DNA from: Obrimoposthia wandeli
Taxonomy: Eukaryota
Direction: 5' to 3'
NCBI GenBank assembly: GCA_977020255.1
Contig: CDROCS010000506.1
Span: 3,410,001 to 3,474,000, forward strand
DNA length: 64,000 nucleotides
The translations under genes were made by a program, and so were the position numbers. The notes beneath the pieces were generated by a model, which did not search any database, was not told the DNA's origin, and saw only the letters and a program-made list of their open reading frames with translations. Positions 1 to 64,000 of the stretch are shown piece after piece (the stretch's first letter is position 1; the number at the start of each line of letters is the position of its first letter).

Positions 1-3000
1 GATATTCAATCTTACCTGTATCATATTTCTCAAAACGACCACGCTAAAGCGGTTGAAGTGATCAAACGTACTTTACCTATGCCACTGTCGATTGGCCGTG
101 TGTGTCCGGCATTTTGTGAAACCGAATGTCGTCGTGGTTTGGTCGATGAACCGCTCGCCATTCGTCAATTGAAACGTCATGCTGCCGATATCGATTTAGC
201 AGCACAAGAACAATACGTACCAGTAAAAAAACCGGGGCGAGGTGAATCTATTGCCATTGTTGGTAGTGGCCCTGGTGGCTTAACCTGTGGTTATTACCTG
301 ACTAATGAAGGTTATGACGTGACGGTATTTGAATCTATGCCGGATGCAGGAGGGTGGTTACGTTATGGTATTCCTGAGTACCGCTTACCTAAAGCCATTC
401 TGGCGAAAGAAATTGAGATCATGTGCCGTAACGGCATGCAGTTGCTGACCAACAAAAAATTGGGGCGTGATTTTAGCCTGACAGAACTGACTCAAGACTA
501 TGATGCCGTGTGTTTAGCGGTTGGCGCATCACAAGCGGTCGACATGCAATACACGGGTAGTGACTTGGATGGTTGCTATCTGGGCGTTGATTACCTTAAA
601 GATTACGTCACCGATGGTCACTACACCACAGGTAAGAAAGTGGCTGTGATTGGCGGTGGTAATACCGCGATTGACTGCGCGCGAACTGCTGTACGTGATG
701 GCGCTGATACGACGTTGATTTACCGACGAACTCGCGCTGAAATGCCTGCGGAAGATTATGAAATTCTGGAAGCGGAACATGAAGGGGTTAAATTCCACTT
801 TCTCACTAATCCAGTAGAAAACATGGCCGATGAAAATGGCCGAGTACACGAAGTAAAATTAGAGAAAATGGCCTTAGGTGAACCCGATGCATCAGGTCGC
901 CGCCGCCCAGAACAAACCGGTGAATACTTTACCGAAGCCTTTGATACAGTGATTGCCGCTGTATCGCAAAAGCCTGATTTAAGCTTCATGGAGCAAGAAA
1001 CCTTAGACTTGCCGTTAACGCGTTGGAATACCCAAGATGCCAATGAAGATACTATGTATTCGGGCGTGGGCAATGTATTTAGTATTGGCGATTTCCGCCG
1101 CGGCCCAGCAACTGCGATTGAAGCCGTTGCCGATGGGCGTATTGCCGCAGAAGCGATTGATCGTTACTTTGATGGTGATATGGAAAATATCCCAGTTAAA
1201 CAATTCAATTCGAAGAAAGCCCCTAAGTTAAAACAGGTCGATACGGCGCAATTTGACAGTATTAAACAGGTCATGCGTTCTGTCATGCCAGAGTTGAGTC
1301 CACAAGCTCGTGAGTTAAGCTTTGCTGAAGTTGAAACTGGTTTTGATAATGATGAAGCAAAGCGTGAAGCAGCGCGTTGTTTAGAATGTGGTTGTCAGGC
1401 CAATACCGACTGCCAATTACGTGATTTTGCGACTGACTACAAGGTCGCTGATGCCGATATTTATACCAAGGAAAGTAAAGAAAGTTGTCAGAAGTTTGCT
1501 GTAGATGACAGCTCCGAGTTTATCGTCTTTGATGCCAACCGTTGTATTAGCTGTGGCCAATGTGTTGATGCTTGTAACGAACAGGCGGTACATGGTGTGC
1601 TGAATTTCATGAAAAATGATGACGGAAAGTCAGCTGACCGTCCTGCATGTCGCCCTGGTTTTGAGCGTGGTTTTAGTATGGGTGATTCAGACTGCGTGCA
1701 ATGTGGACGTTGTGTGCAAGTGTGTCCGACGGGGGCATTGGTTGATAGCCGAGACAAATCCCAAGGCCGTATTGAAATGCTAAAACCAGTCGATACCATT
1801 TGCACTTATTGTGGTGTCGGCTGCAAGTTAACTATGTTTGTTGATGAAAGTCAGAATAAGATCCGTTATGTGCAAGGCGTGAAAGATTCACCAGTAAACC
1901 AAGGTATGTTATGTGTGAAAGGGCGCTTTGGCTTTGATTTTGTTAGTAGCAGCGAGCGCCTTACTACGCCATTAATTCGTAAAGATGGCGTACTCCAACC
2001 TGCGAGCTGGGAAGAGGCTATCACGCTGGTGGCCGCTAAGTTTAATGCCATTAAAACCAAGCATGGTGGGAATGCATTAGCAGGTTTCTCGTCAGCAAAA
2101 ACCACCAATGAAGATAACTTCGCTTTTCAGAAATTCATTCGCCGTGAGTTAGAAACAAATAACGTCGATCACTGTGCTCGCTTATGTCACGCCTCGACCG
2201 TAACAGGTCTTGAAGCCTCTATTGGCAGTGGCGCGATGACCAATGATATTCCCAGTATTCAGCATTCAGATTTGATATTTATTATTGGCTCTGATACCAC
2301 CTCTGCGCACCCGATTATAGCGTCGCATATCAAACAAGCCGTACGTCATGGTAATGCGCGTTTGATTGTTGCTGATCCTAAACGTATCGATATTAGCGAT
2401 CATGCGCAATTGTATGTTGCCCATCGTCCGGGTACGGATGTGATGTTAATGAACGGCATCATGCAGCAAATAATTAAAAACGATTGGCATGATCAGGCTT
2501 ACATTAACGATCGTACCGAAGGCTTTGCGGCGTTGAAAGCAGAAGTAATGTCTGACAGTTATGCACCAGATAAAGTTGAGTTGATTACGGGCGTGAAAGC
2601 GCAAGACGTGATTAACATGGCTGAGATGATCGGCACAGCACAGCGCACGGCTGTATATTATTCGATGGGCATAACCCAACACACTACTGGGCATGACAAC
2701 GTACGCTCAATTGCCAACTTACAAATGTTGTGTGGCAACATCGGTATTGAAGGCGGCGGTATTAACCCACTACGTGGTCAGTCTAATGTGCAAGGTGCTT
2801 GTGACATGGGCGCGCTGCCAGGTGATTTTCCCGGTTATCAAAAAGTGACTAAACCAGAAGTGCAGGCCAAATTCGCCAAAGCGTGGAACAAGGCTAATTT
2901 ACCTAAAGAAGCGGGTTTAACATTAACCGAGATCATTGATGCAGCGTGTCACGACGAAGTGAAAGGGCTGTATGTAATGGGAGAAAATCCTGTGCTGAGT

Positions 3001-3864
3001 GACCCCAATCAAGCCCACGTGATTGAAGGTATCGAGAAGCTTGATTTCCTTGTGGTACAAGATATTTTCTTAACTGAAACTGCGCAATATGCAGATGTGG
3101 TTTTGCCTTCGTGTTCGTTTGCAGAGAAATCAGGTCACTTCACTAATACCGAACGCCGCGTACAACGTATTTCACCAGCAGTGAATCCACCAGGTGAAGC
3201 GAAAGAAGATTGGGTTATCATTCAAGATATTGCTAATGCTATGGGCAGTGACTGGGCATATCAATCGGTTGAGGATATTACCAAAGAAATTACCCAATTG
3301 ACGCCTCAGTATGCCGGTATCCATTGGGATAGCGTCGGTAAAAATGGCGTGCAATGGCCTTGTGCAGATGGTGAGTCTGAAGGTACGCGATTGATGCATA
3401 CCCAGCAATTTACTCGTGGTAAGGGTGAGATGGTGGCTGTGCCATTCCGTTATGCCGCAGAGTTACCTGATGATGAGTATCCGTTGATTTTGACTACCGG
3501 ACGCTTACTGGAACAGTTCCATACCGGCACCATGACGCGTAAAACGAAAGGCTTAGACAACCTTGCTGGACCACGAGCGATGATATCGGTGGCGGATGCA
3601 GAGCGATTAGGCATTAGTAATGGTGAGATGCTGACGGTATCGACACGTCGCGGCAGTATTGAAACCCCTGCGTTTGTGACTAAGCGTATGCAAGAGGGCG
3701 TGGTGTTTGTACCATTTCATTTTGCCGAATCACCAGCCAATCGTTTAACGACGACTGCCACGGATCCACACGCCAAGATCCCAGAGTTTAAAGTGGCAGC
3801 GGTGAAGATCGCAAAGGCATTGGTGTGCACGACTTCTGTGACAAGAGAGGCTGTAACCAATTAG
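1..3864 (+). CDS. fdhF: Formate dehydrogenase alpha subunit fused to an N-terminal GltD-like FAD/NAD(P) oxidoreductase and ferredoxin domains (5'-truncated by the window edge)
   Basis: The frame is open from base 1 (DIQSYLYH...). It contains GSGPGG and GGGNTA dinucleotide-binding motifs, CxxCxxCxxxC clusters (CISCGQCVDAC, CVQCGRCVQVC), CTYCGVGC, active-site CARLCHAS, PLRGQSNVQG and a molydopterin-binding C-terminus. Confidence 0.9.
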   Translation, partial: DIQSYLYHISQNDHAKAVEVIKRTLPMPLSIGRVCPAFCETECRRGLVDEPLAIRQLKRHAADIDLAAQEQYVPVKKPGRGESIAIVGSGPGGLTCGYYLTNEGYDVTVFESMPDAGGWLRYGIPEYRLPKAILAKEIEIMCRNGMQLLTNKKLGRDFSLTELTQDYDAVCLAVGASQAVDMQYTGSDLDGCYLGVDYLKDYVTDGHYTTGKKVAVIGGGNTAIDCARTAVRDGADTTLIYRRTRAEMPAEDYEILEAEHEGVKFHFLTNPVENMADENGRVHEVKLEKMALGEPDASGRRRPEQTGEYFTEAFDTVIAAVSQKPDLSFMEQETLDLPLTRWNTQDANEDTMYSGVGNVFSIGDFRRGPATAIEAVADGRIAAEAIDRYFDGDMENIPVKQFNSKKAPKLKQVDTAQFDSIKQVMRSVMPELSPQARELSFAEVETGFDNDEAKREAARCLECGCQANTDCQLRDFATDYKVADADIYTKESKESCQKFAVDDSSEFIVFDANRCISCGQCVDACNEQAVHGVLNFMKNDDGKSADRPACRPGFERGFSMGDSDCVQCGRCVQVCPTGALVDSRDKSQGRIEMLKPVDTICTYCGVGCKLTMFVDESQNKIRYVQGVKDSPVNQGMLCVKGRFGFDFVSSSERLTTPLIRKDGVLQPASWEEAITLVAAKFNAIKTKHGGNALAGFSSAKTTNEDNFAFQKFIRRELETNNVDHCARLCHASTVTGLEASIGSGAMTNDIPSIQHSDLIFIIGSDTTSAHPIIASHIKQAVRHGNARLIVADPKRIDISDHAQLYVAHRPGTDVMLMNGIMQQIIKNDWHDQAYINDRTEGFAALKAEVMSDSYAPDKVELITGVKAQDVINMAEMIGTAQRTAVYYSMGITQHTTGHDNVRSIANLQMLCGNIGIEGGGINPLRGQSNVQGACDMGALPGDFPGYQKVTKPEVQAKFAKAWNKANLPKEAGLTLTEIIDAACHDEVKGLYVMGENPVLSDPNQAHVIEGIEKLDFLVVQDIFLTETAQYADVVLPSCSFAEKSGHFTNTERRVQRISPAVNPPGEAKEDWVIIQDIANAMGSDWAYQSVEDITKEITQLTPQYAGIHWDSVGKNGVQWPCADGESEGTRLMHTQQFTRGKGEMVAVPFRYAAELPDDEYPLILTTGRLLEQFHTGTMTRKTKGLDNLAGPRAMISVADAERLGISNGEMLTVSTRRGSIETPAFVTKRMQEGVVFVPFHFAESPANRLTTTATDPHAKIPEFKVAAVKIAKALVCTTSVTREAVTN

Positions 3865-3977
3865 CTGTGAATACAGTGGCAGTCATTGCGAACTAGGATG
3901 CAATTTGACCTAGCGCATTTACTTTAAATTGACAGAAGCATATAATGAGCTCGCTTTATTATATGCTTCTCGCATAA

Positions 3978-4030
3978 AGTTACATAACTATGTTGAACAG
4001 TTACGTCAAACAGTTACGTTATATAGTTAC
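3978..4030. repeat. Four AGTTAC motifs, the last three at 13-bp period
   Basis: GTTAC occurs at 3979, 4000, 4013 and 4026; the first lies within the inverted repeat AGTTA-CA-TAACT. Confidence 0.6.
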
Positions 4031-4153
4031 ATTTAAGTCAAACCTAAGGTACCGAGATGACGCCGCCATAACGCTAGACCCCCTCTAAACAATTTATATG
4101 ACTTTTTTAATTAAAGTCAGGCTCTTACGCACCGTAAGATTATTATAAATTGG

Positions 4154-4219
4154 ACTATATCAACACTATATAAGCATTATATAAGCACTATATAAAAACT
4201 ATATTAGCTCTATATTAGT
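4154..4219. repeat. Six imperfect tandem copies of an 11-bp unit (consensus ACTATATAAGC)
   Basis: ACTATATCAAC/ACTATATAAGC/ATTATATAAGC/ACTATATAAAA/ACTATATTAGC/TCTATATTAGT read contiguously. Confidence 0.85.
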
Positions 4220-4353
4220 ATTCGCATATTTATCTATCGAGATAATATGGCTTGTTGTTGATGATCACTATTTCCTGACATATTTAAAACAGGAATTCTC
4301 CAGTATGGTATTTTTACCATCGCTATTTATCGTTTAAAAGTACATTAAATTGA

Positions 4354-4413
4354 ATGCGGCTTAGCGTCGTGGAATCTGCCCTTCTTGAAGGTCATTTACT
4401 GTGGCTGCAATAG
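4354..4413 (+). CDS. Possible 19-aa leader peptide upstream of sulP (MRLSVVESALLEGHLLWLQ*)
   Basis: ATG at 4354 and TAG at 4411-4413, 95 nt before the sulP start; ribosome-binding site is weak. Confidence 0.3.
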   Translation: MRLSVVESALLEGHLLWLQ

Positions 4414-4455
4414 CACTAAACCATCGATTTAATGGCTGATCTAAACGTAATATCC

Positions 4456-4492
4456 GCGTATCGCCACGAACTCTCGTGGGTAATCGATGCGC
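4456..4492 (+). promoter_or_regulatory. Structured 5' leader stem-loop just upstream of the sulP RBS
   Basis: GCGTATCG (4456-4463) pairs with CGATGCGC (4485-4492, one G-U). It encloses CCACGA-ACTC-TCGTGG (4464-4479) with a 5-nt bulge. The AAGGA RBS is at 4499-4503. Confidence 0.5.
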
Positions 4493-4508
4493 CCGAAAAA
4501 GGACAAGT

Positions 4509-5999
4509 ATGATTTTTTTGTCAAACAAACAAGATTGGTTAGGTAATATTAAAGGCGATATACTCGCTGGTATTGTTGTTGCGTTAGCGCTTATCCCTGA
4601 AGCTATCGCATTTTCTATTATTGCCGGCGTCGACCCTAAAGTGGGTCTGTATGCGTCGTTCTGTATCGCGACTATCGTGGCGATCACAGGTGGCAGACCA
4701 GGTATGATCTCTGCTGCAACGGGTGCCATGGCCCTGCTGATGGTAACGCTCGTTAAAGAACACGGTTTAGAATACTTACTCGCAGCGACCTTGTTAACAG
4801 GTGTGCTGCAAATACTCGCGGGTTATTTACAGTTGGGCAGCTTAATGCGCTTTGTCTCACGTTCAGTGGTGACAGGTTTTGTTAATGCCTTGGCTATCTT
4901 AATCTTTATCGCGCAGTTACCTGAATTAACCAATGTGACTTGGCATGTCTATGCAATGACGGCGGGTGGCTTAGGTATCATCTATCTATTCCCGTATATC
5001 CCCGTTATTGGTAAAAGTATTCCTTCGCCTCTAGTGTGTATCATTTTCCTGACTGTATTATCACAAGTGATAGGCTTAGATATCCGCACCGTTGGTGATA
5101 TGGGTGAATTACCTGATGCCTTACCTATCTTCTTATGGCCAGAAGTACCGCTTACTTTAGAAACGTTGTGGATCATCTTACCTTACGCGCTGGGTCTGTC
5201 TGTTGTTGGTCTTTTAGAGTCGATGATGACAGCGACGATTGTCGATGATTTAACGGATACTAAAAGTGATCGTAACCGTGAATGTAAAGCACAAGGTATT
5301 GCTAATATCGGCGCTGGTTTAATGGGTGGTATGGCTGGTTGCGCTATGATCGGACAATCAATCATTAACATTAAATCCGGTGGTCGTGGTCGATTATCGA
5401 GTTTTTCAGCGGGTGTATTCTTGTTGATAATGGTGGTTTTCTTAGGCGATGAGCTCAAGCAGATCCCGATGGCCGCTTTGGTTGCTGTGATGATCATGGT
5501 ATCGATTGGTACATTCTCGTGGAGTTCGATTAAAGATCTTCGCACGCACCCGTTATCAACCAGTATTGTGATGATTGCGACGGTTATTACTGTTGTCGGT
5601 ACTCATAACTTAGCCATTGGTGTATTTGTGGGTGTATTGCTGTCAGCGCTCTTTTTCGCGCACAAGATCAGCCGCTTTATGGTTATCAAAAACAGCCAAA
5701 CAGAGCAACAAGTACGTACTTATCAAGTTACCGGACAGATATTCTTTGCATCGGCAGATAAATTTGTTGATGGGTTTGATTTTAAAGAAGTGGTTGATAA
5801 CGTGGTTATCGATTTATCACACGCCCATTTTTGGGATATCAGTGCCGTTGGTGCGCTTGATAAAGTAGTGATTAAGTTCCGCCGCGAAGGTGCGACCGTG
5901 AATATTGTCGGCATGAGCGATGCCACTGCCACTGTAATTGATAAATTTGCTATTCATAATGACCCCGCTGCTGTTGAAAAAATGATGGCTGGCCACTAA
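4509..5999 (+). CDS. SulP family anion (sulfate/bicarbonate) transporter with C-terminal STAS domain
   Basis: GDILAGIVVALALIPEAIAFS, GLYASF, GGRPGMISAATGA and GCAMIGQS motifs; STAS-like FFAS and DLSHAHFWDISAV. Start placed at ATG 4509 after AAGGA. Confidence 0.92.
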   Translation: MIFLSNKQDWLGNIKGDILAGIVVALALIPEAIAFSIIAGVDPKVGLYASFCIATIVAITGGRPGMISAATGAMALLMVTLVKEHGLEYLLAATLLTGVLQILAGYLQLGSLMRFVSRSVVTGFVNALAILIFIAQLPELTNVTWHVYAMTAGGLGIIYLFPYIPVIGKSIPSPLVCIIFLTVLSQVIGLDIRTVGDMGELPDALPIFLWPEVPLTLETLWIILPYALGLSVVGLLESMMTATIVDDLTDTKSDRNRECKAQGIANIGAGLMGGMAGCAMIGQSIINIKSGGRGRLSSFSAGVFLLIMVVFLGDELKQIPMAALVAVMIMVSIGTFSWSSIKDLRTHPLSTSIVMIATVITVVGTHNLAIGVFVGVLLSALFFAHKISRFMVIKNSQTEQQVRTYQVTGQIFFASADKFVDGFDFKEVVDNVVIDLSHAHFWDISAVGALDKVVIKFRREGATVNIVGMSDATATVIDKFAIHNDPAAVEKMMAGH

Positions 6000-6009
6000 G
6001 GAGACTACT

Positions 6010-6873
6010 ATGAACAACCATATGAAAAAAATAATAGCTGGTATTGATGGGTCTAAATTGGCTCAAGCTGTTTGTGACACTGCTATCTGGGCGTCAAAAC
6101 GTTTGGGTAATGGCATTGTATTTCTACATAGCATTGAGAAAAAACCACAACATGGCGCGGATGATTTAAGTGGCTCGATTGGTTTAGGGGCGCGCTCAGC
6201 GTTGCTTAACCAAATGACTGAACTCGATGAACAGCGCGGCAAAATGGCTATTCAATTGGGTAATGAAATGCTCGGCCATGCGGTAGATAGAGCCAATTCA
6301 GCTGGACTAACAGACATTGAACCGTTACAGCGTCACGGTGACTTTGTCGAAGCATTAGTTGGTTTAGAAACTGATGCACGCTTAATGGTGGTTGGACGTT
6401 CTGGCAATGGTCATCAAGGTGACTTTAAAGCTTTAGGTTCACATATCGAAACCTTGATACGCCAAGTACACACGCCAATCGTGATTGCGCCGCAGGACTT
6501 CAGCGAACCAACCAATTTCATGTTGGCTTATGATGGCTGTGAAACGGCAGACAAAGCAGTGCAACGCATCATTGAAGGTGGTTTACTTAAAGGCATGACG
6601 TGTCATTTAGTGACGATTGAAAACAGTGATAAAGCCCAAAAGCAAAAGTTTGAACAGGCTCAAGCACGACTTAAAGCTGAAGGTTTTGATGTGATAGCTA
6701 CGTACCTGAAAGGCGATATCTCTACGGTGCTGATGGATTACAAACAGCGTAACGAGATCCAGTTGGTGGTGATGGGGGCATTTGCTCACTCTAAGGTAAG
6801 AAACTTTTTCTTGGGCAGTAACACCATTCGCATGATTGAAAGCAGTCGAGTGCCACTTATCGTGCTTAGATAG
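6010..6873 (+). CDS. Tandem-domain universal stress protein
   Basis: IIAGIDGS, LMVVGRSG, LAYDG and LVVMGAFAHS...FFLGSNT motifs; RBS GGAG; directly follows sulP. Confidence 0.9.
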   Translation: MNNHMKKIIAGIDGSKLAQAVCDTAIWASKRLGNGIVFLHSIEKKPQHGADDLSGSIGLGARSALLNQMTELDEQRGKMAIQLGNEMLGHAVDRANSAGLTDIEPLQRHGDFVEALVGLETDARLMVVGRSGNGHQGDFKALGSHIETLIRQVHTPIVIAPQDFSEPTNFMLAYDGCETADKAVQRIIEGGLLKGMTCHLVTIENSDKAQKQKFEQAQARLKAEGFDVIATYLKGDISTVLMDYKQRNEIQLVVMGAFAHSKVRNFFLGSNTIRMIESSRVPLIVLR

Positions 6874-6916
6874 TGCTTAGAAAGTTCTAAGATAGCACTT
6901 AGATAATGCTCATCTA
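6862..6916. repeat. About five imperfect 11-bp tandem units (GTGCTTAGATA) overlapping the usp stop
   Basis: GTGCTTAGATA/GTGCTTAGAAA/GTTCTAAGATA/GCACTTAGATA/ATGCTCATCTA. Confidence 0.7.
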
Positions 6917-7038
6917 GTGCTTTGCCCCTGAAGTGATTATTGACGTGTAATAAGTCAGTGTTAACTTTATTAAATGCTCCTCAGCTAACTTATGTATAAC
7001 ACATGGCTGAGAAGCATTTTTCATTTTGGCTGATAATA

Positions 7039-7965
7039 TTATTGATAAACGGATGGTGAATCTGGATCTGGACGGGTTTTAAAGCGTCTATGTAACCACA
7101 TATACTGAGCGCGTTCTTTATTAATGATCTGCTCGATAATGGCATTACCTCGTTTAGTGTCAGCGACTTCATCCTTGCTTGGGAAATCCTCTAACGGCGG
7201 TAATATTTCGATGGTATAACCTTTATCATCGGGGTTTCGTACTACGCTGAATGGCAATACTTTGGCTTTCCCCAAACGTGCGAGGGTACTTGCGCCAGTG
7301 ATGGTTGCGGCATCAGGCACTGCGAAGAAGGGCACAAAGGTTGCGCTGGAACGTCCGAAATCTTGATCCGCGGTATACCAGATCGCTTCTGATCTACGCA
7401 GGCAACGCACCATCTGTCTCAGATCGTGTTTAGGTATAAGCGCTTTATTCGATCTGAGTCGGCCTTTAACCTGCATGTACTCCATTGCTGGATTCTTGTG
7501 TGGGCGGTAAACACCGATACCGGGATGGAACTGACCAAATATACGAGCGCCCATTTCCAATGGCAAGCAATGTACGGCAAACAACACAATGCCATGACCT
7601 TCGCTAAGGGTCTTGTCTATATGTTCTTGACCTTTGATGGTCATGTGACGCTGGACTTTTTCATCCGACCACCACCAAGCATTGGCAATATCGAAGATCG
7701 CTTTGCCGATCTCTTCAACGTTACGTTCTAGCAATTGCGCTTGCTCTGCAGCAGGCATATCAGGGAAGCATAGTGCTAAATTACGTTGGGCGATCTTAAC
7801 GCGGCGGCTAATCAATTTTTTAATTAAACGGCCTATGCCTGCGCCCATTTTCATTTGTTTGTCTAAAGGAAGTAATAGGGTAAGTCGTATTAAACCGGCA
7901 AAAAACCACAATAACCAGAATTTCGGATGAAATAAGTGATTGGAGAACTGCGCTTTTTCTATCAT
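7039..7965 (-). CDS. lpxL: Lipid A lauroyl/late acyltransferase (LpxL/LpxP family)
   Basis: HPKFW N-terminus, RNLALCFP, HCLPLE catalytic motif, DQDFG, FVPFF and QYMWLHRRFKTRP. Confidence 0.9.
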   Translation of the reverse strand: MIEKAQFSNHLFHPKFWLLWFFAGLIRLTLLLPLDKQMKMGAGIGRLIKKLISRRVKIAQRNLALCFPDMPAAEQAQLLERNVEEIGKAIFDIANAWWWSDEKVQRHMTIKGQEHIDKTLSEGHGIVLFAVHCLPLEMGARIFGQFHPGIGVYRPHKNPAMEYMQVKGRLRSNKALIPKHDLRQMVRCLRRSEAIWYTADQDFGRSSATFVPFFAVPDAATITGASTLARLGKAKVLPFSVVRNPDDKGYTIEILPPLEDFPSKDEVADTKRGNAIIEQIINKERAQYMWLHRRFKTRPDPDSPSVYQ

Positions 7966-8176
7966 AGAGGCCTCAAAATAGTGTCATGAATATTAAAAAC
8001 AGCCCCTATCCATGAGTCTGATTCACCATTATATGATAGGTAATAATATCTAGACTTGTTGTTTTAGTTAATAATTTGATAATAAAATTGGTAGTAAGTC
8101 ATATTTTTACGCCGCTATTTGCACTCGCTATCCAAAAGCAGTAAATTAATAATTCTGCAGTATTTAAGGAGGAAGT

Positions 8177-9250
8177 ATGCAAAGCGAATGTAAATTTGTG
8201 TTACCCGGTAATCATCAACCAGAACCAGCTGAAGTATTTGAATCAATGGCACATTGGTGTCGTCAGCATAACGTTAAACATGATGTTTATGGCGAAGGTG
8301 AGCTTATTCAGGGCTTTGAACAAAAAGTGGCAGATCTACTTGGCTTTGAAGCGGGATTGTTCGTTATCACGGGCACCATGACTCAGCCAACTGCGTTGCA
8401 ACTAGCCTGTCAGTCACGACACTGCTTTAATGTTGCGTTGCATCAGTCTAGCCATATAACCTTGTGGGAGTCGCAAGGTTATCAGATGCAAAACCGATTC
8501 AATGCCTTACCAGTTGGTTCGCCGTATACGCCATGGCTGGTGGATGATCTTAAGCGCATTCCTGACAAACTAGGCGCTGTGCTTTATGAATTACCGATGC
8601 GTGAAATTGGTGGTCAACTGCCTGCGTTTGATGCATTGAATGAGATCAAAAGCTATTGTCGTGAACAGGATATTCATTTGCATATGGACGGAGCTCGCTT
8701 GTGGGAAGCCGCCGCGTATTATGAAAAATCTTATCAAGAGATTGCTCAAGGATTTAACTCTGCTTATGTTTCCTTGTATAAAGGCGTTAATGGCTTAGGT
8801 GGTTCATTATTGTTGGGTGATAAAGACTTCATTGCTGAAGCGTCAGTGTGGATGCACAGGCAAGGTGGAAGCGTGTATCAACGTTCGCCTTATGTGGTTG
8901 CCGCAGCGATGCAGTTCGATGAAAGATTAGCTGCAATGCCGGCATTATTTCAGCGTACTAAAACACTTTATAAAATGTTGTCTGAATGCAACCATATAAC
9001 TGCAAATCCGCTAGCCCCACAGGCAAACATGCTGCACTTGCATTTACCGCTGAGTAAAGCTGATGCGAGTGATTTACGCGATACATTGGCCAAAGAACAC
9101 AGTATTTGGATCGGAAACCCAAAACAAAGCGCACTGCCTAATCAGTCATACCTTGAATGGTATGTCGGTGATAATCTCTTAAGTATGAATGATGATATAC
9201 TGCGACAAGTTCTTGAGCAGATTAATAGCTTGATTGCCGTAAAATATTAG
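8177..9250 (+). CDS. Low-specificity threonine aldolase / beta-eliminating lyase family PLP enzyme
   Basis: DVYGEG, TGTMTQ, LHMDGARLWEA and SLYKG PLP-lysine motif. Confidence 0.8.
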   Translation: MQSECKFVLPGNHQPEPAEVFESMAHWCRQHNVKHDVYGEGELIQGFEQKVADLLGFEAGLFVITGTMTQPTALQLACQSRHCFNVALHQSSHITLWESQGYQMQNRFNALPVGSPYTPWLVDDLKRIPDKLGAVLYELPMREIGGQLPAFDALNEIKSYCREQDIHLHMDGARLWEAAAYYEKSYQEIAQGFNSAYVSLYKGVNGLGGSLLLGDKDFIAEASVWMHRQGGSVYQRSPYVVAAAMQFDERLAAMPALFQRTKTLYKMLSECNHITANPLAPQANMLHLHLPLSKADASDLRDTLAKEHSIWIGNPKQSALPNQSYLEWYVGDNLLSMNDDILRQVLEQINSLIAVKY

Positions 9251-9530
9251 CTTATTTGCAAGGTTATTACGTACTGTTTATTTTATGTATGCCTAATGCC
9301 TTGCTTTATTTTCGCTCGATTGACTCAAATAATCCACATAGCAACTAAGTTTGCTAACGGTAGACACTCTCATAGCCGTAGCAAGCAAAGCTATGTTAAT
9401 GTAGAGTAATAAGAAAGACACTATCCTTAAATCGCCAATCTCATCTTTGATACGGCAGACATAACAACAATTTATTCACTTTACTATAGGCTTATTGTGT
9501 AACAGCCTTGTATATAACTAGGAAATAGAC

Positions 9531-9974
9531 ATGTTTTTGCTAAATAATATACATGATAAAAATTATAAAAAATGCTATCCAACAGAATCAGATGTCATTT
9601 TTGATATCTCAGAAAAGCAGTTAGGTAGTGCTAAAAATGCGGCTTGGAACGAGCTAAAAGAAGGTAGCATTGTCTGCGTTGTAACAAGTACGCGACGAGT
9701 TAGTACTTTTTGCCGAGTAACAGCGATTAAAAGCGTTGAAGAAATCGATTCAGATGGTGGTGAAATGTTTGCCTTATTTGGTGTCGTGATTGCTAAGCTG
9801 ATGCCAGAAAGCAATATGGGTTTATTACTGAGTAAGTTTAGCGTGAAGCATCAATATCTTCCGAGTAATAAATTTAGCGTTGGTTTCCATGTTGCAGATT
9901 TGGGTACCGAGTTAGATACTTTAAAAGTGAAAACTCGAAGCGGTGCTAAAACCATCAGCGAGCTTAAAGGCTAG
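9531..9974 (+). CDS. Hypothetical protein, 147 aa
   Basis: Clean ORF with an AGGA RBS; no recognised motif. Confidence 0.65.
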   Translation: MFLLNNIHDKNYKKCYPTESDVIFDISEKQLGSAKNAAWNELKEGSIVCVVTSTRRVSTFCRVTAIKSVEEIDSDGGEMFALFGVVIAKLMPESNMGLLLSKFSVKHQYLPSNKFSVGFHVADLGTELDTLKVKTRSGAKTISELKG

Positions 9975-10085
9975 AGCTTACATAATATCAAGTGGGGCGC
10001 GTTTAATCGCGCTCACTACCCTCTACTTGTGCCTCGATGCTATAATATTAAGACATAACATCAAGACACCACACCTACTTCAGAC

Positions 10086-10634
10086 TTAACGGAATAGCCA
10101 GTAACTCACAGGGTCACCTGGACATTCAAATGGTCCACATTCAGCGAACGCATTCAGCATATTTGCTGCAGTCACTAGAAGTACCATGACAATCGCTATT
10201 TTTGCGATATTACCCTGCATTGAAAAAGGGATGTATTTTACTTTTTCATATTGAGCTGAAAAGGCCATCATTATCGCTGTACCAAAAATGATAATGACGA
10301 ATGTAATGAATGCCCATGTATAAAAGTGCATACCTAAGAAAGGCGCGCCATAGCCTGGAGTACCGGGGATCACATGCAGTGACATTTGACGTAATGCGAC
10401 GGCTGAACCGAAAATAGCACCGATAATCATGCCGCTGTAATGCACCATTCTAGGACCAAAAATGACATTACAGAATAAGCCAAATAAAACCGCAATAAAG
10501 CCAACACGTTGTAGTAAACACAGTGGGCAAGCGAGAATATCTTCTACAATTTGTGAATAGAATGCATATCCAAGTACTATTGATAATGCCAGTGCACCTA
10601 ATGCATTTAGCTGGCGAGATAAATTATTCGTCAT
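10086..10634 (-). CDS. DsbB-family disulfide bond formation membrane protein
   Basis: ACPLCLLQR motif, hydrophobic helices, LHFYTW-like segment and C-terminal ECGPFECP. Confidence 0.85.
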   Translation of the reverse strand: MTNNLSRQLNALGALALSIVLGYAFYSQIVEDILACPLCLLQRVGFIAVLFGLFCNVIFGPRMVHYSGMIIGAIFGSAVALRQMSLHVIPGTPGYGAPFLGMHFYTWAFITFVIIIFGTAIMMAFSAQYEKVKYIPFSMQGNIAKIAIVMVLLVTAANMLNAFAECGPFECPGDPVSYWLFR

Positions 10635-10643
10635 GATATTTTC

Positions 10644-10799
10644 CTAAAGTAAGATTTCTAACGCGTCAGTTGCATGGTGTGAAAGCCAAAATGCGCTAAC
10701 GACAAGCGAAAATGCAAAGCCATAAAATGACCATTCTCGTTTTCCTTTTAATGCCAATAGCATGCTTACCAAATATAAGCCGAAGATCAGTGTCATCAT
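10644..10799 (-). CDS. 51-aa membrane protein upstream of the DsbB-like gene (DUF5993-like), absent from the ORF track
   Basis: Manual translation gives MMTLIFGLYLVSMLLALKGKREWSFYGFAFSLVVSAFWLSHHATDALEILL*, with RBS AAGGT. It ends 9 nt before the next ATG. Confidence 0.8.
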   Translation of the reverse strand: MMTLIFGLYLVSMLLALKGKREWSFYGFAFSLVVSAFWLSHHATDALEILL

Positions 10800-11118
10800 T
10801 TTTAATTACCTTAGTGTCCCAATAAATTATATTATTCAATATACTGATGTATATCATAGTTTTCAATTGCAAAATGTGTATACGTTGCATTTATTCTAAA
10901 ATGGAACTAACTTATACCCTAATGGAATAAGCAGGTTTTTATGACAGAAATACATCACGTTAGGCACAGTTGTTCTTGGGTTACTTGACCTAAGTCTCGA
11001 ATTAGTCTTTACTGTATACCTACATTGATATAGTTTGAGCTAGATCATAAGGTGCATTTTCAGTTAGCGGAACAATAGCGATATTGGTAATTTAATCGAT
11101 TATGATGGCAGTAGTGAT

Positions 11119-11349
11119 ATGACAGACAAAAAACTTATCCGTATTTTGAAAGTATTTATTGTTATTGGTATCTCGCTAATACTGCTCGGTCATTATCTTT
11201 TATCGTACACAGATTTCACTCAACAGCATGGCGTGACAGGCATTATGATCAGTGCTGGTTGTATTGCATTAGGCTTTGCGTTCTCGCTACCAACTAAGAT
11301 GTATCTGACCTTTGTGCTGGTTAAGCGCGAAAGTGAACAGTCGAAATAG
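11119..11349 (+). CDS. Small two-helix membrane protein
   Basis: Two hydrophobic segments; protein-like composition. Confidence 0.7.
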   Translation: MTDKKLIRILKVFIVIGISLILLGHYLLSYTDFTQQHGVTGIMISAGCIALGFAFSLPTKMYLTFVLVKRESEQSK

Positions 11350-11386
11350 TAATAGCCTGAATCATAATCAAAGGAGATTGTAAATT

Positions 11387-11452
11387 ATGAAAGAAACGAC
11401 ACGGTATCTACTGGTATTAGTCATGTTTGTCGCTATTCAGGCATGTGATTAA
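11387..11452 (+). CDS. Possible 21-aa small protein (MKETTRYLLVLVMFVAIQACD*)
   Basis: Strong AAGGAG RBS 10 nt upstream; signal-peptide-like composition. Confidence 0.35.
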   Translation: MKETTRYLLVLVMFVAIQACD

Positions 11453-11521
11453 TCGCTTTTAATGTGATCATTACAGACGACTTTAGGTTTCAAAGTCACC
11501 TATCTGTATGAGTGCTAATTA

Positions 11522-13375
11522 TTAATGCTCATTATCAACAAATTCTTCAGACCAAACATCTTGTATATCAGGCCAGCCCCAGACATTGATCGAGACGCCT
11601 TTGAGTACGCCTTGGAAATACAGCGTCTGTTTGTGATGGATCATAGGTATCATCCAGTGTTCTGTGATCATCGCCGTGCTAATCGATTCCAACTCGGTAA
11701 GGTAACTTGTTAATGGTTGCTGTTGGCGAATGTTGATAAGCTTGGTTTGCAGCCAATCACTGGCTTCAACCGATAAGCTTTGATTAAGGATCGCATTCGA
11801 TAACATCCAATGAAATACCGAAGTCGGTAGGTTGTCGTCCAAATCCAGGCTTATCAATATCAGGTCTTCAGTTAAGTTATTGGCACTGGCTTTTTGTACT
11901 AACTCCTCAAAAGAATAGACGTTCACCTCACACTCAATATCAGCTTGTTTAAGTAACTTAACCATCGCCTGAGCGCATTCTTTTAACGTATGGTGCTCGA
12001 AGATAGCAATGGTCAGTTTACTTGGTAAAGACCGCTCTGCGGTGCCTATCGAAATTACTTTTAACCAGCTAGACAGCAAGTTATATGCAGGTATCGCTTC
12101 AATGGGATTGTCTGATAGCTTTAACTCTGCCATCAATTCATCTGCGGCGAGCAGTTGGCTTAGGTATTTCCGTTGCTGTAGGGAAAGATTGGCTCTGCTG
12201 TTGATCATCGCGAGCAAACAGCCATATTCTATTCTGCTTTTTTGATCGCTTTCAACGGTCGCCTTATTACTTGGTGTTTTTTGCTTAAGGTCATTAGCGG
12301 CATAGTTTGAGCGTATCTGACTGGTTTTCTGCACCACATTAGCTTGTATCTCAGTGGTACAGGGCGCGTTAGTCTGTGGTGATGTCACTTGCCATATCGT
12401 CACTGTATCAGTGAGTGCGCGATGGCTGTAATAGTTGTCGTAAGCCTGCAAGCGTAAATACTGTTGCGTATGCTCTTGTACTCTAAATGCGCCACTGCCA
12501 ACAATTGCTTTAGCGGCATTCGGTTGAGAGTTCGGGTTAACATGTGACTGAGATTGTAACTGGGATTGTAATTTAGATTGCAGTTGGGAGCAGGGCTGAA
12601 TCGAATACTTTACATCTGCAAGCAGGCCAGCAAATCCAGGATCGGACTGGTCTAACTGAAAATCAATGCACAGTGGGTTTATCGCGGTGATATGAATGAC
12701 ATGCGCCAGTTCAGTGTTATAGGTCGCCAGTCGCTTTAGACGATTAAATAATTCAGCTATCTTCTCGGCATTAATGGTACTGCCATCATGAAAAGTCAGC
12801 GCTGGGCGTAAGTAGAATCGCCAGCGCAATTGTTCTGCGTTATAAACCCAATGATGAGCCAGTTGCGGCGTGATAATGCCATCTTTGTCGCACTGTACTA
12901 AGCAACAATACACTTGACGCAGCAGAAAGCGTTCGCTGTTTCTTAACGCGATATGTGGCAACAGGGCAGCGAAAGAACGCCCATAGGTTAACTGAATATG
13001 TAACCGACCTTCACGCTGCACCGCACCCGATGTATTTTGCAGTAAGCGCCCAAATAACACTTGGTCATTGTCTATCAGCGCCAGTGCTTTCTCGTATTTA
13101 CCAATCGCAATCAGCTGCTGTGCCAGCTCTGCTTTTAACTCATTGATGGCATAACGCAGATAGAGCGTTGATCGCTGATTACGTCCCGCCTTTGGTGTCC
13201 ATTCTAACCAACCTAACTCGCGCAACTCGTTTAGCAGGGTGCGGCAGTGCCGGGTACTGGTGAACATGGCTTCTGCGACATCTTGCAAGGTGATGGCTAT
13301 TTCTTGTTTAGCTCCCAGCTTCGTTAGCCGAGCGTAATACAGCATTTTCTTATCATTATTCAAAACAGGCAGCAT
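11522..13375 (-). CDS. SgrR-family transcriptional regulator (N-terminal DNA-binding domain plus solute-binding-protein family 5 domain)
   Basis: TSTRHCRTLL, GWLEWTPKAGRNQRS, RSERFLLRQV-like segment, LAHHW, WRFYLRP and GSGAF. Start placed at ATG 13375 after GAGGTG. Confidence 0.88.
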   Translation of the reverse strand: MLPVLNNDKKMLYYARLTKLGAKQEIAITLQDVAEAMFTSTRHCRTLLNELRELGWLEWTPKAGRNQRSTLYLRYAINELKAELAQQLIAIGKYEKALALIDNDQVLFGRLLQNTSGAVQREGRLHIQLTYGRSFAALLPHIALRNSERFLLRQVYCCLVQCDKDGIITPQLAHHWVYNAEQLRWRFYLRPALTFHDGSTINAEKIAELFNRLKRLATYNTELAHVIHITAINPLCIDFQLDQSDPGFAGLLADVKYSIQPCSQLQSKLQSQLQSQSHVNPNSQPNAAKAIVGSGAFRVQEHTQQYLRLQAYDNYYSHRALTDTVTIWQVTSPQTNAPCTTEIQANVVQKTSQIRSNYAANDLKQKTPSNKATVESDQKSRIEYGCLLAMINSRANLSLQQRKYLSQLLAADELMAELKLSDNPIEAIPAYNLLSSWLKVISIGTAERSLPSKLTIAIFEHHTLKECAQAMVKLLKQADIECEVNVYSFEELVQKASANNLTEDLILISLDLDDNLPTSVFHWMLSNAILNQSLSVEASDWLQTKLINIRQQQPLTSYLTELESISTAMITEHWMIPMIHHKQTLYFQGVLKGVSINVWGWPDIQDVWSEEFVDNEH

Positions 13376-13597
13376 ATTATCACCTCGACTTCCGCGTTTA
13401 GACTGTAAATAGGATTTTAAAGACATTATCAGCAAGGTTACGACTTTAAGCGGAAGTAAACAATATTATTCACTCTCTTTTTCACTTCCTGTTATTGGTG
13501 GATACTTACCTCATCATTTAAGCAAGGCGTAACGCTTAAATCACGTTATAGAACTATGGCGTTATAGAAGCTAGAAACTAGAAACAGGGTATGAGGA

Positions 13598-13780
13598 ATG
13601 AACATGTTCAAGACAATTAAAACCATCTTTCAGGGCACAGCAAACAGCACACTCGCTGAGTATTATCAGGCTCGTCTGCAAACCAGTAAAAGCGCTGTCG
13701 AAATCGAGGCTATCTTTAGCCTGAATTCATTAATGTCATTCAATGAAGCCGAAGAACAGCAAGATGAGGTGTTGAAATGA
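13598..13780 (+). CDS. Hypothetical 60-aa protein divergent from sgrR
   Basis: GAGG RBS; its stop overlaps the next start codon (ATGA). Confidence 0.6.
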   Translation: MNMFKTIKTIFQGTANSTLAEYYQARLQTSKSAVEIEAIFSLNSLMSFNEAEEQQDEVLK

Positions 13781-14166
13781 GAATTGAACATGTGGCGATT
13801 TGGTGCAAAGACCTGGAATCAATGAAACGTTTTTACACACATTTTTTTAATGCCGAAAGTAATGCCAAATATGAAAATAAGCGTAAAGGTTTTCAGTCGT
13901 ATTTCCTAACTCTGCCTGATGGCCCACGCATAGAATTGATGCAAATGGATTCTGTGTTGATATCTGCAGCAGATGTATTTCCACAGTTCACAGGTCTTGC
14001 TCATATTGCATTTGCAGTCGGTTCAGAGGCAAAGGTCGATGCAATGGCCGCAGAATTTGTCGCCCAGGGTTATGAGGTGCTCGATGGCCCACGTCGTACA
14101 GGCGATGGTTATTATGAATGTGTGGTGTTAGATCCAGAGTGGAATCGAATTGAGATTGTGATTTAA
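13777..14166 (+). CDS. VOC/glyoxalase family protein
   Basis: IEHVAIW, IELM, GLAHIAF, PRRTGDGYYE and DPEWNRIE. Confidence 0.88.
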   Translation: MRIEHVAIWCKDLESMKRFYTHFFNAESNAKYENKRKGFQSYFLTLPDGPRIELMQMDSVLISAADVFPQFTGLAHIAFAVGSEAKVDAMAAEFVAQGYEVLDGPRRTGDGYYECVVLDPEWNRIEIVI

Positions 14167-14291
14167 TCATATAGGTAGGATTTACTTGTAGAGTAAAACA
14201 CATCACCAAGCCTACTAGGCTATTAACCTATTAACCGATTAGCTTATAGATTGTTTAGCTAGAGTGATGTGTTGATCCTTAATCGTGCTTA

Positions 14292-17081
14292 TTATTGTGG
14301 TCTGTTAGTCAAACGCATGGTTTTGCTTGGGTCTAGGTAGGCACGAATAAACTGGTTCATGTCTGCTACCGAAATACTGGCAAATATTGCTGGTGCGTCT
14401 TCTGTTGATCCTAACGGATAATTAAACAAATGATCTCGGTGTAACAGCCATTGCTTACTCGCTGGATCATTTAATGAAGATGCCAGATCCAGTGCTATTA
14501 TCTTCTTGTTCTCATCTAGCTGTGCTTGGGTTATACCGTTAGTCAGTAAATCCGCAATGATGTCATCGACAACCTGTTGCGTTGTTTCAATATCTTCAAC
14601 TTTAGTGATTAACTCTATCATCACTTCGGTAAATGCCTGACCTGCTGCTTGGTCGCGAACCATCACGTAAGGAGAGTAGGTTAACGATAACTGCTCTCTG
14701 ACGATCTTAGTTAGCGTTTGTCTAAGCATCGCTTGCATGAGTTCGGCTTGATAAACGGCTTTGATACTTGGGTTCGGATTATCGGTGACAGTGTAAACCA
14801 ATACCTGACCATTATCTTGCGGATAGGTTGTTTCATTAATCCCACTGGCATGAGTTATTAATGATTGTACAGGGTGGTCAAAATTACTCTCTTTACCCTT
14901 TGGCAACGTCGCCACATATTGCAATATAAGAGGCTTTAATTGCGCCGTATCAAAGTCGCCGACAATCGTTAATTTATAACCGTTGACGTTATTAAACAGT
15001 GCTTGATAAAGTGCTTCAATGTCACGCTGTTCTACCTTCGCCAATTCCGGCACTGAAATGTGTGCCTGCTGTGGATTATGCGGGAATAAAATCTCACCTG
15101 TTTTTATCCACGTTGCAGTCGCCGGTAGCGCCAAATTATTTTGTTGGTATTCAATGGTAGCTTGTTTTTCTAACGCAAATTCATGCTCATTAACTTTAGC
15201 ATTGGTGATGCTGCTGTATAACATCGAGAACAGCAGTTCCAAACTTTTGGGTTCATTAACCGAATACATGTTGAAGCCATGACTATTGGTATCAATAATT
15301 GGCATGATATCGATACGTTCTTGTTCGAATCTTTGGCCTATCGTTTGTGCTGATAATCCCTCTAAGCCACTGTTTAAATAACTGCTGATGAGCATGTAAT
15401 TGGCTGCGCGCTGCTGCTTGGTAAATGCATTACTACCACCGGGCGCTGTAAAACTCATCTTAATTTCATTTTTAATACTGTCATCTGGCTGTAATACCAC
15501 ACTCACACCATTGCTTAATTGCCACTGTGTCAGTTGCTGTTTGGCATCAAAGCTTTCACTGAGAATATCACTTTCTGTGGCGCTTTTTTTAGCGACTGGC
15601 AAGGTAAGTGTCTCAATGTTAAGAACGATATTTTTAATTGGTTGAGTAAGGGCATAAGCAAAGAGTTTATCGGCTGCTAACAAATCAGGTTTATCGGCTT
15701 GATATGGCGTCGCAAAGGTCATTTGACGCGGGCTGTCGATAAGTTCATTGGCTAATTGATTAAGCTCTTCGAGGCTAACCGTACTCAATAATAATTGATA
15801 AGCTTGTTGTTCAAGCTCGAAAGTAAATTCAATATCGCCGGTTGACCAAGCAGATATCGTTGCGCCTGCTAATTGCGCCGCGTCTTGATTGATGTAGTGA
15901 TTGCTAAGCTGGGCTTGGTCTGATTTCATCTGTGCTAATTGCAGGTCAAATTCAGCTTGGCTAAAACCGTATTGCTGGATGCGCGCTAGCTCTTGGGCAA
16001 TAAACTCAACCGCTTGTTGGCTTTCATTTTTTTGATGGCTTACTGAAATATTGTTGAGCGCTTTATCACCTAACAAAACATCATAGAAAATACCGACATT
16101 ATTGAAGGAGCCTTCGCGTTGGCTGTTAGCCGCCGTCAAACGATAATTGAACAACATGTTTAGCATATCTAATTTGAAAGCCTGACTGAGATCTTGGCTA
16201 TCGGTAATTGCTAATTTAGGTACTTCGAAGTACAGGTCTGTTTGGGAATAATTAATTATTTTACTGCTGTAATCCCGTGTCTGGGTTTTAAATGTTGGCG
16301 CTGTGAATTCCGGTTGTTTCGTGTCGTTTGTTGATTTATCTATACTGGCAAAAAGCTCTGTGATCAGTTGCGTTGCGCGTTCACTATCGACATCACCCGT
16401 TATCAATAATTTGGCATTGTTCGGGCGATACCAAGCTGTGTAAAACTCGTTAACAGAGGCAACCGTACTGTTTTTAATACTTTCAACTGTGCCGATTGGT
16501 AAGCGGTTTTCGTATTCACTGTCTTTGATATAGTCACGGAACAATGCATAGTTATAAGATTGTTCTTGTTGGGTACTTAGATAGTACTCATTTTCTACCA
16601 CGCCTTTTTCTTTATCCAATTCGCCTTGTTCTAATTCAATATCCGTTAAAATATCGCGGAAATATAACAGCGCATCAGCCAGTAACTGTTTATTGGCTTT
16701 AGGGATCGATAAGGTATAAACCGTTTCATCAAACGAGGTATAAGCATTAATATCATTACCGACAACTAAGCCTGACTTTTCAAATAACTCGTCAATTTTT
16801 AGTTTAGGGTAGTGCTTAGTACCATTAAAGGCCATGTGTTCAAGTAGGTGAGCGTATCCAGACTGTGCCTCGGTTTCACTTAACGATCCTGATTTGATCA
16901 TCAAGCGTAGCTCAATTTTATCAGCGCTTTGTGGCTTAGAGTGAACGGCATAAAAGAAGCCATTATCAAAGGTATCGCTACTGATCGTCGTCAGCGGCTG
17001 ATTTTGATTGGGTGCCGTCGCGCAACTAGAGAGGGCGAGTAGGGCAAAGGTAACTAATAATAATTTTCTACAGAACATCAT
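14292..17081 (-). CDS. M16 family zinc metallopeptidase (PqqL-like), lipoprotein
   Basis: HLLEHMAFNG zinc motif, NAYTSFDETVY, EKGVVENE, RLPIG and FYTAWYRPNN; lipobox LSSC. Confidence 0.9.
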   Translation of the reverse strand: MMFCRKLLLVTFALLALSSCATAPNQNQPLTTISSDTFDNGFFYAVHSKPQSADKIELRLMIKSGSLSETEAQSGYAHLLEHMAFNGTKHYPKLKIDELFEKSGLVVGNDINAYTSFDETVYTLSIPKANKQLLADALLYFRDILTDIELEQGELDKEKGVVENEYYLSTQQEQSYNYALFRDYIKDSEYENRLPIGTVESIKNSTVASVNEFYTAWYRPNNAKLLITGDVDSERATQLITELFASIDKSTNDTKQPEFTAPTFKTQTRDYSSKIINYSQTDLYFEVPKLAITDSQDLSQAFKLDMLNMLFNYRLTAANSQREGSFNNVGIFYDVLLGDKALNNISVSHQKNESQQAVEFIAQELARIQQYGFSQAEFDLQLAQMKSDQAQLSNHYINQDAAQLAGATISAWSTGDIEFTFELEQQAYQLLLSTVSLEELNQLANELIDSPRQMTFATPYQADKPDLLAADKLFAYALTQPIKNIVLNIETLTLPVAKKSATESDILSESFDAKQQLTQWQLSNGVSVVLQPDDSIKNEIKMSFTAPGGSNAFTKQQRAANYMLISSYLNSGLEGLSAQTIGQRFEQERIDIMPIIDTNSHGFNMYSVNEPKSLELLFSMLYSSITNAKVNEHEFALEKQATIEYQQNNLALPATATWIKTGEILFPHNPQQAHISVPELAKVEQRDIEALYQALFNNVNGYKLTIVGDFDTAQLKPLILQYVATLPKGKESNFDHPVQSLITHASGINETTYPQDNGQVLVYTVTDNPNPSIKAVYQAELMQAMLRQTLTKIVREQLSLTYSPYVMVRDQAAGQAFTEVMIELITKVEDIETTQQVVDDIIADLLTNGITQAQLDENKKIIALDLASSLNDPASKQWLLHRDHLFNYPLGSTEDAPAIFASISVADMNQFIRAYLDPSKTMRLTNRPQ

Positions 17082-17271
17082 GGTTAAAATAACTCGTTAA
17101 TAATTTATCGTCATAGGGGCGTGCAGCATCAGGTTATTGCATATGGTACAATAAGCATCTTTATGGTTATTGAATTACCTTATAATAACAATCGGTTAAT
17201 AAGTAGTTAATCGTGTATCAACACAGCCTTAGTGTGACTTATCGTTGATAAATACAATTGCTTACAAATCT

Positions 17272-17292
17272 AAATGATATTTACTTGCATTT
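17272..17292. promoter_or_regulatory. Possible Fur box in the divergent M16/bax intergenic region
   Basis: AAATGATATTTACTTGCATTT is an imperfect inverted repeat resembling AATGATAATnATTATCATT. Confidence 0.35.
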
Positions 17293-17353
17293 GGGTTTTG
17301 TTGTGATGTTATTAAGCCTTAAATACTGCACACTTAAAACAGGAATTTAATGA

Positions 17354-18265
17354 ATGTTTTTATCGAAAAGTTTTAAAACAACAACAGCCTCGTTAATGTT
17401 GCTCGTATCATTGAACGTTATGGCTAGTGACAACAATCTGCCTATTTCACCAGAACAAATCAGCCAGCCTTACCCTAATGTCAAAGTCACCACTCTCGAC
17501 TCTGCCACAGCACTTATCCATGAGTTTACACAACAAAAATACCAATTAAAGCGCATGGCTGATAGTGGTGAAATGCCAACCTTGTTTGTAGAAAACCTGC
17601 CAACAGATTTGAATACATTACCGGTAGCGCAAAAGACGTCAGGCTTCATCCGTTTATTACTCCCGACGATTAAAACAGTCAATAAGCGGATCATGGATGT
17701 TAGAACTAAAGTGATTGCCTTATCTGCTCAGCCTAAATCACAGTGGACAAAAGCAGAGCAGGTGTGGATGGATAATCTAATGACTTCTTACTTTGTTAAA
17801 TCACAGCGTATTGATGATTTACTGTTGCGTGTGAATGTCATCCCTGTCGGAATGGTACTTGCGCAAGGCATTGATGAAAGTGGCTGGGGGACAAGTCACT
17901 TCGCTGTGAATGGTAATAGCTTGTTTGGAGAACACCTCTCATCGAAAGGCGGGAAGTATTTAACTACACCAGGGGGACATGTAAAAGTAGCTGCATTTGA
18001 TAACCTTTTCGAAGGTACAGCACATTACATGTATAACTTGAATACGACATCAGCCTATAAAGAACTGTGGGTTTTACGTCAAAAACTGGTGGAAGAAAAT
18101 AAACTATCAGGTCATGAATTAGTCCAGTCACTTTCTCATTATTCAACTCGTGGGCAAGCGTATGTCGATAACTTACGTGCTCTTATCCAATATCATCAGT
18201 TAGATAGCTTCGATAGTGTGGAGTTTAATAACACGCCTCCTATGCGTATCAAGCTAGCAAGGTAA
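17354..18265 (+). CDS. Bax-like glucosaminidase (GH73-like) domain protein, secreted
   Basis: Signal peptide; LAQGIDESGWGTSHFA, NSLFG, YMYNLNT and YSTRGQAY. Confidence 0.8.
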   Translation: MFLSKSFKTTTASLMLLVSLNVMASDNNLPISPEQISQPYPNVKVTTLDSATALIHEFTQQKYQLKRMADSGEMPTLFVENLPTDLNTLPVAQKTSGFIRLLLPTIKTVNKRIMDVRTKVIALSAQPKSQWTKAEQVWMDNLMTSYFVKSQRIDDLLLRVNVIPVGMVLAQGIDESGWGTSHFAVNGNSLFGEHLSSKGGKYLTTPGGHVKVAAFDNLFEGTAHYMYNLNTTSAYKELWVLRQKLVEENKLSGHELVQSLSHYSTRGQAYVDNLRALIQYHQLDSFDSVEFNNTPPMRIKLAR

Positions 18266-18295
18266 CAAAGTAGCAAAGGAAGAAGAAACTCCTTA

Positions 18296-19420
18296 TTGAT
18301 TTTAGTTGCTCATACAACAAAAAAGAGTATGCTGTGCATATGTTTTGTTGTATGGGTAACAATTTTGAAAGATTCAATTTATAAATTTATAATATATGCC
18401 GTGTGTTTAATCACTGTCGGCTTCTCCATTTTTTTGATTACGACAGATAATCTATCTCCTTTTACTACCCAAGCGACGATACACAAAACAATCGCTAATA
18501 TTGCACCTGAAGTCTCGGGTGTTATCACCGAGGTTAATATAAAGAATGGGCAGGATGTTAAAGCCGGTGATAAATTATTTAGTATAAACAGCCTGAATTA
18601 CCAACTGGATGTGCAGTTAGCTGAAGCAGAACTGCATAGCGCCCAAGAATTAGATTTGGCTAAATGGCAAGAGCTAAAATCGGCAAGTCAAAGTCTTATC
18701 CAACGTAACCTCGAGTGGGATAATGCCCAAGCTAAGTACGCTCGTAACCAGCGATTACTGGATAAAGGCCTGCTTAATGAACAAGATTTTGATGAGAGTA
18801 AAATGAATGCCAGCGTTGCCGAAAGTGCAGTGGAAGCTGCTAATGCTGAAGTTTTACGCATCAAAGCGGAGCTTTCTAATCAAAATAAGAATAAAAGTTC
18901 CGCTATTGAGATGGCTGAAACAACATTAGCAAAAGCAAAACTTGATCTTGTTCGTACCAATGTCACCGCTCAATTTTCAGGTACCATCAGTAATTTGCAA
19001 TTACAGTCTGGCAGTTATGTGAATAAAGGCAGCGTGTCATTATTTATGGTTAACGAAGAAAGTACCTGGTTAAGTGCAGATTTTAATGAAAAAGGTATAG
19101 TGCATTTACAGGCTGGTTCTACTGTGTTGATCGCATTTGATGCAATGCCGGGACAGGTCTTTTCTGGAGTGATCACCAATCAAGATCGTGCTATTTTTGA
19201 TTCATCCACTTCAACAAGTCAACTATCTACTGTTACGAACGATTCTCGCTGGATCCGTGAACAGCAAAAGATTCGAACTCGAATTCATATCAACGATGTT
19301 AATACGGCGCTAATTGCAGGATCTCGGGCGAGTGTCATTGTCAGTAACGGTAATGCAGTTATCGACACTATTGGTTATGCATGGATAAAGCTGGTGTCTT
19401 GGTTTAGATATATCTACTAA
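18296..19420 (+). CDS. HlyD-family membrane fusion protein (true start probably TTG near 18365)
   Basis: IAPEVSGVITEV, GQDVKAGDKLF, coiled coil and A-QFSGTISNL lipoyl-like halves. Confidence 0.85.
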   Translation: MILVAHTTKKSMLCICFVVWVTILKDSIYKFIIYAVCLITVGFSIFLITTDNLSPFTTQATIHKTIANIAPEVSGVITEVNIKNGQDVKAGDKLFSINSLNYQLDVQLAEAELHSAQELDLAKWQELKSASQSLIQRNLEWDNAQAKYARNQRLLDKGLLNEQDFDESKMNASVAESAVEAANAEVLRIKAELSNQNKNKSSAIEMAETTLAKAKLDLVRTNVTAQFSGTISNLQLQSGSYVNKGSVSLFMVNEESTWLSADFNEKGIVHLQAGSTVLIAFDAMPGQVFSGVITNQDRAIFDSSTSTSQLSTVTNDSRWIREQQKIRTRIHINDVNTALIAGSRASVIVSNGNAVIDTIGYAWIKLVSWFRYIY

Positions 19421-20458
19421 ATGCTCGGAGGTGACGATATGTTGATTAAAAATTCAGATGTTAACGCAACCTTGAGAGTGACCTTTACAATTACGCTATG
19501 CATGTTGATGGGTAAGTTACTCGATCTTGAGTCACCGATATATTTAGCGCTGTATCCAACGCTTCTAATGACTAAAGGCAAAGATTTCTCGTGGCAAGGA
19601 GTAGGTAAAACATTTTTCCCTACATTTTGGGCTGCAGTCTGCGCATTGGTCGTTGCGGAAGTTTTTTATGATCATCCCTTTGTCATCTGGACTATCAGTT
19701 TAGTTTTTTTTGATATCATGCGCCGCCGTGCTAATACGCCAATTAAGTTAGGTGGGATGTTAATGCCGACATTTAACTGGATATTAATTGTGGTGTTTTC
19801 CCAACAAGGCAGTTTAGATATGACGATGCGTATTCATGAGATCTTGCTCTCGATGATGATTACAGCGGTCGTTGCCAAAACAATGGTGAGTCTATTTCCT
19901 GTAGATAAAGTGGCTAAGCCGCCTCAATTCAAACCACAAATTGTGACTTACCAACATCGTTTTGTGTCGGGGTGTCTCATCGGTGGTGGGCTGGGATTTC
20001 TGATGATTGTTGACTTACTTTCTGCCACTTTTTGTATGGTGCCAGTGATTGCGGCTTCAATCCAATTTACGCGAGATAAGTTTAAATCTGTTGTCTTACA
20101 GCGTTTTATAAGTCAAATAGGTGGTTGTGCGGTTGCGGCTATCTTTACCATCATGATGGCTGGGCATCAAAACACGATTATTTTTTATGCGTTAGGTTTA
20201 GGTACTTTAGTGTTTATCATTACTAAATGGATGGTGACGTCGGAAGGTCCTTCTCGTGATCTTCATGGTGATGTATTATTAGCGACGATGTTGCCTATTC
20301 AGTTGTATATCGGTAATACAACATTTGGGTTAGAGAATACATATCTACGCGCATGGGAGCTTACCGTGACCTTGAGCATCCTCTTCATTTTTCATTACTT
20401 AACACGTTCTCGAGATAATCATGATCAAAGAAATCACAAACATTCCAGAGTTGGATGA
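19421..20458 (+). CDS. DUF2955-like integral membrane protein (FUSC-related)
   Basis: Multiple hydrophobic helices; lies between HlyD and MarR, an arrangement recalled from Vibrionales. Confidence 0.65.
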   Translation: MLGGDDMLIKNSDVNATLRVTFTITLCMLMGKLLDLESPIYLALYPTLLMTKGKDFSWQGVGKTFFPTFWAAVCALVVAEVFYDHPFVIWTISLVFFDIMRRRANTPIKLGGMLMPTFNWILIVVFSQQGSLDMTMRIHEILLSMMITAVVAKTMVSLFPVDKVAKPPQFKPQIVTYQHRFVSGCLIGGGLGFLMIVDLLSATFCMVPVIAASIQFTRDKFKSVVLQRFISQIGGCAVAAIFTIMMAGHQNTIIFYALGLGTLVFIITKWMVTSEGPSRDLHGDVLLATMLPIQLYIGNTTFGLENTYLRAWELTVTLSILFIFHYLTRSRDNHDQRNHKHSRVG

Positions 20459-20882
20459 AAGCACCCCGTTTATGATGGGGCTTGCGAGTAAACAATTTCG
20501 TACGCAAGCGAATCAAGCATTAAGCACTGAATTTGATATTACACTGGAAATGCTAGGCTTGCTTAGGGTACTCGCACACTTGGGTACCGTCCCGCAGCAA
20601 ACATTATCCGAGGCTTTACACCGCGAACGCTCGGTAACAAAGCGTTTAGTCGATCATGTTATTAAACGCGGTCTTATTGAAGTACATAAAAATGAACTGA
20701 ACAAAAAAGCCCGGTATATAGGTTTGACTGAAAAAGGCATGGAGACTAAGAAGAAAGCGAGTGATTGTTTAAAGCAAATAACGGCTGACTATTTCTCTCC
20801 TCTAGCGTCTGATGAACAAGCGCTTTTTTTGACCTTATGTAAAAAATTAATTCGCTTTAACATGGTTTCAGATAGTGATTAA
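20421..20882 (+). CDS. MarR family transcriptional regulator
   Basis: Q-L...L-R-RSVT-RLVD...RGLI, wing R-IGLTEKG. Confidence 0.85.
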   Translation: MIKEITNIPELDESTPFMMGLASKQFRTQANQALSTEFDITLEMLGLLRVLAHLGTVPQQTLSEALHRERSVTKRLVDHVIKRGLIEVHKNELNKKARYIGLTEKGMETKKKASDCLKQITADYFSPLASDEQALFLTLCKKLIRFNMVSDSD

Positions 20883-21013
20883 TCATTAACTTTTCATCAT
20901 TACAAAATATTATCAAAAACATTAAAATTGATAATTTCACTTAATGGTTGTCACTGCCTATACTCACTCCATCAAAACAGACAAGCAACTAACAACGCAA
21001 AAGTGAGTATATT

Positions 21014-21499
21014 ATGAAAATGAATCATGTAGGTATTATGGTCGGCGATATGGATAAAGCGGTTGAGTTTTACACTAAAGCGCTTGGTCTGAAAATTGTA
21101 ATGAATAACACTAAAGTACTTGAAGAACGTGAGTCTGCTATCGGTAAAATGTGTATCGCAGTATTCGGTGAAGGCTTTAAAGGTTTTAACATTGCCCACT
21201 TAGTCACAAGTGACGGCATTGGTGTTGAAATGTTTGAAATGAAAGAGCGTCAAGAACGCCATGAAGTTGATTTCTCACGCCTTGGTATTTTCCACTTCTG
21301 TCTGCAAACAGATGATTTCGAAGGTGCTATGGCGCGAACTGAAGAATACGGCGGTAAAGTGCGTATGGACGTCCATCGCTACCACCCAGAAGATGACAGC
21401 AAGCAAGCGAAAATGGTTTATCTAGAAGACCCGTTTGGTAATTTATTCGAGCTTTATTCACATACATATGAAGAAACTTACGCTTCTGACTACGAGTAA
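21014..21499 (+). CDS. VOC family (lactoylglutathione lyase-like) protein
   Basis: MNHVGIMV, GVEMFE, GIFHFC and YLEDPFGNLFELYSH. Confidence 0.88.
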   Translation: MKMNHVGIMVGDMDKAVEFYTKALGLKIVMNNTKVLEERESAIGKMCIAVFGEGFKGFNIAHLVTSDGIGVEMFEMKERQERHEVDFSRLGIFHFCLQTDDFEGAMARTEEYGGKVRMDVHRYHPEDDSKQAKMVYLEDPFGNLFELYSHTYEETYASDYE

Positions 21500-21529
21500 G
21501 CTTAATCGGTCATTCACGAAGTGACGAAT

Positions 21530-21561
21530 AAATAACTTGCAGCATGTGCTGCAAGTTATTT
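21530..21561. terminator. Bidirectional intrinsic terminator
   Basis: Perfect inverted repeat AAATAACTTGCAGCA-TG-TGCTGCAAGTTATTT between convergent genes. Confidence 0.85.
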
Positions 21562-21610
21562 GCGATCTTAACTATTTATAAAAAACGATATTATCTATCG
21601 ATTCAGTTAT

Positions 21611-24064
21611 CTATTTATTAGTTAATGCATCAACAAGTGTGTCAGTCGGTCTTACGATTGCGACGACAGCTTCATCATAAACGCCCGCGCTATTAAGTGA
21701 CGTGTTCTTCACCATCGCCAGTTGTTGAGCCGATACATTGCCTGTTGTTATCCATTGCTCTAACAACGAAATCGCAGCGTAAGCCACATCCATGTGTTTC
21801 TGAGCAAGCTCTTGAGTATCTACCGACGCAATATTATTCGCGAATGTCACTTTAGCTAACTTCGCATTAGCCAACACCGCTTGGTAATGTGCTAATAAGT
21901 CCTGCATTGCTGCTTTATTATTAACTTGCACTGCAAGTTTTTGCATTGCTAATACGGCAAAACTCTCAACTGGTAAAGCATCCGCAAAACGGTTTAAACG
22001 TTCACCTTGGTTGTATAGCTGACCCTTTGGCTCGGTTAAATTATACTTCGCCCAGTTTCTTGTATAGTACTGTGCTGGTTCAGCGTATTCCGCTAATGTG
22101 GCAAGGGGGGCAACGCGACTACCATTGGCTAAACGCAATAATTGTTTATGCGTATTTGCTTGATGTGCTAAGCCAACAGATACCACCGACCAATCATTCA
22201 CTGCTTGTAAGCGACGGTACATATCATCTTCATCAGTTAGTTTTTCTGCAGACCATAGGCGTTCAGCGACAACATAACTTCTTGGCCAAATTCTGCCATC
22301 GAGTGTTAGATCGTCGTAATTCTCAGCCCAAATAGCTGCTTCACCACCGAGGATTAATTTCTGCTGTTGCTTGTTCAAGCTAACTGGATAACCGCCACTT
22401 GGCACTGGGATCTGGGTACCATCAAGTGAACTCGCTGCAACTAATTCACCCGTTGCAGGCCAGCGTACATTACCAACAAGTTGATAACTGCTATCGGTAA
22501 GTTGGCCATCAACGAAGTCATAATTAAACTCGGTGTAAGACATGAAATTGTCGAAGTGACCACGGAATGATGTACCTGGCTGATAATCAATGATGGTGAC
22601 TTCTGCACGTGATTTACCGTTGTAGTCGGTGAATGCGCGAGAATTGCCTTTCTTATCCGTAATGATGGTTAGGTTACCTTTACGCGGGCCACCTTTACCT
22701 CTTGGTTTTTGCCATTCATACGTTACAAAAGTTTCGCCTTTATGGGCTTTGTCATCAACGGTTAAACCTTTTGGCATCGGGTCGTTACGGTAATGGTAGC
22801 TGCTTGGTTGTGGTTGATCTAAGTAAAAGCCAGTTGAAAGTAATCCGTAATAACCTTCTTGAGCCGCTCGTCCGATACTGTCATGGCCACGCCAGCTTTG
22901 GATCACTATTGATTTAGGCAGATCTTTATGCCAAATTTCGTCCCAACCCATCATTTTTTTATTTTTAGATTCTAAGATCTTTTCAATTTTAGTATTTAAA
23001 TAAGATTGCAGGCCACGATTACCGTCAATGCCGTTGTCTTTAATAAACTGTTGGATCTTAGTGTTGTTCGTCCATTGGCTGTAATTTGGCTCATCACCAC
23101 CAATGTGAATATATTCATCTGGAAATAGCTCGCTGACTTCGGTGAACACTTTTTCGAAGAAGGTATAAAGCTCTGGATTGGTTGGATCCATTAATGGTTC
23201 GAACACACCCCATTGGCGCTGTCTTGGGTAGCTGTCTGCTGTTGGGTCAGACATTAATTCAGGATAAGAATGAGCGACTGCTGACGCATGGCCTGGTAAT
23301 GAGATTTCTGGAATGACGCGAATACCACGCAGGCTGGCATATTCAACCACATCTTTGATGTCTTGCTTGGTATAAAATTGACCATCAGAGTTCATTTCAA
23401 CTAGCTTAGGGTAGCTGCTGATTTCGATACGAATGCCTTGGTCATCCCAAAGGTGCCAATGAAACACATTCATTTTGGCAGAAGAAAAACCATCTATTTG
23501 GCGTTTGATCGTGTCAACCGTTAAGAAATGGCGAGACGTATCAACCGACGCACCGCGCCATGGAAAACGCGGGTTATCTTCAATTTCGACAGCTGGTAAT
23601 ACATAACCTGTCGCTGATGTAGTGAGTAGCTGTAAAAATGTTTCAGCGGCGTGTATCGCGCCATATGGGCTGTTCGCCGAGATCTCTGCTTGCTTGCTCG
23701 TCACTTCTAGTTCGTAAGACTCATCACTCTTGAGTGTCGGGATATTACTTTTAGGGGCGTCATCAATATCAATAACCAGTGTCGCGCTGTTCTTATCTAA
23801 GCTGTATGGATTTAATAGGGGTAAACCTGTTTGAGCTTCAATGCGAGAAATAATTCGTGCTGCTAATTTACTTACTCTTTCAGAATTAAAATCACTGATA
23901 AAAATGCTGAAGTCTTTGTTAATAGCCAATGTACCGCTATTGATTTCCACTTCCTGGGGATAAGGCATCAGGTTTAGTACTGAATTTGTGTCTTTTGCTA
24001 CTGCATTGACAGATAAGCAGGCGCTAAGCACGCTTAAAGCTAATAATGTTTTTTTCATTTCCAT
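21611..24064 (-). CDS. GH20 beta-N-acetylhexosaminidase, secreted
   Basis: DNPRFPWRG, DTSRHF, KMNVFHWHL, HIGGDE catalytic motif, GWDE, GGEAAIWAE and IWPRS; signal peptide. Confidence 0.95.
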   Translation of the reverse strand: MEMKKTLLALSVLSACLSVNAVAKDTNSVLNLMPYPQEVEINSGTLAINKDFSIFISDFNSERVSKLAARIISRIEAQTGLPLLNPYSLDKNSATLVIDIDDAPKSNIPTLKSDESYELEVTSKQAEISANSPYGAIHAAETFLQLLTTSATGYVLPAVEIEDNPRFPWRGASVDTSRHFLTVDTIKRQIDGFSSAKMNVFHWHLWDDQGIRIEISSYPKLVEMNSDGQFYTKQDIKDVVEYASLRGIRVIPEISLPGHASAVAHSYPELMSDPTADSYPRQRQWGVFEPLMDPTNPELYTFFEKVFTEVSELFPDEYIHIGGDEPNYSQWTNNTKIQQFIKDNGIDGNRGLQSYLNTKIEKILESKNKKMMGWDEIWHKDLPKSIVIQSWRGHDSIGRAAQEGYYGLLSTGFYLDQPQPSSYHYRNDPMPKGLTVDDKAHKGETFVTYEWQKPRGKGGPRKGNLTIITDKKGNSRAFTDYNGKSRAEVTIIDYQPGTSFRGHFDNFMSYTEFNYDFVDGQLTDSSYQLVGNVRWPATGELVAASSLDGTQIPVPSGGYPVSLNKQQQKLILGGEAAIWAENYDDLTLDGRIWPRSYVVAERLWSAEKLTDEDDMYRRLQAVNDWSVVSVGLAHQANTHKQLLRLANGSRVAPLATLAEYAEPAQYYTRNWAKYNLTEPKGQLYNQGERLNRFADALPVESFAVLAMQKLAVQVNNKAAMQDLLAHYQAVLANAKLAKVTFANNIASVDTQELAQKHMDVAYAAISLLEQWITTGNVSAQQLAMVKNTSLNSAGVYDEAVVAIVRPTDTLVDALTNK

Positions 24065-24235
24065 TCCATTTGAAACATATTTTACGTTGTAAATTATATT
24101 ATCTATATGCTGTCAAATTCTCAATGAGATGTAACGAAATATGAGATGTTAATGGTTGTTTTTGTTGTGTTATTCTTAATCTATAGGATATGTGGTTTAA
24201 TATATCTATAGGTACATTTAAGTAAGGTATTAATA

Positions 24236-24883
24236 ATGAAAAAGTTAATCTATATCGCACTGGCTTGTGTCGGTGTGTTGGCATTAGTGAACGTGGTTCG
24301 TTATATGGGCGATAGCAGTAGCAAGGCACCTGGCTATCACTCTGAAGTAATACGGACGTTATTTGCAATGGAAACCAGCAGTGATTTTATTATCAACCTG
24401 CCTGACAGCGATTCAAATTCTGATACAAGTACTGACAAAAGTACTGGAGTTATACTGACGTCTATAATTGGCCTAGGCACGCCGAACGGTAAAGCGCAGG
24501 GTAATTATCAGATCGATGAAGAACGTGGCGAGGTATTACTCGACTACATGTTTATCAATGTTTTAGGCCCGATGACTGCGGACAATAAAATGTATTTTGT
24601 CGCGCCATTTAGCGTCAGCAACCAAGGTAGTGGGGTATTCACTTATGTTGGTTTATTTGAGCAAGACATTGATAACCTAACCATCAAACACTTAGACTCT
24701 TATTTTATTGGCGACCGAATTAAGCTTAATGAAATGCGTCTGTGGGATTCTAAAATCGAGCTGTCATTCAACCAGCATGGTGAGCAACAAACGTATGCAG
24801 AAGTGCCCATTGAAACAGTGCATTTGACGCTTGGTGTTGATGATGTGATCCCAACTAAATTGCTTAAACAGCAAGATATTTAG
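24236..24883 (+). CDS. Hypothetical exported/membrane-anchored protein
   Basis: N-terminal hydrophobic anchor; AAGG RBS. Confidence 0.7.
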   Translation: MKKLIYIALACVGVLALVNVVRYMGDSSSKAPGYHSEVIRTLFAMETSSDFIINLPDSDSNSDTSTDKSTGVILTSIIGLGTPNGKAQGNYQIDEERGEVLLDYMFINVLGPMTADNKMYFVAPFSVSNQGSGVFTYVGLFEQDIDNLTIKHLDSYFIGDRIKLNEMRLWDSKIELSFNQHGEQQTYAEVPIETVHLTLGVDDVIPTKLLKQQDI

Positions 24884-24909
24884 CTTAAAGGGTTAACTAT
24901 TCCAGCCTG

Positions 24910-25125
24910 CTACCTGTAATAGATATCACAATTGTCTGGGGTTTCGTCTTCGCGCCCCTGATCTGTATTTAGAACTGCGAGTACGGAATTATTTCTGTGC
25001 TCTTCCTGGCACCAATATTTCGCGTAGTCATCAGGCTTTGATGGATTGTATTCATGATAAGCGCATGACGCGAGCAAATTGGTAAGCAGGGATATAAACA
25101 CAATCTTTTGTATACGGAACATCAA
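24910..25125 (-). CDS. Small putative lipoprotein
   Basis: Lipobox LASC after a hydrophobic stretch. Confidence 0.55.
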   Translation of the reverse strand: MMFRIQKIVFISLLTNLLASCAYHEYNPSKPDDYAKYWCQEEHRNNSVLAVLNTDQGREDETPDNCDIYYR

Positions 25126-25580
25126 TTTAACCTGAATTAAGCATGGCTCATGATGTTACATGCGTGTTTTAGCTGAGTACATTATTGAGTTGTAAGAGAA
25201 TGTCAGGATTGTGTATCCAATATTCACCATCTCCCTCCCTAAAATCCCGCAGTTTGAAATAATAGGATATGGTTTTATACAGTATTATTTGATTTTTGTG
25301 ATTGTGATTTATTTACCCCAAAAGAGTTGTTTTGTTCTTGTGCTCAAAGGATAATTCAATAATATCAGTTGTATATAAAGTCGTGTTAATAGTTAACAAG
25401 GCTTAAAAAATAAATGGCAGGACTGCAGAAAATTCCCTGAATAGGTTTAAATATCAGGTTGATGTTTTATCTTATTTTTCATTTAATTCGTCGTTATTGA
25501 CTAGGGTTTATTGATTTGGGGAATCGAGACGTCCTGCTATACAAATATTAGCTAGCTTATATTCCAAGTAGGAGTTTTTA

Positions 25581-26525
25581 ATGGTAGGTAAAGGCGTTGT
25601 TATGTCAGCTTATGATGTGAGCATTACAGATGAACGGATTTCTGTATCTGCGGATATTACTCCTGATCATTTGAGGTATTTTTGTTTGTATTGGGATGAA
25701 ATAATATTGGTTGACGCACCTCCAATACGTTGTGATTTTAATCCAGAAAAGCAACTATTAAGTGATGCTGGCATTTTATCTGTTAGAACAGCTCACAATC
25801 CCAATTGGAATGAAAGTGTAGGTAACATAAAGTGGACTGGTGGTGGAATGTACTACGAGCCGAAAAAACAGAATAGAACAGATGCTATATCGGAGGAATT
25901 AACTCGATATTTCATGAATGGGCACTTCCAGCTTGCAAGCCAAGAGTTTGGTTCTTTGTTAAAAGAAGATCCGAGAAAATGGACTATCCACCAAAATGGT
26001 AACAAGTTGATCTTACCTGAAAATCATAAAGTTGAGCACTTGACTGCTCGAATGGAGCTAAAGAATTGCCTTCCGATACCCAGATCTGATATTTCTTTGG
26101 AAAGTTTACTCGATTTTAAAGTTAATCGTTCTGATGAGCTACTGGCTCTTGATAAAACCTTGACATCATTGTATTTGAAAATTACGAATTCAAGTGACTC
26201 TGTCACAGCAAAGGATTTTTATGTAAGCCAGCTGGTTGATGCAATCTCTGACTTGAATAAAGTTAGTAAAGAGAAATTTGGTTTGTGTAATTTCGCTAAT
26301 CGAAGTGTATCACTTGAGCTAAGTGCTGCTTCTTTTTTAGGGGCGGCGAGCGCTTCAACTTTCGTTGAAGATCCTATGCTTAAGGTTGGGTCTTTCATCA
26401 TGGGGGGGCTTGCATCGAGTATTAAGCTGACCGCAGGTAAAACCATGGAACATAAAGACGCAATTGGTTCAAATCAGTTATCTTACTTATCATCAATTAA
26501 TAAACATGGTGTGACAGCTAGCTAA
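25581..26525 (+). CDS. Cassette-encoded hypothetical protein (resembles DUF6236 family from recollection)
   Basis: LRYFCLYWDEII and LPIPRSDISLESLLDFK motifs; AT-rich; the TAA stop is part of the attC TAAC. Confidence 0.7.
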   Translation: MVGKGVVMSAYDVSITDERISVSADITPDHLRYFCLYWDEIILVDAPPIRCDFNPEKQLLSDAGILSVRTAHNPNWNESVGNIKWTGGGMYYEPKKQNRTDAISEELTRYFMNGHFQLASQEFGSLLKEDPRKWTIHQNGNKLILPENHKVEHLTARMELKNCLPIPRSDISLESLLDFKVNRSDELLALDKTLTSLYLKITNSSDSVTAKDFYVSQLVDAISDLNKVSKEKFGLCNFANRSVSLELSAASFLGAASASTFVEDPMLKVGSFIMGGLASSIKLTAGKTMEHKDAIGSNQLSYLSSINKHGVTAS

Positions 26526-26642
26526 CAAAGCGTTCAAGACTGATTTCGAACTCTCGGTATTTTCAGTTCAAGTCGAGTTTTTACGGTGTACTGGTTTAGT
26601 TTAGGAGGCTAGCGTTGCTCACGACTTAACTAGACGTTACTT
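26520..26642 (+). other. attC recombination site (Vibrio chromosomal-repeat type, partly degenerate)
   Basis: AGCTAAC-AAA-GCGTTCAAG ... CTTAAC-TAGAC-GTT, about 123 bp. L'' GTT(C)AAG pairs with L' CTTAAC, leaving an extrahelical C. The GTT crossover is at 26636-26638. Confidence 0.82.
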
Positions 26643-26809
26643 GATAAAATAGATGTTTCAGGCTTATTTAGTTGAAACATTGATTCCCCAATTTAGTGAA
26701 AAATAATCAAATCACTTTTAGCCAGTGATTACTTAGCATATATAAATAAGCCCTTTAGTAGTATTCTTAAGTTCGTATTCTTTTGATTATACTCAGTAAT
26801 TTCAGCCTC

Positions 26810-27031
26810 TTATTTTTTAGCTGAGTTAGCCATACAGCTGTCATTTACCTGCTGCATAAACTTTGCTTGTTCTTTTTCAACGTTCATTTGAAGTTCGCGC
26901 GCCTCTTTTATTCTCGTTTCCGCTCTTGCTAGGGTGGACGTGACCCAGTAAGAAAAACCACCCATTACGAATATAATTAAAATAACGCTGCTGTATTTAT
27001 ATATAAATTGTTTCATCTGAACTCGAAGCAT
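26810..27031 (-). CDS. Small hypothetical single-pass membrane protein
   Basis: One hydrophobic helix followed by a coiled-coil-like segment. Confidence 0.5.
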   Translation of the reverse strand: MLRVQMKQFIYKYSSVILIIFVMGGFSYWVTSTLARAETRIKEARELQMNVEKEQAKFMQQVNDSCMANSAKK

Positions 27032-27261
27032 AGTAAATAAGACTATTATATATTTTTACGAAAAAAGGTATGTCCACCATCGGACATAACTAAAGGCTGT
27101 TATTAAATAGTAGGCAATAAAAATGCAGTCGTTCATTGAATTTACCCTCCAAGATCAACACATCTTCAATCAGCCAACCTTAACGCTCGACATTGAATTA
27201 CTGGCAAGGCTAAAATAGCCTCATATTGTTTTTAACAGACTCTTCTATATAAGGTATTACC

Positions 27262-27465
27262 ATGAACGTGTATCAGTGTTGTGACAAAGTCCGTGAGTTG
27301 TATTCATTAATTGGCAGTGGCGATCAAGGCTATATTCCAAAAGCGATTGGCTGTGCGATCAAAGCATTAAACGATGTTGCGGGTGATGAGAGTTTACCTG
27401 TCGATGTTCGTGACAACGCGGCCTTTGCAGCAGCGAATCTACTGATTTCAGATTTTGAAGATTAG
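27262..27465 (+). CDS. yaeP: YaeP family (UPF0253) protein
   Basis: [24 protein letters not shown] and [12 protein letters not shown]. Confidence 0.85.
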
Positions 27466-27657
27466 TCGTTTCCGTCTTAAAGATAGTACTTAGTTGACTT
27501 TCGTTTCGTAGAATAGCTATCTATTATTTTATCGGTTACAGAATGAATGAGTTCGCTAGATTTAAATAGCGAACTACAGATTTATTGAACGTTCACATCA
27601 TATTCTTATGTATATGAATAATAATGGATATCACTCTTGGCAGTCAGCGTTGATATA

Positions 27658-28497
27658 TCACTGGTTACTCGAGAGTAAAGCAGGATTGATGACTAAGTTT
27701 CTTACTCCATGAGCATGATCTTCATCGAACTCATTGTCTTTTAACCATGCCGAAACACTATTTATGTCTATCTTCATGACTTGCGGGCGCACGCTCCAAC
27801 TTACCTGAAATGGCGACGATACTTCATTATAACTTGGTCCCGTCGTTGAGCCCGTATACTCTATCGGCGTACCAGTGTTGTTTGGAATGTTCACTGCCTG
27901 ATGCAGCCCATTGACCATGCCGAGTTTCGTTAGTTCGACAAAATTCATGGCTTTATTGTTGTTCACTAATACGTAGACTTGTGTTTCTACTCTTAGCTGA
28001 GGATTGCTGTTTTCATCGCTAAAACAGGCGCCTAAGGTTGCACCTGGTTCCACTTGAGCCGTAGAGTAAACATAGTGTGCTTCAATCGTATCGCCAGGGG
28101 AAAGGCTGTCGTGCTTGTTGGCACCTACTTTATGTTGAAGAGGTAATAATTCTTGCGGCGTTAATTTGCCAGCATATTGATAACCGCTCTGATATCCATG
28201 TCCATCACCATTGCCTGCATATTTAGTGAATTCACCGCCTTTATGTTCTGCATTTTTATGCACATGAATATTACAAAGGTTCATCTGTGTATACGCTGGA
28301 GCAAGGGAAAATATACGTTTGTTTTCGCCCTTCAGTGTGTCTATATCACGTGGCGATTGCGGGCCAAATCCTTTATCTAGACTACTCGTTGCTAGCTCAG
28401 TTCTTTGTTTTTCTATGACTTGATCTGTCACTGCTGCATTTGCTAAAAATGGTAAAAACACTGTAGTTATACATAACGATAGGATCTTGTTATTCAT
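27658..28497 (-). CDS. Delta-class carbonic anhydrase-like protein, secreted
   Basis: GPQSPRDID, MNLCNIHVHKNAEH, GDTIEAHYVYS, LGAC, YTGSTTG, VSWSVRP and HAHGVR; signal peptide. Confidence 0.8.
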   Translation of the reverse strand: MNNKILSLCITTVFLPFLANAAVTDQVIEKQRTELATSSLDKGFGPQSPRDIDTLKGENKRIFSLAPAYTQMNLCNIHVHKNAEHKGGEFTKYAGNGDGHGYQSGYQYAGKLTPQELLPLQHKVGANKHDSLSPGDTIEAHYVYSTAQVEPGATLGACFSDENSNPQLRVETQVYVLVNNNKAMNFVELTKLGMVNGLHQAVNIPNNTGTPIEYTGSTTGPSYNEVSSPFQVSWSVRPQVMKIDINSVSAWLKDNEFDEDHAHGVRNLVINPALLSSNQ

Positions 28498-28703
28498 ATT
28501 CCCTCTCTTTTTATAAAAATGGCTATAAATGATTTAAATCTAAACCTAAACAAAGAGATACGATAACAGTATTGTAGTTTCATCTCAGGTCAGACCTGTT
28601 AATGGGTCTGCTATAGAAAGTATAAAACCATCACGCCGGATGGTTTTATACTATTAGCTTAATTTGAATCGAGAAACCAATATCGTAAGTGACTCGTTTT
28701 CAT

Positions 28704-30215
28704 CTACGATAAGGGTAATAGCACGGCTTTTTCCTTTTCTTCTGCCTCAAGCGCTTCTCCGCGTAAAACTAGTCCTTGAATGAACCGTGACAAAGCGAAG
28801 GTCAAGATAGACATGAATACCGCTATCTGAGCTAACATATAGAAGTAACCTGTATAGACTGCTTCAACCACTTCTGGCGTGAATACGATGTCTTTAGGCA
28901 AGGCGATTTTAGTTGCAATTACAGCGGCTAAAATACCACTGAGTGAAATAGCCACGGCACGTAAACCAATAGAGAACGCGGCTAAATGACGAGGTACCAT
29001 TTCGAAGATAAAACCAGCCCCTAATGCGCCCACAATCACCTCTGCTCCAGCTTGGAAGAAGTGTACCAACAAGATCCAGTTTGCTGATATTTTACCATCA
29101 GCACCAATGTTTTCTGAAGATAGGCCCAATAAAGTAAAGGCGATAGCACTGAGAACAAAGGCACCTGCGATCTTAGTTGGAATAGTAGGGGAGTAACCTT
29201 TTCGGTCTAACCAAGCGTATATCTGGATCATTGGTCCACCCAGAACAAAACACCATAATGGATTGAATGCCATGTTGGACTCTGGAAAGATAGGGATAAA
29301 GCCAAGTAGCGTGCCGCCCATCAGATTAATGGAATACAGGTTCATTGATGTGAACATTTGGCCATAGAAAAAATAAAATACAATGAGAATAAGGACAATG
29401 ATCAGTACCGCGGTCATTTTGAATTTATAAGCCCGAGTTGCTCTAGATATTTCATAAATGAAGTAGCCAATCGCACCAAAGCCTAATGCATAAAGAATGT
29501 ATTTACCTGTATCTAGGTTGGAGAAAATCCAAAATATCAGTCCCAGAGTCGCAATTGAACCAGTAAGAAAGATCACCCATGTCATCAGTGGTAATGGTGT
29601 CTTGTCTAAATTATTACCTACATCCGTTAGCTCTCTGCGGAACTTGAAAAACAAGATCAAGTTGCAGGCCATAAGCAGTCCTGAAACAAAGAAAACGCCT
29701 TGGTACGCTAGATAAGCGATTAAAAAAGGAAATAAGTACTTAGCAGAGAAAGACCCAAGATTATTGATTGAATAGTTTACTGTCAGACCTTGTTGGAATG
29801 CACCACGATTGGTCTCTGAATAGGAATTGCCTAAAAGAACCGTTGGGCAAGTAGCAGATAAGCCACGCGCATAACCGATTAATGCGATAGCAAAGATACT
29901 TAGAGGGATATTGATACTGCTTGCACCAATACCGAGTAATAGAAATCCAGCTAAATAAGCAGCGTAACCAATATATACTGCACGGAAAGCACCAATATAT
30001 TTGTCGGCAACCCACCCACCAACGGCCGAGAAAACCGGACCAACAGCACCGAAGGCACCCATCATCATAATCGTGTCAGCTTCACTGTAATTTAAGTCAA
30101 CTAAGAAGAACTTCGTTAAGAGTACAAACGTGCCATAGAAGGCCGCCCCCCAAAGAAATTGCCGTAAGAAAAGAACCTTAGAAATGGTGGGGAATCTGGA
30201 ATTATGGTCTTGCAT
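28704..30215 (-). CDS. POT/PTR family proton-dependent oligopeptide transporter (MFS)
   Basis: FYG, GGWVADKYIG, YSINNLGS, QMFTSMN and NPLW motifs. Start placed at ATG 30215. Confidence 0.85.
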   Translation of the reverse strand: MQDHNSRFPTISKVLFLRQFLWGAAFYGTFVLLTKFFLVDLNYSEADTIMMMGAFGAVGPVFSAVGGWVADKYIGAFRAVYIGYAAYLAGFLLLGIGASSINIPLSIFAIALIGYARGLSATCPTVLLGNSYSETNRGAFQQGLTVNYSINNLGSFSAKYLFPFLIAYLAYQGVFFVSGLLMACNLILFFKFRRELTDVGNNLDKTPLPLMTWVIFLTGSIATLGLIFWIFSNLDTGKYILYALGFGAIGYFIYEISRATRAYKFKMTAVLIIVLILIVFYFFYGQMFTSMNLYSINLMGGTLLGFIPIFPESNMAFNPLWCFVLGGPMIQIYAWLDRKGYSPTIPTKIAGAFVLSAIAFTLLGLSSENIGADGKISANWILLVHFFQAGAEVIVGALGAGFIFEMVPRHLAAFSIGLRAVAISLSGILAAVIATKIALPKDIVFTPEVVEAVYTGYFYMLAQIAVFMSILTFALSRFIQGLVLRGEALEAEEKEKAVLLPLS

Positions 30216-30803
30216 GCTGCACTCCAAGTATGGACGTAGTTATATAGGGTATGTCTTATCTATGAGACACGATCTGTTTATCTATACGAACATCTGGATA
30301 AGGTTTGTGAAAAGTCACGTTCAACTCGCTGTTTGATATCATCAATATATCGAATGTAACTAACTGTTATAGATGCATATTTACGATGATAATATCATCC
30401 GTTATGTTTGATGTTGCTACGGGGGTATCAAATTCAGGTTCTATTACAGCTTGTTAAACAAGTTATGATCTATGTCATTATTTCGAGTTAAATCAATTAC
30501 ATATTTTCTACTTGGATCTTTTATTGGAGGATTAATCGATGTTGGAATAACATGATTTTTATTTTAAGCATCGATCCCAAGCACATTTCAGTGCTGTTTC
30601 CGCCACCACGAATCATGCATTTCATAGTGATAAATAACTATTTCATATCGTATTATCCTGTTTGCCATTAGTTGCAAATCTAACTCAATAATATCTGTTA
30701 TTTACTTTCTTATACTAACAAATAGGCATAGGGTCTACCTATTAAATGTAGGGGCATGGGCCTTACCGCCTCACATAAATATCACGCAACTAAGAGATAA
30801 CAG

Positions 30804-31682
30804 ATGTCTAAAATTAGATTTGATGAAACAGCTCGCAGTGAACGTTATTTTACCGCGACATTACTGTCACATTTATTAATGGTCAATGAGTTTGCAGGGC
30901 TGAAAGCGCTGTTCGAAAGCTTTGGTATTATATCTATTGATTATCTTTCAACTGATATTGAAATCGTTACCGAACTCGATCCTTTAAGAGATGGGGCAAA
31001 ATCGGAAGAACAAGACAAAGAAAATAAAGATAAAAAAATAGCGAAAATATTTAAAGAGAAAGGGCGGGTTGCTGTTCCTGATTTATTTCTAAGATGGGGC
31101 AATCAGATCCTCGTTATCGAAGCTAAGTTCTTTACGGCGCCAACAGGTGTAGATCTCGCTGAGCAAGTGGCTAAACAGCGTGAAGCTATTAAATTGGTAC
31201 TAGGCGAAACTCAATATAGTGAATGTGAAATTAAATATGCTTTGTTGACGGTTAATAAGTTGAAAGACGAAGATGGACTATTGTCTAAAATACCTCAACA
31301 TACGTGGACTAAAGTGATTGAAATATTGCGAAATACGTTAGGTGAAGAACATCAAAGTAACATTGATTACTGCTTTAAGATCCTCGAAAATGCAGTTAAA
31401 AGAAGTAAAGAAGAGCTAAGTCGTAATGTAACTGATTATCGTCTAATCGCTAATATAGGTGAATTACTTAAGGCGTTACCTGAGCTTATCGCCAGTGAAG
31501 AGTTATTCGTTGGTTATACTGGCGGGATTGCTGCATTAGCGCTCGCTGAGCTTTCGACTCTTGAGCAACGTAAACATTATAAAGTGTCGAGATTGAATCC
31601 GAACAGTAATTGGATCCGTATCGATGTTGTAATTAAGAAGTACTTGGATCTTAAACTAGCGAATGATTACAGCATTAGTTGA
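30804..31682 (+). CDS. Stand-alone PD-(D/E)XK nuclease-like protein
   Basis: VPDLFL...ILVIEAKF motif; AT-rich. Confidence 0.65.
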   Translation: MSKIRFDETARSERYFTATLLSHLLMVNEFAGLKALFESFGIISIDYLSTDIEIVTELDPLRDGAKSEEQDKENKDKKIAKIFKEKGRVAVPDLFLRWGNQILVIEAKFFTAPTGVDLAEQVAKQREAIKLVLGETQYSECEIKYALLTVNKLKDEDGLLSKIPQHTWTKVIEILRNTLGEEHQSNIDYCFKILENAVKRSKEELSRNVTDYRLIANIGELLKALPELIASEELFVGYTGGIAALALAELSTLEQRKHYKVSRLNPNSNWIRIDVVIKKYLDLKLANDYSIS

Positions 31683-31852
31683 AAATTATAGCGGGGCGTT
31701 TGGCTCCGTGGAGATTGTGATAGTGCGTGGATTATTGTTTTGCACCTGCGGATTTACTTATTTCAGATCTTGAAGATTAGTCTTTTTACATCGAATAAAT
31801 AAGCGTCCAACTCAGGTATAACACCATAAAGTTGGATTGCTTTATTCTAATG

Positions 31853-32485
31853 TTATTTTGTTACTCTGATTAGTGTACTGCTATCGGTATGCGCCATTGA
31901 TTGACCGTAAATATCTAACATCGTATTTTGTGAATAAGTGAGTTTATTTTCTTCAATTTTGATGTTCATACTAAAGCCTGTTGTTGAGGCTTTTCTTGTC
32001 ATATATGAACCTTCAGCTATCCCTCGTGCTGGTGCAGTCAATGTCATTGTTTTACCTGCAACGCCTTCAGCGGTGACACAAGTAGTACGTGGTATGCAAA
32101 ATGAGTTGTATACCATTTGATTTTTAGCATCATAGATAAAATAACCACGTTGATCATGAAATTTAGATCCATCTGACTTTCTAAATACTTCTTGCTTGTA
32201 ATACAAAGCAACTAAGTATTGTTCGCTTGCATTCTGGGCATCAGCAGCTGCTTCAAACGTCATTGTTTCGAAAAAAGGACTCACTGCAAGAGAGCCTGCA
32301 CCTTGTTCAGATCCGACTTTTGCAGGGGCAACATCAACACCTGCTCCTTCCATTGTTTCCCAAGTTCCAACAAGCTGAGCGAGAGGGCCAAAATCCATCC
32401 CGTTAATGATATTTTCATTCGCAATTGTTGAAAAAGACATTGCTGATGCGAGGCCAAGTACAAGTAATTTTTTCATAAGTATCAT
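31853..32485 (-). CDS. Heme-binding beta-barrel (nitrobindin/FABP-like, DUF1794) protein, exported
   Basis: FGPLAQLVGTWE, GVDVAP, FHDQRGYF and a C-terminal His (AHTD); signal peptide. Confidence 0.7.
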   Translation of the reverse strand: MILMKKLLVLGLASAMSFSTIANENIINGMDFGPLAQLVGTWETMEGAGVDVAPAKVGSEQGAGSLAVSPFFETMTFEAAADAQNASEQYLVALYYKQEVFRKSDGSKFHDQRGYFIYDAKNQMVYNSFCIPRTTCVTAEGVAGKTMTLTAPARGIAEGSYMTRKASTTGFSMNIKIEENKLTYSQNTMLDIYGQSMAHTDSSTLIRVTK

Positions 32486-32717
32486 CCTTAATTAATCCAA
32501 TCGGGTTTATTTTCTGCGCCCAATATAATTCGTTAACTGAGGATCGATGTTGATCTAGGACAAGCTTAATTTATGTTTATTATACTTTATGGGTATTTTT
32601 AAGTTATTGAATTAACTTGATAAGTTTGGCCAATCGGTTTGATTGTTAGAACCTTTTGAAGGTCTTTGTAATGTGATCTTCCTACGAGTAATAGAGCCAT
32701 CTTGTTTTCTAAAACGT

Positions 32718-32793
32718 AAAAAGGCGAGCATGATATGGAATATTTATAAGTAAAAAAATCCACACATGCTCGCCTTTATTAGCTTAAATCGCA
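32718..32793. repeat. Hairpin repeat, copy 1 of 3
   Basis: AAAGGCGAGCAT...ATGCTCGCCTTT-ATTAGCTTAAAT; about 71 of 80 aligned positions match copy 2 by hand alignment. Confidence 0.85.
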
Positions 32794-32801
32794 ACTGCAG
32801 G

Positions 32802-33194
32802 TTAAGACTCGACAGCGCCGCCACTTTCAACCCATTCCGCAAAACCGCCCGCTAGATTTTTAACTGGTGTTAGCCCCATATCTGCAGCTGTTTTCGCAGC
32901 ATAAAGTGAACGCAGGCCGCGAGCACAATAAAACACATAGGTTTTGTCTTGGTTAAAAATCTTATTATGGAAAGGACATGCTGAATCGATTAAAAACTCA
33001 AGCATGCCTCTCGGACAGGTAAATGCACCGGGGATCACGCCAAGAGTTTGTCGTTCTTCAGCTTCTCGGACATCGACAAACACATAGTTGTCATCGTTAA
33101 AAAGGGCTTTGGCTTCAGCTATCGATATATCGTCAACGACACGATAAGCTTCTTCTTCTAAGGCTTTAATACCTTTGGTGATAGTTTGTGGCAT
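32802..33194 (-). CDS. Single-domain rhodanese (sulfurtransferase)
   Basis: VDVRE, GVIPGA, PRGMLEF, active loop YCARGLRS and LAGGFAEW. Confidence 0.9.
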   Translation of the reverse strand: MPQTITKGIKALEEEAYRVVDDISIAEAKALFNDDNYVFVDVREAEERQTLGVIPGAFTCPRGMLEFLIDSACPFHNKIFNQDKTYVFYCARGLRSLYAAKTAADMGLTPVKNLAGGFAEWVESGGAVES

Positions 33195-33260
33195 AGAATA
33201 TTCCTCATTTATAAATTCGGTTATGTTTTAATATATGTCGTTATAGAACAGAGCTTAGCG

Positions 33261-34439
33261 TTATGCCTGTTCTATATCTATTGCTGATTTCAACAACGTG
33301 AGCGAAGCCTGAATTTGCGCTAACGGTGATGCAAAGTTCATGCGATAGAAGTTTTCATCGGGCTCACTAAACCAAGTACCTGGGGTAAGCGCCAATTTTG
33401 CTTGCTGTGTTAATAGCGATTTAAGTTGCGCGGACGTTAAGCCTAATCCGCTAAAATCAAACCAGATCTGATTCGTGCCTTCAGGTACAAACACTTTCAC
33501 TTGTGGCAGTTCATTGGCCATAAATTCGGTGATCCAATTACGGGTATTTTGGGTATAACTTAAAAACGCATCGAACCATGCTTGGCCGTGCTGATAAGCT
33601 GCAATAGTCGCGTTCGTGGTAAAGATATTTTCGTGGTCAAGTGACATAGAAACCACAGTGCTTTTGATCTTCTCGCGTAATACTTTGTTGTCACTGTAAA
33701 TATAACCATTCGAAATACTGTTCAAGCCAAAGCTCTTAGCTGGCGAACCAATAATCGTTAAACTGTTGTCATAATCGAATGAACTAATACTGGTGAATGT
33801 AGCATCGTCAAACACGATGTCGCCATGGATCTCGTCACTAATGATGAGGGTGTTATATTTCTTCGCTATTGCCACCAGTTGTTCTAATTCTGTTTTGTGC
33901 CAAACACGACCGACAGGGTTGTGTGGGTTACATAGCAACACCATTTTCACCTTGCCACTTTGCAGTTGTTTTTCAAAGTCGGCAAAATCCATAACATATT
34001 TATCATTGTCGATTTGTAACGTGTTGTTCACCGCTTTACGTCCTGCCGATTCAATTAAGCGGCGGAATTGATGATAGACCGGTGTTTGAATTAACACGCC
34101 ATCACCTTCATCGGTAAACTCGCGGATTAATAAGGCTATCGCGCTTAATACACCTGGTGCTGGCACAAAGTGGTCGGGATTCAGGTCAAGATTGTGACGG
34201 GCTTTATTCCATTGTGAAATAGCCTGGAACACCGTTTTAGAATCGAATTCGTATGAGTAAGTTTCGCGGCTAACCAGCTGTTGCATGGCTTGAGTTATCG
34301 GTGAGGCGATGGGGAAGTCCATGTCTGCAATCCAATAAGGGGTTACATCATCGGTGCCATAGACTTGCTTAAGCATATTACTGTCGTGCTTGATGAACTT
34401 GTTGTTAATGTCAGTCTGACTTGGTGTTAGTTTCAACAT
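33261..34439 (-). CDS. MalY/PatB family PLP C-S lyase (cystathionine/cystine beta-lyase)
   Basis: PYWIADMDF, LCNPHNPVGRVW, ISDEIHGD, SPAKSFGL and RMNFA. Start placed at ATG 34439. Confidence 0.9.
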   Translation of the reverse strand: MLKLTPSQTDINNKFIKHDSNMLKQVYGTDDVTPYWIADMDFPIASPITQAMQQLVSRETYSYEFDSKTVFQAISQWNKARHNLDLNPDHFVPAPGVLSAIALLIREFTDEGDGVLIQTPVYHQFRRLIESAGRKAVNNTLQIDNDKYVMDFADFEKQLQSGKVKMVLLCNPHNPVGRVWHKTELEQLVAIAKKYNTLIISDEIHGDIVFDDATFTSISSFDYDNSLTIIGSPAKSFGLNSISNGYIYSDNKVLREKIKSTVVSMSLDHENIFTTNATIAAYQHGQAWFDAFLSYTQNTRNWITEFMANELPQVKVFVPEGTNQIWFDFSGLGLTSAQLKSLLTQQAKLALTPGTWFSEPDENFYRMNFASPLAQIQASLTLLKSAIDIEQA

Positions 34440-34475
34440 GGATTTATTTCCGCCATTGTTATTTGATATAACGAT

Positions 34476-34501
34476 GACGGAATTAAATAAAAAAAGACGC
34501 A
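34476..34501 (-). promoter_or_regulatory. Putative ECF (SigZ) promoter of patB-rhodanese
   Basis: Minus strand TGCGTC-N16-CGTC (TGCGTCTTT...CGTCAT). Confidence 0.65.
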
Positions 34502-34607
34502 AATTATTGTATTACTTCATTCGCTTTTAAACATTCACCCGTGATGTCTATTGGTTCCCATCGCAACGGTAGTCGTTGCAGCATCACGTTGCAGCAAGCA
34601 TTAATGG

Positions 34608-35159
34608 CTATGCATTACCCTTACATTTAGGTGAACTGTTGGGGTTTTTTCGTGAATAGTCGATGATACCGTTTTGATCTACTTCAATATCACAGCATGC
34701 CATCATTTGTTCGCGAAATTTGACTCTGCCTCTTTGTACACGGCTCTTGGCACCAGACAGCGATAAACCCAGTTGTTGGGCTATGTCTTTTTGTGAAACC
34801 CCTTCAAGCTCTGCTAAGCGCAGTGGGATGCCATATTTTTCTGGTAGCTCGTCAATCAAGGGGCGTAAACATTCCGCTAATTCTTCACGGGCTTCAATGC
34901 CTTCATCTTCTTCTTCGGCTACGAGATCGTCGGGTAATACTTCATAAGGTTGACGCTCTCGATAAAAGTCCATGATGGTATTGTGCGCAATCCGGTAAAG
35001 CCACCCTTTGAGGCTACCGCTTGATTTTAATTGATGCAAATTACTACTGGCCTTGATGTAAACATCTTGCAGAATATCATCGACAGCGTTTGCATCATCA
35101 ATGCGCTTGCTTACATAACCGCGCAGTTGCGCTTTGTGATTTTGCCATTCAGATAACAT
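34608..35159 (-). CDS. sigZ: ECF RNA polymerase sigma factor, SigZ type
   Basis: DDILQDVYIK, WLYRIAHNTIMDFYR, region 4 SQKDIA...LSLSGAKSRVQRGR and C-terminal CC (MMACCD). Confidence 0.88.
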   Translation of the reverse strand: MLSEWQNHKAQLRGYVSKRIDDANAVDDILQDVYIKASSNLHQLKSSGSLKGWLYRIAHNTIMDFYRERQPYEVLPDDLVAEEEDEGIEAREELAECLRPLIDELPEKYGIPLRLAELEGVSQKDIAQQLGLSLSGAKSRVQRGRVKFREQMMACCDIEVDQNGIIDYSRKNPNSSPKCKGNA

Positions 35160-35230
35160 ATTAATTGAGCCTTAATTTAATCGATTTTACGGTACCAATA
35201 GACAGGATACATGAAGCACCAAAAGACATG

Positions 35231-35256
35231 GACGGTGTAAATCATCAAAAGATGCA
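35231..35256 (-). promoter_or_regulatory. Putative autoregulatory ECF promoter of sigZ
   Basis: Minus strand TGCATC-N16-CGTC. Confidence 0.7.
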
Positions 35257-35301
35257 AAAAAATCACTACTTTTTTATATTTATTTTTAATCACCACAATT
35301 G

Positions 35302-35327
35302 TGCATCTTTTTTTATCCCAATACGTC
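35302..35327 (+). promoter_or_regulatory. Putative ECF promoter of tcyP-cdr
   Basis: TGCATC-N16-CGTC(TT). Confidence 0.7.
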
Positions 35328-35464
35328 TTCTCAGCAGACCTTCAAAGGAATTCGCCTCGCATTAATTGGCGTAATCAGAGAAGAAAATATTAAGTAGTCA
35401 TGAGGCGTTAGCGTAGGGCTTGCTGCATGAATACTGGAATTAACTACAAGTATTGGGGTTTACC

Positions 35465-36889
35465 ATGAGTTTACTATTAATTGCATTAATCGCCATATTT
35501 ATGAGCTTTTATGTTTTGTTATCTCGCTTGAAATCAAGTAAGAAAAGTTTTAATTACCGCGTGCTCACAGCGTTATTCGGTGGCCTGCTATTTGGTGGGG
35601 CGATACAGCTTACAGTGGGTGTTAACAGTGATGTAAATCTGCAATTTGCTGAGCTTATTTCAATTTTTGGTAGTGGCTATGTCAAGTTATTACAAATGAT
35701 TGTTATCCCATTGGTACTTGTTGCCATGACAGCCTCCATCATGAATGTAGAAGGTGATGGCGCATTATCAAAAATAGCACCCAAAATCATCGGCACACTC
35801 ATCTTTACCGTCGTTATTTCTGCGTTGGTTGGTATTGCGAGTATTTATGTGTTTGATATCGATGCCAGCAGCCTAGTCAATGTGATGGGCAGTAACAGTG
35901 CAATAGAGGCGCGTAACAGTACCTTACACTCAACGCAGCATCTGGTGGCAAACAACAGCATAAGCAATCTTTTATTATCAGTCATCCCTGCGAATGTTTT
36001 TGAAATGCTAACCGGATCAGAAAGAACTGCAACCTTGTCTACCGTGTTATTCGGTATGTTTTTGGGCTTTAGTATTCTGCAGGTTAAAAAACGTAAACCT
36101 GAGAAGGTGCAGAGTTTTGTTGATTTCATTAATGCAGCAAAAGAAGTGGTGTTATCAATGGTTCGCGAGATCCTTAAGCTCACACCTTATGGCGTATTTG
36201 CGCTGATGACAAAATTCATGATGAGCAGCGACCTTTTTGCCTTGGCTGAAATGGGACGTTTCTTGATCGCAAGTTATACCGCTATCGGCGTCATGTTCTT
36301 GGTTCATCTGGTATTAGTTGCACTGTTTGGCTTATCTGCGAAAAAATTCGCACAAAAAATCTGGCCTGTTTTAGTGTTTGGTTTTGGCTCGCGTTCAAGC
36401 ATGGCTGCAATTCCACTGAATATAGAAACGCAAACGCAGCGATTGGGCGTTGATGAAGAAACTGCCAACATGTCAGCGACGTTTGGTACCAGCATTGGTC
36501 AAAATGGATGTGCAGGCATCTACCCTGCAATGCTCGCTATTATGGCCGCACAAGTGATGGGTATTCCTGTTGATTTTGGCTTTGTCTTACAGCTTGTCTT
36601 TGTTATCGCCATTGCCTCATTTGGTATTGCGGGTGTCGGCGGCGGTGCAACATTCGCTGCGGTTGCAGTGCTTACCATTATGGGTTTAGACATCACGGTA
36701 GTGGCTATTTTAGTCTCTGTTGAAGCCTTAATCGATATGGCGAGAACAGCACTTAATATCTCAGGTTCTATGCTGTCTGGTGTCATCACTGCTAAGCGTA
36801 ATGGTTCGCTGAATACTGAGTTGTACGCTTCGTCAGAAACGCTTGCTGACCGCGAACGTCATCATTCAACTAACGAAATCAACGCTTAA
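35465..36889 (+). CDS. tcyP: L-cystine:cation symporter (TcyP/YdjN, DAACS family)
   Basis: GYVKLLQMIVIPLV, RSSMAAIPLNIETQ, GQNGCAGIYPAML, GVGGGATFAA and IDMARTALN. Confidence 0.85.
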   Translation: MSLLLIALIAIFMSFYVLLSRLKSSKKSFNYRVLTALFGGLLFGGAIQLTVGVNSDVNLQFAELISIFGSGYVKLLQMIVIPLVLVAMTASIMNVEGDGALSKIAPKIIGTLIFTVVISALVGIASIYVFDIDASSLVNVMGSNSAIEARNSTLHSTQHLVANNSISNLLLSVIPANVFEMLTGSERTATLSTVLFGMFLGFSILQVKKRKPEKVQSFVDFINAAKEVVLSMVREILKLTPYGVFALMTKFMMSSDLFALAEMGRFLIASYTAIGVMFLVHLVLVALFGLSAKKFAQKIWPVLVFGFGSRSSMAAIPLNIETQTQRLGVDEETANMSATFGTSIGQNGCAGIYPAMLAIMAAQVMGIPVDFGFVLQLVFVIAIASFGIAGVGGGATFAAVAVLTIMGLDITVVAILVSVEALIDMARTALNISGSMLSGVITAKRNGSLNTELYASSETLADRERHHSTNEINA

Positions 36890-36926
36890 CAGTCTTGAAC
36901 AAACACTTTATACGAGAATAAACATA

Positions 36927-38324
36927 ATGAAAATTGTAATTTTAGGTGGTAGCGCAGCGGGCATGAGCTTTGCTGCCAAATACAAAAGAAACCAACCAGA
37001 AAATGAAGTTATCGTAATAGAAAAACGCAGCTACCTTTCATTTGGCGCGTGTGGTTTGCCGTATTTTGTTGGCAATCAATTCGATGATACCGAGAGAATG
37101 ATCTCTCGGACACCAGCTCAAGCGATGGATGCGGGGATCGATGTTCGTATCAATACAGAAGTTGTTGCTGTCGACCATATCGCTCAATTGGTTACGATGA
37201 AAGGTGCCAATGGACAAGAGCAACTCCATTACGATAAATTAATTATCGCAACGGGGGCTCGTCCGATTGTGCCCGATTTTAACGACTATTCGGCGGCTAA
37301 TAATAAAGAAACATACAACCCTGAGCATGTTTATACGCTAACAAGCATGGAAGATGGTATCGCCGTCAAACAAGCTTTACAGCATCAAGACAAAAAGAAG
37401 GTTGCCATTATTGGCGCTGGCTTTATTGGTTTGGAAATGTTCGATGCCGCGTATGACTTAGGCAAAGCAGTAACACTGATTGAGCGTGAACCACATATAA
37501 TGAGTCGGCAATTCAGCCCTGAAATGATTGATGTGGTAGAAGATGCTATTCGAGACACCGGCACTGCGTTAATGACGGGGACAGAGGTTAAGTACATTCG
37601 CGATAATGGGCGTGGCGGTTATCTGATCTCAACCCGTACTTTATCAACGAATAGCCCCTCAACAAGCACTCCCTCGGAACAACAAAGTGCTGATGTGGAG
37701 GCCGATATCATCATTTTATCATTAGGCTTTAGACCGAATACAGAACTGTTTGATTTGCCCAAACTCAGTAACGGTGCACTGCTCGTTGATCAGTTTGGGG
37801 CGACACCGATGGCCAATATTTATGCTGTAGGCGATTGCGCCACCGTTCACCATCTTATCTTAAATGAACCGGTATATTTGCCGCTCGCGACGACGGCGAA
37901 TAAGCAAGCACGTATGATGGCTGACAAACTAGCAGGCAAGGAAGTGTTTTTAAATGGCTTCTTAGGGGCGGCATCGTTAAAAGTATTGGACTTTGAACTG
38001 GCGAGTACAGGCGTTTCACAATCGCTTGCCGAGGAATATAAGATCCCAGCTACCACATCAGTGATCAATGATAAAAACCAAACTGATTATTATCCAGGGC
38101 AGGAAGATATTAAGATTAAGTTGGTTTATCACCCTGAATCTAAGGTTTTGTTGGGGGGAGAGATAATCGGTAAAAAAGGCGCGATAGGGCGACTTAATGC
38201 GCTCAGTGTCGCGATGACCGCTAAGATGACCACCAACCAATTAGGGTACTTGGACTTTAGCTATGCGCCACCCTTTGCGAGAACATGGGATGCGTTAAAT
38301 GTTGCGGGTAATGTAGCGAGGTAG
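36927..38324 (+). CDS. CoA-disulfide reductase / NADH oxidase-peroxidase family flavoprotein
   Basis: GGSAAG, single redox Cys in SFGACGLPY, ATGARP, GAGFIGLE, YAVGDCA and DFSYAPPF. Confidence 0.88.
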   Translation: MKIVILGGSAAGMSFAAKYKRNQPENEVIVIEKRSYLSFGACGLPYFVGNQFDDTERMISRTPAQAMDAGIDVRINTEVVAVDHIAQLVTMKGANGQEQLHYDKLIIATGARPIVPDFNDYSAANNKETYNPEHVYTLTSMEDGIAVKQALQHQDKKKVAIIGAGFIGLEMFDAAYDLGKAVTLIEREPHIMSRQFSPEMIDVVEDAIRDTGTALMTGTEVKYIRDNGRGGYLISTRTLSTNSPSTSTPSEQQSADVEADIIILSLGFRPNTELFDLPKLSNGALLVDQFGATPMANIYAVGDCATVHHLILNEPVYLPLATTANKQARMMADKLAGKEVFLNGFLGAASLKVLDFELASTGVSQSLAEEYKIPATTSVINDKNQTDYYPGQEDIKIKLVYHPESKVLLGGEIIGKKGAIGRLNALSVAMTAKMTTNQLGYLDFSYAPPFARTWDALNVAGNVAR

Positions 38325-38371
38325 CCGAAACCATTAATCATGTACGTTATCGTTAATTTTTTGTATTTTTT

Positions 38372-38396
38372 TGCATCTTTTCTGATTTTTTCCGTC
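38372..38396 (+). promoter_or_regulatory. Putative ECF promoter of the gshA-ABC operon
   Basis: TGCATC-N15-CGTC(TT). Confidence 0.65.
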
Positions 38397-38424
38397 TTCA
38401 TTATTAAAGCCGTTTAAGTGAAGT

Positions 38425-40038
38425 GTGAAAATGATAAATACTGAAATAAAATACTCTGAAATTGATGTGGTTTCTTTCTTGAGTAAAGACAATGTTAAAG
38501 CCTCTCTGGTTGATATCCGCCGTGGTATCGAAAGAGAGCTAGTCCGTACAACACCACAAGGTTCGCTTTCTGCATCGCCGCATCCTAAAGCGTTTGGATC
38601 TGCTTTGACGCATCCGAGTATCACAACGGACTTCGCCGAAGCGCAATTAGAATTGGTTACACCTGCAATGAATGACAGGCAGGCTATGTTTAAAACGCTG
38701 GGTAATTTACATCATTTTGTTGCGACTCATATGCCAGCGAATGAAACCCTGTGGGGAGCGAGCATGCCGCCAGTGCTACCAGATGAAAGCATGATCACGA
38801 TTGCTGACTACGGTAGCTCAAATGCAGGTCAGCTGAAAATGCGTTATCGCCATGGTTTGGCGAACCGTTACGGCAAGAATATGCAGTTAATTTCTGGTAT
38901 TCATTACAATTTTTCGCTTCCTGAATCGTTTTGGAAAGCGTTGCACAGCTATACACAAAACCCCGTAGAGCTAAGTGAATTTATCTCGGAGCGTTACTTT
39001 CACCTCATTCGTAATGTGAGCCGTCATGGTTGGGTGATCCCGTACTTGTTTGGTGCCTCACCTGCCGTCGATCACAGCTACAACCCCGTAAATGAGCATA
39101 AGCTCGATAAGCACGATGATAAAACCCATTACCTGCCTTGGGCGACTTCATTACGCCTGAGTAATATGGGATACAGTAACAGTGAGCAGTCGTCGCATCC
39201 GGTGAGTTTTAACAGCAAATTGGCATTTTTAACCGACCTGCACCAAGCACTGACAAAGCCAAGTGAGCGCTACAAACACCTTAATACTGAGAAGCAACTT
39301 AACGCTTCTGTCTTGCAACTTGAAAATGAGTTGTACGGTTTAGTGCGCCCAAAAATTGTGAGTGAGGAACAGCGTCCTTTAATGGCAATGTGTCATCACG
39401 GTGTGCAATACATCGAGCTGCGTAGCCTAGATAATAATCCTTATTTACCACTGGGGATCAGTGAAGAGCAAAGTCATTTTTTGGATATCTTCCTAACTTA
39501 CTGTGCGCTGGCACCAAGTGCTGACATTACCGATGAAGAACAAGTTTTAATTGCTCGCAGGCAGGAATTGGTTGCTACTCAAGGACGTAAACCGGGCTTA
39601 ATGCTACCCACTTTACAAGGAGAACGCTCCTTAGTGGCACTTGGCGAGGAACTGTTAGCGGCGATGAATCCGGTTGCGAATATGTTTGACAGTGCCTTTG
39701 CTACGGATGTTTACGCCAAGGGCGTTGCGCAAGAAAAAACTAAGTTTAGTAACGCTGATCTGACGCCATCGGCGAAGGTATTGACTGATATGAAAAAATA
39801 TCACCTTAGCCATACGGCTTTTGTGCAACAACTTTCTGATTTGCACATGAAGCAACATGTTGAAAACGCGATTGAGCAAGAAGACATGGATAACTTGATA
39901 ACACTGGCATCGGGATCCTTGCTAGCTCAAGCGGAAATGGAAGCGCAGCAAGAGGTCAGTTTTGACCAATTTATCCAACAGCATAACCGCTTGCAGTGTG
40001 ACGGTGAGCAGCAGAAGGTAACGGTTAATTACTCATGA
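38425..40038 (+). CDS. gshA: Glutamate--cysteine ligase
   Basis: RRGIERE, TTDFAEAQLELVTP, SGIHYNFS, SLRLS, QLENELYGLVRPK and YIELRSLD. Confidence 0.92.
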   Translation: MKMINTEIKYSEIDVVSFLSKDNVKASLVDIRRGIERELVRTTPQGSLSASPHPKAFGSALTHPSITTDFAEAQLELVTPAMNDRQAMFKTLGNLHHFVATHMPANETLWGASMPPVLPDESMITIADYGSSNAGQLKMRYRHGLANRYGKNMQLISGIHYNFSLPESFWKALHSYTQNPVELSEFISERYFHLIRNVSRHGWVIPYLFGASPAVDHSYNPVNEHKLDKHDDKTHYLPWATSLRLSNMGYSNSEQSSHPVSFNSKLAFLTDLHQALTKPSERYKHLNTEKQLNASVLQLENELYGLVRPKIVSEEQRPLMAMCHHGVQYIELRSLDNNPYLPLGISEEQSHFLDIFLTYCALAPSADITDEEQVLIARRQELVATQGRKPGLMLPTLQGERSLVALGEELLAAMNPVANMFDSAFATDVYAKGVAQEKTKFSNADLTPSAKVLTDMKKYHLSHTAFVQQLSDLHMKQHVENAIEQEDMDNLITLASGSLLAQAEMEAQQEVSFDQFIQQHNRLQCDGEQQKVTVNYS

Positions 40039-41813
40039 ATATACTTTGGAAATTACGTGGCTATATAAAAATGTTTGCTCGGCAGTACATTATCGCCATT
40101 TTGGTACTGCAAATCGTCGCCTTGTTAAACCTGTTACCGTCTTGGTTGATAGGTCGGATTGTTGACAGTATTAGTGCTGGGGAATTAACTACGCGTTTAT
40201 TACTTATTCACCTCGCTGGCATTTTACTTTCTGCCCTTGCTATGTATGGCTTGCGGTATGTTTGGCAAAGCAGACTGTATGGTGCATCGGTTGCGATTAC
40301 CAAGGTGATGCGCAGTGAACTGTTTCATAAATTCACCGTACTTTCGCCATCATTCTACTCTCGCCGTAGCCCTGGTGATTTAATGGCGCATGCGACCAAT
40401 GATCTTAATGCGGTAGAAGAAGCAACCGGTATGGGCATCATGACGTTTGTGGACTCTTTGATTGCGGGTTTTACCGTAATTTTGGGCATGATTTTGGTTG
40501 TTAGTGGCGAGCTTACCGCGGTTGCTCTTTTGCCGTTTCCTCTGTTGGTCTACATTACGCATCGATATGGTACCAACCTGCATAAAGCCTTTGGCCGTGC
40601 ACAAACGACCTTTTCAAATTTGAATGAAGAAACTCGAGAAACTGTTTCTGGTATTCGTGCCGTTCACTCGCATGGTATCAATCAACGTCAGGAACAGCGT
40701 TTTGGTAAAGTATTGGACGATACGTTGGATGCAAACTTGTCGGTGGCTAAAGTAGACGCTGCGTTTATTCCAACGATTCAACTGTTTTACGGTTTGTCAT
40801 TTGTTATTTCACTTGGTTATGGTGCTTTGCTGATTAGCCAAGGCAACATTACCGTGGGACTGTTTACAACGTTTACGCTTTATCTTGGTCAGTTGTTGGG
40901 GCCATTTATGCAATTCGGTTGGCAGTTCAATGTATTTCAACGAGGCAGCATCTCATGGCAACGGTTGGAAAGCCTTTTCTCGGAACAACCAGAAGTGTTG
41001 GAAGGGAAAGACACTTTACCTAAGGATGCAAACGCGAATATAGCGATCAATATTAAATCGTTTACGTATCAAGGCGCAAATCGACGTGCGCTACAAGACA
41101 TCAAACTGGATATTCCTGCAGGAGGGTTAATCGGTATCACAGGCCCTACTGGCGGCGGTAAAAGTACCTTGTTGCAACTGGTATTAAGGCAATTCCAATT
41201 GGACTCGCAATCAAGTATTCGTATTGATGGGCATTCGATTGACAGCCTGACCTTTGATTCGATGCGTAGCAAAATGGCATGGGTACCGCAAAAGCCATTT
41301 TTGTTTTCTGGCACTATCGCGGAAAACATCGCATTAGGTAAACCGAATGCTTCAGCGGATGAGATTGCTCATGTTGCTGAAATGGCGGGCATCACAGATG
41401 AAATTGAAGCCATGCCTGAGGGATTCAATACTGTACTGAGAGAGGGCGGAACCAATCTTTCTGGCGGTCAGAGACAGCGACTTACTCTCGCCAGAGCTTT
41501 ACTGTCTGACGCTGACATTCTGCTGCTCGATGATCCGTTCAGTGCACTAGACATGAAAACGGAAGTGATTGTGCGCCGGAACCTGAAAAAGCATTATGGA
41601 CATAAAACGATGGTATTGATTACGCAGCGATTACCAAACTTGATCGAAGCAGACCAAATTCTGGTGTTGAACGAAGGCCAGATTGAAGAACGAGGATCAC
41701 ACCATGATTTAGTCGCAAAGCAAGGCTGGTACTCGTTGGTTTATCAACGTCAAAGTCAGCTGGGTAAAGCAATCAAAGAGAAAGCAACACTTACAGGAGA
41801 ACACTATGCGTGA
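40035..41813 (+). CDS. Type IV ABC exporter half-transporter A (MdlA/SmdA-like)
   Basis: TM domain, GDLMAHATND, Walker A GPTGGGKS, LSGGQRQR and degenerate Walker B LLDD; start overlaps the gshA stop. Confidence 0.9.
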   Translation: MNILWKLRGYIKMFARQYIIAILVLQIVALLNLLPSWLIGRIVDSISAGELTTRLLLIHLAGILLSALAMYGLRYVWQSRLYGASVAITKVMRSELFHKFTVLSPSFYSRRSPGDLMAHATNDLNAVEEATGMGIMTFVDSLIAGFTVILGMILVVSGELTAVALLPFPLLVYITHRYGTNLHKAFGRAQTTFSNLNEETRETVSGIRAVHSHGINQRQEQRFGKVLDDTLDANLSVAKVDAAFIPTIQLFYGLSFVISLGYGALLISQGNITVGLFTTFTLYLGQLLGPFMQFGWQFNVFQRGSISWQRLESLFSEQPEVLEGKDTLPKDANANIAINIKSFTYQGANRRALQDIKLDIPAGGLIGITGPTGGGKSTLLQLVLRQFQLDSQSSIRIDGHSIDSLTFDSMRSKMAWVPQKPFLFSGTIAENIALGKPNASADEIAHVAEMAGITDEIEAMPEGFNTVLREGGTNLSGGQRQRLTLARALLSDADILLLDDPFSALDMKTEVIVRRNLKKHYGHKTMVLITQRLPNLIEADQILVLNEGQIEERGSHHDLVAKQGWYSLVYQRQSQLGKAIKEKATLTGEHYA

Positions 41814-43623
41814 TGCAAAAATGAATCAAGCGAGTGACGCTTCTTTGTTTCGTCGCCTTATGGCTTACTCATTACCACATAAAATGCGTTTTGTGGGGGC
41901 ATTTATGATGCTTGCCATTGCGATCAGTGCTGAGATGGCGATCCCTTGGATCGCTAAGATTATTATTGACGAGGTGATTATACCTCAGCAGTTTGAATGG
42001 CCGTACTTAGCGTCGCTGCTTGGGTTGATCATCTTCGCCTATGTGATCTCTGGATTGTTTAACTATTTGCAGACGGTGTCGTTTAGTCATAGCGCTTTGT
42101 TAATGGTCAATGATGTTCGAAAACAGTTGTTTAATCACGTATTGAACTTTCCTATCAGTGTATTTGATAAACTCGCTGCGGGTAATTTGGTGTCTTACAT
42201 TACTAATGACACCGAAGCTTTACGCAACATGTTTGTGTCGACGATCCCAACCATTATGCAGGGCAGTTTACGTATTGGTGCGATTTTTATCGCTATCTCG
42301 TTATTGGACTGGCGTTTGATGTTGTTGAGTCTGGTGTTGATCCCAATACTGTTGCTGACAATGCATGCTTATCGCAAGATCTCGATGAAAGTGTTTGATG
42401 GCATCCGTGTGCAAATTAGTAACATCAACGGCCAGATTAACGAGTCTTTACAAGGCATGGTATTGATTCAGGCGTTTCGCCAAGAAAAAGCGTTCACTGA
42501 AAAATTTGAGCAAGAGAACAAGCGTTGGTTTGATTTCCGCGAGAAGTCGATTGCAATTGACAGCCTGATGTTGAACCCGTTAACGCGTTTGGTATCGACG
42601 CTTACTGCTGCGGCTATCGTTGGATGGTTTGCTGGTGAATCACTTAGTGTTGTCGTTGAAGTCGGTACTTTGTATGCGTTTTTAAATTATATCGAACGCT
42701 TCTTTGACCCGTTCCGCCAGTTGTCTATGGAACTGCGTAAATTGCAGGTAGCAACCGTGGCATCGAAACGCATTTTTGAGTTATTGGACGATGACTCGGC
42801 ACATCAGTCGCCATCAATGAACATTGTGCCGCTATCAACGCAGCATGATATTGAGTTTCGCAACGTCAACTTTAGCTACGAAGAAGGTAAACAGGTACTG
42901 TCTAATGTGAGCTTTACCGCGAAGGGCGGGCAATCTACAGCGATTGTGGGTCATTCTGGTAGTGGTAAAAGTTCAGTGGTTAACTTATTGATGCGCTTTT
43001 ATCAGCATCAGCAAGGTGAGATATTGGTAGCTGGTCAGCCGATAGGATCACTCCCTGAGGCTCAACTTCGCAAGCTGTTTGGTTTGGTTTCACAAGATCC
43101 AATTATATTCAGCGGTTCGGTGTTGGATAATATTGATTTATCACATGCAATACCAAACAAAGATAAAGCCATACTCGCGGCAAAGCAGGTGAAAGCGCAC
43201 AAGTTTATTGAGCGCTTAACTAATGGTTATGAACATCAGCTTAGTCATGGCGGCGCTTCACTTTCGGTTGGTGAAAAACAGCAATTGGCATTGGCGAGAG
43301 CGATCACTCATGATCCGAGTATTTTCTTACTGGATGAAGCCACTGCTAACATAGACAGTGATACCGAAGAGGCGGTTAAAGAGGCGCTCGAGGGCATCCA
43401 AGATGGCAGAACCGTCATCACGGTTGCGCATCGTTTATCGACTATTCAGAATGCAGATCAAATTCTGGTGATGAATAAAGGCAAAATCGTGCAAAGCGGG
43501 ACGCATGACGAGTTGATCGGCCAAGATGGCGATTATCGTGACTTGTATCTTGCACAAAAAACGCAAGAAGAGAACGAACATCAGAACAGTCTGCTTGGTT
43601 TAGCGCAAGCAACCGCAGCCTAG
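41806..43623 (+). CDS. Type IV ABC exporter half-transporter B (MdlB/SmdB-like)
   Basis: Walker A GHSGSGKS, LSVGEKQ, LLDEATANID and AHRLST. Confidence 0.9.
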   Translation: MRDAKMNQASDASLFRRLMAYSLPHKMRFVGAFMMLAIAISAEMAIPWIAKIIIDEVIIPQQFEWPYLASLLGLIIFAYVISGLFNYLQTVSFSHSALLMVNDVRKQLFNHVLNFPISVFDKLAAGNLVSYITNDTEALRNMFVSTIPTIMQGSLRIGAIFIAISLLDWRLMLLSLVLIPILLLTMHAYRKISMKVFDGIRVQISNINGQINESLQGMVLIQAFRQEKAFTEKFEQENKRWFDFREKSIAIDSLMLNPLTRLVSTLTAAAIVGWFAGESLSVVVEVGTLYAFLNYIERFFDPFRQLSMELRKLQVATVASKRIFELLDDDSAHQSPSMNIVPLSTQHDIEFRNVNFSYEEGKQVLSNVSFTAKGGQSTAIVGHSGSGKSSVVNLLMRFYQHQQGEILVAGQPIGSLPEAQLRKLFGLVSQDPIIFSGSVLDNIDLSHAIPNKDKAILAAKQVKAHKFIERLTNGYEHQLSHGGASLSVGEKQQLALARAITHDPSIFLLDEATANIDSDTEEAVKEALEGIQDGRTVITVAHRLSTIQNADQILVMNKGKIVQSGTHDELIGQDGDYRDLYLAQKTQEENEHQNSLLGLAQATAA

Positions 43624-43725
43624 GCCTCATATGTGGGTAATGCGGCAATCGCACCATAACGAAAAAGCCAAAGTGGAAGACCACTTTGGCGATGCTAAAT
43701 TTATTCGATTATTGTTTTTTGAACA

Positions 43726-45195
43726 TCAGTTGATTAATGTTAGAGAGTCGAGAACGCCTTTACCACTGTGAATGCCGCCTTCATTTTCACTGGCTGGCTT
43801 GCTGCGAATAAGGTAACCGGCATAACCATCGAGTTCTGTAACTGGAACGCCATCGTAATAAGCGGTAAACAAACCGATTTCGCTAACAAGGTCATCGACC
43901 TGTACTTGTGCGTTATCGCGGACCGTTATCGCTGGTACCTCGCGTTCATGCGGGTACAAACGTGACATTAACGCCCATGCGTCATATTCTTCTGGGTTGA
44001 GTTCATTCAATTTATCGCTGATGTCCTCACCAAAAACGCAGTGACCACCACCTTCACCTTGATTCTTTAATACCCACTCTTGTTTATCAGCTTGGGTGTT
44101 AAACCAGGTTATCGTTTCTGGGTTTATAGGCTTCATATCTGCTAACACACTTTTTACCAATTCAGCTTCTACTAGGTTAAGTCCCCAGCGAGCATACTCT
44201 TCGGCAGGCATTACTGTCAGTAGCATCTGCATGGTTTTACTTGTTGCAAGCTGCTGGCTGAACGTAGCATTAACTGCAACATGATGCTGCTCGATAAACA
44301 ATCTTGTTTGACTTAATGTCTGGCAACATACCGGTTCATCTCGCGCTGGAGAGTAGTAATCAGAATACTGATAACCTGCTCGTAGGTACACGACATCGAT
44401 AGCTCCAATGTCTGCTAACATTAAGCGCTGGTTGTCACCAGTTGATAGCTGTGTACTAAGCTGCTCAAACGTACGTCGTACTGTGCGTATACCTTTATGC
44501 TGTAACGCGACTTCAAGTAAATGTTGGTCATAAACATTATCTTCATTTTCTTGGACAACCATCAAGAATGTCGGTTTTGGTTGGGTTGCATCGGTTGTAA
44601 ACGCCGCTTGGACTTTTATCGCTGCTTGGGCAATACCATAGGCGAGCTGTTCCAGTCCTTGATTCTCTGCTGGTGTCGATAAGTTATCTTCAGACCATTC
44701 ACGGTAAACGTTTGGCCATTGATTTTTCATATAAGCGTGAAATTCTGTCGCGCGTTGGCCAAAGGGCGCCATACCGGCAGCAATACCGTTGAACTCAATA
44801 ACTTTGGCACCGTGTTGACGGTCATCCATAAAGTCGGTGCGCATTAACAGTAACGGTTTTCGAGCGGGTGTAAGCCGATGTTCACTATTACCATGAGCCT
44901 GTTGGTGCAGAGATAATAAACGACCGAAAAACGGGTCGGCTTTGGCCATATCTTGTAATGACGATTGTAGAAAATCATGATCTTCCGAGACATTGTTTAT
45001 CAGCTTAGTAATAAGTGGCGTCACTTTGCGTAAATGTTGGAACACTTTACGCTCCATCATCATTGGCGCAATACTAAAAGGGCAGTGTCTGGCGGTGTTA
45101 TCTGCTTGACGAAACGCGACACCATGCATAATGGCCCATTCAGTTGCATCTTGAATCACTTGTTGTGGGATCATTAAGGTTGTTTTGGTATTCAT
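43726..45195 (-). CDS. Glutathione synthetase of the eukaryotic (GSS/GSH2) type
   Basis: RTDFM, IEFN, YLRAGY, VLKNQGEGGG, SEIGLF, GYLIRSK and EGGIHSGKGVLDS parallel eukaryotic GSS motifs. Start placed at ATG 45195 after GGAG. Confidence 0.82.
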   Translation of the reverse strand: MNTKTTLMIPQQVIQDATEWAIMHGVAFRQADNTARHCPFSIAPMMMERKVFQHLRKVTPLITKLINNVSEDHDFLQSSLQDMAKADPFFGRLLSLHQQAHGNSEHRLTPARKPLLLMRTDFMDDRQHGAKVIEFNGIAAGMAPFGQRATEFHAYMKNQWPNVYREWSEDNLSTPAENQGLEQLAYGIAQAAIKVQAAFTTDATQPKPTFLMVVQENEDNVYDQHLLEVALQHKGIRTVRRTFEQLSTQLSTGDNQRLMLADIGAIDVVYLRAGYQYSDYYSPARDEPVCCQTLSQTRLFIEQHHVAVNATFSQQLATSKTMQMLLTVMPAEEYARWGLNLVEAELVKSVLADMKPINPETITWFNTQADKQEWVLKNQGEGGGHCVFGEDISDKLNELNPEEYDAWALMSRLYPHEREVPAITVRDNAQVQVDDLVSEIGLFTAYYDGVPVTELDGYAGYLIRSKPASENEGGIHSGKGVLDSLTLIN

Positions 45196-45282
45196 TATTC
45201 TCTCCAATAAACATGCCGTACTGAATACGTCTAATGTTTTATTTACCACTTGTTTATCATGAATTTGTTTTTATTTTAATAA

Positions 45283-45308
45283 GACGAAAAAATGTTAGGA
45301 AAGATGCA
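45283..45308 (-). promoter_or_regulatory. Putative ECF promoter of the glutathione synthetase gene
   Basis: Minus strand TGCATC-N16-CGTC(TT). Confidence 0.7.
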
Positions 45309-45450
45309 AAAAAAGATAATTTAGTTGATTATATCTTCATAAACGCCAACCTATTTCGTAATGGAAATAGACAACAGCATTGAGTTCACTTTATTATCGA
45401 GTTACACCTAAATTGATTAAGCTTTAATACCTTCTAACTTAAAGGATCTC

Positions 45451-46017
45451 ATGAACCCAACCTTCATTAAGCAATTAGAAAAAAATGAATTCACGGCCTT
45501 AGATATTGATATATTAACTCGTGTTGCAAAACCATTATTGCTTCCCGCTCAGCATATATTATTGAACCAAGGCGAAGTTGCCAACTCGTTTTATTTTATT
45601 TTAGAAGGTACCTGCCATGCTTCTTATATTACTCAGCAAGGTAAGCAATTTAGCAAAGAATTCTATTGGGAGCAGGATTGGATAATTGGCTTTGAATCTC
45701 TAGTAAGGGGACTTCCTTCGCCATATTCGGTGGAAACTTTAACAGCAACTGTATTACTTTGTTTACCCATATCCTCTGTTCAGGAGTGGCGAAATCAGTC
45801 ACATCCTTTATATATTAAGTTACTAGAAACACAACTAATGTATAAAGAGAATAAAGAGCGCTTCATGTTACATACGCCCAAAGAGCGATACGAAATCTTC
45901 TGTCGAGACTTCCCCCTGCTACTTACACGGTTAAATGATTACCAGATTGCAGCTTACCTTGGGATCACTCATGTCAGCTTAAGTCGTATTAAAACGAGAA
46001 TAAAAGATAATAATTAA
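45451..46017 (+). CDS. Crp/Fnr family regulator (cNMP-binding domain)
   Basis: LLNQGE, FILEG, ERYE and C-terminal HTH IAAYLGITHVSLSRI. Confidence 0.85.
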   Translation: MNPTFIKQLEKNEFTALDIDILTRVAKPLLLPAQHILLNQGEVANSFYFILEGTCHASYITQQGKQFSKEFYWEQDWIIGFESLVRGLPSPYSVETLTATVLLCLPISSVQEWRNQSHPLYIKLLETQLMYKENKERFMLHTPKERYEIFCRDFPLLLTRLNDYQIAAYLGITHVSLSRIKTRIKDNN

Positions 46018-46087
46018 CATAAGTTAACGATAATCTTCTCCTGAGTTGTTACATTTTATCCAGATATTAAACACTTAGGATAAATAA

Positions 46088-46540
46088 ATGATCACTTGGC
46101 AAACGCTTCCTTTTAATAAGCTCTCCACATTACAATTTCATGAGCTTATTAAGCTAAGAGTAAATGTTTTTGTTGTAGAACAGACTTGCCCTTATCCAGA
46201 GTTAGATGGCAAAGATATCATTGACGATGTATATCATCTTTTAGGATCTGAAAACGACGAGATTATTGCATGTGCAAGATTACTCCCTGCAGGGATATCT
46301 TATGAGAATGTCAGTTTAGGGCGGGTTGCGACAAAAGAAACAGCTCGTGGACATGGTCTTGGCCATCAATTGGTTATAGAAGCACTTAAGCAATGTGAAC
46401 AGCATTGGCCAGGTAAGACTATTGATATTGGAGCACAAGAATACTTACAAACTTTCTACGAACAGCACGGATTTAAACCTATTTCTGAAGTGTATATGGA
46501 AGATGGTATCCCGCACATTGATATGCGTTTAAAGAAATAA
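46088..46540 (+). CDS. elaA: ElaA-like GNAT acetyltransferase
   Basis: LRVNVFVVEQTCPYPELDG, SLGRV, ARGHGLG, AQEYL and EDGIPHIDM. Confidence 0.85.
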   Translation: MITWQTLPFNKLSTLQFHELIKLRVNVFVVEQTCPYPELDGKDIIDDVYHLLGSENDEIIACARLLPAGISYENVSLGRVATKETARGHGLGHQLVIEALKQCEQHWPGKTIDIGAQEYLQTFYEQHGFKPISEVYMEDGIPHIDMRLKK

Positions 46541-46592
46541 TAATCGAGTCACAGGGCGCGATGCGTAATATTATCCTCGGCAACTTGATAAC

Positions 46593-46634
46593 TTTACGCT
46601 CAGATTCAAAAAGTTTACGCTCAGATGCAAAAAG
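46593..46634. repeat. Two tandem 21-bp units TTTACGCTCAGAT(T/G)CAAAAAG
   Basis: 46593-46613 and 46614-46634 differ at one base. Confidence 0.9.
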
Positions 46635-46720
46635 GCGAGCATGATAATGGATCATTTATAATTAAATAAATCCACATCAATGCTCGCCTTTGTTAGCTTA
46701 AATACGCAGTTCTAGACCTG
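46629..46720. repeat. Hairpin repeat copy 2 plus a truncated copy of the guaC terminator
   Basis: 46683-46720 is identical over 38 bp to 51756-51793. Confidence 0.9.
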
Positions 46721-46830
46721 TGTCAAAACAACCATTCCTTGAAATATCCCCTCTATATAGTTCAATAACTTAAAAGAAAACAATCATACGTTGAAATAAC
46801 AAAAAACAAGCATAGGTTGATATATTTGTG
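46721..46830 (+). mobile_element. Tn7-family (Tn6677-like) transposon left end
   Basis: Terminal TGTCAAAA, then three CAA(C/T/G)CAT-NNN-TTGA(A/T)AT sites at 46729, 46781 and 46807. An IHF-like GTTCAATAACTTA (46760-46772) lies between sites 1 and 2. The end begins exactly where identity to the guaC-downstream sequence stops. Confidence 0.8.
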
Positions 46831-46887
46831 TAATCACAGTAACTACTATTTTTAAGCTGTAAGAAAGTTTCTTACCAAAATGTACAA

Positions 46888-47223
46888 CTAATCCATATAA
46901 GTTACAGCTAGCCTGTTGTCTACTAGATGTTTTGCTACCTCGTAGTCTGGATTATATGTGGCAACATTATGCGCAGCCATCCCAATAGCCGAGGCTAGGC
47001 CTAAAACACCTGTTATACCACCAAATAAGCTTCCGCCAGCAGCTGCAACTCTGCCATATGTATAAATACGGCACGAAAGCCCGTTGGTTTCGATTATATT
47101 TTCAATTTTAGATATGGCGCTTCCCATTCTTCCACTGAGTCCAATTATTTCAAATGATTTATGATCTTCTATTAAAGACTTCACTTTATTAGAATCGAGA
47201 TCTTCATATTTTACAGATTCCAT
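46888..47223 (-). CDS. Hypothetical protein with a Gly/Ala hydrophobic segment (island cargo)
   Basis: 111 aa; RVAAAGGSLFGGITGVLGLASAIGMAAHNVATYNPDYEV. Confidence 0.75.
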   Translation of the reverse strand: MESVKYEDLDSNKVKSLIEDHKSFEIIGLSGRMGSAISKIENIIETNGLSCRIYTYGRVAAAGGSLFGGITGVLGLASAIGMAAHNVATYNPDYEVAKHLVDNRLAVTYMD

Positions 47224-47422
47224 TGTTTTTCCTTTTTAAATATTTCGATAATGTCATAAATTTAGTCGTATTTATTTGTATATATATATGTAGCTTTATA
47301 CATGTATAAATACATTAGTTTAAAACTTGTTTAATGTCTACAATATGCAGTCGATTAATGGTAATTAACTGATTTGATTGTTATTATCTTCTATATTATT
47401 TGAATTAACCAGTGGAAATGTA

Positions 47423-48262
47423 ATGTTAAAAAATGACTTGCGTAAATCAGCCTTAGCGAAACTAGAATCAACTGAGAAATCATATAAATCTCAAGCGAAA
47501 TTAATAGAAAAAAACTCTATTAAACTTTTTGAAGTTAGACAACAAAGCAGTGTAGATACACTTGTTGCAATCGAAAATTATATTAATACACTTGCAAACT
47601 CGCCAAAAGAATTTGATAAAGCATTTAATGTATTTAAGGCAGACATAAAAGAGTTCAATAATAAAATTAAAACTCTCAATGAAGAATATGAAAAATCAAA
47701 CATAGGTAAAAGTGGAATCGGTGGTGCGATGGCTGGAGCTGGTGTTGCTATGTTTGCGCCTACTGCGGCAATGGCCGTAGCTACTACATTTGGCGCAGCA
47801 TCTACTGGTACTGCTATATCAGCTTTAGGTGGCGCAGCTGCAACAAATGCTGCGTTAGCATGGCTAGGCGGTGGTGCTCTTGCTGCTGGAGGTGGTGGTA
47901 TGGCTGCTGGTAATACTCTTTTAGCATTAGCTGGTCCTATCGGTTGGGGAATCGGAGCTGTTAGCTTAGCTGGCGCAGGTTTATTTACGCGTAGTAAAAA
48001 TCAAGACATTGCAGATAAAGCCGAAAAAGAAATTAAAAAAATTAGAATTGAAACATCTAAGCTAAAAACGATGAATATTAAAGTGTCGGCTTGTTCTAAA
48101 TTAACAGAGAAGCATTCGTTAGGGTGTTTAGAACTTTGTTGCTTATTGAGAGCTAATGCTCCTAGCGATTACTTGAAGTTTGATGCTGAGCAGAAAGGGA
48201 AACTCGGAGCTCTAATTAACCACATCAACGGATTGTCTTTAATGATCAAAGAACGTATTTAG
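47423..48262 (+). CDS. Coiled-coil protein with a long Gly/Ala hydrophobic hairpin (island cargo)
   Basis: Helical N- and C-termini flank GAASTGTAISALGGAAATNAALAWLGGGALAAGGGGMAAG. ATG 47423 preferred over TTG 47378. Confidence 0.8.
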   Translation: MLKNDLRKSALAKLESTEKSYKSQAKLIEKNSIKLFEVRQQSSVDTLVAIENYINTLANSPKEFDKAFNVFKADIKEFNNKIKTLNEEYEKSNIGKSGIGGAMAGAGVAMFAPTAAMAVATTFGAASTGTAISALGGAAATNAALAWLGGGALAAGGGGMAAGNTLLALAGPIGWGIGAVSLAGAGLFTRSKNQDIADKAEKEIKKIRIETSKLKTMNIKVSACSKLTEKHSLGCLELCCLLRANAPSDYLKFDAEQKGKLGALINHINGLSLMIKERI

Positions 48263-49720
48263 ATGTCAGTACTTAAAGATAAAGTTTCAGTTCAAGATCA
48301 GCTTTTAGCATCATTGTCCCATCAAATGGAAGTCGCTCGTCAACAAGCGATGAACATGGCTATCGAGCACCAAGATAAAGCCCTTTTATTCGCGATTAAG
48401 CAAATTGATGAAGTTAAAGAGCAGCTAAAAGATCCATCCAACTTTTTGGGGCGAATGGATACTAAGCATGGTGAAGTAGCTGAAAAAATCGAAGTTGCAA
48501 TTAGAAATGCAAAGGAAGCACTTAATCAGCAAGTTACAGCTGCACCAGACTTTAGCGCTACCTTTGAAGGCGTTGGGAGAATTGCCCCAGAAGACTACAT
48601 CATCGATGGGGTGGAAGTTCAGTCTAAGTTTATCAATGGTTTAAATAATAATCTAAAGCATGTAATGGACCACATGGAAAAGTATGAGCAATTTGGTCGA
48701 GATGGCTCGTATTATCATATTCCTAAAGATAGTCATCAACAGATACAGAAAATATTAGATGGAGAGTCTGTTGATGGCGTTAAGCTAGCAACTATAAATG
48801 CCGTTAAGGAAAAAGTTCAAGCGATAGAAGCTCTTTCTGGTAAATCATTTAATGAAGTCGTACAACCCGGAAACTCAACATATGACGAAGTACAGTTGTA
48901 TAGAGCGGATGGAACTTTAGATCAGCATAGTACTGATTTAAAAATTGAAAATGATGTGAAAGTAGATGATATAAAATCTGATGATGTATACAAAGAAAGC
49001 CTAGGTGAAATGGGCAACGCTGCTTTAGGCGGTGCAGTGGTTGGTGCTGGCGTAAGCTTTGTTAGTAATGTTTATCAGAAGCATAAACAAGGTAAAAACT
49101 TATTCAAAGGTCAATTTTCCAAATCCGATTGGAAAGAGCTCGGCATTGATATGGGAAAAGCTTCTTTAATTGGTGGCTTCTCTGGTGCTGCTCTTTATGG
49201 CTTAACAAATTATGCTGCGATGTCGGCACCATTCGCTGGAGCAGTGGTTACAGCTTCCAAAGGGATTGGCAGCTTATCAATGCAATATAAGAGTGGTGAG
49301 CTTGAACTTGATGAGTTTATTGATCTGAGTTTGCTCGTATGTGGAGAGTCGGCTGCAGTCGGTTTAGCGTCAATGGTTGGACAAACTCTAATACCAATAC
49401 CTGTAGTGGGTGCTTTAGTTGGTTCGATGGCGGCTAAGTTTTGTATAGATCTAATCAAAAGTTCAGATGAAAAGGTTATCAATGAATTTCAAAAGAGAGT
49501 CAGTGAATTCTCGAGTAGCTTAAACGCGCAAGAACTAAAAGTACTTAAAAGCATTGAATCTAAGTTTGAACATTTAACTAGTATCACTGAAGCTGCATTT
49601 AATGTTGAAAACAATACTAAATTACTGGAGCTTAGTGTTGACCTTGCTCGTGAACATCATGTACCAGAAGATAAAATAATTAAAAGTATCTCAAACTTAG
49701 ATGATTTTATGTTGGGGTAA
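48263..49720 (+). CDS. Coiled-coil / putative nuclease-like / membrane-segment protein (island cargo)
   Basis: Abuts the upstream stop. Contains EDYIIDGVEVQSK (PD-(D/E/Q)xK-like) and several Gly-rich hydrophobic helices ending IPIPVVGALVGSMAA. Confidence 0.75.
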   Translation: MSVLKDKVSVQDQLLASLSHQMEVARQQAMNMAIEHQDKALLFAIKQIDEVKEQLKDPSNFLGRMDTKHGEVAEKIEVAIRNAKEALNQQVTAAPDFSATFEGVGRIAPEDYIIDGVEVQSKFINGLNNNLKHVMDHMEKYEQFGRDGSYYHIPKDSHQQIQKILDGESVDGVKLATINAVKEKVQAIEALSGKSFNEVVQPGNSTYDEVQLYRADGTLDQHSTDLKIENDVKVDDIKSDDVYKESLGEMGNAALGGAVVGAGVSFVSNVYQKHKQGKNLFKGQFSKSDWKELGIDMGKASLIGGFSGAALYGLTNYAAMSAPFAGAVVTASKGIGSLSMQYKSGELELDEFIDLSLLVCGESAAVGLASMVGQTLIPIPVVGALVGSMAAKFCIDLIKSSDEKVINEFQKRVSEFSSSLNAQELKVLKSIESKFEHLTSITEAAFNVENNTKLLELSVDLAREHHVPEDKIIKSISNLDDFMLG

Positions 49721-49941
49721 GTTATTTTTTAATTTAAATAGGGGAGGGCGATTAATTTAAGACGTGTATTTTCTCCATCAAACGTACCCATAAATATTTA
49801 TTTAACGTATTTTGTGGTGATTTATTCAATAAAGCACTTTTCAAACAATTGGTCCTTCTGCTGGTTTAATACGTCCGCCTGCATTGGTTTATTTCTTCGC
49901 TGGGCGTGATGCTATCCTATTAATGATAATGAGATAAATGA

Positions 49942-51663
49942 ATGAAAGTTATTAACCCTATAGAACTAGATATTTTAACCGATGGCGAGCGCTATACATT
50001 AGATACAAAACTTAAGAAATTGTTAGCTAATGATGATTGCTTTATCTATGTTCAACCAATAATAAATAACATGAAGCCAGACTTTATTGTTATTGGTAAA
50101 GAGTTTGGAGTTTTAACTATAGAGGTTAAAGATTGGAGTGATGATTATGTTTTATCTGCAAATCCACAAGTTGTTACCTGTGTAGATAAAAAGTATAAAA
50201 ATCCAATTTCACAAGTTAGCACTTATTCGAGTATCATCCGTAGTAAATTAAATGGAGTTTTTGATTTTATTGATGAGCAGGGGGATTTAACGGTTCCTGT
50301 AAAATCTGTAGTCTTTTATGTTAACTTAACAAGTGATGCGGTAACTAAGCATTCGCATCTAGTAAGCAATGATGTTGCGGTTTATAATAAAAGAGATTTA
50401 CGTCATCTATCTTTAACTGATTTTATTACGCCGAGCGATGTTTATTTATCGGATAAAGAACTCTTGGCTGTTCGTGGTGTTTTATTTCCCGAAATTGTAA
50501 TCCCAAGTGATAATCCTATTTCTAATGATGAATTTTTAGAAGTCGTAGATATTCGAGCGTTAGACTACGAGCAAGAAGAATTTTCTAAAAAAGTTCCTAA
50601 TGGACACTACATGGTTTCGGGAATACCGGGTAGTGGGAAAACGGTTATATTACTATCTAGAGCCCTGCATCTAGCACAACATCACAATGATTATAAAATT
50701 ATCATTCTTACTTATACAAAAGCGTTGTCTAATAAATTAAAGCATCAATTAGCTCTTAAGGCTAAAGAAATGCAAATTGATAATAAGGCTTTAGATAGAA
50801 TTGAAATTAAAAACTTTCATAAGTTATGTTATGACCTTGTAGGCAGTCCTGCCTATAGTAAGGGAAAGAAAGATGACGTTTATTTTAATCAATTTTGGCC
50901 AAGAGAAGCTATCCTCGCTGTTAAAAATAACCCTAAATATGATGCCGTGCTTGTGGATGAATACCAAGATTTTCATGCAGACTGGTTTGAGCTTTGTCGT
51001 GAAATTTGCAAAAAGAATTCGAATGGCGAAGAACATTTATTTTTTGCGGGTGACAGATTACAAAGAATTTATGATGTGACTTGGAACAGCTATAAAGAAA
51101 TAGGAATTAATATTCAAGGTCGAAGTAAGTTACTGAAAACACCTTATCGAACAAATCAAAATCATTTAGATTTTTCATTAAAGTTCCTTTCATTAAATGA
51201 GGGGTTAGCGAAAGATATAGGTAATTTTTATGAAATCGAAAAGTTAAATAATTTTTCTGTTTCTAGGGATAACATAGACCTATTAGCTGGTAATACCTCA
51301 TCACTATTAAAATATATTGAGGAATTAGTTATGAGTCTTGATATTGCTCCTGAAGATATATTGATTCTATGTCATAAAAATTACGAGTGTTCTCAAATAC
51401 TAAAAATGATGCCAGAGAATATAAGTTGTAATTTTGTATCTGGTAAAGAACCTATGAAAGGAAAAGGACTGATTACAACGTATCACTCATCTAAAGGACT
51501 CGAAGCTAAATATTGCATTTTGTTCAAAGTAGAAAATTTTGAAGTGGACAAACAAAATAGAACTTTAATGTATGTTGGTATGACTAGAGCATCTGAAAAA
51601 TTAATTATTAACTATGAGTATAATAAAAATTTCGCTGAAGATATTACGGATATGTTGTCATAA
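49942..51663 (+). CDS. NERD nuclease fused to a superfamily 1 (UvrD-like) helicase
   Basis: PDFIV...IEVKDW, Walker A GIPGSGKT, Walker B VDEYQD, GDRLQRIY, YRT, TYHSSKGLE and YVGMTRA. Confidence 0.85.
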   Translation: MKVINPIELDILTDGERYTLDTKLKKLLANDDCFIYVQPIINNMKPDFIVIGKEFGVLTIEVKDWSDDYVLSANPQVVTCVDKKYKNPISQVSTYSSIIRSKLNGVFDFIDEQGDLTVPVKSVVFYVNLTSDAVTKHSHLVSNDVAVYNKRDLRHLSLTDFITPSDVYLSDKELLAVRGVLFPEIVIPSDNPISNDEFLEVVDIRALDYEQEEFSKKVPNGHYMVSGIPGSGKTVILLSRALHLAQHHNDYKIIILTYTKALSNKLKHQLALKAKEMQIDNKALDRIEIKNFHKLCYDLVGSPAYSKGKKDDVYFNQFWPREAILAVKNNPKYDAVLVDEYQDFHADWFELCREICKKNSNGEEHLFFAGDRLQRIYDVTWNSYKEIGINIQGRSKLLKTPYRTNQNHLDFSLKFLSLNEGLAKDIGNFYEIEKLNNFSVSRDNIDLLAGNTSSLLKYIEELVMSLDIAPEDILILCHKNYECSQILKMMPENISCNFVSGKEPMKGKGLITTYHSSKGLEAKYCILFKVENFEVDKQNRTLMYVGMTRASEKLIINYEYNKNFAEDITDMLS

Positions 51664-51729
51664 TAATTGAGATTAGAAATAATGATTTAAATATCATTAA
51701 TTATTTTTAGGGGTAACCTAAAAGACAAT

Positions 51730-51793
51730 AAAGGCGAGGCAATAATTAAATTGTTCTCGCCTTTGTTAGCTTAAATACGCAGTTCTAGACCTG
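51730..51793. repeat. Hairpin repeat copy 3 (short-loop variant)
   Basis: AAAGGCGAG...CTCGCCTTT-GTTAGCTTAAATACGCAGTTCTAGACCTG. Confidence 0.85.
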
Positions 51794-51800
51794 CGTATTT
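51773..51800 (-). terminator. guaC intrinsic terminator
   Basis: AAATACGCAG-N8-CTGCGTATTT, a perfect 10-bp stem 8 nt after the stop. Confidence 0.8.
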
Positions 51801-51808
51801 ACACCAAT

Positions 51809-52849
51809 TTATTCTTTACCGAATACGTTGTTTTCTTGCTCAAGTACACGGATAAAGGTAGTACGCTTGCTTAGCTCTTTTAATGAAGCTGCGCCAACGT
51901 ATGTACAAGTAGAACGTACGCCACCTAGGATATCAAAAACAGTGTTTTCGATTGGACCACGGTAAGGAACTTCTACAGTTTTGCCTTCTGAAGCACGGTA
52001 TTTAGCAACACCACCTGCGTGTTTGTTCATCGCAGTTGTTGAGCTCATGCCATAGAATTTTTTCGTTTTCTTGCCATTAACTTCGCACAGCTCGCCGCCA
52101 CTTTCGTCGTGACCAGCTAACATACCGCCAAGCATAACGAAGTCTGCGCCGCCGCCAAATGCTTTAGCAACATCACCAGCACAAGAACAACCACCGTCAC
52201 CAACAACCATGCCTGAAAGGCCGTGAGCAGCGTCAGCACACTCGATGATTGCAGAAAGTTGTGGGTAACCAACACCTGTTTTAACACGTGTAGTACATAC
52301 TGAACCAGGACCGATACCAACTTTGATGATATCTGCACCAGAAAGAATAAGTTCTTCTGTGATTTCACCAGTAACTACGTTACCAGCCATAATCGTTTTA
52401 GTTGGGTATGCTTTACGTACTTTACGCACGAAATCAATGAAAAATTCTGAGTAACCATTAGCTACATCGATACAGATAAACTGTAAACGCTCATCTAATG
52501 CTAGAACTTGTTGAAGTTTTTCGAAATCTGAATCTGATGTACCAGTTGATACAAAGATGTGGTCAAAGATTTCTTGGTTTGCTTCTAGGAACTCTTTCCA
52601 TTCAGCTACAGTGTAATGCTTATGTACAGCTGTTAGCATTTTGTGTTCAGCAAGTTCTTTCGCTGCTTCAAATGTGCCTACAGTATCCATGTTTGCAGCA
52701 ATAACCGGTACACCTGTCCAAGTGTACTTGCTGTTAGGGAAAGTGAATGTACGCTCTAAGCTTACTTGTGAACGACTCTTAAGAGTTGAACGTTTTGGGC
52801 GGAAAAGTACATCTTTAAAACCTAGCTTCAATTCTTGTTCTATGCGCAT
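51809..52849 (-). CDS. guaC: GMP reductase
   Basis: [54 protein letters not shown] and RASEGK. Confidence 0.97.
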
Positions 52850-53399
52850 GACATCTATCTTCTGTTTGTTTGCACAGGCTCTTATTCTTGGCCGCAATAT
52901 ATAGCAGGCGCAAGGAAAACCCTAAATGAATGGGTTCATGGATGGTACTGTGCAAAAAATTATAAGGATTTTAGTTTAAGCGGTACAAGCGAATCGTGTG
53001 TGCGGGTAAGCCGCGTTTATCCAACGCGCTTATACGGACTGATATTAGTCTAAGGGTCGTTATCTTGTAAAGGCTTTATTTTCATGTGAAGGAGCGATAA
53101 AGGTCATTTCTTGACTTGAAAGTCAGTATTTATGCGGCTCTAGGAGGGATAAATAAAGTTTAAAATAATTGTAACGAGCAAGGGGCAGCATCGGGATGAA
53201 TTCTGAACCGTAAAGATGTTTATAGCTGGCAAGGGCAAGTTAAAAAAGAGAAAGGTAAAAGGCAAAGCTAAAAAAGACCAAGCCCCACAGTATTGAATGC
53301 GAACTGTGAGTGCTTGGCCAAGGGTTTTATTATAAATGACGAACAGGAACCAACTAGCCGCGACAGGCTAGGCTCGTCATTGTTTTACTGGTTACGCTT

Positions 53400-54404
53400 C
53401 TATAGTAGCGAGAACAAGTTCTTCACATCGCTTAGATCTGGGATTAATTCCATTTCGCTGCCGATGTTGTGTTGCTTAGCTAGTTTGTAAACTAAACGTA
53501 GTACCGAGTAGTCTTCTAGTGCAAAACCTACTGAGTCATACAAGATAGTACCGTCTGTTGCGACGTTCAGCGTTTTCTCGCCTTTAATAATCTCGTGTAG
53601 TTCTGTACAAGTGAAGTCTGCACCCAGTTGTTGGATCTCACCTTCAACACGTGATTGTGGTAAGAACTCAACAACAATCGTTGCGCTTTCTACCAATTCT
53701 TTTTCAATTTCTGTTTTACCAGGGCAATCACCGCCAAGACCGTTAATGAATACGTCTTTGCTGATCATGTCTTTGGTTAATACTGTTTGGTATTTCTTGT
53801 CTGCTGTACAAGTGGTAATTAAATCAGCACCTTGAACCGCTTCTCTTGCGTCTTTACAAGGTGTTAGGCGAATGTCGAAACGCGCCATGTTCTGCTCGAA
53901 TTTACGCATTGCTGCAGGGTCAGTATCAAAGAAACGTACTTCTTTTAAATCAAAGATGAACGAATACGCTAAGAACTGGAATTCACTTTGTGCGCCAGTA
54001 CCAATCAGGGCTAATACTTCAGAATCTTTCTTGGCTAAGTGTTTTGCAGCCATTGCTGATGTTGCAGCTGTACGGAAACCAGTAAGCAATGTCATTTCTG
54101 AAAACATCAGCGGTTCGCCAGTTTCAGTTAACGATAATTGACCTGTCGCCATTACCGTCATTTTGTTTTGAGACGGGTTTTTTGGGTGGCCATTTACGTA
54201 TTTAAACGAGTACATTTCCGCATTAGAAATAGGCATTAATTCGATTACGCCGTCTTGAACGTGATTCGCAACACGTGGGCTTTTATCAAAGTCGTGCCAA
54301 TTTTTATAATCTTCAGTCAATGTATCATTAAGCTGAGCGAAAAAGTCTTGGTAGCCAACTTTCTCGATTATCGCTTTAATATCTTTTATCTCTAATACAA
54401 TCAT
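53400..54404 (-). CDS. ocd: Ornithine cyclodeaminase
   Basis: GVIELMP, FKYVNGHP, TGFRTAATS, IGTGAQSEFQ, GGDCPGKTE and DSVGFALED. Confidence 0.9.
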   Translation of the reverse strand: MIVLEIKDIKAIIEKVGYQDFFAQLNDTLTEDYKNWHDFDKSPRVANHVQDGVIELMPISNAEMYSFKYVNGHPKNPSQNKMTVMATGQLSLTETGEPLMFSEMTLLTGFRTAATSAMAAKHLAKKDSEVLALIGTGAQSEFQFLAYSFIFDLKEVRFFDTDPAAMRKFEQNMARFDIRLTPCKDAREAVQGADLITTCTADKKYQTVLTKDMISKDVFINGLGGDCPGKTEIEKELVESATIVVEFLPQSRVEGEIQQLGADFTCTELHEIIKGEKTLNVATDGTILYDSVGFALEDYSVLRLVYKLAKQHNIGSEMELIPDLSDVKNLFSLL

Positions 54405-54549
54405 GGTGATCCTTGTTAAATTATGTTTAAGGTAAAAGAGAAAAATCGAATTTTTCCATTACAATCATAGCCATATGAATAATATACATATAAATCAATG
54501 AGTGGTTTATCTAATACGTTTTACAATTAAGATACGCACTTGTTATGCG

Positions 54550-54620
54550 TGTCGGTTTAAGTGTGTTATGCATAAATCTAAGTGTGTTATGCATAAAATT
54601 AAGTATTATATGCACCGATT
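54550..54620 (+). repeat. 21-bp-period direct repeats (TAAGTGTGTTATGCATAAA x2 plus a degenerate third) in the ocd/tetR divergent region
   Basis: Copies at 54558, 54579 and 54600, preceded by TGTCGGTT. The two intact copies each contain the palindrome TTATGCATAA. Confidence 0.85.
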
Positions 54621-54717
54621 TAAGCTTATTAAATTGCCAGCACCACGCCCTAGGGGTATGATTAATTTTCGTCTAGTAGACTCATCTTATACTTAAATAC
54701 GGATTAAATACCTGCCT

Positions 54718-55338
54718 ATGCCAGCCAAAGGAACTAAAGGTAAAAACCGTAAACAAGAGTTAATCAATGCCACATTAGATTGCATTGCTAACGAAGGTTT
54801 ACAAAAAACCACAGTACGTAATGTGGCTGAATATGCCAATGTCACCAACGGGCTGATCCGTTTTTACTTTTCCGGTAAAGACGAGATGCTACGCGCTGCG
54901 TATTCGGCATTGCTCGAGATCATGTACGTTAACGCCAGTGTCGAAATTAACGACCAAGACGTGTGCGGAAAGACTCGATTACAGCACTTTATTCAAGCGA
55001 CGCTATCAGCGCCAATTGTGTCACCACGTACCGTATTGTTATGGGCTAATTTCTTGCCGATGACTTACATCGATCCAGAAATGGCAGCCATTCGTACTAA
55101 TGAGTATGCTAAAACAACGAAGATATTAGCGCCGTTGATTAGTGCTGCATTAGCCGCCGATAACATCACAGTTGATCATCATGAATGTGAAATTCTAGCG
55201 ATTAAAATCAATGCTTTGATTGATGGTTTATGGCTAGAAGGCAGCATGGCCGCCTACAAATTCAAAGACAATGAACTGGTCAATATCGGTATCGACAGTG
55301 CATCTGCTATCCTATCTATTTCGTTAGATAATATCTAA
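54718..55338 (+). CDS. TetR family regulator (BetI-like C-terminus)
   Basis: RKQELINATLDCIA..G, TTVRNVAEYANVTNGLIRFYF and LIDGLWL. Confidence 0.88.
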   Translation: MPAKGTKGKNRKQELINATLDCIANEGLQKTTVRNVAEYANVTNGLIRFYFSGKDEMLRAAYSALLEIMYVNASVEINDQDVCGKTRLQHFIQATLSAPIVSPRTVLLWANFLPMTYIDPEMAAIRTNEYAKTTKILAPLISAALAADNITVDHHECEILAIKINALIDGLWLEGSMAAYKFKDNELVNIGIDSASAILSISLDNI

Positions 55339-55400
55339 CCTGTTCTGTAAATAGAATTAGATCTGGCTCTCATAAAAAGCACACACTGCCGTATTATTGT

Positions 55401-56270
55401 TTAATGACGTTCTAGTGGGAATGTCATGCAGTGTGGACCACCGCCAGTTTTCAAAATTTCCGTCGAATGCAATTCAAATACGGTGAAACCACGTTCACGT
55501 AATTGCGCATTTACATCGATATTTGCGCTTAACGAGATAATGCGTTTGTTACCCAATGCTTGCAGGTTACAGAAGTGCTTAAATACGCCTGCTTCTTCAA
55601 TCTTAATTAAGTCGTAACCGGCTTCATCAAGGTAAGCTTGGAATTCTGGTGGTAAACCGTCGTAATACGTTACGGCTGTCTTTTCACCAACGATATTAAA
55701 GATCATATCAAGGTGTAGGTATTCTGGTTTCGAGTTAACCGAAATGATGGTGTAGCCTAATGGTTCAAGCTGCTCACGAATACTCTGGATGCCTTTCTCA
55801 TCAGAACGTTGCAGTGTACCAATCGCCAGCGTTTTTTCATCCAGCTGCCAGAAATCACCGCCTTCTAATATACCTTCATGACAAGTCGCTATGATAGGTA
55901 CACCCAGTTCAGCTAGTTTTTCTGCATACAATAAGCTTTCTGCATGACGCACTTTTTCTTTAAAGCGACCCAGAACATAACCTTCTTTGATGTTGAAACC
56001 AAAGTCACGGGCAAATACTTGGCTCGACAAATGTTCAGTCGGCGCGAGTACTTCGACATTAATACCGTTGCTTTCGTAAATGTTGATCAGCTCTTGGTGT
56101 TCGTTTAAGCATTTTTGTTGATCTATCTTCTCGCCTTTTTCTAACCAATCTTCCGCAATCTTGTTGATTGGTGAAAGATTCAGGTAGGTTGGCGAACAAA
56201 GTAATACTTGCTTCAATTCACCTGTCGCTGATTTTACATAACTGGTTTCCATAACCTTTTCCTTTTCCAT
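55401..56270 (-). CDS. Amidinotransferase-superfamily hydrolase (DDAH/arginine deiminase-like)
   Basis: TGELKQVLL, QVFARD, LEGGD, HLDM and GGGPHCMT catalytic Cys. Confidence 0.85.
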   Translation of the reverse strand: MEKEKVMETSYVKSATGELKQVLLCSPTYLNLSPINKIAEDWLEKGEKIDQQKCLNEHQELINIYESNGINVEVLAPTEHLSSQVFARDFGFNIKEGYVLGRFKEKVRHAESLLYAEKLAELGVPIIATCHEGILEGGDFWQLDEKTLAIGTLQRSDEKGIQSIREQLEPLGYTIISVNSKPEYLHLDMIFNIVGEKTAVTYYDGLPPEFQAYLDEAGYDLIKIEEAGVFKHFCNLQALGNKRIISLSANIDVNAQLRERGFTVFELHSTEILKTGGGPHCMTFPLERH

Positions 56271-56381
56271 AAGTCTTGTCTTTTAATTAAAATTATTATT
56301 GGCTGAAGTAACGTCATACTAACTGCGTATTGTTGCATTTAGACCGCGTTGCAGCTGTTTAGTCGGCTGCTTACGATTTCG

Positions 56382-57326
56382 TTACGTTCTTGGGCTGAGG
56401 TGGATCCCTGCGATCATGCAGCGAATAGAACCGCCAGCGAGTTCGATAGTCGGTACACTAAAGCCTAAAATTGTTGAGTGACGTTCGATGCGCTCTACTT
56501 GGTATGGTGTTAATGCGTCTTTCGCACGTTGTGACATTACCAAGTGGCTTTTACCATTGCCTGTAAGCTCGATGGCGTTACCAGCAAAGTTATCAATTTG
56601 GTCGAAACTAAGTTCAATGACTTCGATTTCTGATTCTTCTAAGCGTTGGCGAACCGCGGCGCGACGAGCTTCATTTGGGATCATGTCCAAGCAAATAAGC
56701 GCGTATTTTGAAGCAACACACATCATCACATTGGTATGATAAATCGCGGTGCCAGATGCATCTTCGGTTTCAAACGCCATAGGTTCGTATTGGAAGATGG
56801 CGCAGAAACGTTCCAGAATCACTTCGCTAGAACGGTTTGATTTAGCGGTATAGGCGATACGGTTGACGTTGTCTAATACCATCGCGCCAGTGCCTTCAAG
56901 AAACAGGTTATCCCACTCTAAACCAGAGAAGTCGATAACGTCTTGTACACGATAATGCGCTTTTAACATTTCAATAATGTCACTGCGGCGTTCGCGTCGG
57001 CGGTTTTGTGAAAACATTGGGTAGAGAGCAACGTGGCCGCCACTGTGGGTCGAGAACCAGTTGTTTGGGAATACTGAATCGGGTGTCTCACGATCACCAA
57101 AATCATCAAATACGTGGACGTTGATGCCGTGCTCGTTTAATCCTGCAACTACGATGTCAAATTCATTTTTAGCTTGCAGTGATATACCGCTACGATCTAA
57201 CTCGAGTGAGTCTTGTTCATCGAGGCCAGTTTTTTGAAACGCATTATCGACTGCCGTTTCTGGATTCGAGAAAAATTTCCACGGTCGAACCATGACAACT
57301 GAATTTGGCGCTTGGATTAAAGCCAT
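56382..57326 (-). CDS. ctlX: Citrulline-utilization hydrolase CtlX-like protein
   Basis: TPDSVFPNNWFSTH, LEGTGAMVLD, IYHTNVMM, NFAGN and GGSIRCM. Confidence 0.85.
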   Translation of the reverse strand: MALIQAPNSVVMVRPWKFFSNPETAVDNAFQKTGLDEQDSLELDRSGISLQAKNEFDIVVAGLNEHGINVHVFDDFGDRETPDSVFPNNWFSTHSGGHVALYPMFSQNRRRERRSDIIEMLKAHYRVQDVIDFSGLEWDNLFLEGTGAMVLDNVNRIAYTAKSNRSSEVILERFCAIFQYEPMAFETEDASGTAIYHTNVMMCVASKYALICLDMIPNEARRAAVRQRLEESEIEVIELSFDQIDNFAGNAIELTGNGKSHLVMSQRAKDALTPYQVERIERHSTILGFSVPTIELAGGSIRCMIAGIHLSPRT

Positions 57327-57751
57327 ACAACTTCCTTTTATGAAATCATGTTTAACAAACATGGCATTAACAACTTGTTATTGAAAAATAGGTGTTTTGC
57401 AAAACTATGCAACTGCATAAACAATAAGGCAGACATTGATTAAAGTCAATTAATGGCAGGGATAAGAGGCTTTTTAAAAAGGGGTAGAAAATGACGTAAT
57501 CCGTACATTAGACATGTTAATGCATTGTAAACACTAGCTTTTATCATTTGTTAATGAATTATAAAATTTGTTATGGAATGTGATGGGGTTATCGGTTTTA
57601 TATAGCGCTGGTGGATGTTCAGCTAGGTGATTATGGTGTATTTTAGGTTTTATGCAGGGTAATAAAAATGGCTTGAACTGAGTTAGTCCAAGCCATTTAT
57701 GCATAATGTTAGCTCGCTACTTCTGCGGTATTACGCGTATGCTGAAGCTAA

Positions 57752-58888
57752 TTATTTAGCTAATAGCTTAATCAGTGTTTGCTCGTAGATGTCAGCTAAT
57801 TGCTCAATGTCCGAGATCTTCACACACTCATTCACTTTATGAATAGTCGCGTTAACCGGTCCTAATTCTACTACCTGTGCGCCAGTCGGTGCGATGAAAC
57901 GCCCATCTGAAGTACCGCCAGATGTAGACAATTCCGTTGTATAACCACACACGCTCTCAATTGAATCGCTGATCGCGTTTAACAAATTGCCTGGTTCAGT
58001 TAAGAAAGGTTGGCCACTGTGGATCCAGCTGATCTCGTAGTTTAAGCCGTGCTTTTCAAAGATGCCTTCAATACGGTATTTGATTAAATCCGCTGTTAGC
58101 TCTGTTGAATAACGTAGGTTGAACTGACACGTTGCTTCGCCTGGTACGATGTTGCTTGCACCTGCGCCACTGCGAATATCGGTGATTTGTAATGTTGTTG
58201 CAGGGAAGTAGTCATTACCTTGATCCCATACCACTTGGCTAAGTTCAGACAAGGCTGGTGCTAGCTTGTGAATCGGGTTTTCTGCAAGGTGTGGATAAGC
58301 CACGTGACCTTGAATACCTTTAACCACGATATCGCCAGTTAATGAACCACGACGACCGTTTTTAACGATGTCACCGACTTTGTTGGTGCTTGATGGTTCG
58401 CCAACAATACACCAATCGATTTTTTCGTTACGGGCTTCAAGTGTATCAATTACACGCGTTGTGCCATTGATAAACGGGCCTTCTTCATCACTGGTGATCA
58501 ATAACGCAACCGAACCTTGGTGGTCAGGATGGGCTTTCACGAAGTTTTCTACTGCCACTAAGAAAGACGCAATAGAGCCTTTCATGTCTGCAGCGCCACG
58601 GCCGTGTAAGTAACCATCGATAATGGTTGGTACAAATGGGTCTGTGTCCCAATCTTCGATTTTACCTACAGGCACTACGTCTGTATGTCCGGCGAAGCAG
58701 AATACTGGTGCAGTGGTGCCACGACGAGCCCAAAGGTTAGTTGTGTCTTCAAATACCATGGTTTCGATAGTGAAACCCAGTTCTTCAAGACGTTTGATCA
58801 TCATTTGCTGACAACCAGCATCTTCGGGTGTCACTGATTCACGGCTAAGTAGATCTTTGGCAAGTTGTAGTACTAAACTATCTGACAT
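57752..58888 (-). CDS. dapE: Succinyl-diaminopimelate desuccinylase
   Basis: [44 protein letters not shown] and ATIHKVNE. Confidence 0.96.
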
Positions 58889-59020
58889 GAGTAATTCCTT
58901 TTTACAGCATTTTTTACAAGATATTGTTAGCACTGACTTAAGCGGTAAGCCAATGCTTTAAGTATTTGGTGTTATTGAACGCTTACTTTTAGCTATTCTA
59001 TTAGCTCTTATTTGGACTCT

Positions 59021-59371
59021 TTACTTTGAGAAGAGTGCCGCATAAGTGTCGGCTTTAAAGCCTAATGTAAGCTGTCCATCTACATCGAGAATTGGACGTT
59101 TGATCATCGCTGGCTGTTCAATTAACAATTCAATGGCAGTGGCTTCTGTCAGCCCTGCTTTTTGCTCATCGCTTAATTGACGATACGTGGTGCCACGTTT
59201 ATTCAACACTTGTTCCCAGCCTAGTGTTTCACACCAAGTGATCAGTTGTGCTTTATCTAAGCCATTAACGCGGTGATCGTGAAATGTGAATTCAAGTTCG
59301 TTTGCTTCTAACCATTTTTTCGCTTTTTTAATGGTGTCGCAATTTTTAATGCCATACATCACAGTCGTCAT
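59021..59371 (-). CDS. ArsC/Spx/MgsR family protein (YffB-like)
   Basis: YGIKNCDTIKKAKKWL, NKRGTTYR and MIKRPI; upstream of dapE as in enterobacteria. Confidence 0.88.
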   Translation of the reverse strand: MTTVMYGIKNCDTIKKAKKWLEANELEFTFHDHRVNGLDKAQLITWCETLGWEQVLNKRGTTYRQLSDEQKAGLTEATAIELLIEQPAMIKRPILDVDGQLTLGFKADTYAALFSK

Positions 59372-59603
59372 GTTAATTCCTATTTGCTTTGATTTGTGCT
59401 TTAAATATTCAGACTCCCAGTATAAATAACTGGCTGATAATTGGTAGTGTTAGTGATGGTAACAGTGCTGATTATCAGAGATTGTGTTGGATCTATCTAC
59501 TGTAGATTTGTTATGTCTGTTATTTGCGAGCTAGCTCCTTTCCAATCGCCGTTGTATTTCTTACCCTGTCAGTCATATTTATACAACACAGGACGTGGAA
59601 TTT

Positions 59604-60953
59604 ATGCCGCAACAATCAGTTATTCAAGTCGCGCTTATTGAAGACGACGAGATTGTGCGCTTGGCGATTAGCCAGCGACTCCAGCTAGCGGGTTATGATG
59701 TTATCGAATGTGCAGATGGTGATTCGGCATTAAGCAGTATTCCAGCTGCCTTTCCCGGCATTGTTATTTCTGATGTACGCTTACCTGATATCTCAGGTTT
59801 AGCGCTGTTACCACTGCTATTAGCTAACAACCCTGAAATGCCGATTATTCTGATGACAGGCCATGGTGATATTAATATGGCCGTTAATGCATTGCGAGAC
59901 GGTGCGTTTGATTTCTTAGAGAAACCTTTTGATCCCGATAAATTAATTGAAACCGTCGGCTGTGCCATTGAAAAAAGGCAGTTACAACTCGGTGCCAATA
60001 AGCGCGAGGAATATTTACAGCAGGCGCAAGGTTTAGACCAAATCCTGATTGGTTCGAGTCCTGGTATGGTTGAGTTACGTCAACAGCTAGTTAAAATCGC
60101 CAATATCGACACCAACGTCATTATCTATGGTGATACCGGTTGTGGTAAAGAGTTGGTCGCTGATTGCTTACATAAAGTAAGTACGCGCTCAAAAGGTAAT
60201 TTTGTGGCGTTAAATTGCGCCGCTATTCCAGAAGCGCTATTTGAAAGTGAGCTATTCGGTCATGAAGCAGGGGCTTTTACTGGGGCAATTAAGAAACGTA
60301 TTGGTAAATTAGAATATGCTGATACAGGCACGTTGTTTTTAGATGAAATCGAAAGTATGCCGCTTAATATGCAGATCAAGATGCTGCGTATTTTACAAGA
60401 GAAGTTAATTGAGCGTGTGGGTGGTAACAAGTCGATTGCGATTGATGTACGGGTTATTGCTGCAGCGAAAGAAAGTTTGAAAGATAATGACGCATTTCGC
60501 CAAGATTTATTCTACCGTTTGAACGTTGCGCAATTATATTTACCGCCGCTGCGTGAACGTGGCGAGGATATTTTATTATTATTTGAGCACTATGTTAATT
60601 TGGCTAACAGGCATGCCAAGCCATTATCGGGTATGGATGAAAAAACGCTATTGGCGTACGGCTGGCCAGGTAATGTGCGTGAGTTAATTAATGTGGCGAC
60701 GCGTTTTGCTCTCGATGCGGTGTTAACTGTTGCTGATATTTTGGTGACTAAGCCGATAGCCTGTGTTGATACCAGCTCTAGTGAACTGTCACTGGCGATG
60801 CAAACGCAAAACTTTGAGAGAAAGGTCATTGATGAAGCCTTACGAACTCATAAAGGCAGCATTATTGAAGTCATGGATATGCTTGATTTGCCACGTCGAA
60901 CGTTGAATCAGAAAATGCAAAAATATGAGCTGCAGCGGGCAGACTATATTTAA
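59604..60953 (+). CDS. Sigma54-dependent response regulator (DctD-like)
   Basis: Receiver domain (EDD, DVRLP, KP), GDTGCGKE, ESELFGHEAGAFTGA, FLDEIES, WPGNVREL and C-terminal HTH. Confidence 0.92.
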   Translation: MPQQSVIQVALIEDDEIVRLAISQRLQLAGYDVIECADGDSALSSIPAAFPGIVISDVRLPDISGLALLPLLLANNPEMPIILMTGHGDINMAVNALRDGAFDFLEKPFDPDKLIETVGCAIEKRQLQLGANKREEYLQQAQGLDQILIGSSPGMVELRQQLVKIANIDTNVIIYGDTGCGKELVADCLHKVSTRSKGNFVALNCAAIPEALFESELFGHEAGAFTGAIKKRIGKLEYADTGTLFLDEIESMPLNMQIKMLRILQEKLIERVGGNKSIAIDVRVIAAAKESLKDNDAFRQDLFYRLNVAQLYLPPLRERGEDILLLFEHYVNLANRHAKPLSGMDEKTLLAYGWPGNVRELINVATRFALDAVLTVADILVTKPIACVDTSSSELSLAMQTQNFERKVIDEALRTHKGSIIEVMDMLDLPRRTLNQKMQKYELQRADYI

Positions 60954-61161
60954 CTGCATTATTCACTTAGGTGGCAAGATCTTGCTTATTGCCACTTATT
61001 TATTCTACCGATCCACTTCTCCACGATTATCCACACTCGTTTTAAATTACCCCCTTAAGTATAATTTTTGATCTTTTTAGATGATATTCCAGCTGCGTAT
61101 TACAAATCAATTATGTTTTAATATTGTTAATGTGATGTTTATCTCCTTAATGCGTGGATGG

Positions 61162-61206
61162 GCTATTTCTTGCTTATCAAAATCCTGCTTATCGGCATGA
61201 TCTTGC
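61162..61206. promoter_or_regulatory. Candidate upstream activator sites for the DctD-like protein
   Basis: GCTATTTCTTGC (61162) and GCATGATCTTGC (61195) resemble the perfect palindrome GCAAGATCTTGC at 60974-60985. Confidence 0.4.
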
Positions 61207-61259
61207 TTACTTATTGTTGTTAATTATTTTAAGGTTATATTTAACAATGAGTTAACTTG

Positions 61260-61275
61260 TGGCACTCTTGTTGCA
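61260..61275 (+). promoter_or_regulatory. Sigma54 (-24/-12) promoter
   Basis: TGGCAC-TCTTG-TTGCA is an exact TGGCAC-N5-TTGCW match. Confidence 0.85.
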
Positions 61276-61393
61276 ACCTGTCATGTATAACGGACGAAAT
61301 AATATTGTCTTGCACTCATCAATACTCAGTAACAGACAATGTAATTAATAGTAAGAACACTCTTTACGTTAACAATAAAAACAAGGAAAGATC

Positions 61394-62416
61394 ATGTTTA
61401 AAGGAATGTTAAAAAAATCATTATTGGTATCAAGCGTCATACTTGGTTTAGCTACGACATCTGCAGTTGCTGAAGAGAAACGCAGTTATATTCTTGCAAC
61501 AGCATCGACGGGTGGCACTTATTATCCTGTGGGTGTGGCGCTGGCTACATTAAGTAAAATTAAACTGGAGCCGAAATATAATTTTTCATTGGCAGCGATT
61601 AGCTCTGCTGGCTCGGGTGAAAATATTAAATTACTGAGTGACAATGAAGCGCAATTTGCCATTCTGCAAGGTTTGTACGGTGCATGGGCTTGGCAAGGTG
61701 AAGGACAATTTAAACAAAGTGGTCCACAGAAAGACTTACGTTCGGTGAGTATGTTGTGGCAAAACGTAGAGCATTTCGTGGTGCGTACTTCGTTAGTTGA
61801 AACGGGCACCATGAGTGATTTAAGTAATTTAAAAGGTAAGAAGTTCTCTATTGGTAAGAAGAACTCGGGTACTGAACATTCAGGTCGTCAGATCATGAAA
61901 GGTGTGAACGTTGATCCGAATAGTTTTAACTTGGCTTATTTAGGCTATAGCTCAAGTACTGACGCGATGCAAAATGGCGCAATTGATGGGATGAATATTC
62001 CTGCTGGTATGCCTGTTGGTGCAATCACGCGTGCTTTTGCTGCGATGGGTGATGACATCTCTTTATTACAATTTACCGATGAGCAAATCAAACAAGCAAA
62101 CCGCGAATATCCACTGTGGACTAAATTCACGATTCCAGCCAATACCTACCCAAGCCAAAGCAAAGCGGTGACGACGATTGCGCAGCCTAATTTCTTAGCG
62201 GTACGTGATGATGTGTCTGAAGAAGATGTTTATCTATTAACGAAAAATATCTATGAAAACCTACCGTTCTTAAACAGTATTCATAAAGCCACGAAAGCAA
62301 TGGCGGTAGAAAAATCAATTAAAGGTCTGCCAGTACCATTACACCCAGGTGCTGTACGTTATTACCAAGAGATTGGCTTAACAATCCCTGCCGAGCTATT
62401 ACCAACTGCACTGTAA
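61394..62416 (+). CDS. TAXI-family TRAP transporter solute-binding protein
   Basis: LATASTGGTYYPVG, SAGSGENI, SIGKKNSGT and PLHPGAVRYY; signal peptide. Confidence 0.92.
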   Translation: MFKGMLKKSLLVSSVILGLATTSAVAEEKRSYILATASTGGTYYPVGVALATLSKIKLEPKYNFSLAAISSAGSGENIKLLSDNEAQFAILQGLYGAWAWQGEGQFKQSGPQKDLRSVSMLWQNVEHFVVRTSLVETGTMSDLSNLKGKKFSIGKKNSGTEHSGRQIMKGVNVDPNSFNLAYLGYSSSTDAMQNGAIDGMNIPAGMPVGAITRAFAAMGDDISLLQFTDEQIKQANREYPLWTKFTIPANTYPSQSKAVTTIAQPNFLAVRDDVSEEDVYLLTKNIYENLPFLNSIHKATKAMAVEKSIKGLPVPLHPGAVRYYQEIGLTIPAELLPTAL

Positions 62417-62482
62417 CAGACGACGTTAAGTATTAATAAGAAGGACTGCTGCCACGAGGTAGCAGTCAAAAAGGAATTTGTT

Positions 62483-64000
62483 ATGGACAAGCAAGTCGAA
62501 GAAAAGTTAGAACAATTTGAATCTGCCACACGTACTGATTTCCCCTGGGTAACTGCGTTTATTTCTGCCTGCGGTGTGGTGTTATCTTTATTACATATCT
62601 GGTTTAACACGTTTGCCACCATCCCTGAATTATGGGCTTCTGCTACTCACTTTGCTGGGTTTTCTGTTATTTGTGCGCTGTGGTATCCGGCGCATCGAAG
62701 TCTAAAAAGCAGTAAGTTAGCACTCGGTGTTGATATTGTAATCGCCCTCGCGGCACTTGCTTGTTTAGCGTATATCCCTTTTGCTGAAGATGCCTTGTAT
62801 GAACGTGGCGTGCGCTTTGTTACCAGTGATTGGGTGTTTTCGATTATGGCGATCATCATTGTATTAGAATTGATCCGCCGTACGATTGGCTGGTTTATTC
62901 CTGTGTTAATTGTGATCTCATTAACGTATGTGGTGTGGTGGGGTCAGTTAGTACCCGGTATGTTCCATTTCCCAGGGTTAAGTTTAGAAACATTATTGTA
63001 TCGTAGTTTTTATAGCTCAGAAGGTATGTTTGGCGCCATCTCACGTATCAGCTGGAGCTTTGTGTTCATGTTTATTCTGTTTGGTGCTTTTCTGGTGCGA
63101 TCAGGGGTTGGTGATTACATCATTAACCTATCACGCGCGGCGGCAAACAAAGTCATTGGCGGGCCTGGCTTTATTGCGGTGCTAGCATCAGGTTTGATGG
63201 GCTCTGTATCAGGTTCGAGTGTGGCTAACACTGTATCGACAGGCGTTATTACCATTCCTCTTATGCGTAAAGCGGGTTTCCCTGCACGTTTTGCAGCAGG
63301 TGTTGAAGCGGCTGCATCAACGGGTGGGCAAATCATGCCACCTGTGATGGGCGCGGGCGCATTCATTATGGCTTCTTATACACAGGTGCCTTATGTGAGT
63401 ATTATCGCGGTATCCGTTGTACCTGCGTTGATTTATTTTTTGTCGGTGGCATTTTTCGTTCGTATCGAGGCCAAGCGCAGTAACATCCAACAAGTTAACG
63501 CGTCTGACGATTCCTTCTCAAAAGTGTTTCTAGCGGGTTGGTATAATTTAATTCCACTCGGGGTATTAGTATTCTTATTAGTCTCTGGGTTTACGCCGAC
63601 CTATTCAGCCGGCCTATCGATTATTTCAGTCGTTGTCGCATCTTGGTTATCACCCAACAAAATGGGCATCAGAGCGGTATTTGAAGCACTAGAGCAAGGT
63701 GCTAAAAATATGGCGACAACCGCGGTACTGCTGGTTGGTATTGGTCTGGTTGTTAATGTGATTAGTACCACGGGCGTGGGTAATACCTTTTCGTTAATGA
63801 TCAATGAATGGGCTGATGGTAGCTTGATGTTGATGTTAGTCTTGATCGCTCTGGCTTCATTAATCCTTGGCATGGGCTTACCCGTGACGGCGGCTTATAT
63901 TGTTTTAGGCACACTTTCAGCACCAGCGTTATATACATTACTCGCCGAGGCCCAGTTGGTGCAAATGCTAATGGATGGTCTGTTACCAGCGCAAGCACAC
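62483..64000 (+). CDS. TRAP transporter fused 4TM/12TM permease (3'-truncated by the window edge)
   Basis: Manual ATG at 62483. Frame reads FMFILFGAFL, GSVSGSSVANTVSTG, EAAASTGGQIMPPVMGAGAF and LGMGLPVTAAY. Confidence 0.9.
   Translation, partial: MDKQVEEKLEQFESATRTDFPWVTAFISACGVVLSLLHIWFNTFATIPELWASATHFAGFSVICALWYPAHRSLKSSKLALGVDIVIALAALACLAYIPFAEDALYERGVRFVTSDWVFSIMAIIIVLELIRRTIGWFIPVLIVISLTYVVWWGQLVPGMFHFPGLSLETLLYRSFYSSEGMFGAISRISWSFVFMFILFGAFLVRSGVGDYIINLSRAAANKVIGGPGFIAVLASGLMGSVSGSSVANTVSTGVITIPLMRKAGFPARFAAGVEAAASTGGQIMPPVMGAGAFIMASYTQVPYVSIIAVSVVPALIYFLSVAFFVRIEAKRSNIQQVNASDDSFSKVFLAGWYNLIPLGVLVFLLVSGFTPTYSAGLSIISVVVASWLSPNKMGIRAVFEALEQGAKNMATTAVLLVGIGLVVNVISTTGVGNTFSLMINEWADGSLMLMLVLIALASLILGMGLPVTAAYIVLGTLSAPALYTLLAEAQLVQMLMDGLLPAQAH

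Follow-up and report, generated by a model that had tools for sequence, protein, structure and literature searches.

A nine-gene cluster at positions 32802-45195 of the window (by which we mean the whole 64-kb stretch of DNA that was analysed), in a Moritella-like marine gammaproteobacterium, appears from its promoter sequences to be a compact SigZ regulon, an assignment supported by five promoters that serve five transcription units and nine genes: sigZ, patB-rhodanese, tcyP-coadr, gshA-abcA-abcB and gss. By family assignment, these genes cover cystine uptake, sulfur handling, synthesis of a glutathione-type thiol and export (Table 1); what triggers the regulon, which product it makes and which substrate it exports we infer. 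Domain and equivalog model searches bear out all nine gene assignments of the first-pass annotation of this DNA. The flanking genes are unrelated (a THAP4-like haem-binding protein, a POT transporter, a cNMP-binding protein and a GNAT protein), and the motif scan of the 64 kb found no SigZ-type promoter at any of them. A search of the accessible papers returned no described counterpart of a gammaproteobacterial SigZ regulon, and the nine-gene set as one unit has not been described.

Table 1. Positions of the genes, SigZ-type promoters and structural elements in the window.
Feature	Position	Strand	Model match, sequence or structure
Left copy of the hairpin-containing repeat bounding the module block	32709..32789	.	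direct-repeat families D2 and D3
Single-domain rhodanese, second gene of the patB unit	32802..33194	-	PF00581 2.7e-17
patB, PatB-family PLP-dependent C-S lyase	33261..34439	-	TIGR04350 342.8 bits vs cut-off 340
SigZ-type promoter of patB-rhodanese	34476..34501	-	TGCGTCTTTTTTTATTTAATTCCGTC; 34.0 bits
sigZ, ECF sigma factor (ECF238 group) with conserved cysteines	34608..35159	-	NF007215, TIGR02959
SigZ-type promoter of sigZ	35231..35256	-	TGCATCTTTTGATGATTTACACCGTC; 23.5 bits
SigZ-type promoter of tcyP-coadr, divergent from the sigZ promoter	35302..35327	+	TGCATCTTTTTTTATCCCAATACGTC; 26.1 bits
tcyP-like cystine/sulfocysteine:cation symporter (SDF family)	35465..36889	+	PF00375 6.7e-86
coadr, CoADR/CoA-persulfide-reductase-type single-cysteine flavoprotein disulfide reductase	36927..38324	+	NF007123
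SigZ-type promoter of gshA-abcA-abcB	38372..38396	+	TGCATCTTTTCTGATTTTTTCCGTC; spacer 1 base shorter; 32.9 bits
gshA, glutamate-cysteine ligase (E. coli type)	38431..40038	+	PF04262 8.3e-141
abcA, ABC exporter half-transporter A, degenerate ATPase site	40035..41813	+	ABC_membrane + ABC_tran
abcB, ABC exporter half-transporter B, consensus ATPase site	41806..43623	+	ABC_membrane + ABC_tran
Hairpin terminator between convergent abcB and gss	43667..43690	.	10-bp stem, 6 GC pairs, then minus-strand T run
gss, eukaryotic-type glutathione-synthetase-family ligase	43726..45195	-	PF03917 7.5e-60, PF03199 8.5e-21
SigZ-type promoter of gss	45283..45308	-	TGCATCTTTCCTAACATTTTTTCGTC; 25.9 bits

All five transcription units are headed by a promoter of the form TGCRTCTTT-N12/13-CGTC. 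A scan of the whole 64 kb with the pattern TGCRTC-N15-17-CGTC gave 5 matches, all of them in the cluster and one before each unit; in block shuffles, the same pattern occurred 0.33 times on average and at most 3 times. With a weight matrix trained on 99 sites from related loci, in 96 of which the spacing is identical, those five sites were the only ones in the 64 kb to reach the threshold of 14 bits (23.5-34 bits). The earlier claim that the genes stand under one sigma is thus strengthened. The motif is present in almost all of the 40 SigZ loci examined, across phyla: ten loci have an equivalent of the sigZ site some 70 nt ahead of their sigZ, seven loci have the motif before gshA, and in one of these seven (L029) it also precedes tcyP. 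Having a SigZ-type promoter of its own, sigZ would be autoregulated; the 300-nt divergent region at sigZ is free of ORFs and holds two of the promoters. For patB, the start is likely the ATG at 34439, since the TTG listed for it, at 34502, overlaps the promoter, and for gss it is likely the ATG at 45195, which is preceded by GGAGAG.

The region downstream of guaC, in which the module sits, is variable, and the genes of the module might be neighbours only because mobile DNA collects there, with no joint function. Repeats of these families (D2 and D3) occur again at 46620-46703 and 51753-51809. The first of these copies bounds the block together with the left copy, the second adjoins the 3' end of guaC, and the same hairpin follows guaC in Moritella sp. 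Urea-trap-13. Related Moritella strains moreover carry at this site just the sigZ-gss pair, either whole or with a decayed sigZ. A chance accretion would leave unexplained, though, why the five matching promoters fall one to each unit and nowhere else in the window, and why the same genes are found with SigZ again in unrelated contexts and in another gene order. It is therefore already disfavoured, and we regard it as highly improbable.

The first-pass annotation had read the genes as one module, and a check of their co-occurrence agrees with this: they do occur together elsewhere, and in other genera they accompany SigZ again in modules that are interchangeable. The arrangement sigZ-gshA-abcA-abcB-gss was found at four loci, and this module occurs in Aliivibrio fischeri, Photobacterium and Vibrio; four loci carry sigZ-gss-patB and three carry sigZ-gss. 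The fullest sets come from one genome and one metagenome contig (L029, which is full, and the short contig L097, which lacks patB and tcyP). The tcyP-coadr pair is kept in L029, in five further loci and in the distant L099, and recurs as a module with or without the rhodanese. It is also found following a YheO-like regulator, with no sigZ gene nearby. In V. crassostreae, gss lies beside a LysR regulator without sigZ, so that gss is not strictly SigZ-dependent.

The sigma factor passes both SigZ equivalog models (NF007215, 244.1 vs 212; TIGR02959, 229.9 vs 168.65), consists of sigma2 and sigma4 only (PF04542, PF08281) and is 92% identical to SigZ of Moritella marina. Among 68 members of the SigZ family, Cys97, in the linker between sigma2 and sigma4, is kept in 87%, the vicinal pair Cys155-Cys156 just after sigma4 in 99%, and a C-terminal Cys in 60-76%; the SigZ of the window has all four cysteines. 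Only one tail Cys is kept in the marine clade, however, and none is present in L011 and L012. There is no anti-sigma ORF beside sigZ, whose neighbours are patB and tcyP only. SigZ has been placed in the same ECF group, ECF238, as CorE2, whose Cys-rich tail mediates activation by Cd/Zn (PMC7826278, PMC8999054). This group (formerly ECF44 for the CorE proteins) is common to CorE/CorE2 of Myxococcus xanthus, to B. subtilis SigZ, whose equivalog models the sigma factor of the window matches, and to the latter itself. Like CorE and CorE2, the window SigZ has sigma2 and sigma4 only, no anti-sigma, and a short Cys-rich C-terminal extension together with a linker cysteine. However, CorE carries six Cys in its tail and a CxC in its linker, where the window SigZ has one Cys in each, plus a vicinal CC; and CorE acts on genes for copper efflux and oxidases rather than for thiol synthesis. 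Furthermore, CorE-like sigmas are metal-sensing, whereas no ligand is known for SigZ proteins. For B. subtilis SigZ, neither a regulon nor a signal is known (PMC7826278).

The genes that accompany SigZ change with distance. At a sigma identity of at least 58%, gss is a neighbour in 10 of 16 loci and patB in 7 of 16; at 50-58%, a GST is found in 6 of 13, GGT in 3 and ArsM in 5; and below 50%, ArsM is found in 25 of 51. In the wider SigZ family, ArsM is the commonest target, followed by Cys-type GSTs, whose active site is CPF and whose tail is Cys-rich, and by ArsP-like permeases (ArsP_1), which recur. The methyltransferases downstream of distant sigZ genes pass the arsenite-methyltransferase model (372 vs 263) and retain the four ArsM cysteine motifs. 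The sigZ-arsM units contain no other ars genes, so that a specificity for arsenic is tentative even for them, and there are no peroxidases or thioredoxins among the targets across the wider family. The family-wide context points to thiol-reactive metal(loid)s or electrophiles rather than to general thiol supply. Given that ArsM, Cys-type GSTs and ArsP-like permeases are what distant SigZ proteins control, SigZ is probably switched on by a metal(loid) or an electrophile that reacts with thiols.

The two ABC half-transporters are encoded by adjacent genes that overlap by 8 nt, and the stop of gshA overlaps the start of abcA. AbcA has the Walker B sequence LLDD, which lacks the catalytic Glu, a Gln in place of the H-loop His and a canonical LSGGQ signature, while AbcB has LLDE, an AHR H-loop and a degenerate LSVGE signature. 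The pair thus combines one consensus and one degenerate nucleotide site, as in heterodimeric type-I exporters of the BmrCD/SmdAB/TM287-288 type, and the best solved relative of AbcA is the BmrCD chain YheI (1.8e-123). The pair is BmrCD/SmdAB-like and scores below every equivalog cut-off, CydDC included: the scores fall short for SmdA and SmdB (SmdAB, also MdlAB; 559.1 vs 845, 460 vs 746), as they do for CydD and CydC (TIGR02857, 256-271 vs 435; TIGR02868, 221-222 vs 329). We regard it as a putative exporter of a thiol or of metal or electrophile conjugates.

The similarity to CydDC bears on a reading of the cluster as a system of general thiol homeostasis, which follows the first-pass annotation but adds an inducer, on which that annotation was silent. 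Oxidative or disulfide stress would induce cystine import and the synthesis and export of glutathione, buffering the periplasm in a CydDC-like manner with no metal(loid) involved. The gene content fits this reading, the sub-threshold scores of the ABC proteins on the CydD and CydC models are sizeable, and there is precedent for cysteine-rich sigmas and anti-sigmas as sensors of oxidation (PMC7826278). E. coli CydDC is likewise a heterodimeric ABC exporter tied to low-molecular-weight thiols. However, the ABC pair most closely resembles exporters of drugs and conjugates (BmrCD, ABCB/ABCC), not CydDC, and no cydAB genes lie near it. Furthermore, ArsM leads the targets in the wider family, with no peroxidases or thioredoxins among them, and a minimal sigZ-gss unit would raise glutathione only if gamma-Glu-Cys were in excess. 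Thiol homeostasis therefore seems to us an unlikely explanation.

The genes for sulfur uptake and handling invite a different reading. The symporter aligns over its full length with TcyP of E. coli K-12 (43% identity and 64% positives over 470 aligned residues, E 2e-107) and is a putative importer of cystine or S-sulfocysteine. PatB passes its model marginally and has the PLP-lysine motif SPAKSF. The rhodanese has the six-residue active loop CARGLR of the sulfurtransferase type, which rules out the Cdc25/Acr2 CX5R type. The reductase exceeds the cut-off of NF007123 (589.7 vs 458) and falls below that of TIGR03385 (396.9 vs 578.8). It has its active-site Cys42 in SFGACGLPY and one further Cys, at 304, and ends at residue 465 without a C-terminal rhodanese domain. 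Its best solved relatives are the E. faecalis CoA-persulfide reductase (CoAPR; 8a56, 6e-72) and Npsr of Shewanella loihica (3ntd), matched at E 6e-72 to 1.5e-65, with which it shares the CoADR-type fold and a single active Cys in SFxxCGLPY. All three are paired with a rhodanese partner, but in CoAPR and Npsr this is a fused C-terminal domain, whereas the window encodes it separately, in another operon; the conserved partner of the window reductase, unlike that of CoAPR and Npsr, is a TcyP-type importer. That these relatives are rhodanese-fused, and that orthologues of the rhodanese gene directly follow the CoADR gene at five loci, lends weight to the earlier suggestion that the module handles persulfides.

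Accordingly, SigZ might respond to reactive sulfur (sulfide, persulfide, polysulfide) or to an overload of cystine, its cysteines becoming persulfidated or bridged. Cystine would be taken up and converted by PatB to cysteine persulfide, which the CoADR-type enzyme and the rhodanese would reduce, and glutathione would be exported as a carrier of sulfane sulfur. Besides the relatives of the reductase, the conserved coadr-rhodanese and tcyP-coadr pairs speak for this, as does the RidA gene before tcyP-coadr in L092, which is consistent with a beta-lyase that releases aminoacrylate. Yet most SigZ loci of the marine clade hold gss and/or patB without coadr or a rhodanese, the ORF and domain search found neither a sulfide:quinone oxidoreductase nor a persulfide dioxygenase in the cluster, and all four arsenic-binding cysteine motifs are retained in the ArsM beside distant sigZ genes. 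Taken together, trigger and sequence of events of this kind strike us as quite unlikely.

As for the product, GshA lies well within its family (TIGR01434, 489.3 vs 393.3), while Gss scores 247.7 on TIGR01986, under the glutathione-synthase equivalog cut-off of 329.8. Gss aligns with the glutathione synthetases (GS) of potato, yeast and human and with soybean homoglutathione synthetase (hGS; 3kaj), which belongs to the same enzyme family. Compared with human, yeast and potato GS, it retains the ATP/Mg residues and the G-loop (KNQGEGGG, RxGY, NxxDQ, RSK). Its specificity loop, though, reads EGG-IHS-G where GS has VAA and hGS has VLP, and its substrate strand reads NGIAAGM where GS has NTISxSF; 120 of 120 bacterial orthologues show both changes, and the loop His characterises the entire bacterial clade, down to about 40% identity. 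When compared to the pattern GG-V-A-[AST]-G, Gss lacks the Ala at the first loop position, which most other representatives of the family have (VAA 41, VAS 14, VAT 11). hGS exemplifies a shift in the acceptor amino acid through changes to the Ala-Ala loop, which there reads Leu-Pro, whereas the loop of Gss has His-Ser.

Because of this clade-specific His, the product of Gss may be other than glutathione. In its full form, this alternative holds that Gss makes another gamma-Glu-Cys-X tripeptide or uses an S-substituted dipeptide, and that the operon secretes a specialised, for example metal-binding, extracellular thiol. The His stands where Ala becomes Leu in hGS, and the change from Ser-Phe to Gly-Met in the substrate strand and the low equivalog score point the same way. 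In addition, the lone sigZ-gss of many genomes fits a new product better than extra glutathione, and the exporter is translationally coupled to gshA. On the other hand, every alignable contact residue for ATP, Mg and gamma-Glu-Cys is retained, many canonical enzymes likewise have Ser at the second position of the loop (see the VAS and VAT representatives above), and NCBI names proteins of the Gss type glutathione synthase. A specialised thiol is thus a possibility on the unlikely side.

The explanation that we prefer, and to which as a whole we give an even chance, joins a SigZ regulon and a thiol-reactive trigger with thiol synthesis and export. SigZ, having no anti-sigma, would carry its own sensor in Cys97, Cys155-Cys156 and the C-terminal Cys, a design of the CorE/CorE2 type, and would be activated by a thiol-reactive signal, most likely a thiophilic metal(loid) such as arsenite and less likely an electrophile or reactive sulfur. 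The regulon would then raise the supply of cysteine: TcyP would take in cystine or S-sulfocysteine, the CoADR-type reductase and the stand-alone rhodanese would reduce the disulfide or persulfide, and PatB would split Cys-S-X compounds, with the rhodanese as acceptor of the sulfane sulfur. GshA would make gamma-Glu-Cys and the eukaryotic-type ligase a glutathione-type tripeptide, and the asymmetric ABC heterodimer would export this thiol or its conjugates with metals or electrophiles. What counts against this explanation is the reduced set of tail cysteines in the marine clade, the lack of further ars genes in the sigZ-arsM units, the occurrence of gss and of tcyP-coadr apart from sigZ, the sub-threshold scores of the ABC pair and the doubt over the product of Gss.

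A more specific version, which we consider improbable, takes SigZ to be a one-component sensor of thiophilic metalloids, arsenite foremost, that marine gammaproteobacteria couple to inducible tripeptide synthesis and conjugate export. The binding site would be formed by the linker Cys, the vicinal Cys pair and the tail Cys, and most phyla would couple the sensor to ArsM. If true, this would be a eukaryote-like detoxification route not yet described from bacteria, cystine-fed, with an asymmetric ABC pump and possibly a glutathione analogue made by the His-loop ligase.

The nearest functional analogue of the module would be the eukaryotic combination of gamma-GCS with an MRP/Ycf1 pump, while the classical bacterial ars operon works differently. 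Eukaryotes detoxify by way of thiol conjugates, using gamma-GCS and GS together with ABCC pumps (yeast Ycf1, human MRP1, Leishmania MRPA). These systems and the module are alike in combining, for what seems to be detoxification by thiols, a glutamate-cysteine ligase, a GS of the eukaryotic family and an exporter with one degenerate site. However, the eukaryotic pump is a full-length ABCC protein, whereas that of the module is a heterodimer of the BmrCD/SmdAB type and a putative conjugate exporter, and, unlike the eukaryotic systems, the module appears to be co-regulated in its entirety by one sigma.

Nine genes in five units were found by ORF calling in the stretch 32802-45195 (see table), and the assignments that the first-pass annotation had given them, from cystine importer to glutathione synthetase and ABC exporter, were each upheld by Pfam and NCBIfam; probable true start codons were determined for the module genes. 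The symporter shares 43% identity with E. coli TcyP over its whole length. The flavoprotein matches an NCBIfam model for CoA-disulfide reductase, has a single active-site Cys, and has as its nearest solved relatives the E. faecalis CoA-persulfide reductase and Shewanella Npsr. The active loop of the rhodanese is of the six-residue sulfurtransferase type, and an identity as an Acr2/Cdc25-type arsenate reductase was ruled out, because this loop is CX4R rather than CX5R. The ABC pair is BmrCD-like, and of its two ATP sites one is consensus and the other degenerate; model scores and the closest solved structures ruled out that it is CydDC or Atm1-like.

Features of the SigZ module and its surroundings
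Feature	Position	Strand	Remark
THAP4-like haem-binding beta-barrel gene (nitrobindin-type)	31853-32485		flanks the module; no SigZ promoter
Hairpin repeat (about 80 nt), first copy	32709-32789		related to guaC 3' end
Rhodanese	32802-33194	minus	
PatB-family C-S lyase	33261-34439	minus	
ECF sigma SigZ	34608-35159	minus	
SDF symporter (TcyP)	35465-36889	plus	divergent from sigZ
CoADR-type flavoprotein	36927-38324	plus	
GshA	38431-40038	plus	
ABC half-transporter AbcA	40035-41813	plus	overlaps abcB
ABC half-transporter AbcB	41806-43623	plus	overlaps abcA
Eukaryotic-type glutathione-synthetase-family gene (gss)	43726-45195	minus	convergent with the plus-strand genes
Hairpin repeat (about 80 nt), second copy	46620-46703		related to guaC 3' end
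Hairpin repeat (about 80 nt), third copy	51753-51809		related to guaC 3' end
guaC	51809-52897		

We are highly confident that the module is a five-promoter SigZ regulon. All five upstream regions carry TGCRTCTTT - 12-13 nt - CGTC, and a relaxed form of this pattern has five occurrences in the 64 kb, all of them in the module, against an expectation of 0.33. Scoring with a weight matrix derived from 99 sites of related loci likewise picks out only those five sites in the window at 14 bits or more, with scores of 23.5-34. The genome scan for related loci returned 80, and the consensus TTTGCGTCTTTTT...CCGTCTT was seen in almost all of the 40 that were examined for it, in most cases at a distance of about 70 nt ahead of sigZ or else immediately behind the gene. 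Since a SigZ-type site lies upstream of sigZ itself, autoregulation is implied. An Rfam scan of the window found no RNA families, the long tcyP leader being without a riboswitch, and a scan for sigma-70 promoters and terminators gave counts not above those of shuffled sequences, a hairpin between abcB and gss being its sole useful item.

The window sigma factor is 92% identical to SigZ of Moritella marina, and closely related sigma factors are spread over the marine gammaproteobacteria. SigZ belongs to ECF238, the group shared with Myxococcus xanthus CorE2; its members have no anti-sigma factors, and a short C-terminal extension rich in Cys is believed to let metals switch them (PMC7826278, PMC8999054). 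A vicinal Cys pair directly after sigma4 is present in 99% of 68 family members, a linker Cys in 87% and the C-terminal CxxC-like cysteines in 60-76%; the cysteines of the window SigZ are Cys97, Cys155, Cys156 and Cys179. Since SigZ received its name in B. subtilis, neither a regulon nor a signal has become known for it (PMC7826278).

One rival explanation for the module is a mere accretion of neighbouring genes. The first-pass annotation had taken the genes as one unit, and they do co-occur with SigZ elsewhere, in several arrangements, so that one refuting condition named in that annotation, a lack of co-occurrence in other genomes, does not apply. The order sigZ-gshA-abcA-abcB-gss is found in Vibrio agarilyticus, Aliivibrio logei, A. 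fischeri and Photobacterium, sigZ-gss-patB in Shewanella, Ferrimonas, Alginatibacterium and Agarivorans, sigZ-gss in Motilimonas, M. marina and Vibrio sp. VB16, and sigZ-patB in several Vibrio as well as in Thalassomonas and Endozoicomonas. The complete gene set, in changed order, is present in Gammaproteobacteria bacterium AS21 (locus L029), and when the reductase was included in a scan of metagenomes, a further array of this type came up (L097), the left end of which is cut such that patB and tcyP lie off the contig. The same scan showed that tcyP-coadr pairs and coadr-rhodanese pairs are conserved, and the conserved TcyP-CoADR pairing suggests that cystine or cystine persulfide, once imported, has a reductase of its own. 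On another metagenome contig (L092:6962-11323), an operon of a YheO-like regulator (PAS_6+HTH_22), RidA, TcyP and a CoADR-type reductase lies 3' of a SigZ-type promoter with no sigZ within 10 kb, which suggests that TcyP and the reductase are a self-standing cystine-handling pair.

Some related loci deviate from these arrangements. In Vibrio crassostreae and the Splendidus clade (L085:8935-11455), the eukaryotic-type glutathione synthetase gene adjoins a LysR regulator and not sigZ, and its upstream region retains a sequence that nearly matches the promoter of the SigZ type, TTCGTCTTTTT...CGTCTTA. Signs of decay are seen in Paraglaciecola arctica, where sigZ is in two ORFs (L087:9336-9875), and in Aliivibrio finisterrensis, where gshA is cut to 117 aa and abcB is apparently absent (L005:10633-14609).

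The site of the module is a variable region downstream of guaC, which the three repeat copies split into blocks; between the first two copies lie the SigZ module, a cNMP-binding gene and a GNAT gene. At the same site, M. marina carries sigZ-gss only. Moritella sp. Urea-trap-13 has an intact gss after an internally deleted sigZ remnant, in which N- and C-terminal codons are joined (L086:9880-10000); this gss is without a SigZ-type promoter and is followed by the THAP4-like and 292-aa genes that also flank the window's block. In the window, the tcyP-coadr, gshA-abcAB and patB-rhodanese units seem to have been added, each with a matching promoter, to a sigZ-gss core that was already resident. GC content was considered as evidence for a foreign origin, and is weak and non-discriminating (cluster 0.43-0.45, window mean 0.41, guaC 0.42).

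The ligase encoded by gss aligns with the glutathione synthetases of potato, yeast and human as well as with the homoglutathione synthetase of soybean; the ATP/Mg and G-loop residues are preserved, and the score falls short of the curated cut-off for glutathione synthase. Where glutathione synthetases have the loop GG-VAA-G and homoglutathione synthetase has GG-VLP-G, the window ligase has GG-IHS-G, and in place of the strand NTISxSF it has NGIAAGM. Of 120 bacterial orthologues, all 120 share the two changes. Among family representatives, the loop His is a mark of the bacterial clade as far down as about 40% identity, most others having Ala; Ser or Thr at the next loop position is ordinary. 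Glutathione or an analogue of it may therefore be the product, and a secreted non-glutathione thiol is one of the rival explanations. Glutathione synthetases of the eukaryotic family are common among marine Vibrio, Shewanella, Colwellia and Moritella.

Across the wider SigZ family, the commonest promoter-driven gene is an ArsM-type methyltransferase (31-33 of 80 loci). These methyltransferases match the arsenite-methyltransferase model and keep all four of the four ArsM cysteine motifs. Other recurrent targets or neighbours are glutathione S-transferases (GSTs), ArsP_1-type permeases, DUF2703 proteins, a serine acetyltransferase and gamma-glutamyltranspeptidase. The targets vary with sigma identity, being gss, patB and gshA at 58% or more, GST, gamma-glutamyltranspeptidase and ArsM at 50-58%, and ArsM below 50%. 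Judged from these targets, the theme of the family is probably a thiol-reactive metal(loid) or electrophile, with arsenic itself as a candidate.

Two-gene sigZ-arsM units (among L024-L078, e.g., L025:10001-11410 and L034:10001-11420) occur in many phyla, including Gamma- and Betaproteobacteria, Nitrospirota, Bacillota, Chloroflexota and Verrucomicrobiota, with a conserved promoter TGCGTCYTTT...CCGTCT between both genes. The pairs lie outside ars operons, no classical ars genes being found around them except an occasional ArsR or ArsP_1. A GST of about 250 aa is the gene product driven by SigZ in Endozoicomonas, Ferrimonas and Marinobacter (L017-L023, L083:10290-11048, L084:8648-9361), where a gamma-glutamyltranspeptidase or FAD oxidoreductase is often nearby. 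The SigZ-linked GSTs have a CPF active site of the Cys type, and their C-terminal tail is rich in cysteines. MddH, an H2S/methanethiol methyltransferase, was set aside as an identity for the SigZ-linked methyltransferase by its published description only, the MddH paper describing a UbiE-family enzyme and mentioning neither ArsM nor a sigma factor.

Taken as a whole, the functional model that leads from a signal through SigZ to thiol supply, synthesis and export has, in our estimation, an even chance of being correct. A thiol-reactive signal would act on the cysteines of SigZ, which, once on, would amplify its own expression and switch on four functions. TcyP, the CoADR-type enzyme and the rhodanese would take up and reduce cystine or S-sulfocysteine, and PatB and the rhodanese would cleave Cys-S-X and transfer sulfane sulfur. 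GshA and the ligase would make gamma-Glu-Cys and then a tripeptide. In our model, AbcAB would export the thiol or thiol conjugates. Besides accretion and a secreted non-glutathione thiol, the rivals to this model as a whole are a reactive-sulfur response and a general redox-buffering role.

Our literature search found no paper that ties SigZ or any ECF sigma factor to glutathione synthesis or to an arsenite methyltransferase/ArsM, the ECF reclassification supplement, which perhaps lists ECF238 neighbourhoods, lying outside this search. Since the SigZ promoter and its targets can be read from the sequence, both in the window and across phyla, the question is testable. Aliivibrio fischeri is genetically tractable and, carrying a sigZ-gshA-abcAB-gss operon, offers good experimental access. 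Every part of the module comes from a family already known, and sigma factors of the CorE type are known as well. If the model is true, SigZ would use its own cysteines to sense a thiol-reactive toxicant, the marine eukaryotic-family glutathione synthetases would have a role, with a product that is possibly not glutathione, and the module would be the bacterial counterpart of the way in which eukaryotes pair glutathione synthesis and a conjugate pump.

What the first reader, a model, noticed from the sequence alone, without database searches (positions are those of the whole stretch)
34476..45308. Five matching ECF promoters define a compact SigZ regulon
Sequence: TGCRTCTTT-N12/13-CGTC lies upstream of every transcription unit of the cluster, each in the correct orientation: patB-rhodanese (34476-34501, minus), sigZ itself (35231-35256, minus), tcyP-cdr (35302-35327, plus), gshA-ABC-ABC (38372-38396, plus) and the glutathione synthetase (45283-45308, minus). 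Knowledge: ECF sigmas use -35 hexamer/CGT-type -10 promoters and usually autoregulate; SigZ-type targets are poorly defined. Inference: this gives both the SigZ promoter consensus and its physiological output, thiol acquisition and glutathione supply.
Basis: partly seen in the sequence, partly recalled or inferred. Interest (0 to 1): 0.9.

Follow-up and report, generated by a model that had tools for sequence, protein, structure and literature searches.

The report
SigZ sigma factor's glutathione regulon promoters
Five near-identical promoter sequences tie a poorly understood sigma factor (SigZ) in a Moritella-like marine bacterium to genes for cystine uptake, glutathione synthesis and export. 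The same promoter sits next to sigZ in 77 of 80 other genomes, so the long-unknown SigZ promoter and regulon can now be tested directly.

Summary
TGCRTCTTT-N12/13-CGTC occurs exactly five times in the 64 kb window. All five copies are intergenic and correctly oriented, 27-130 nt upstream of patB-rhodanese, sigZ, tcyP-cdr, gshA-ABC-ABC and a eukaryote-type glutathione synthetase.

In 80 sigZ loci from other genomes, 77 carry the same bipartite motif (consensus ttTGCGTC(T/C)TTTT-N11-cCGTCT). It lies either just upstream of sigZ or directly after its stop codon, in front of the next gene. A matrix trained only on those genomes recovers the five window sites at 23-33 bits; the next best site scores 8 bits.

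In marine gammaproteobacteria the motif precedes the same gene families in reshuffled order. A sister clade and deeper branches place it before arsenite methyltransferase (arsM), in several loci inside ars clusters.

SigZ has no anti-sigma partner. It carries conserved cysteines: Cys97, Cys155-Cys156 and one or more C-terminal cysteines.

My best reading is an autoregulated ECF24/ECF238 sigma factor that drives cysteine and glutathione supply. It is probably triggered by thiol-reactive stress, but that trigger is inferred. No transcription data exist.

An earlier scan note (s1-244680) described the same gene module. I call this a new member of a known kind, of solid interest.

The parts
32802..33194 (-). 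rhodanese-domain sulfurtransferase, second gene of the patB unit
   Evidence: Pfam PF00581, 63.5 bits. Adjacent to patB or cdr in related loci L002, L010, L035 and L055.
33261..34439 (-). PatB-family C-S lyase (cystathionine/cystine beta-lyase type); start most likely ATG 34439
   Evidence: TIGR04350, 342.8 bits against cutoff 340. Start-codon analysis. It is a motif-driven target in 13 other loci.
34476..34501 (-). SigZ-type promoter of patB-rhodanese (TGCGTCTTT...CGTC; 26-mer)
   Evidence: 32.6 bits with the matrix trained on other genomes
34608..35159 (-). sigZ: an ECF sigma factor of the SigZ / ECF24 / ECF238 type, with Cys97, Cys155-Cys156 and Cys178 and no anti-sigma gene beside it
   Evidence: TIGR02959 229.9 against 168.65 and NF007215 244 against 212. 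92% identical to Moritella marina SigZ. Cysteine conservation. AF2 model and ECF sigma fold.
35231..35256 (-). autoregulatory SigZ-type promoter of sigZ
   Evidence: 23.2 bits. Equivalent sites lie upstream of sigZ in 21 other loci.
35302..35327 (+). SigZ-type promoter of tcyP-cdr, back to back with the sigZ promoter (45 nt between the two -35 elements)
   Evidence: 26.5 bits. The same divergent layout is seen in L010, L016 and L023.
35465..36889 (+). TcyP-like cystine symporter (SDF/DAACS family)
   Evidence: Pfam PF00375, 289 bits. The nearest Atlas clusters are named L-cystine transporter TcyP, score 0.98.
36927..38324 (+). CoA-disulfide-reductase-family flavoprotein (disulfide/persulfide reductase)
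   Evidence: NF007123, 589.7 bits against cutoff 458. Start ATG 36927.
38372..38396 (+). SigZ-type promoter of gshA-abcA-abcB (25-mer, one base shorter spacer)
   Evidence: 30.2 bits. gshA is the motif-driven target in 12 other loci.
38431..40038 (+). glutamate-cysteine ligase GshA
   Evidence: TIGR01434, 489.3 bits against cutoff 393.3
40035..43623 (+). two ABC exporter half-transporters (40035-41813 and 41806-43623), overlapping gshA and each other, so likely translationally coupled
   Evidence: The best solved relative is the heterodimeric exporter BmrCD (YheI), E 1.8e-123. Matches to SmdAB and CydDC models fall below their cutoffs.
43667..43690 (.). GC-rich hairpin between the convergent abcB and gshB genes, a terminator candidate
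   Evidence: 10-pair stem followed by a T run
43726..45195 (-). eukaryote-type glutathione synthetase; start most likely ATG 45195
   Evidence: Pfam PF03917 203 bits and PF03199 75 bits. TIGR01986 scores 247.7, below its cutoff of 329.8. PDB relatives are potato, yeast and human GSH synthetase and soybean homoglutathione synthetase.
45283..45308 (-). SigZ-type promoter of the glutathione synthetase gene
   Evidence: 24.3 bits

Best explanation
The five motifs are promoters read by RNA polymerase carrying the SigZ protein encoded in the middle of the cluster. SigZ is an ECF sigma factor of the ECF24/ECF238 group. TGCRTC is the -35 element, followed by a T tract. CGTC, 15-16 nt further on, is the -10 element. 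Transcription would start about 7-9 nt after CGTC. SigZ reads its own promoter, giving positive feedback, and four others. Together the five units import cystine (TcyP), reduce disulfides or persulfides (Cdr-like flavoprotein, rhodanese), cleave C-S bonds (PatB), make gamma-glutamylcysteine and glutathione (GshA and a eukaryote-type GshB), and export something through a heterodimeric ABC pump co-transcribed with gshA. The exported substrate is probably glutathione or glutathione conjugates. What is shown: the motif, its orientation and spacing, its cross-phylum linkage to sigZ, and conservation of the target families in marine gammaproteobacteria. What is inferred: SigZ has no anti-sigma factor, and its activity is gated by its own conserved cysteines (Cys97 in the first sigma-4 helix, Cys155-Cys156 at the end of sigma-4, and one or more C-terminal cysteines), as in the CorE-type relatives. 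These cysteines would respond to thiol-reactive stress such as arsenite-like metalloids, soft metals, electrophiles or disulfide/persulfide stress. The regulon then rebuilds the thiol buffer and removes conjugates. I put about 0.85 on the promoter and regulon part and about 0.45 on the cysteine-sensor part.
For: There are exactly five sites, all intergenic and correctly oriented. A matrix trained without the window separates them from all other window positions, 23-33 bits against 8 bits or less. The motif is found in 77 of 80 sigZ loci; the 80 loci plus a 32-kb stretch of the window hold 116 strict sites in 1.36 Mb, where about 1 is expected. The median distance to the next start codon is 42 nt, and density is 18-fold higher within 3 kb of sigZ. 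Unbiased 6-mer enrichment returns the motif words. sigZ is the only gene shared by all these loci. First genes downstream of the motif are sigZ 21, arsM 21, patB 13, gshA 12, GST 6, gshB 4, tcyP 3, SDF 2, CysE-like 2 and ArsP-like 2. The units are reshuffled between species, yet each keeps its own motif, for example M. dasanensis L002, Aliivibrio sifiae L010, Photobacterium L016 and L055. The bipartite, asymmetric architecture with a CGTC -10 element is typical of ECF promoters. SigZ passes both NCBIfam SigZ models and folds as sigma-2 plus sigma-4 plus a C-terminal beta hairpin. Cys97, Cys155 and Cys156 are conserved in 69, 64 and 69 of 70 homologues, and a CC...CxxC tail recurs in most of the 149 newly listed family representatives whose tails I printed. 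No anti-sigma ORF lies in the 106 nt between sigZ and the patB promoter. ECF238 members are described as regulated by a Cys-rich C-terminal extension without an anti-sigma factor (PMC7826278, PMC8999054). Distant low-GC members show the same motif in front of a glyoxalase-family gene, a DUF2703 gene or sigZ itself. One has a bifunctional GshF gene divergent from sigZ.
Against: There is no TSS, expression or binding data for any member. SigZ dependence rests on co-localisation. Some genomes carry two sigZ paralogues next to the same motif (L016, L035), so which paralogue reads which promoter is open. Only 64 kb were scanned, so 'regulon' means the local part only. The inducing signal is not shown. 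In the arsM clade there is no motif upstream of sigZ, and sigZ sits inside ars operons, so induction there could be purely transcriptional and the cysteines could form a structural metal site. The substrate of the ABC pump and the product of the eukaryote-type synthetase (below the NCBIfam cutoff) are unknown.
Confidence: 0.8

Rival explanations
1. The motifs are SigZ promoters, but SigZ is not itself a sensor. Its cysteines form a structural zinc (or similar) site. The regulon is switched on by whatever controls sigZ transcription, amplified here by autoregulation, for instance an ArsR-type or other regulator, or read-through from a neighbouring operon.
For: In the arsM clade sigZ lies inside ars clusters (arsD-arsA-acr3-sigZ-P-arsM in L074, L058 and L042) and has no motif of its own upstream. 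That fits a transcriptional cascade. CC...CxxC tails are also what a structural Cys4 zinc site would look like.
Against: The characterised relatives CorE and CorE2 are activated through the Cys-rich extension (PMC8999054). In the window sigZ has only its own SigZ-type promoter, and no convincing sigma-70 promoter stands out, so some post-translational gate is needed to prevent runaway positive feedback. No other regulator gene is conserved next to sigZ across loci.
Confidence: 0.3
2. The promoters are read by a different ECF sigma factor (a SigZ paralogue elsewhere in the genome, or another group with a similar -35/-10), and the neighbouring sigZ is only one of its targets.
For: Several genomes have two SigZ-family genes in one locus with the same motif nearby (L016, L035). 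ECF18-type consensus sequences (GCATCC / CGTAT, PMC13492112) resemble the motif in part.
Against: Across 77 loci from several phyla, sigZ is the only shared gene and the motif tracks it within tens of bases. In most loci only one SigZ-family gene is present.
Confidence: 0.08
3. The motif is the operator of a conventional DNA-binding regulator (repressor or activator), not a promoter.
For: It was not tested directly. A conserved intergenic motif alone cannot distinguish a promoter from an operator.
Against: The motif is asymmetric, not palindromic or a direct repeat. It always points toward the downstream gene. Its spacer is fixed at 15-16 nt between a hexamer and a CGTC, and it sits a median 42 nt before start codons. 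This is the anatomy of ECF promoters. No transcription-factor gene co-occurs with it, only a sigma factor gene.
Confidence: 0.04
4. The five matches are chance or a repeated mobile-element fragment.
For: The region lies in a variable, rearranged part of the chromosome (earlier notes on hairpin repeats and a Tn7-like relic; not tested here).
Against: The expected chance count is about 0.01-0.03. Spacer sequences and flanks differ between copies, so these are not copies of one repeat. The motif is conserved in unrelated genomes.
Confidence: 0.01

Closest known systems
Bacillus subtilis SigZ, group ECF24 (Staron classification) / ECF238 (Casas-Pastor 2021)
   Same: The window protein passes both NCBIfam SigZ equivalog models. 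It has the same length and no anti-sigma factor. The cysteine before sigma-4 and the CC pair right after sigma-4 are also present in the B. subtilis sequence printed in the Rhodius 2013 supplement.
   Different: B. subtilis SigZ lacks the C-terminal cysteine(s). [quoted passage not shown] The promoter predicted for it in 2013 (Pecf24_up69) has a different sequence and was not activated by ECF24_69 or ECF24_1034 in E. coli, with fold change about 0.97. I could not fetch the B. subtilis locus to test the present motif there.
CorE / CorE2 of Myxococcus xanthus (former ECF44, now ECF238)
   Same: An ECF sigma factor without an anti-sigma factor, regulated through a Cys-rich C-terminal extension that binds metal (Cu, Cd/Zn) (PMC8999054, PMC7826278).
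   Different: CorE-type proteins need a CxC motif in the sigma-2/sigma-4 linker. SigZ here has a single conserved Cys97 and no CxC. The targets are metal efflux genes in CorE and cysteine/glutathione genes here.
SigR-RsrA thiol-stress system of Streptomyces (own knowledge, not tested here)
   Same: An ECF sigma factor that is autoregulated and switches on thiol-buffer synthesis and cysteine supply after thiol-oxidative or electrophile stress. This is the closest functional analogue of the proposed output. Structurally the SigZ model matches SigH/SigR-type sigma factors best.
   Different: SigR is held by a separate zinc-containing anti-sigma factor, RsrA. No such gene lies next to sigZ. The promoter consensus also differs (GGAAT...GTT type).
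ArsR-family arsenite repressors with a vicinal cysteine pair (AfArsR Cys95-Cys96-Cys102; CgArsR Cys15-Cys16-Cys55; PMC8470949)
   Same: A vicinal CC pair plus a third cysteine in a flexible C-terminal tail, as in SigZ. The SigZ sister clade and deeper branches control arsM, in several loci inside ars clusters.
   Different: ArsR is a repressor released by As(III). SigZ would be a sigma factor. As(III) binding by SigZ is pure inference.

Membership tests
ECF (group 4) sigma-70 factors | [quoted passage not shown] | tested here: met
   Pfam PF04542 and PF08281 on the homologues. AF2 model with helices 2-69 and 86-155. Foldseek top hits are SigH, SigL, AlgU, RpoE and SigW.
SigZ (NCBIfam TIGR02959 / NF007215) | Score above the curated equivalog cutoff | tested here: met
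   229.9 against 168.65, and 244.1 against 212
ECF238 (merged ECF24 + ECF44) | Short (~20 aa) cysteine-containing C-terminal extension | tested here: met
   Residues 155-183 carry CC...C. Conserved in 64-69 of 70 homologues and in most of the 149 printed representatives.
ECF238 (merged ECF24 + ECF44) | No cognate anti-sigma factor in the neighbourhood | tested here: met
   106 nt with no ORF between sigZ and the patB promoter. No small conserved co-transcribed gene across 80 loci.
ECF238 (merged ECF24 + ECF44) | Assignment by the ECF Hub group/subgroup HMMs | not testable with these tools
   The ECF Hub models and Supplementary Text S2 of PMC7826278 are not held. The link rests on B. subtilis SigZ being ECF24_69 and ECF238 subgroup 9.
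CorE-like sigma factors (former ECF44) | CxC motif in the sigma-2/sigma-4 linker, essential for activity | tested here: not met
   Only a single Cys97 is conserved in that region, with no CxC. So this is not a CorE-type member, although it may work in a similar way.
ECF-type promoter | Bipartite -35 / -10 elements with a 15-17 nt spacer and a CGT-containing -10, oriented toward the gene | tested here: met
   TGCRTC-N15/16-CGTC. 113 of 116 sites have the 26-nt form. Median 42 nt to the start codon.
ECF-type promoter | Transcript starts 5-10 nt downstream of the -10 element and depends on the sigma factor | not testable with these tools
   No transcriptome or TSS data are available.
Autoregulated ECF sigma factor | Cognate promoter upstream of its own gene | tested here: met
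   Window site 35231-35256(-), 72 nt before the ATG. Also present in 21 other loci, but absent in the arsM clade and in Aliivibrio fischeri-type loci.
SigR-RsrA type (ZAS anti-sigma) thiol-stress system | Adjacent zinc-binding anti-sigma factor with an HxxxCxxC motif | tested here: not met
   No such ORF lies next to sigZ. The resemblance is functional only.

The most novel reading that the evidence does not exclude
SigZ-type sigma factors form a large family: 1,467 clusters at 50% identity with E<=1e-30. They may be one-component sensors in which a vicinal Cys pair, a C-terminal Cys or CxxC, and Cys97 directly bind arsenite-like metalloids or are modified by thiol-reactive compounds. That would make them a sigma-factor counterpart of ArsR. 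The association with arsM, in several loci inside ars operons, looks widespread and possibly ancestral. In marine gammaproteobacteria the same sensor and promoter were rewired to an inducible second glutathione pathway with a eukaryote-type synthetase and a conjugate exporter.
Probability: 0.35. Interest if true: 0.8.

Novelty: new member of a known kind. Interest (0 to 1): 0.66.

Why it matters
SigZ was named in 1997, yet its promoter, regulon and signal are still unknown. The one promoter prediction tested for its group (ECF24) failed in a large synthetic-biology screen. This locus, together with the 77 related loci, gives a sharply defined consensus (ttTGCGTCTTTTT-N11-cCGTCT). It also gives a coherent set of targets: cystine import, disulfide/persulfide reduction, C-S lyase, glutathione synthesis and export here, and arsM, GST, glyoxalase-family and ArsP-like genes elsewhere. 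It also points to a concrete candidate sensor, the conserved cysteines. The system is present in the genetically tractable Aliivibrio fischeri ES114 (sigZ-P-gshA-ABC-ABC-gshB), so the predictions can be tested quickly. If the cysteine-sensor reading holds, it adds a new regulatory route for arsenic methylation and for inducible glutathione synthesis in bacteria. It would also add a well-insulated sigma/promoter pair to the toolbox.

Tried and rejected
(1) Chance or repeat origin is rejected.

(2) The sigma-70 promoter and terminator scan of 32.5-45.6 kb shows no enrichment over shuffles. Only the hairpin at 43667-43690 looks like a real terminator.

(3) An Rfam scan of 31-47 kb at a permissive threshold found nothing relevant, so there is no known riboswitch in the long tcyP leader.

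(4) A weaker candidate site at 31247-31271(-) scores 7.8 bits, lies inside an ORF, and is within the null range, so I rejected it.

The Rhodius Pecf24_up69 fragment of that region does not contain the motif, so B. subtilis sigZ may not be autoregulated.

(6) Two short metagenomic contigs of distant homologues (L081, L083) show no motif. They hold less than 1 kb of flank, so they are not informative.

(7) Coordinates of the AF2 model are not exposed, so I could not measure the spatial proximity of the cysteines.

(8) The ABC pair could not be assigned to CydDC, Atm1 or SmdAB. All NCBIfam hits are below cutoff, and the best PDB relative is the multidrug exporter BmrCD.

(9) Literature searches for SigZ with glutathione, arsM with ECF, ars operon with ECF, ECF24 and ECF238 found no functional study of proteobacterial SigZ.

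(10) Crude ORF calling in high-GC loci put 14 of 116 sites 'inside' ORFs and some arsM genes 'far' from their site. Inspection shows these are mis-called ORFs.

Full report
**Observation.** By simple arithmetic a pattern this specific is expected about 0.01-0.03 times by chance. All five sites lie in intergenic DNA and point at the adjacent gene. Each is preceded by a short T run, and the spacer sequences differ, so they are not copies of one repeat.

**Genes.**
- SigZ: TIGR02959 230 bits (cutoff 169); NF007215 244 bits (cutoff 212).
- PatB C-S lyase: 343 bits (cutoff 340).
- Rhodanese.
- An SDF-family transporter whose nearest Atlas clusters are named L-cystine transporter TcyP.
- A CoA-disulfide-reductase-family flavoprotein: 590 bits (cutoff 458).
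- GshA: 489 bits (cutoff 393).
- Two overlapping ABC half-transporters.
- A eukaryote-type glutathione synthetase: Pfam PF03917 and PF03199; below the TIGR01986 cutoff.

The closest SigZ homologue is from Moritella marina at 92% identity, so the organism is a Moritella-like marine gammaproteobacterium. The only correction concerns patB. Its mechanical ORF begins inside the promoter, and the likely start is ATG 34439.

**Independent test in the window.** I built a two-block position weight matrix only from sites found in other genomes and scanned the window with it. The five sites score 23.2-32.6 bits. The sixth-best position scores 8.2 bits, within the maxima of 20 shuffled windows (4.1-19.5 bits). 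So the sites are recovered by a model that never saw this window.

**Related genomes.** An alignment of SigZ homologues was used to fetch 80 sigZ loci (up to 10 kb of flank on each side) from one-genome-per-species contigs.
- The motif occurs in 77 of the 80 loci.
- Those loci plus a 32-kb stretch of the window hold 116 strict sites in 1.36 Mb, against about one expected.
- 113 of the 116 have the 26-nt form. The window's gshA promoter is one of three 25-mers.
- The median distance to the next start codon is 42 nt (interquartile range 36-53).
- Site density is 0.21 per kb within 3 kb of sigZ and 0.011 per kb further away.
- A count of all 6-mers in the 150 nt upstream and downstream of sigZ, made without reference to the motif, ranks TGCGTC, GCGTCT and CGTCTT first in both regions.
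- The extended consensus is an A/T-rich stretch, then ttTGCGTC(T/C)TTTT, 11 variable bases, then cCGTCT.

sigZ is the only gene common to all these loci. That is the main argument that SigZ is the factor reading the motif.

**What the motif drives.** The first genes downstream of the motif are sigZ (21 loci), arsenite methyltransferase (21), patB (13), gshA (12), a glutathione S-transferase (6), the eukaryote-type gshB (4), tcyP (3), another SDF transporter (2), a CysE-like acetyltransferase (2), an ArsP/SaoE-like permease (2) and an Ahr-like aldehyde reductase (2).

In marine gammaproteobacteria the same families as in the window recur in different orders, and each unit has its own motif. These genera include Aliivibrio, Photobacterium, Vibrio, Shewanella, Psychromonas, Moritella dasanensis, Alginatibacterium and Thalassomonas. 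Examples:
- P-sigZ-gshB, P-patB(-rhodanese).
- sigZ, P-gshA-ABC-ABC-gshB.
- cdr-tcyP-P divergent from P-sigZ.
- rhodanese-P divergent from P-patB.

The back-to-back sigZ/tcyP promoter pair of the window is conserved in layout in L010, L016 and L023, while the sequence between and around the elements is not. Rearrangement with retention of the motif at every unit is what a regulon predicts.

**Phylogeny.** A maximum-likelihood tree of 70 SigZ proteins puts all thiol/glutathione-linked loci in one clade of 43 rows (support 99/95). This clade is sister to a clade of 17 rows (100/96) whose target is arsM. Deeper branches are also arsM-linked. The arsM assignment is firm: NF008823 scores 372 bits against a cutoff of 263. 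In several of these loci sigZ is embedded in ars clusters, as arsD-arsA-acr3-sigZ-P-arsM. There sigZ has no motif of its own upstream.

A profile search of 1.8 billion representative proteins shows the family is large, with 1,467 clusters at E<=1e-30. Sampling distant low-GC members again found the motif:
- in front of a glyoxalase-family/ThuA pair divergent from sigZ (L082);
- 29 nt upstream of sigZ (L084, L085);
- directly after the sigZ stop codon in front of a DUF2703 gene (L086);
- a one-mismatch variant after the stop codon (L087, L088).

So the promoter is a property of the whole family. The targets are consistently enzymes that deal with thiols or thiol-reactive toxicants.

[quoted passage not shown] The AF2 model (mean pLDDT 81.5) adds a beta hairpin at residues 156-170 that begins at the Cys155-Cys156 pair, followed by a disordered tail holding Cys178. 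Its fold matches ECF sigma factors, best SigH, SigL, AlgU and RpoE. Cys97, Cys155 and Cys156 are conserved in 69, 64 and 69 of 70 homologues. One or two C-terminal cysteines are usual, and most of the 149 newly listed family representatives whose tails I printed show CC-x-Φ-E...CxxC.

No anti-sigma gene lies beside sigZ here or in the other loci. The literature places B. subtilis SigZ in ECF24, now ECF238. It describes that group as lacking anti-sigma factors and as probably regulated through the Cys-containing extension, as shown for CorE and CorE2. It also states that SigZ function is barely studied (PMC7826278, PMC8999054). SigZ lacks the linker CxC motif that defines CorE-type proteins, so it is not one of them.

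A vicinal Cys pair plus a third cysteine in a flexible tail is also the As(III) site of AfArsR and CgArsR (PMC8470949). Given the arsM link, this makes direct metalloid or thiol-reagent sensing plausible. It remains inference.

**Prior knowledge of the promoter.** In the Rhodius et al. 2013 supplement, ECF24_69 is B. subtilis SigZ. The promoter predicted for it (Pecf24_up69) has a different sequence from the present motif. It was activated by neither ECF24_69 nor ECF24_1034, with fold change about 0.97. Searches of the held literature found no functional study of a proteobacterial SigZ, no ECF sigma factor linked to arsM or ars operons, and none linked to gshA. The ECF Hub and the supplementary text of the 2021 classification may contain a predicted motif for ECF238 subgroups, but I could not read them.

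**Mechanism proposed.** RNA polymerase with SigZ reads the five promoters. SigZ amplifies its own synthesis. The output raises cysteine and glutathione supply through three steps:
- cystine import and reduction;
- C-S lyase and sulfurtransferase activity;
- gamma-glutamylcysteine ligase and glutathione synthetase.

The output also exports a thiol or conjugate through the ABC pair, which is translationally coupled to gshA. The input is most likely thiol-reactive stress acting on the SigZ cysteines. The alternative is that the cysteines are structural and the signal enters through sigZ transcription. I put about 0.85 on the promoter and regulon assignment and about 0.45 on the on-board sensor.

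**Limits.**
- There are no transcript data.
- Only 64 kb of this genome were scanned. An earlier scan note (s1-238239, unverified) reports a second gshA-ABC-gshB operon elsewhere, so 'compact' may not hold genome-wide.
- The pump's substrate and the synthetase's product are unknown.
- Paralogue cross-talk is possible.

**Verdict.** This is an ECF sigma regulon, which is a known kind of system. Its consensus and targets had not been established for the SigZ group. The cross-phylum link to arsM and glutathione genes gives a testable hypothesis for a sigma factor whose function has stayed open since its discovery.

Noticed in passing
L074:6458-11405, L058:6425-11407, L042:722-5967: In betaproteobacterial and other arsM-clade loci, sigZ sits inside arsenic resistance clusters (arsD-arsA-acr3-sigZ, then the SigZ motif, then arsM). 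There is no motif upstream of sigZ, which suggests read-through from the ars operon followed by SigZ-driven arsM.
   Followed up: partly
window 45451-46017 and 46088-46540: A cNMP-binding-domain protein (188 aa) and a GNAT acetyltransferase (150 aa) flank the cluster without a SigZ motif. Both also flank the cluster in Moritella dasanensis (L002), and the GNAT follows gshB in Aliivibrio fischeri (L008, L013). A possible functional link, for example acetylation of cysteine conjugates, is pure speculation.
   Followed up: no
window 43726-45249(-): The glutathione synthetase is of the eukaryotic ATP-grasp type and scores below the NCBIfam equivalog cutoff (247.7 against 329.8). Its PDB relatives include soybean homoglutathione synthetase, so the product might be a glutathione analogue rather than glutathione.
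   Followed up: partly
L012:2592-3158 and L057:15401-15931: A very divergent SigZ-like paralogue (about 25% identity, tail ...Q/ECx...VCCF) lies next to an ArsP/SaoE-like permease. It resembles ECF24_1034 of E. coli in the Rhodius 2013 library. In L012 the permease carries a SigZ-type motif (3454-3479).
   Followed up: partly
L016:17925-19722 and L035:10001-11742: A second SigZ paralogue follows gshB in Photobacterium and Vibrio loci. It is adjacent to an Ahr-like Zn-dependent aldehyde reductase preceded by a variant motif (TGCGTCTTATGCC...CCGTC). Paralogue-specific promoter variants may exist.
   Followed up: no
window 34503-34607: The sigZ-patB spacer contains an imperfect hairpin (CGCAACGG...CGTTGCAG) that may terminate sigZ transcription. 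An earlier scan note describes copies of a hairpin repeat across this region.
   Followed up: no
window 35328-35464: The tcyP leader is unusually long (about 130 nt from the predicted start) and has a tiny ORF (ATG AGG CGT TAG). No Rfam family matches it.
   Followed up: partly
window 34476-45308 versus L002:9899-13364: The window and Moritella dasanensis differ in arrangement. There, gshB follows sigZ in one unit. Here, gshB has its own promoter and lies beyond an 8-kb block (tcyP-cdr, gshA-ABC-ABC) that is not seen within 10 kb of sigZ in M. dasanensis.
   Followed up: partly
window 31853-32485(-): A THAP4-like haem-binding beta-barrel (nitrobindin-type) protein lies just beyond rhodanese. 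It has no SigZ motif.
   Followed up: no

Follow-up and report, generated by a model that had tools for sequence, protein, structure and literature searches.

Left end and cargo downstream of guaC in Moritella: the probable remains of a guaC-homing type I-F3a CRISPR-associated transposon beside a restored landing site

How does DNA that opens like a transposon come to lie just downstream of guaC with neither a second end nor any gene that could move it? The question arises in the 64-kb stretch of Moritella DNA analysed here (henceforth the window), where an exact 38-bp direct repeat, present in only two copies (46683-46720 and 51756-51793), encloses a block of 5.0 kb whose first bases, TGT, start at 46721. 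On the guaC side the equivalent junction is 51793/51794, 15 bp past the guaC stop codon (51809-51811), and the last 5 bp of the left-flank copy, ACCTG (46716-46720), are the equivalent of a target duplication, the window having the left junction alone. A first-pass annotation had placed the junction at the edge of this repeat; the repeat proved to be exact and the coordinates were confirmed. The left junction sits exactly at the insertion position of type I-F3a elements at guaC. We propose, with a probability of about 0.85, that 46721-51663 is what remains of a guaC-homing type I-F3a CRISPR-associated transposon (CAST), the missing part of which was replaced by DNA of an unoccupied guaC site. 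The features of the locus are collected in Table 1.

Table 1. Features of the guaC-proximal block and its flanks, in window coordinates.
Feature	Position	Strand	Description and evidence
Left-flank copy of the guaC terminator module	46633-46720		Hairpin B with long loop (46633-46691) and 38-bp repeat (46683-46720)
Transposon left end	46721-46885	+	TGT (46721-46723), three TnsB sites, IHF-like core, conserved subterminal stretch to about 46885
TnsB-type site L1	46725-46746	+	Pattern and matrix match
TnsB-type site L2	46777-46798	+	Pattern and matrix match
TnsB-type site L3	46803-46824	+	Pattern and matrix match
111-aa ORF	46888-47223	-	Gly/Ala-rich C-terminal half; no family match
PDC-M09A, PADLOC candidate defence system	47378-48262	+	PADLOC PDLC04407, E = 3e-110; no Pfam match
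PDC-M09B	48263-49720	+	PADLOC PDLC04409, E = 4e-184; no Pfam or NCBIfam match
NERD nuclease domain fused to UvrD-type SF1 helicase	49942-51663	+	Pfam NERD and UvrD-helicase; PADLOC C3a187 'NERD+UvrD', E = 5e-59
Junction stretch, cargo to guaC-side terminator module	51664-51729		Replaced by 73 unrelated letters in the relic of run X4
Unoccupied attachment site	51730-51808		Hairpin B with short loop (51730-51764), 38-bp repeat (51756-51793), intact hairpin A
guaC (GMP reductase), intact	51809-52849	-	Pfam IMPDH, E = 1e-78
Protospacer in guaC 3' end, target of the relatives' homing guide	51837-51868	-	Atypical spacer of L018

The evidence begins with the left end itself. The pattern AAAACAANCATNNNTTGAWATA fits L1, L2 and L3, all on the + strand, and finds no further site elsewhere in the 64 kb, even when 3 mismatches are allowed. 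This pattern was derived from the same three window sites, and hence an independent weight matrix was built from 19 sites of relatives only. The matrix scored L1, L2 and L3 at 30.5, 30.8 and 27.7 bits, against 10.8 bits for the next best position in the window on either strand, which bears out the earlier description of a TGT-initiated end with three TnsB-type sites. Site spacing is 52 and 26 bp, equal to that of the element found in Moritella viscosa (see below), the wide gap falling between L1 and L2. Within this gap lies a candidate IHF-like core, TCAA-N4-TTA (46762-46772), conserved in five related left ends and located as reported in PMC10201428; its first two consensus positions do not fit. 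Aligned over 110 bp, the window left end is 82-87% identical to the five related left ends, and over 165 bp it is 84% identical to that of an intact CAST (L031), its homologues occurring in this CAST, in M. viscosa and in the relatives L026 and L029.

Elements that carry this end beside tns genes at guaC were indeed found. In conspecific contigs (L001/L002, 98.4% identical), a right end and tnsA follow guaC; in M. viscosa (GCA_052921585.1), a whole element with tnsABC, from which tniQ and cas genes are absent, occupies the same position with ACCTA duplicated on both sides; and in a metagenome contig (L029), a related left end is joined to cas6 and xre. L018/L031, a close relative of 26 kb, represents a complete type I-F3 CAST and is flanked by a 5-bp duplication, TTATT. 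Such elements (L014 and L018) carry tnsABC, tniQ, Csy2-, Csy3- and Csy4-type genes and an I-F array, together with a separate atypical repeat-spacer unit beside an xre gene. Among the close relatives TnsA is 85-88%, TnsB 82% and TnsC 87% identical, and tniQ lies within the I-F cas operon. A guaC-linked element of V. cholerae has TnsA, TnsB and TnsC 62, 53 and 68% identical to those of the Moritella CAST, and the TnsB-site motif at its right end is common with Moritella (22-31 bits); through this element the window left end was compared, indirectly, with that of Tn6677, to which it had been likened at first pass. A scan of genome contigs for the terminal TGT-plus-site pattern gave six matches, none of them in Moritella; two are Vibrio and Psychromonas right ends.

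What ties these elements to guaC is the spacer of the atypical unit. That of L018 matches the window guaC at 25 of 32 positions, and all the mismatches (positions 3, 6, 12, 18, 21, 24 and 27) are codon third positions; across guaC targets it matches 25-27 of 32. This spacer belongs to a relative with 88% identity in TnsA rather than to a conspecific element; the GuaC protein itself is identical in the conspecific contigs. From the protospacer edge to the junction there are 48 bp in the window, 49 bp in a conspecific contig and 50 bp in M. viscosa and V. cholerae, and both a guaC-matching spacer and distances of 48, 49 and 50 bp have been described for I-F3a elements (bioRxiv 10.1101/2020.07.02.184150, Petassi et al.). 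Since a complete I-F3 CAST carries a homing spacer that matches the window guaC, with the junction 48 bp away, the CAST-type label given to the block at first pass is right.

The 38-bp repeat is part of a terminator module with two hairpins. On the guaC side both hairpins are undamaged, as had been claimed for the native terminator, and their folding is strong (z = -7); the insertion point falls within the right arm of hairpin A (arms 51772-51782 and 51791-51801), and the same intact layout of the unoccupied site is present in eight metagenomic contigs. A simple terminator scan missed both hairpins, the loops of which exceed its limits, and folding was applied instead. In the left-flank copy, hairpin B folds and hairpin A is broken. 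Its orthologues are the left flanks of L026, L029 and the M. viscosa element, and another conspecific contig (L003) carries the same GNAT gene followed by the long-loop hairpin, the contig stopping within hairpin B and giving no information on occupancy. The two module copies differ in their hairpin loops, and both loop alleles are found in other lineages; that the guaC-side repeat copy is a different allele of the module is new here. An integron attC or a dif-like site was rejected as the nature of the repeat from a reading of the module by eye rather than a dedicated scan: the module lacks fitting core motifs, and the three copies in the window are all downstream of guaC.

A module repeated in this way invites a second explanation of the layout, which we consider unlikely although far from negligible. 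A circle comprising hairpin B, the 38-bp repeat, the left end and the cargo could have entered at the terminator module through one crossover, either homologous or with a catalyst supplied in trans, the transposon end being a mere passenger that stems from an earlier event elsewhere. The block is bracketed by direct repeats of the module, module arrays occur in L026, L027, L023 and L024, and L026 and L027 differ by the presence or absence of blocks exactly between modules. However, such a cassette must treat as inherited the fact that its left edge is the CAST insertion point to the base, 48 bp from the protospacer, and none of the four ORFs of the block has a tyrosine or serine recombinase domain. 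Moreover, the junction offsets of the window, L026 and L029 differ by 1 bp, as expected of separate transposition events, and movement at the module would account for the spread and loss of the relic but not for the formation of the first one.

That a Tn7-like transposon was aimed at guaC by a TnsD/TniQ-type DNA-binding protein, with no guide RNA, is very improbable. This alternative had been raised at first pass along with the lack of a CC PAM, and the dinucleotide at the PAM position (51869-51870) is indeed GC in the window, as it is in M. viscosa, whose element has tnsABC but neither tniQ nor cas genes. Characterised I-F systems prefer a CC PAM, and PAM stringency is relaxed in I-F CAST systems. 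No stand-alone TnsD/TniQ target selector was found in the window, and the tniQ of relatives heads the I-F cas operon of elements whose homing spacer matches guaC at the right distance; given that spacer, protein-directed targeting is not needed. The M. viscosa element also contains a fragment of a VspR-family gene (Pfam VspR_N/VspR_C) beside IS3 copies, and since this gene is intact in L018, just past the array and the xre gene, the fragment points to a secondary loss of the cas module.

Nothing of the transposition or CRISPR machinery is left in the window. Homologues of tnsA, tnsB, tnsC, tniQ, cas8, cas7 and cas6, all present in relatives, were sought throughout it, and no tblastn match was better than E = 0.036; searches for an I-F repeat or CRISPR array and for an inverted TnsB site that would mark a right end were likewise negative, in agreement with the first-pass account. 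Lacking both a right end and transposase genes, the block is incapable of transposition. It is barely credible that a right end near 51700 has gone unrecognised and that the block is a still-mobile mini-element, for although non-autonomous Tn7-like derivatives exist in principle, the best inverted TnsB-type match in 46721-51800 has only 2.8 bits against 28-31 for the left-end sites, no ACA terminus adjoins the repeat, and the 38-bp flank repeat is unlike a Tn7-type 5-bp duplication. Among the type I-F3a CASTs the window copy is a remnant rather than a functional member.

How, then, would a guided element have been reduced to this state? Elements of this family home to guaC by a dedicated guide to its last codons, carried by TniQ-Cascade; TnsABC inserts them 48-50 bp downstream, their right end facing guaC and 5 bp being duplicated. 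One of them would have done so in an ancestor of this Moritella strain. Of it only the left end and the adjoining cargo (the PDC-M09 pair, the NERD-UvrD helicase and the small ORF) survive, and the right end, tnsABC, tniQ-cas8-cas7-cas6, the array and any further cargo would have been swapped for DNA of an unoccupied guaC site. The most likely route would be recombination with DNA of an empty-site lineage, with a crossover within guaC and a second joint within the element, and the replacement would have re-created an intact landing site beside the stranded cargo, giving rise to the 38-bp repeat.

Replacement of the core through recombination, as suggested at first pass, is plausible and has indirect support from the different terminator alleles, from a putative recombination edge in guaC and from contig L024; the event itself we infer. 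Between the window and a conspecific contig there are five differences in the last 229 nt of guaC and one in the other ~800 nt, an excess that involves few sites and could as well mean that the other strain imported the occupied allele. In L024 an older terminator copy is fused to a 62-nt guaC fragment, which looks like the footprint of a one-sided illegitimate joint at the guaC locus, a parallel event. The lost core has left no trace in the window, and the breakpoint falls somewhere in 51664-51729, a stretch that is present in run X2 contigs whose DNA to the left differs. Empty-site contigs are present in runs X4 and X2. Also new here is that the layout of unoccupied site, cargo, left end and site copy recurs independently in metagenomic Moritella contigs; a literature search, itself not exhaustive, found no description of the restored-site layout.

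The cargo left behind consists, as far as its genes can be classified by profile, of putative defence genes. PDC-M09A and PDC-M09B are adjacent and both profiles are matched, making them a candidate defence pair. Homologues of the NERD helicase (64-76% identity) are common in Vibrionaceae and some are single chromosomal genes; the nearest one on a long contig, at 67% identity, has ordinary chromosomal surroundings. Exact-protein look-ups of PDC-M09B, the NERD helicase and the 111-aa ORF gave no match, and in the run X4 relic, which is related, different DNA takes the place of the 111-aa ORF. As neither these look-ups nor the context of the nearest helicase homologue placed the window cargo within any intact CAST, part of it could have arrived later.

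The window element is a decayed member of a known family. Its closest known counterparts are Tn6677, reported by Klompe and colleagues in 2019, and the other guaC-homing type I-F3a CASTs (Petassi et al.). As in these elements, attachment follows guaC at a distance of 48-50 bp from a protospacer in its last codons, codon third positions fall on tolerated guide positions, and the right end faces guaC. The left end likewise opens with TGT and has three TnsB sites, with a candidate IHF-type site where such elements have one, in the L1-L2 gap (PMC10201428), and the relatives have tnsABC, tniQ-cas8-cas7-cas6, a separate atypical homing repeat-spacer unit and an xre gene. Unlike these elements, the window copy consists of left end and cargo only, the adjoining site is unoccupied again and the target PAM is GC. 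With the cas-less M. viscosa element it shares the insertion point, the flanking terminator module, the left end (82% over 110 bp) and a defence cargo; that element, in contrast, keeps both ends, tnsABC and the 5-bp duplication, its tniQ-cas genes and array having been lost next to IS3 copies, and is at an earlier stage of decay than the window copy. In Acinetobacter baumannii, an ancestral Tn7-like insertion downstream of nrdB has left a remnant at the attachment site (PMC11014353), which is similarly a decayed element fixed in place with its cargo kept. There the ends are hard to recognise and some tns genes are left, whereas the window copy has a crisp left end, has lost all machinery genes and has had its target site rebuilt.

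For annotation, the 5-kb block is best labelled CAST-derived cargo that retains an orphan left end, and guaC in this genome counts as a CAST attachment site that is unoccupied. The locus adds to the I-F3a elements a Moritella branch whose natural ends are complete, which carries a homing guide and whose target has a GC PAM, and with it a decay series that runs from intact element to cas-less element, to left end plus cargo, to eroded left end. Defence genes delivered by a guided transposon would here be seen to become fixed chromosomal genes, the site being freed for the next arrival. A further question is whether the site is still under target immunity from an orphan left end at a distance of 5 kb. 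More tentatively, and at odds slightly below even, the guaC-homing CASTs of Moritella may act as one-way delivery vehicles: machinery and right end would repeatedly be swapped for the unoccupied site, left end and cargo would stay, and the recycled landing site would let a layered island grow downstream of guaC, in which a copy of the terminator module closes off every layer and recombination between copies can later remove layers. Provided that the recurrence is real, islands at attachment sites could grow by this route, which is open to test.

Folding predicted two strong hairpins closing the guaC transcript, and a 38-bp repeat beside the gene extends over hairpin B's right arm and the greater part of hairpin A. 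An exact second copy lies farther left; these are the only two copies in the window, and they bracket four ORFs (see table). The two repeat copies are not a fresh duplication, since the hairpin B loop measures 39 nt at the left copy versus 17 nt at the guaC side; Tn7-type insertion generates a 5-bp duplication, not one of 38 bp. The long-loop form is also found beside the GNAT gene in a conspecific contig (L003) and, in a minor population of the metagenomic run X4, joined straight to guaC. The short-loop form likewise occurs elsewhere, for example in the left flank of the metagenomic contig L026. We conclude that the guaC-side copy, with its intact hairpin A, is an unoccupied attachment site.

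Features of the guaC-proximal block and its attachment site (window positions)
Feature	Position	Strand	Basis or assignment
38-bp repeat, left copy	46683-46720		exact copy
TnsB-type site L1	46725		30.5 bits
TnsB-type site L2	46777		30.8 bits
TnsB-type site L3	46803		27.7 bits
111-aa ORF	between repeat copies		no family assignment
PDC-M09A + PDC-M09B	between repeat copies		PADLOC candidate pair
NERD-UvrD helicase	between repeat copies		
Hairpin B, guaC side	51730-51764		folding
38-bp repeat, guaC side	51756-51793		exact copy
Hairpin A	arms 51772-51782 + 51791-51801		folding
guaC	51809-52849	minus	Pfam IMPDH

A partial third module (hairpin B plus the repeat start) is present at 32720-32790. Its hairpin has the long loop and shares 88% identity with the copy at 46629-46703; of the repeat, only the opening 12 nt are present, and a minus-strand gene's stop codon comes next. 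There is no TnsB-type site near this module, which may mark an older layer over 32.8-46.6 kb. A 21-bp tandem doublet (90% identical, 46590-46631) separates hairpin B from the GNAT gene; here L003 and the window differ by short insertions.

The first-pass annotation had placed a TGT-led transposon end with three TnsB-type sites at the edge of the left repeat. Indeed, TGT follows this repeat directly at 46721, and a motif search of the window returned three sites of the same motif. The search motif came from the window's three sites themselves, so it was rebuilt as a weight matrix from 19 sites of relatives only, with the window sites excluded. With this matrix the three sites scored as listed in the table, and the runner-up in the 64 kb, both strands considered, reached 10.8 bits. 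The best inverted TnsB-type site inside the block scored 2.8 bits. The left end is real, and the right end is absent. The annotation's statement that machinery and array are missing also held: tblastn of all nine proteins of the intact relative against the 64-kb window gave no match and no I-F repeat was found there. The block thus cannot move as a transposon. In the cargo, short glycine-rich DNA-level repeats (families D1, D3 and D6) are common to PDC-M09A and PDC-M09B (47698-49190), which suggests that both predicted proteins contain repeated glycine-zipper-like segments.

Relatives at guaC identify the element to which this end belongs. Two public contigs encode a GuaC protein identical to the window's (DNA 98.4% identical), and on both, about 20 bp past the guaC stop, TGT leads into three adjacent sites of the same motif and then tnsA, an arrangement that is a Tn7-type right end. 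A Moritella viscosa protein shares 99% identity with the conspecific TnsA; the window itself belongs to another Moritella species, since identity to M. viscosa around guaC is about 86%. The whole element is readable in M. viscosa: guaC is followed by TAGGT, the right end, tnsA, tnsB, tnsC and cargo, and then by the left end, ACCTA (TAGGT in reverse complement) and the hairpin-B module that the window also has. Site spacing is 52 + 26 bp in both left ends, and the left junction falls at the homologous base, so that 46683-46720 is the native left flank and ACCTG the counterpart of the duplicated pentamer. The M. viscosa element retains both ends and tnsABC and lacks tniQ-cas and an array. Its cas module appears to have been lost secondarily: a VspR-family gene fragment adjoins IS3 copies there, and the intact gene lies just past the array and xre gene of a related contig, L018. 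The M. viscosa element (GCA_052921585.1, L013:5931-20400) also holds two IS3 copies, a PARIS-like AAA_15 + DUF4435 pair and SAVED and JAB genes, and looks like a CAST whose guide module was lost through IS activity.

The proposed CAST type and guaC homing were supported by L018, part of a complete 26-kb CAST. This contig carries tnsABC (TnsA 88% identical), a small CBASS-like cargo, tniQ and Csy2-, Csy3- and Csy4-type genes, followed by three 28-nt I-F repeats and, farther along beside the xre gene, a lone spacer flanked by two diverged repeats. The spacer matches window 51868-51837 (minus strand) at 25 of 32 positions; all seven mismatches have position numbers divisible by three and so coincide with third positions of codons, four of them on the every-sixth positions. 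The distance from the protospacer edge to the junction is 48 bp for the window and 49 bp for the conspecific contig; M. viscosa and a guaC-linked V. cholerae element both have 50 bp. As the annotation had reported, there is no CC PAM; the PAM position reads GC in Moritella, and the lack of CC is no argument against insertion directed by a guide. At its other end (L031), the 26-kb contig has a left end 84% identical to the window's over 165 bp, and TTATT is duplicated on either side. The metagenomic contig L029 links hairpin B and the repeat to a left end with 8 kb of cargo, followed by xre and cas6. Scored with the Moritella matrix, the right end of the V. cholerae element reaches 22-31 bits; the TnsA, TnsB and TnsC of this element are 62, 53 and 68% identical to those of the Moritella CAST.

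The 26-kb CAST cargo (L018:3669-6185, L018:12047-20122 and L031:340-5449) comprises a SMODS + SLATT CBASS-like pair and a VspR-family gene (Pfam VspR_N/VspR_C). It also includes a 1900-aa protein that matches Cap4 nuclease and ATPase, as well as two large proteins of 835 and 869 aa without assignment. Within this CAST, a 34-nt piece (L031:281-314) lies about 250 bp inward from the left end, immediately downstream of a cargo gene. It is 91% identical to short-loop hairpin B plus the repeat start, a hint that element interiors and the attachment-site module once exchanged sequence. In Vibrio variabilis (L008:2630-2770), a three-site left end is followed within a few bases by a right end, which in turn leads into tnsA; two Tn7-like elements appear to stand in tandem.

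Taken together, we firmly conclude that the block is the orphan left end and cargo of a guaC-homing I-F3a CAST next to a re-created attachment site. The element core would have been replaced through recombination with an empty-site allele, with one crossover falling within guaC and a second joint within the element. Between the window and the conspecific contig, the final 229 nt of guaC hold five differences and the other ~800 nt just one, and the 15 bp past the stop are strongly diverged, a pattern that a recombination edge inside guaC would give. Alternatively, such blocks could integrate and be lost by recombination between terminator copies; this process probably acts on existing relics, but leaves the formation of the first relic unexplained. 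On the metagenomic contig L024 (3210-3324), an older hairpin B is fused at a shared TTAGCT to a 62-nt guaC coding fragment (the equivalent of window 51871-51932), 1.3 kb from full guaC, which shows that illegitimate joining of DNA bearing guaC together with its terminator has happened at this locus before.

Scanning metagenomes with part of the 38-bp repeat yielded ten Moritella-like contigs, eight of which run on from the repeat through a complete hairpin A to guaC. In L026, guaC and an intact site with hairpin B are followed by 8.5 kb of unrelated cargo (a NERD-kinase-helicase) and a three-site left end; beyond these come the repeat and a hairpin B belonging to the other allele, and the junction is shifted by one base. 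L026 is an independent case of the window architecture. In L027, an additional block and another two copies of hairpin B stand between guaC and an older layer, which consists of metabolic cargo and a left end reduced to two sites; between the same flanks, L026 lacks this older layer. A run X4 contig is ~92% identical to window 47509-51644 and then continues into hairpin B and the repeat, so the window's relic is common to another lineage. Decayed Tn7-like elements at attachment sites are already known (PMC11014353), as is the element family of the window block. The present case adds a series of clean decay stages, a target that naturally has a GC PAM, and the finding that the site is restored recurrently.

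Follow-up and report, generated by a model that had tools for sequence, protein, structure and literature searches.

Genes A and B, two abutting genes in the window (the whole 64-kb stretch of DNA analyzed here), correspond by sequence similarity to the candidate defense system PDC-M09, and this copy sits in a small variable segment at the guaC terminator. The pair may encode a membrane-embedded anti-phage complex with a nuclease-like effector head, and we hold this combined reading with about even confidence. A membrane-embedded anti-phage complex is the most likely function, and its mechanism is one that we infer. The analysis gives PDC-M09 its first anatomy, which consists of a gene pair with fusions, conserved nuclease-type residues, and an unusually long invariant intramembrane Gly/Ala segment, and it leads to concrete structural predictions that can be checked. 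It also corrects the record for the window, which holds a two-gene unit at a guaC-terminator hotspot rather than a transposon-borne module or a ClyA-type toxin.

Two abutting genes match PDC-M09

The first-pass annotation of this DNA described three AT-rich open reading frames, a divergent 111-aa gene followed by two abutting genes, and their coordinates and composition were confirmed. The gene for the 111-aa protein (46888-47223, minus strand, from the ORF list) is followed on the plus strand by gene A (PDC-M09A, 279 aa, 47423-48262, as defined by the PADLOC model and the starts of relatives) and gene B (PDC-M09B, 485 aa, 48263-49720, from the ORF list and PADLOC model). The start codon of B directly abuts the stop codon of A with no gap between them. 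The A reading frame offers two possible starts, TTG at 47378 or ATG at 47423 on the plus strand, and sequence comparison points to the ATG as the true start because it is common to all relatives and to the PADLOC model. The GC content of the region is 0.35-0.37, compared with 0.42-0.46 in the flanks. An AT-rich divergent intergenic region lies upstream of A (47224-47422, no strand assigned, defined from the sequence) and presumably includes the promoter. No convincing consensus promoter was found in this interval, and scans for promoters and terminators gave results at or below shuffle expectation.

Both proteins match PADLOC models end to end. Protein A aligns with PDC-M09A (PDLC04407) at E 3.2e-110 over residues 16-294 of the TTG-started frame and positions 1-280 of the 282 in the model, and protein B aligns with PDC-M09B (PDLC04409) at E 4e-184 over residues 7-484 and model positions 6-479 of 480. 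PDC-M09 is cassette CAS_00055 (FAM_02775>>FAM_02807), has 380 RefSeq occurrences, and is one of 145 candidate systems of its authors (Payne et al., bioRxiv 10.1101/2024.01.29.577857, and its supplement). The gene order and adjacency in the window are the same as in this cassette. On these matches, A and B are best classed as a Moritella copy of this catalogued two-gene candidate defense system. The first-pass annotation could assign the genes to no named family, a statement that is superseded by the existing PADLOC entry. That entry provides a name only, without function, mechanism, or experimental support. Our literature search yielded no report of anti-phage activity for PDC-M09, and the one other paper that names it gives no test. 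One preprint places PDC-M09 outside defined defense islands in S. thermophilus.

A and B form a conserved pair with an accessory distribution

In 76 of 80 loci, B is immediately preceded by A on one strand. Of the four exceptions, three lie at contig edges, so the arrangement holds in 76 of 77 evaluable genomes, and these genomes come from at least seven phyla-level groups. The genes are separated by a median of 13.5 nt and overlap or abut in 21 of 70 pairs. A and B also occur naturally fused into single proteins (P0433 and P0468). A and B thus form an operon-like pair that is conserved across many phyla and is sometimes fused, which bears out the earlier view that the two abutting genes are a conserved multi-component module. 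We regard them as an obligate pair, with the natural fusions in support.

The pair is accessory, with a match in 29 of 5,426 E. coli genomes, and phage collections seldom contain it, with 1 case among 50,697 phage records and 6 among 2.9 million IMG/VR contigs. It is carried on plasmids of clinical Klebsiella and dairy Lactococcus, in islands of E. coli, and by many cyanobacteria, among others.

Among the matches listed, the neighbors of A-B in other genomes include WYL regulators, type I restriction-modification genes, McrBC-like genes, SIR2, dynamin-like genes, integrases, and IS elements, and the nearest neighbors include PADLOC matches. A WYL regulator gene abuts A in Enterobacterales, and an E. 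coli island with A-B carries SIR2, an antirestriction gene, and AlpA. On a Lactococcus plasmid, dynamin family genes flank A-B and DUF262 is also present. An HTH-dynamin gene precedes A-B in two alphaproteobacteria, and dynamin genes adjoin A-B in three loci overall. A ter cluster lies approximately 3 kb from A-B on Klebsiella IncFIB plasmids, and some neighbors elsewhere are housekeeping genes. The setting of A-B in other genomes is typical of defense islands and mobile elements. The first-pass annotation had named a failure of the genes to co-occur, and housekeeping contexts, as observations that would count against its reading. Genes A and B do co-occur, the 111-aa gene does not accompany them (see below), and some neighbors of the pair in other genomes are housekeeping genes.

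The guaC terminator is a variable hotspot

Genes A and B lie inside a low-GC segment of 5.07 kb that has a 38-bp exact direct repeat at both sides. A repeat search placed the left copy at 46683-46720 and the right copy at 51756-51793 (neither with an assigned strand), with the latter in the hairpin region directly 3' of guaC. This gene (GMP reductase, 51809-52897, minus strand, identified by domain match and by synteny with Moritella sp. 5) belongs to the conserved core and serves as the anchor of the variable site. The exact repeat extends to 54 nt at 87% identity. The left copy duplicates part of the guaC terminator region and is the left boundary of the variable segment. In Moritella sp. 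5, the same site with the same repeat pair carries A-B with different neighbors, and for this reason we consider the guaC-terminator site to be a variable hotspot. Downstream of B in the window is a gene for a 573-aa protein with NERD and UvrD-type SF1 helicase domains (49942-51663, plus strand, from domain and PADLOC matches), which is PADLOC candidate C3a187. This separate helicase gene occupies a second variable slot, and Moritella sp. 5 lacks it at the corresponding site. The helicase and 111-aa genes are independent neighbors of A-B in interchangeable slots.

The first-pass annotation placed the genes in the cargo of a Tn7-like transposon, a setting that the window does not bear out. Among the scanned ORFs of at least 110 aa across the 64 kb, there were no Tns (tnsA/B/C), tniQ-type, transposase, or integrase domains, and the scanned ORFs are housekeeping or metabolic genes. 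The flanks of the window are core genes that are syntenic in Moritella sp. 5. We reject a Tn7-like or CAST cargo setting on this ORF scan, which found no transposition genes. The only repeats found around the segment are the two 38-bp direct copies from the guaC terminator region, and a search for RNA genes gave no Rfam family or tRNA able to serve as an attachment site.

The 111-aa gene lies outside the conserved unit

The original proposal was a three-gene module in which the 111-aa protein would be a required third membrane component. In its favor, the 111-aa gene divergently adjoins A in the window, and its product has one Gly-rich hydrophobic segment (residues 59-92). Relatives of the 111-aa protein are also encoded directly upstream of dynamin-like operons in two of nine other contexts, and dynamin-like genes adjoin A-B elsewhere. 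However, a homologue of the 111-aa protein is present in none of the 80 related loci that carry B, which places the gene outside the conserved A-B unit. Its relatives are a separate single-gene family found alone in other variable islands, and neither A nor B is near them in the four contexts checked of the nine examined. Furthermore, Moritella sp. 5, the nearest relative, has a different gene in the 111-aa slot. The three-gene reading is already largely refuted by this distribution and is very improbable; the module has two genes. Other 111-aa ORFs near A-B in other genomes were considered as possible hidden relatives and are unrelated chance ORFs. A pair of 285-aa and 482-aa proteins encoded upstream of a 111-aa relative in V. 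parahaemolyticus was likewise considered as a divergent A-B, and proved to be a DRT-like polymerase fragment and an ATPase-like protein.

Protein B has a predicted nuclease-like domain and hydrophobic helices

The AF2 model of B contains an alpha/beta domain at residues 58-245 (48434-48997, plus strand, as defined by the model and by conservation), predicted with a pLDDT of about 90. Its elements follow the order alpha-beta-beta-beta-alpha-beta, and the modeled topology of the N-terminal domain is therefore PD-(D/E)xK-like. The first-pass annotation reported a D-x10-QSK nuclease-like motif in this protein; the motif holds, and its spacing is instead D111-x8-Q120-S-K122, with E74 preceding it. 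Residue E74 is located on the first helix, D111 at the second strand, and Q120-x-K122 on the third strand, with Q at the usual (D/E) position. All 104 B representatives (clusters at 50% identity) carry H69, G70, E74, D111, Q120, and K122 without exception. Positions conserved at 90% or more number 21 in the soluble domain versus 10 in all membrane segments together, and nowhere in the A-B system is conservation higher than in this set of nuclease-type residues.

The placement of the E/D/Q-x-K residues in the modeled fold may correspond to that of the PD-(D/E)xK superfamily. In contrast to members of that superfamily, B has Q where an acidic residue is usual, and it has no significant sequence or structure match to any of them. 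Foldseek searches with the B model against PDB and BFVD returned nothing with E below 0.1, and the local matches were weak, among them those to the Hef nuclease domain (probability 0.82, E 0.77, the best E value) and to EcoO109I. Likewise, the N-terminal domain has no significant match to any nuclease family in Pfam, NCBIfam, or PDB sequences.

This domain is followed by the Gly-rich hydrophobic helices that had been noted after the motif (residues 246-402, 48998-49468, plus strand, from hydrophobicity and the SLATT matches of relatives). These helices are at about 250-272, 300-332, and 351-399, with uncharged segments of 23, 33, and 29 residues. A C-terminal helical region completes the AF2 model (residues 403-485, 49469-49720 with the stop codon included, plus strand). 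The membrane regions of B are modeled with low confidence, at a pLDDT of 41-69. In 10 of 34 B relatives, SLATT_fungal matches extend over the final two hydrophobic helices, and the highest-scoring one (P0103) reaches 25.6 bits against a gathering cutoff of 26.5. B relatives also match Gly-zipper, Romo1, and DUF3482 families weakly (Pfam, E up to 10), and all of these families are borderline membrane-domain matches.

Protein A carries a long uncharged insert

Protein A was described earlier as helices separated by a hydrophobic Gly/Ala stretch, and the AF2 model agrees, with four long helices (residues 3-56, 62-92, 189-245, and 255-276) around a membrane insert. This insert (residues 97-189) comprises 93 residues without any D, E, K, or R and is 56% Gly plus Ala. 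It is nearly invariant across phyla in the alignment of relatives and is modeled with low confidence, at a pLDDT below 50. Such strong sequence conservation suggests that the insert may have more than a scaffold role. No consistent Pfam family emerged when every member of the alignment was scanned at E up to 10, and a Foldseek search of the A model against PDB gave no match below E 0.1. Protein A has neither a GTPase nor a P-loop match, and a signal peptide is absent from both A and B.

Proposed function and alternatives

We propose that A and B would form one inner-membrane complex. Since both lack a signal peptide, we infer that the A helical bundle and the B N-terminal domain lie on its cytoplasmic side. 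The effector would be the nuclease-like head of B, held at the membrane and acting on invading DNA. Protein A might then serve as a scaffold or gate via its invariant intramembrane Gly/Ala region.

The membrane segments could instead be the effector. As an abortive-infection pore, the A insert and the Gly-zipper/SLATT-like helices in B would open or depolarize the inner membrane after a trigger, and the nuclease-like domain would be a sensor or second effector. The matches among B relatives to SLATT_fungal, Gly-zipper, Romo1, and DUF3482, the near invariance of the uncharged A insert, and weak matches of A to MakA, XaxA, ClyA, AhlC, and the LeoBC paddle region are all consistent with a pore. 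In the matching B relatives, it is the two C-terminal hydrophobic helices and the helix after them that align with the SLATT_fungal model, from the SLATT 2TM effector domains of conflict systems (Pfam PF18142 and relatives). However, the best relative scores just under the gathering cutoff, the B protein of the window has no SLATT match at E up to 10, every match lies below its curated cutoff, and composition could account for them. The conservation of B is also concentrated in the soluble domain, and we judge a pore to be somewhat unlikely. The suggestion that A-B is a bipartite toxin, secreted and directed against other cells as an alpha-pore former of the YaxAB/XaxAB/Hbl type, draws on some of the same matches. 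As in the ClyA family (XaxAB/YaxAB, MakA, Hbl/Nhe, AhlBC), a long bundle of helices in A carries a hydrophobic segment at one of its ends. All matches to this family are below threshold: A scores 19.5 bits against the NCBIfam MakA model (cutoff 320) and 19 bits against alpha-xenorhabdolysin A (XaxA, cutoff 125), or 6-15% of the curated cutoffs, and Foldseek lists the ClyA pore (E 1.8, TM 0.35) and AhlC (E about 1.8). Profile searches of PDB sequences with the A and B alignments returned coiled-coil and apolipophorin noise, with MakA and an Nhe component at E 0.6-0.8 for A. The heads of ClyA-family toxins are far shorter than a 93-residue hydrophobic stretch. Moreover, B has an alpha/beta nuclease-like domain rather than the fold of a ClyA-type partner, and there are neither signal peptides nor secretion genes nearby. 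Such a secreted toxin is extremely improbable, and the analogy that the first-pass annotation drew with this family is not supported.

A non-immune role also has to be weighed, in which A-B would be a membrane stress or remodeling module acting together with dynamin-like GTPases or Ter proteins; envelope repair is one example. The dynamin genes beside A-B on the Lactococcus plasmid and in the alphaproteobacteria, the ter cluster on the Klebsiella plasmids, and the several housekeeping neighbors are in keeping with such a role. A short Gly-rich motif also links protein A to the paddle of a Lactococcus dynamin, itself Gly-rich, and A aligns weakly with the PADLOC LeoBC model (E 3e-6, model positions 350-527, the stalk and paddle part). 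Although this resemblance to the stalk and paddle, together with the dynamin genes near A-B in three loci, recalls the LeoA/LeoBC dynamin-like defense proteins, A lacks a GTPase domain and the similarity is short and Gly/Ala-rich. Because PADLOC itself lists LeoA/LeoBC as a defense system, the link to dynamins fits either reading. Conflict systems match the patchy, accessory spread of the pair on islands and plasmids as well as its WYL regulators, and invariant nuclease-type residues would be unexpected in a repair scaffold. We therefore find a non-immune role quite unlikely.

The membrane-embedded anti-phage complex that we favor would be functionally analogous, and not homologous, to the membrane-bound nuclease SNIPE. 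SNIPE (PD-lambda-1) is a membrane-bound GIY-YIG defense nuclease with DUF4041 and GIY-YIG domains (PMC13190303), and it sets a precedent for defense of this kind. A broader and unlikely extension is that nuclease immunity resident in the membrane evolved a second time, independently, in A-B, with a PD-(D/E)xK-type head held and gated in the inner membrane by an invariant Gly/Ala partner, within a wider membrane-defense network that would include dynamin-like GTPases and the 111-aa Gly-zipper family. SNIPE and the proposed A-B complex are alike in their working idea of a cytoplasm-facing nuclease domain held at the inner membrane on transmembrane helices. Unlike SNIPE, B has no GIY-YIG, DUF4041, or PADLOC PD-lambda-1 match, it has several Gly-rich helices where SNIPE has one transmembrane helix, and it needs a conserved partner gene.

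Assignment of the gene pair to a catalogued candidate family

All three ORFs described in the first-pass annotation are present: one of 111 aa on the minus strand (46888-47223), a middle ORF on the plus strand that reads as 294 aa from a TTG at 47378, and one of 485 aa on the plus strand (gene B, 48263-49720), which starts with an ATG immediately after the stop codon of the middle ORF. An internal ATG at position 47423 is the start in every relative of the middle protein and in the corresponding PADLOC model, and the true product of gene A (47423-48262, plus strand) is therefore 279 aa.

None of the three proteins matches a Pfam family above cut-offs. The PADLOC search that had been proposed as a check was run, and both A and B are matched from end to end, by PDC-M09A (PDLC04407, E = 3e-110) and PDC-M09B (PDLC04409, E = 4e-184), respectively. 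The module thus already carries a name, contrary to the earlier statement that it could not be assigned to a named family. PDC stands for "phage defence candidate," and 145 such candidates, which the source calls untested, were collected through "guilt by embedding" in BREX, DISARM, and type I restriction-modification (RM) loci (10.1101/2024.01.29.577857). In the supplement of the same work, PDC-M09 is entered as a cassette of two families (FAM_02775>>FAM_02807) that occurs 380 times. The one other paper in which the name appears gives its position in S. thermophilus and no activity test. The name brings no mechanism with it. With genes A and B, this catalogued, uncharacterized candidate defense family gains a new member from Moritella, and the two form a real, conserved two-gene module.

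Co-occurrence and fusion of A and B

A profile search with B identified relatives in 284 species genomes, from which 80 loci were kept. In 76 of the 80, B is immediately preceded by A in the same orientation; three of the other four loci end at contig edges, leaving one (L064) as the sole true absence. The median gap between the genes is 13.5 nt, and they overlap or abut in 21 of 70 pairs. Moreover, two proteins are natural A-B fusions: P0433 (876 aa), whose A part is 44% identical (E = 2e-38), and P0468 (758 aa), whose A part is divergent (E = 2e-10). Single-chain proteins of this kind argue for joint action of A and B, and in principle errors of gene calling could have produced them. The earlier view of the two abutting genes as parts of a multi-component system is supported by this arrangement.

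Represented among the taxa are Gamma-, Beta-, and Alphaproteobacteria, many Cyanobacteria, Bacillota, a Fusobacteria plasmid, and an Actinomycetota MAG. When 1.84 billion representatives were searched exhaustively by HMMER with the N-terminal domain of B (residues 58-245), only 237 clusters at 50% identity were recovered, and nearly all share a single architecture of about 480-500 aa. One protein of 1,410 aa (P0496) matches the N-terminal domain of B in six stretches.

In a word search (E up to 0.001), A-like proteins were about 15 times more numerous than B-like proteins (7,337 versus 489). Longer A-like genes (368-378 aa) are carried by two high-GC viral contigs (L101, 469-1605; L103, 5983-7089); clearly no B relative lies downstream in L101, and the L103 sequence ends too soon to tell. 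The excess and the viral genes suggest that A-like proteins may have other partners, or else that low complexity may inflate the count.

Genomic settings of the pair

In the Enterobacterales E. coli, Enterobacter, Cedecea, and Yersinia, the gene that abuts A on its upstream side encodes an HTH-WYL-WCX regulator and is on the same strand as A (L005, 8244-9152; L092, 9001-9879). The pair of E. coli Z226-5 forms part of an integrative island that also carries AlpA, an antirestriction gene, Ag43, and a large SIR2 protein, and in E. coli ET729 it is flanked by IS elements within an island that has a CbtA/YeeU toxin-antitoxin pair as well as integrases. In Z226-5 and Cedecea, the gene after B is unannotated and encodes 840 aa. 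Only 29 of 5,426 complete E. coli genomes gave any match.

Gene B was found on 60 plasmids, 46 of which are large Klebsiella plasmids. On pKP187, an IncFIB plasmid of Klebsiella variicola (L089, 8153-17762) and the one Klebsiella plasmid examined for gene context, about 3 kb of sequence containing a HAD hydrolase gene and a VWA gene separates the pair from the tellurite-resistance ter cluster. Dynamin family genes flank a divergent pair (38% and 31% identity) on both sides in Lactococcus lactis plasmid pSD96_06 (L090, 3585-11241), with a DUF262 gene nearby, and on a Leptolyngbya plasmid the pair is followed by McrBC-like genes. An HTH-dynamin gene precedes A-B in Magnetospirillum and Insolitispirillum (L063 and L080).

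The 64 nearest neighbors from 32 diverse loci were surveyed with PADLOC and Pfam. PADLOC families among them include WYL, LeoA/LeoBC, DpdF/DruE-type helicases, mad2, PbeA, SngC, BrxH, and a type I methyltransferase; Pfam families include nSTAND, CHAT, and integrase, and plain housekeeping genes are also present. The pair is nearly missing from phage collections, with one fragmentary record among 50,697 and six pairs in 2.9 million IMG/VR contigs. Overall, in qualitative terms, this is an accessory pair of hosts and plasmids that keeps company with defense genes.

Predicted anatomy of A and B

The AlphaFold2 (AF2) model of A has good confidence for four long helices (residues 3-56, 62-92, 189-245, and 255-276) and pLDDT values below 50 for residues 93-188. 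This low-confidence stretch contains 93 residues without any charged side chain (56% Gly plus Ala) and is almost invariant in alignments from Moritella to cyanobacteria. The described layout of helices, a long Gly/Ala hydrophobic stretch, and helices again is thus confirmed. The analogy to ClyA-type (YaxAB/Hbl) toxins did not hold, as all matches are weak: MakA (E = 4e-4, 19.5 bits versus a cut-off of 320) and alpha-xenorhabdolysin A (19 bits versus 125), MakA and an Nhe component in a PDB profile search (E = 0.6-0.8), and the ClyA pore and AhlC in Foldseek (E about 1.8). A also aligns weakly to the stalk and paddle part of LeoBC from PADLOC (E = 3e-6) and shares a 27-residue Gly-rich match with a Lactococcus dynamin. 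None of these weak matches qualifies A for membership in the family concerned, and composition may be their source.

B was modeled with AF2 from a 34-sequence alignment (mean pLDDT 72, about 90 over residues 20-240). In the model, a long N-terminal helix (3-56) is followed by a second helix (69-87), three short strands (98-99, 112-114, and 117-121), another helix (127-140), a strand (150-153), and further helices. PD-(D/E)xK nucleases have the element order alpha-beta-beta-beta-alpha-beta, and the order predicted for the soluble domain of B is the same. H69, G70, E74, D111, Q120, and K122 are invariant in 104 full-length representatives and, together with E71 (kept in 99 of 104), are the best conserved positions of B; they fall within the first helix, where the second strand begins, and within the third strand. 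A nuclease-like motif is therefore present as first described, with the spacing corrected from x10 to D111-x8-Q120-S-K122. The domain has no significant match to any curated family or solved structure, and its best Foldseek matches, the Hef nuclease domain (E = 0.77, probability 0.82) and EcoO109I, are local and weak. The Gly-rich hydrophobic helices noted behind the motif correspond to uncharged segments at 250-272, 300-332, and 363-391, with hydropathy peaks at 250-271 and 351-399.

A proposed membrane-bound nuclease and its alternatives

The family is widespread, its anatomy is unusual, and its candidate status is already public; the function proposed here for the pair is a prediction. The two genes are conserved, co-oriented, often overlapping, and sometimes fused, both proteins have long membrane-type segments, and the invariant residue set of B resembles that of nucleases. 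We infer that A and B would form one complex of the inner membrane, their soluble portions facing the cytoplasm. The head of B would be an active phosphodiesterase held at the membrane, and A would scaffold or gate this head through its intramembrane Gly/Ala region. SNIPE, a membrane-bound nuclease that defends by cutting DNA during cell entry (PMC13190303), is an analogue of A-B with no kinship to it.

In the main rival explanation, a Gly-zipper/SLATT-like membrane part is the effector, causing abortive infection by depolarization, and the soluble domain is the sensor. The last two helices of B and the helix that follows match SLATT_fungal in 10 of 34 relatives, the best score being 25.6 bits versus a cut-off of 26.5 (P0103, residues 352-428), and B from the window has no such match. 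A non-immune role in membrane stress, tied to dynamins or Ter, is less likely.

The 111-aa gene as a separate mobile gene

The 111-aa gene had been counted as the third member of the module. Its product has 109 relatives of its own, none of which occurs in the 80 A-B loci. Nine contexts of these relatives were examined, and neither A nor B is present in the four that were searched for them. The relative in Vibrio parahaemolyticus follows a DRT-like polymerase fragment, that in Marinobacter lies in an island with an integrase, ParE/Phd, and HsdM, and that in Shewanella is surrounded by IS elements and an integrase. On contigs from short-read assemblies (Logan), one relative adjoins an AAA_13 ATPase gene and another follows a DUF3024 gene (1.8-kb contig). 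An Xre-type HTH gene precedes the relative in an ICE-like region of Pseudomonas (L112, 4669-5336), and the same HTH gene precedes a relative on a 2-kb Logan contig. The Psychrobacter relative (L088, 6001-10467) has a type I RM system on one side and two dynamin-like GTPases on the other, and the Sulfurimonas relative (L109, 4638-10333) lies between an Xre-type HTH gene and a TerB-like gene with three dynamin-like GTPases. In Sulfurimonas and Pseudomonas the small HTH gene is divergent from the relative. Absence from A-B loci and these varied contexts mark the 111-aa gene as a separate, small mobile single gene of variable islands. Relatives stand next to dynamin-like operons, directly upstream in Psychrobacter and Sulfurimonas, in two of nine contexts, and this small Gly-zipper protein may thus be connected with membrane modules of the dynamin type.

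A probable small hotspot at the guaC terminator

The low GC content reported for the region is confirmed (0.35-0.37 at 45-50 kb); it falls to 0.31-0.33 at 50-52 kb, versus 0.42-0.46 on both sides. Placement of the genes in transposon cargo is not supported, as no Tns, transposase, or integrase domain was detected in the ORFs of at least 110 aa scanned across the 64-kb window. Those ORFs that match a family are all metabolic or housekeeping, and no tRNA genes or Rfam families were found in the window.

Instead, an exact 38-bp direct repeat occurs at 46683-46720 and again at 51756-51793, the latter within the hairpin region that adjoins the 3' end of guaC (51809-52897, minus strand). The copies are 5,073 bp apart and are 87% identical when extended to 54 nt. 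Exactly between them lie the 111-aa gene, A, B, and a gene for a 573-aa NERD and UvrD-type SF1 helicase (49942-51663, plus strand; PADLOC candidate C3a187, E = 5e-59), with no recombinase gene. This helicase is a separate defense-like gene; A-B loci gave weak helicase-region matches in 3 of 80 cases and nothing stronger. At the same chromosomal site in the nearest relative, Moritella sp. 5, A and B are 98% and 94% identical to the window copies, and the same repeat pair encloses a 281-aa gene, a 46-aa ORF, A, and B, without the helicase. The slot of the 111-aa gene is thus filled by a different gene in this relative, which further removes it from the module. Together, the two sites give the order repeat, variable slot, A-B, variable slot, repeat (guaC terminator), and this pattern is that of a small hotspot rather than a transposon.

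Two tandem 21-bp copies (46590-46631, 90% identical) lie downstream of a GNAT gene and upstream of the left repeat. Immediately left of the low-GC segment is a thiol-metabolism cluster (35453-45249), to which the equivalent part of the Moritella sp. 5 sequence gave no match. Besides two ABC exporter genes, it contains genes for a dicarboxylate symporter, a pyridine-nucleotide disulphide oxidoreductase, a glutamate-cysteine ligase, and a glutathione synthase of the eukaryotic type (PF03917, E = 7.5e-60).
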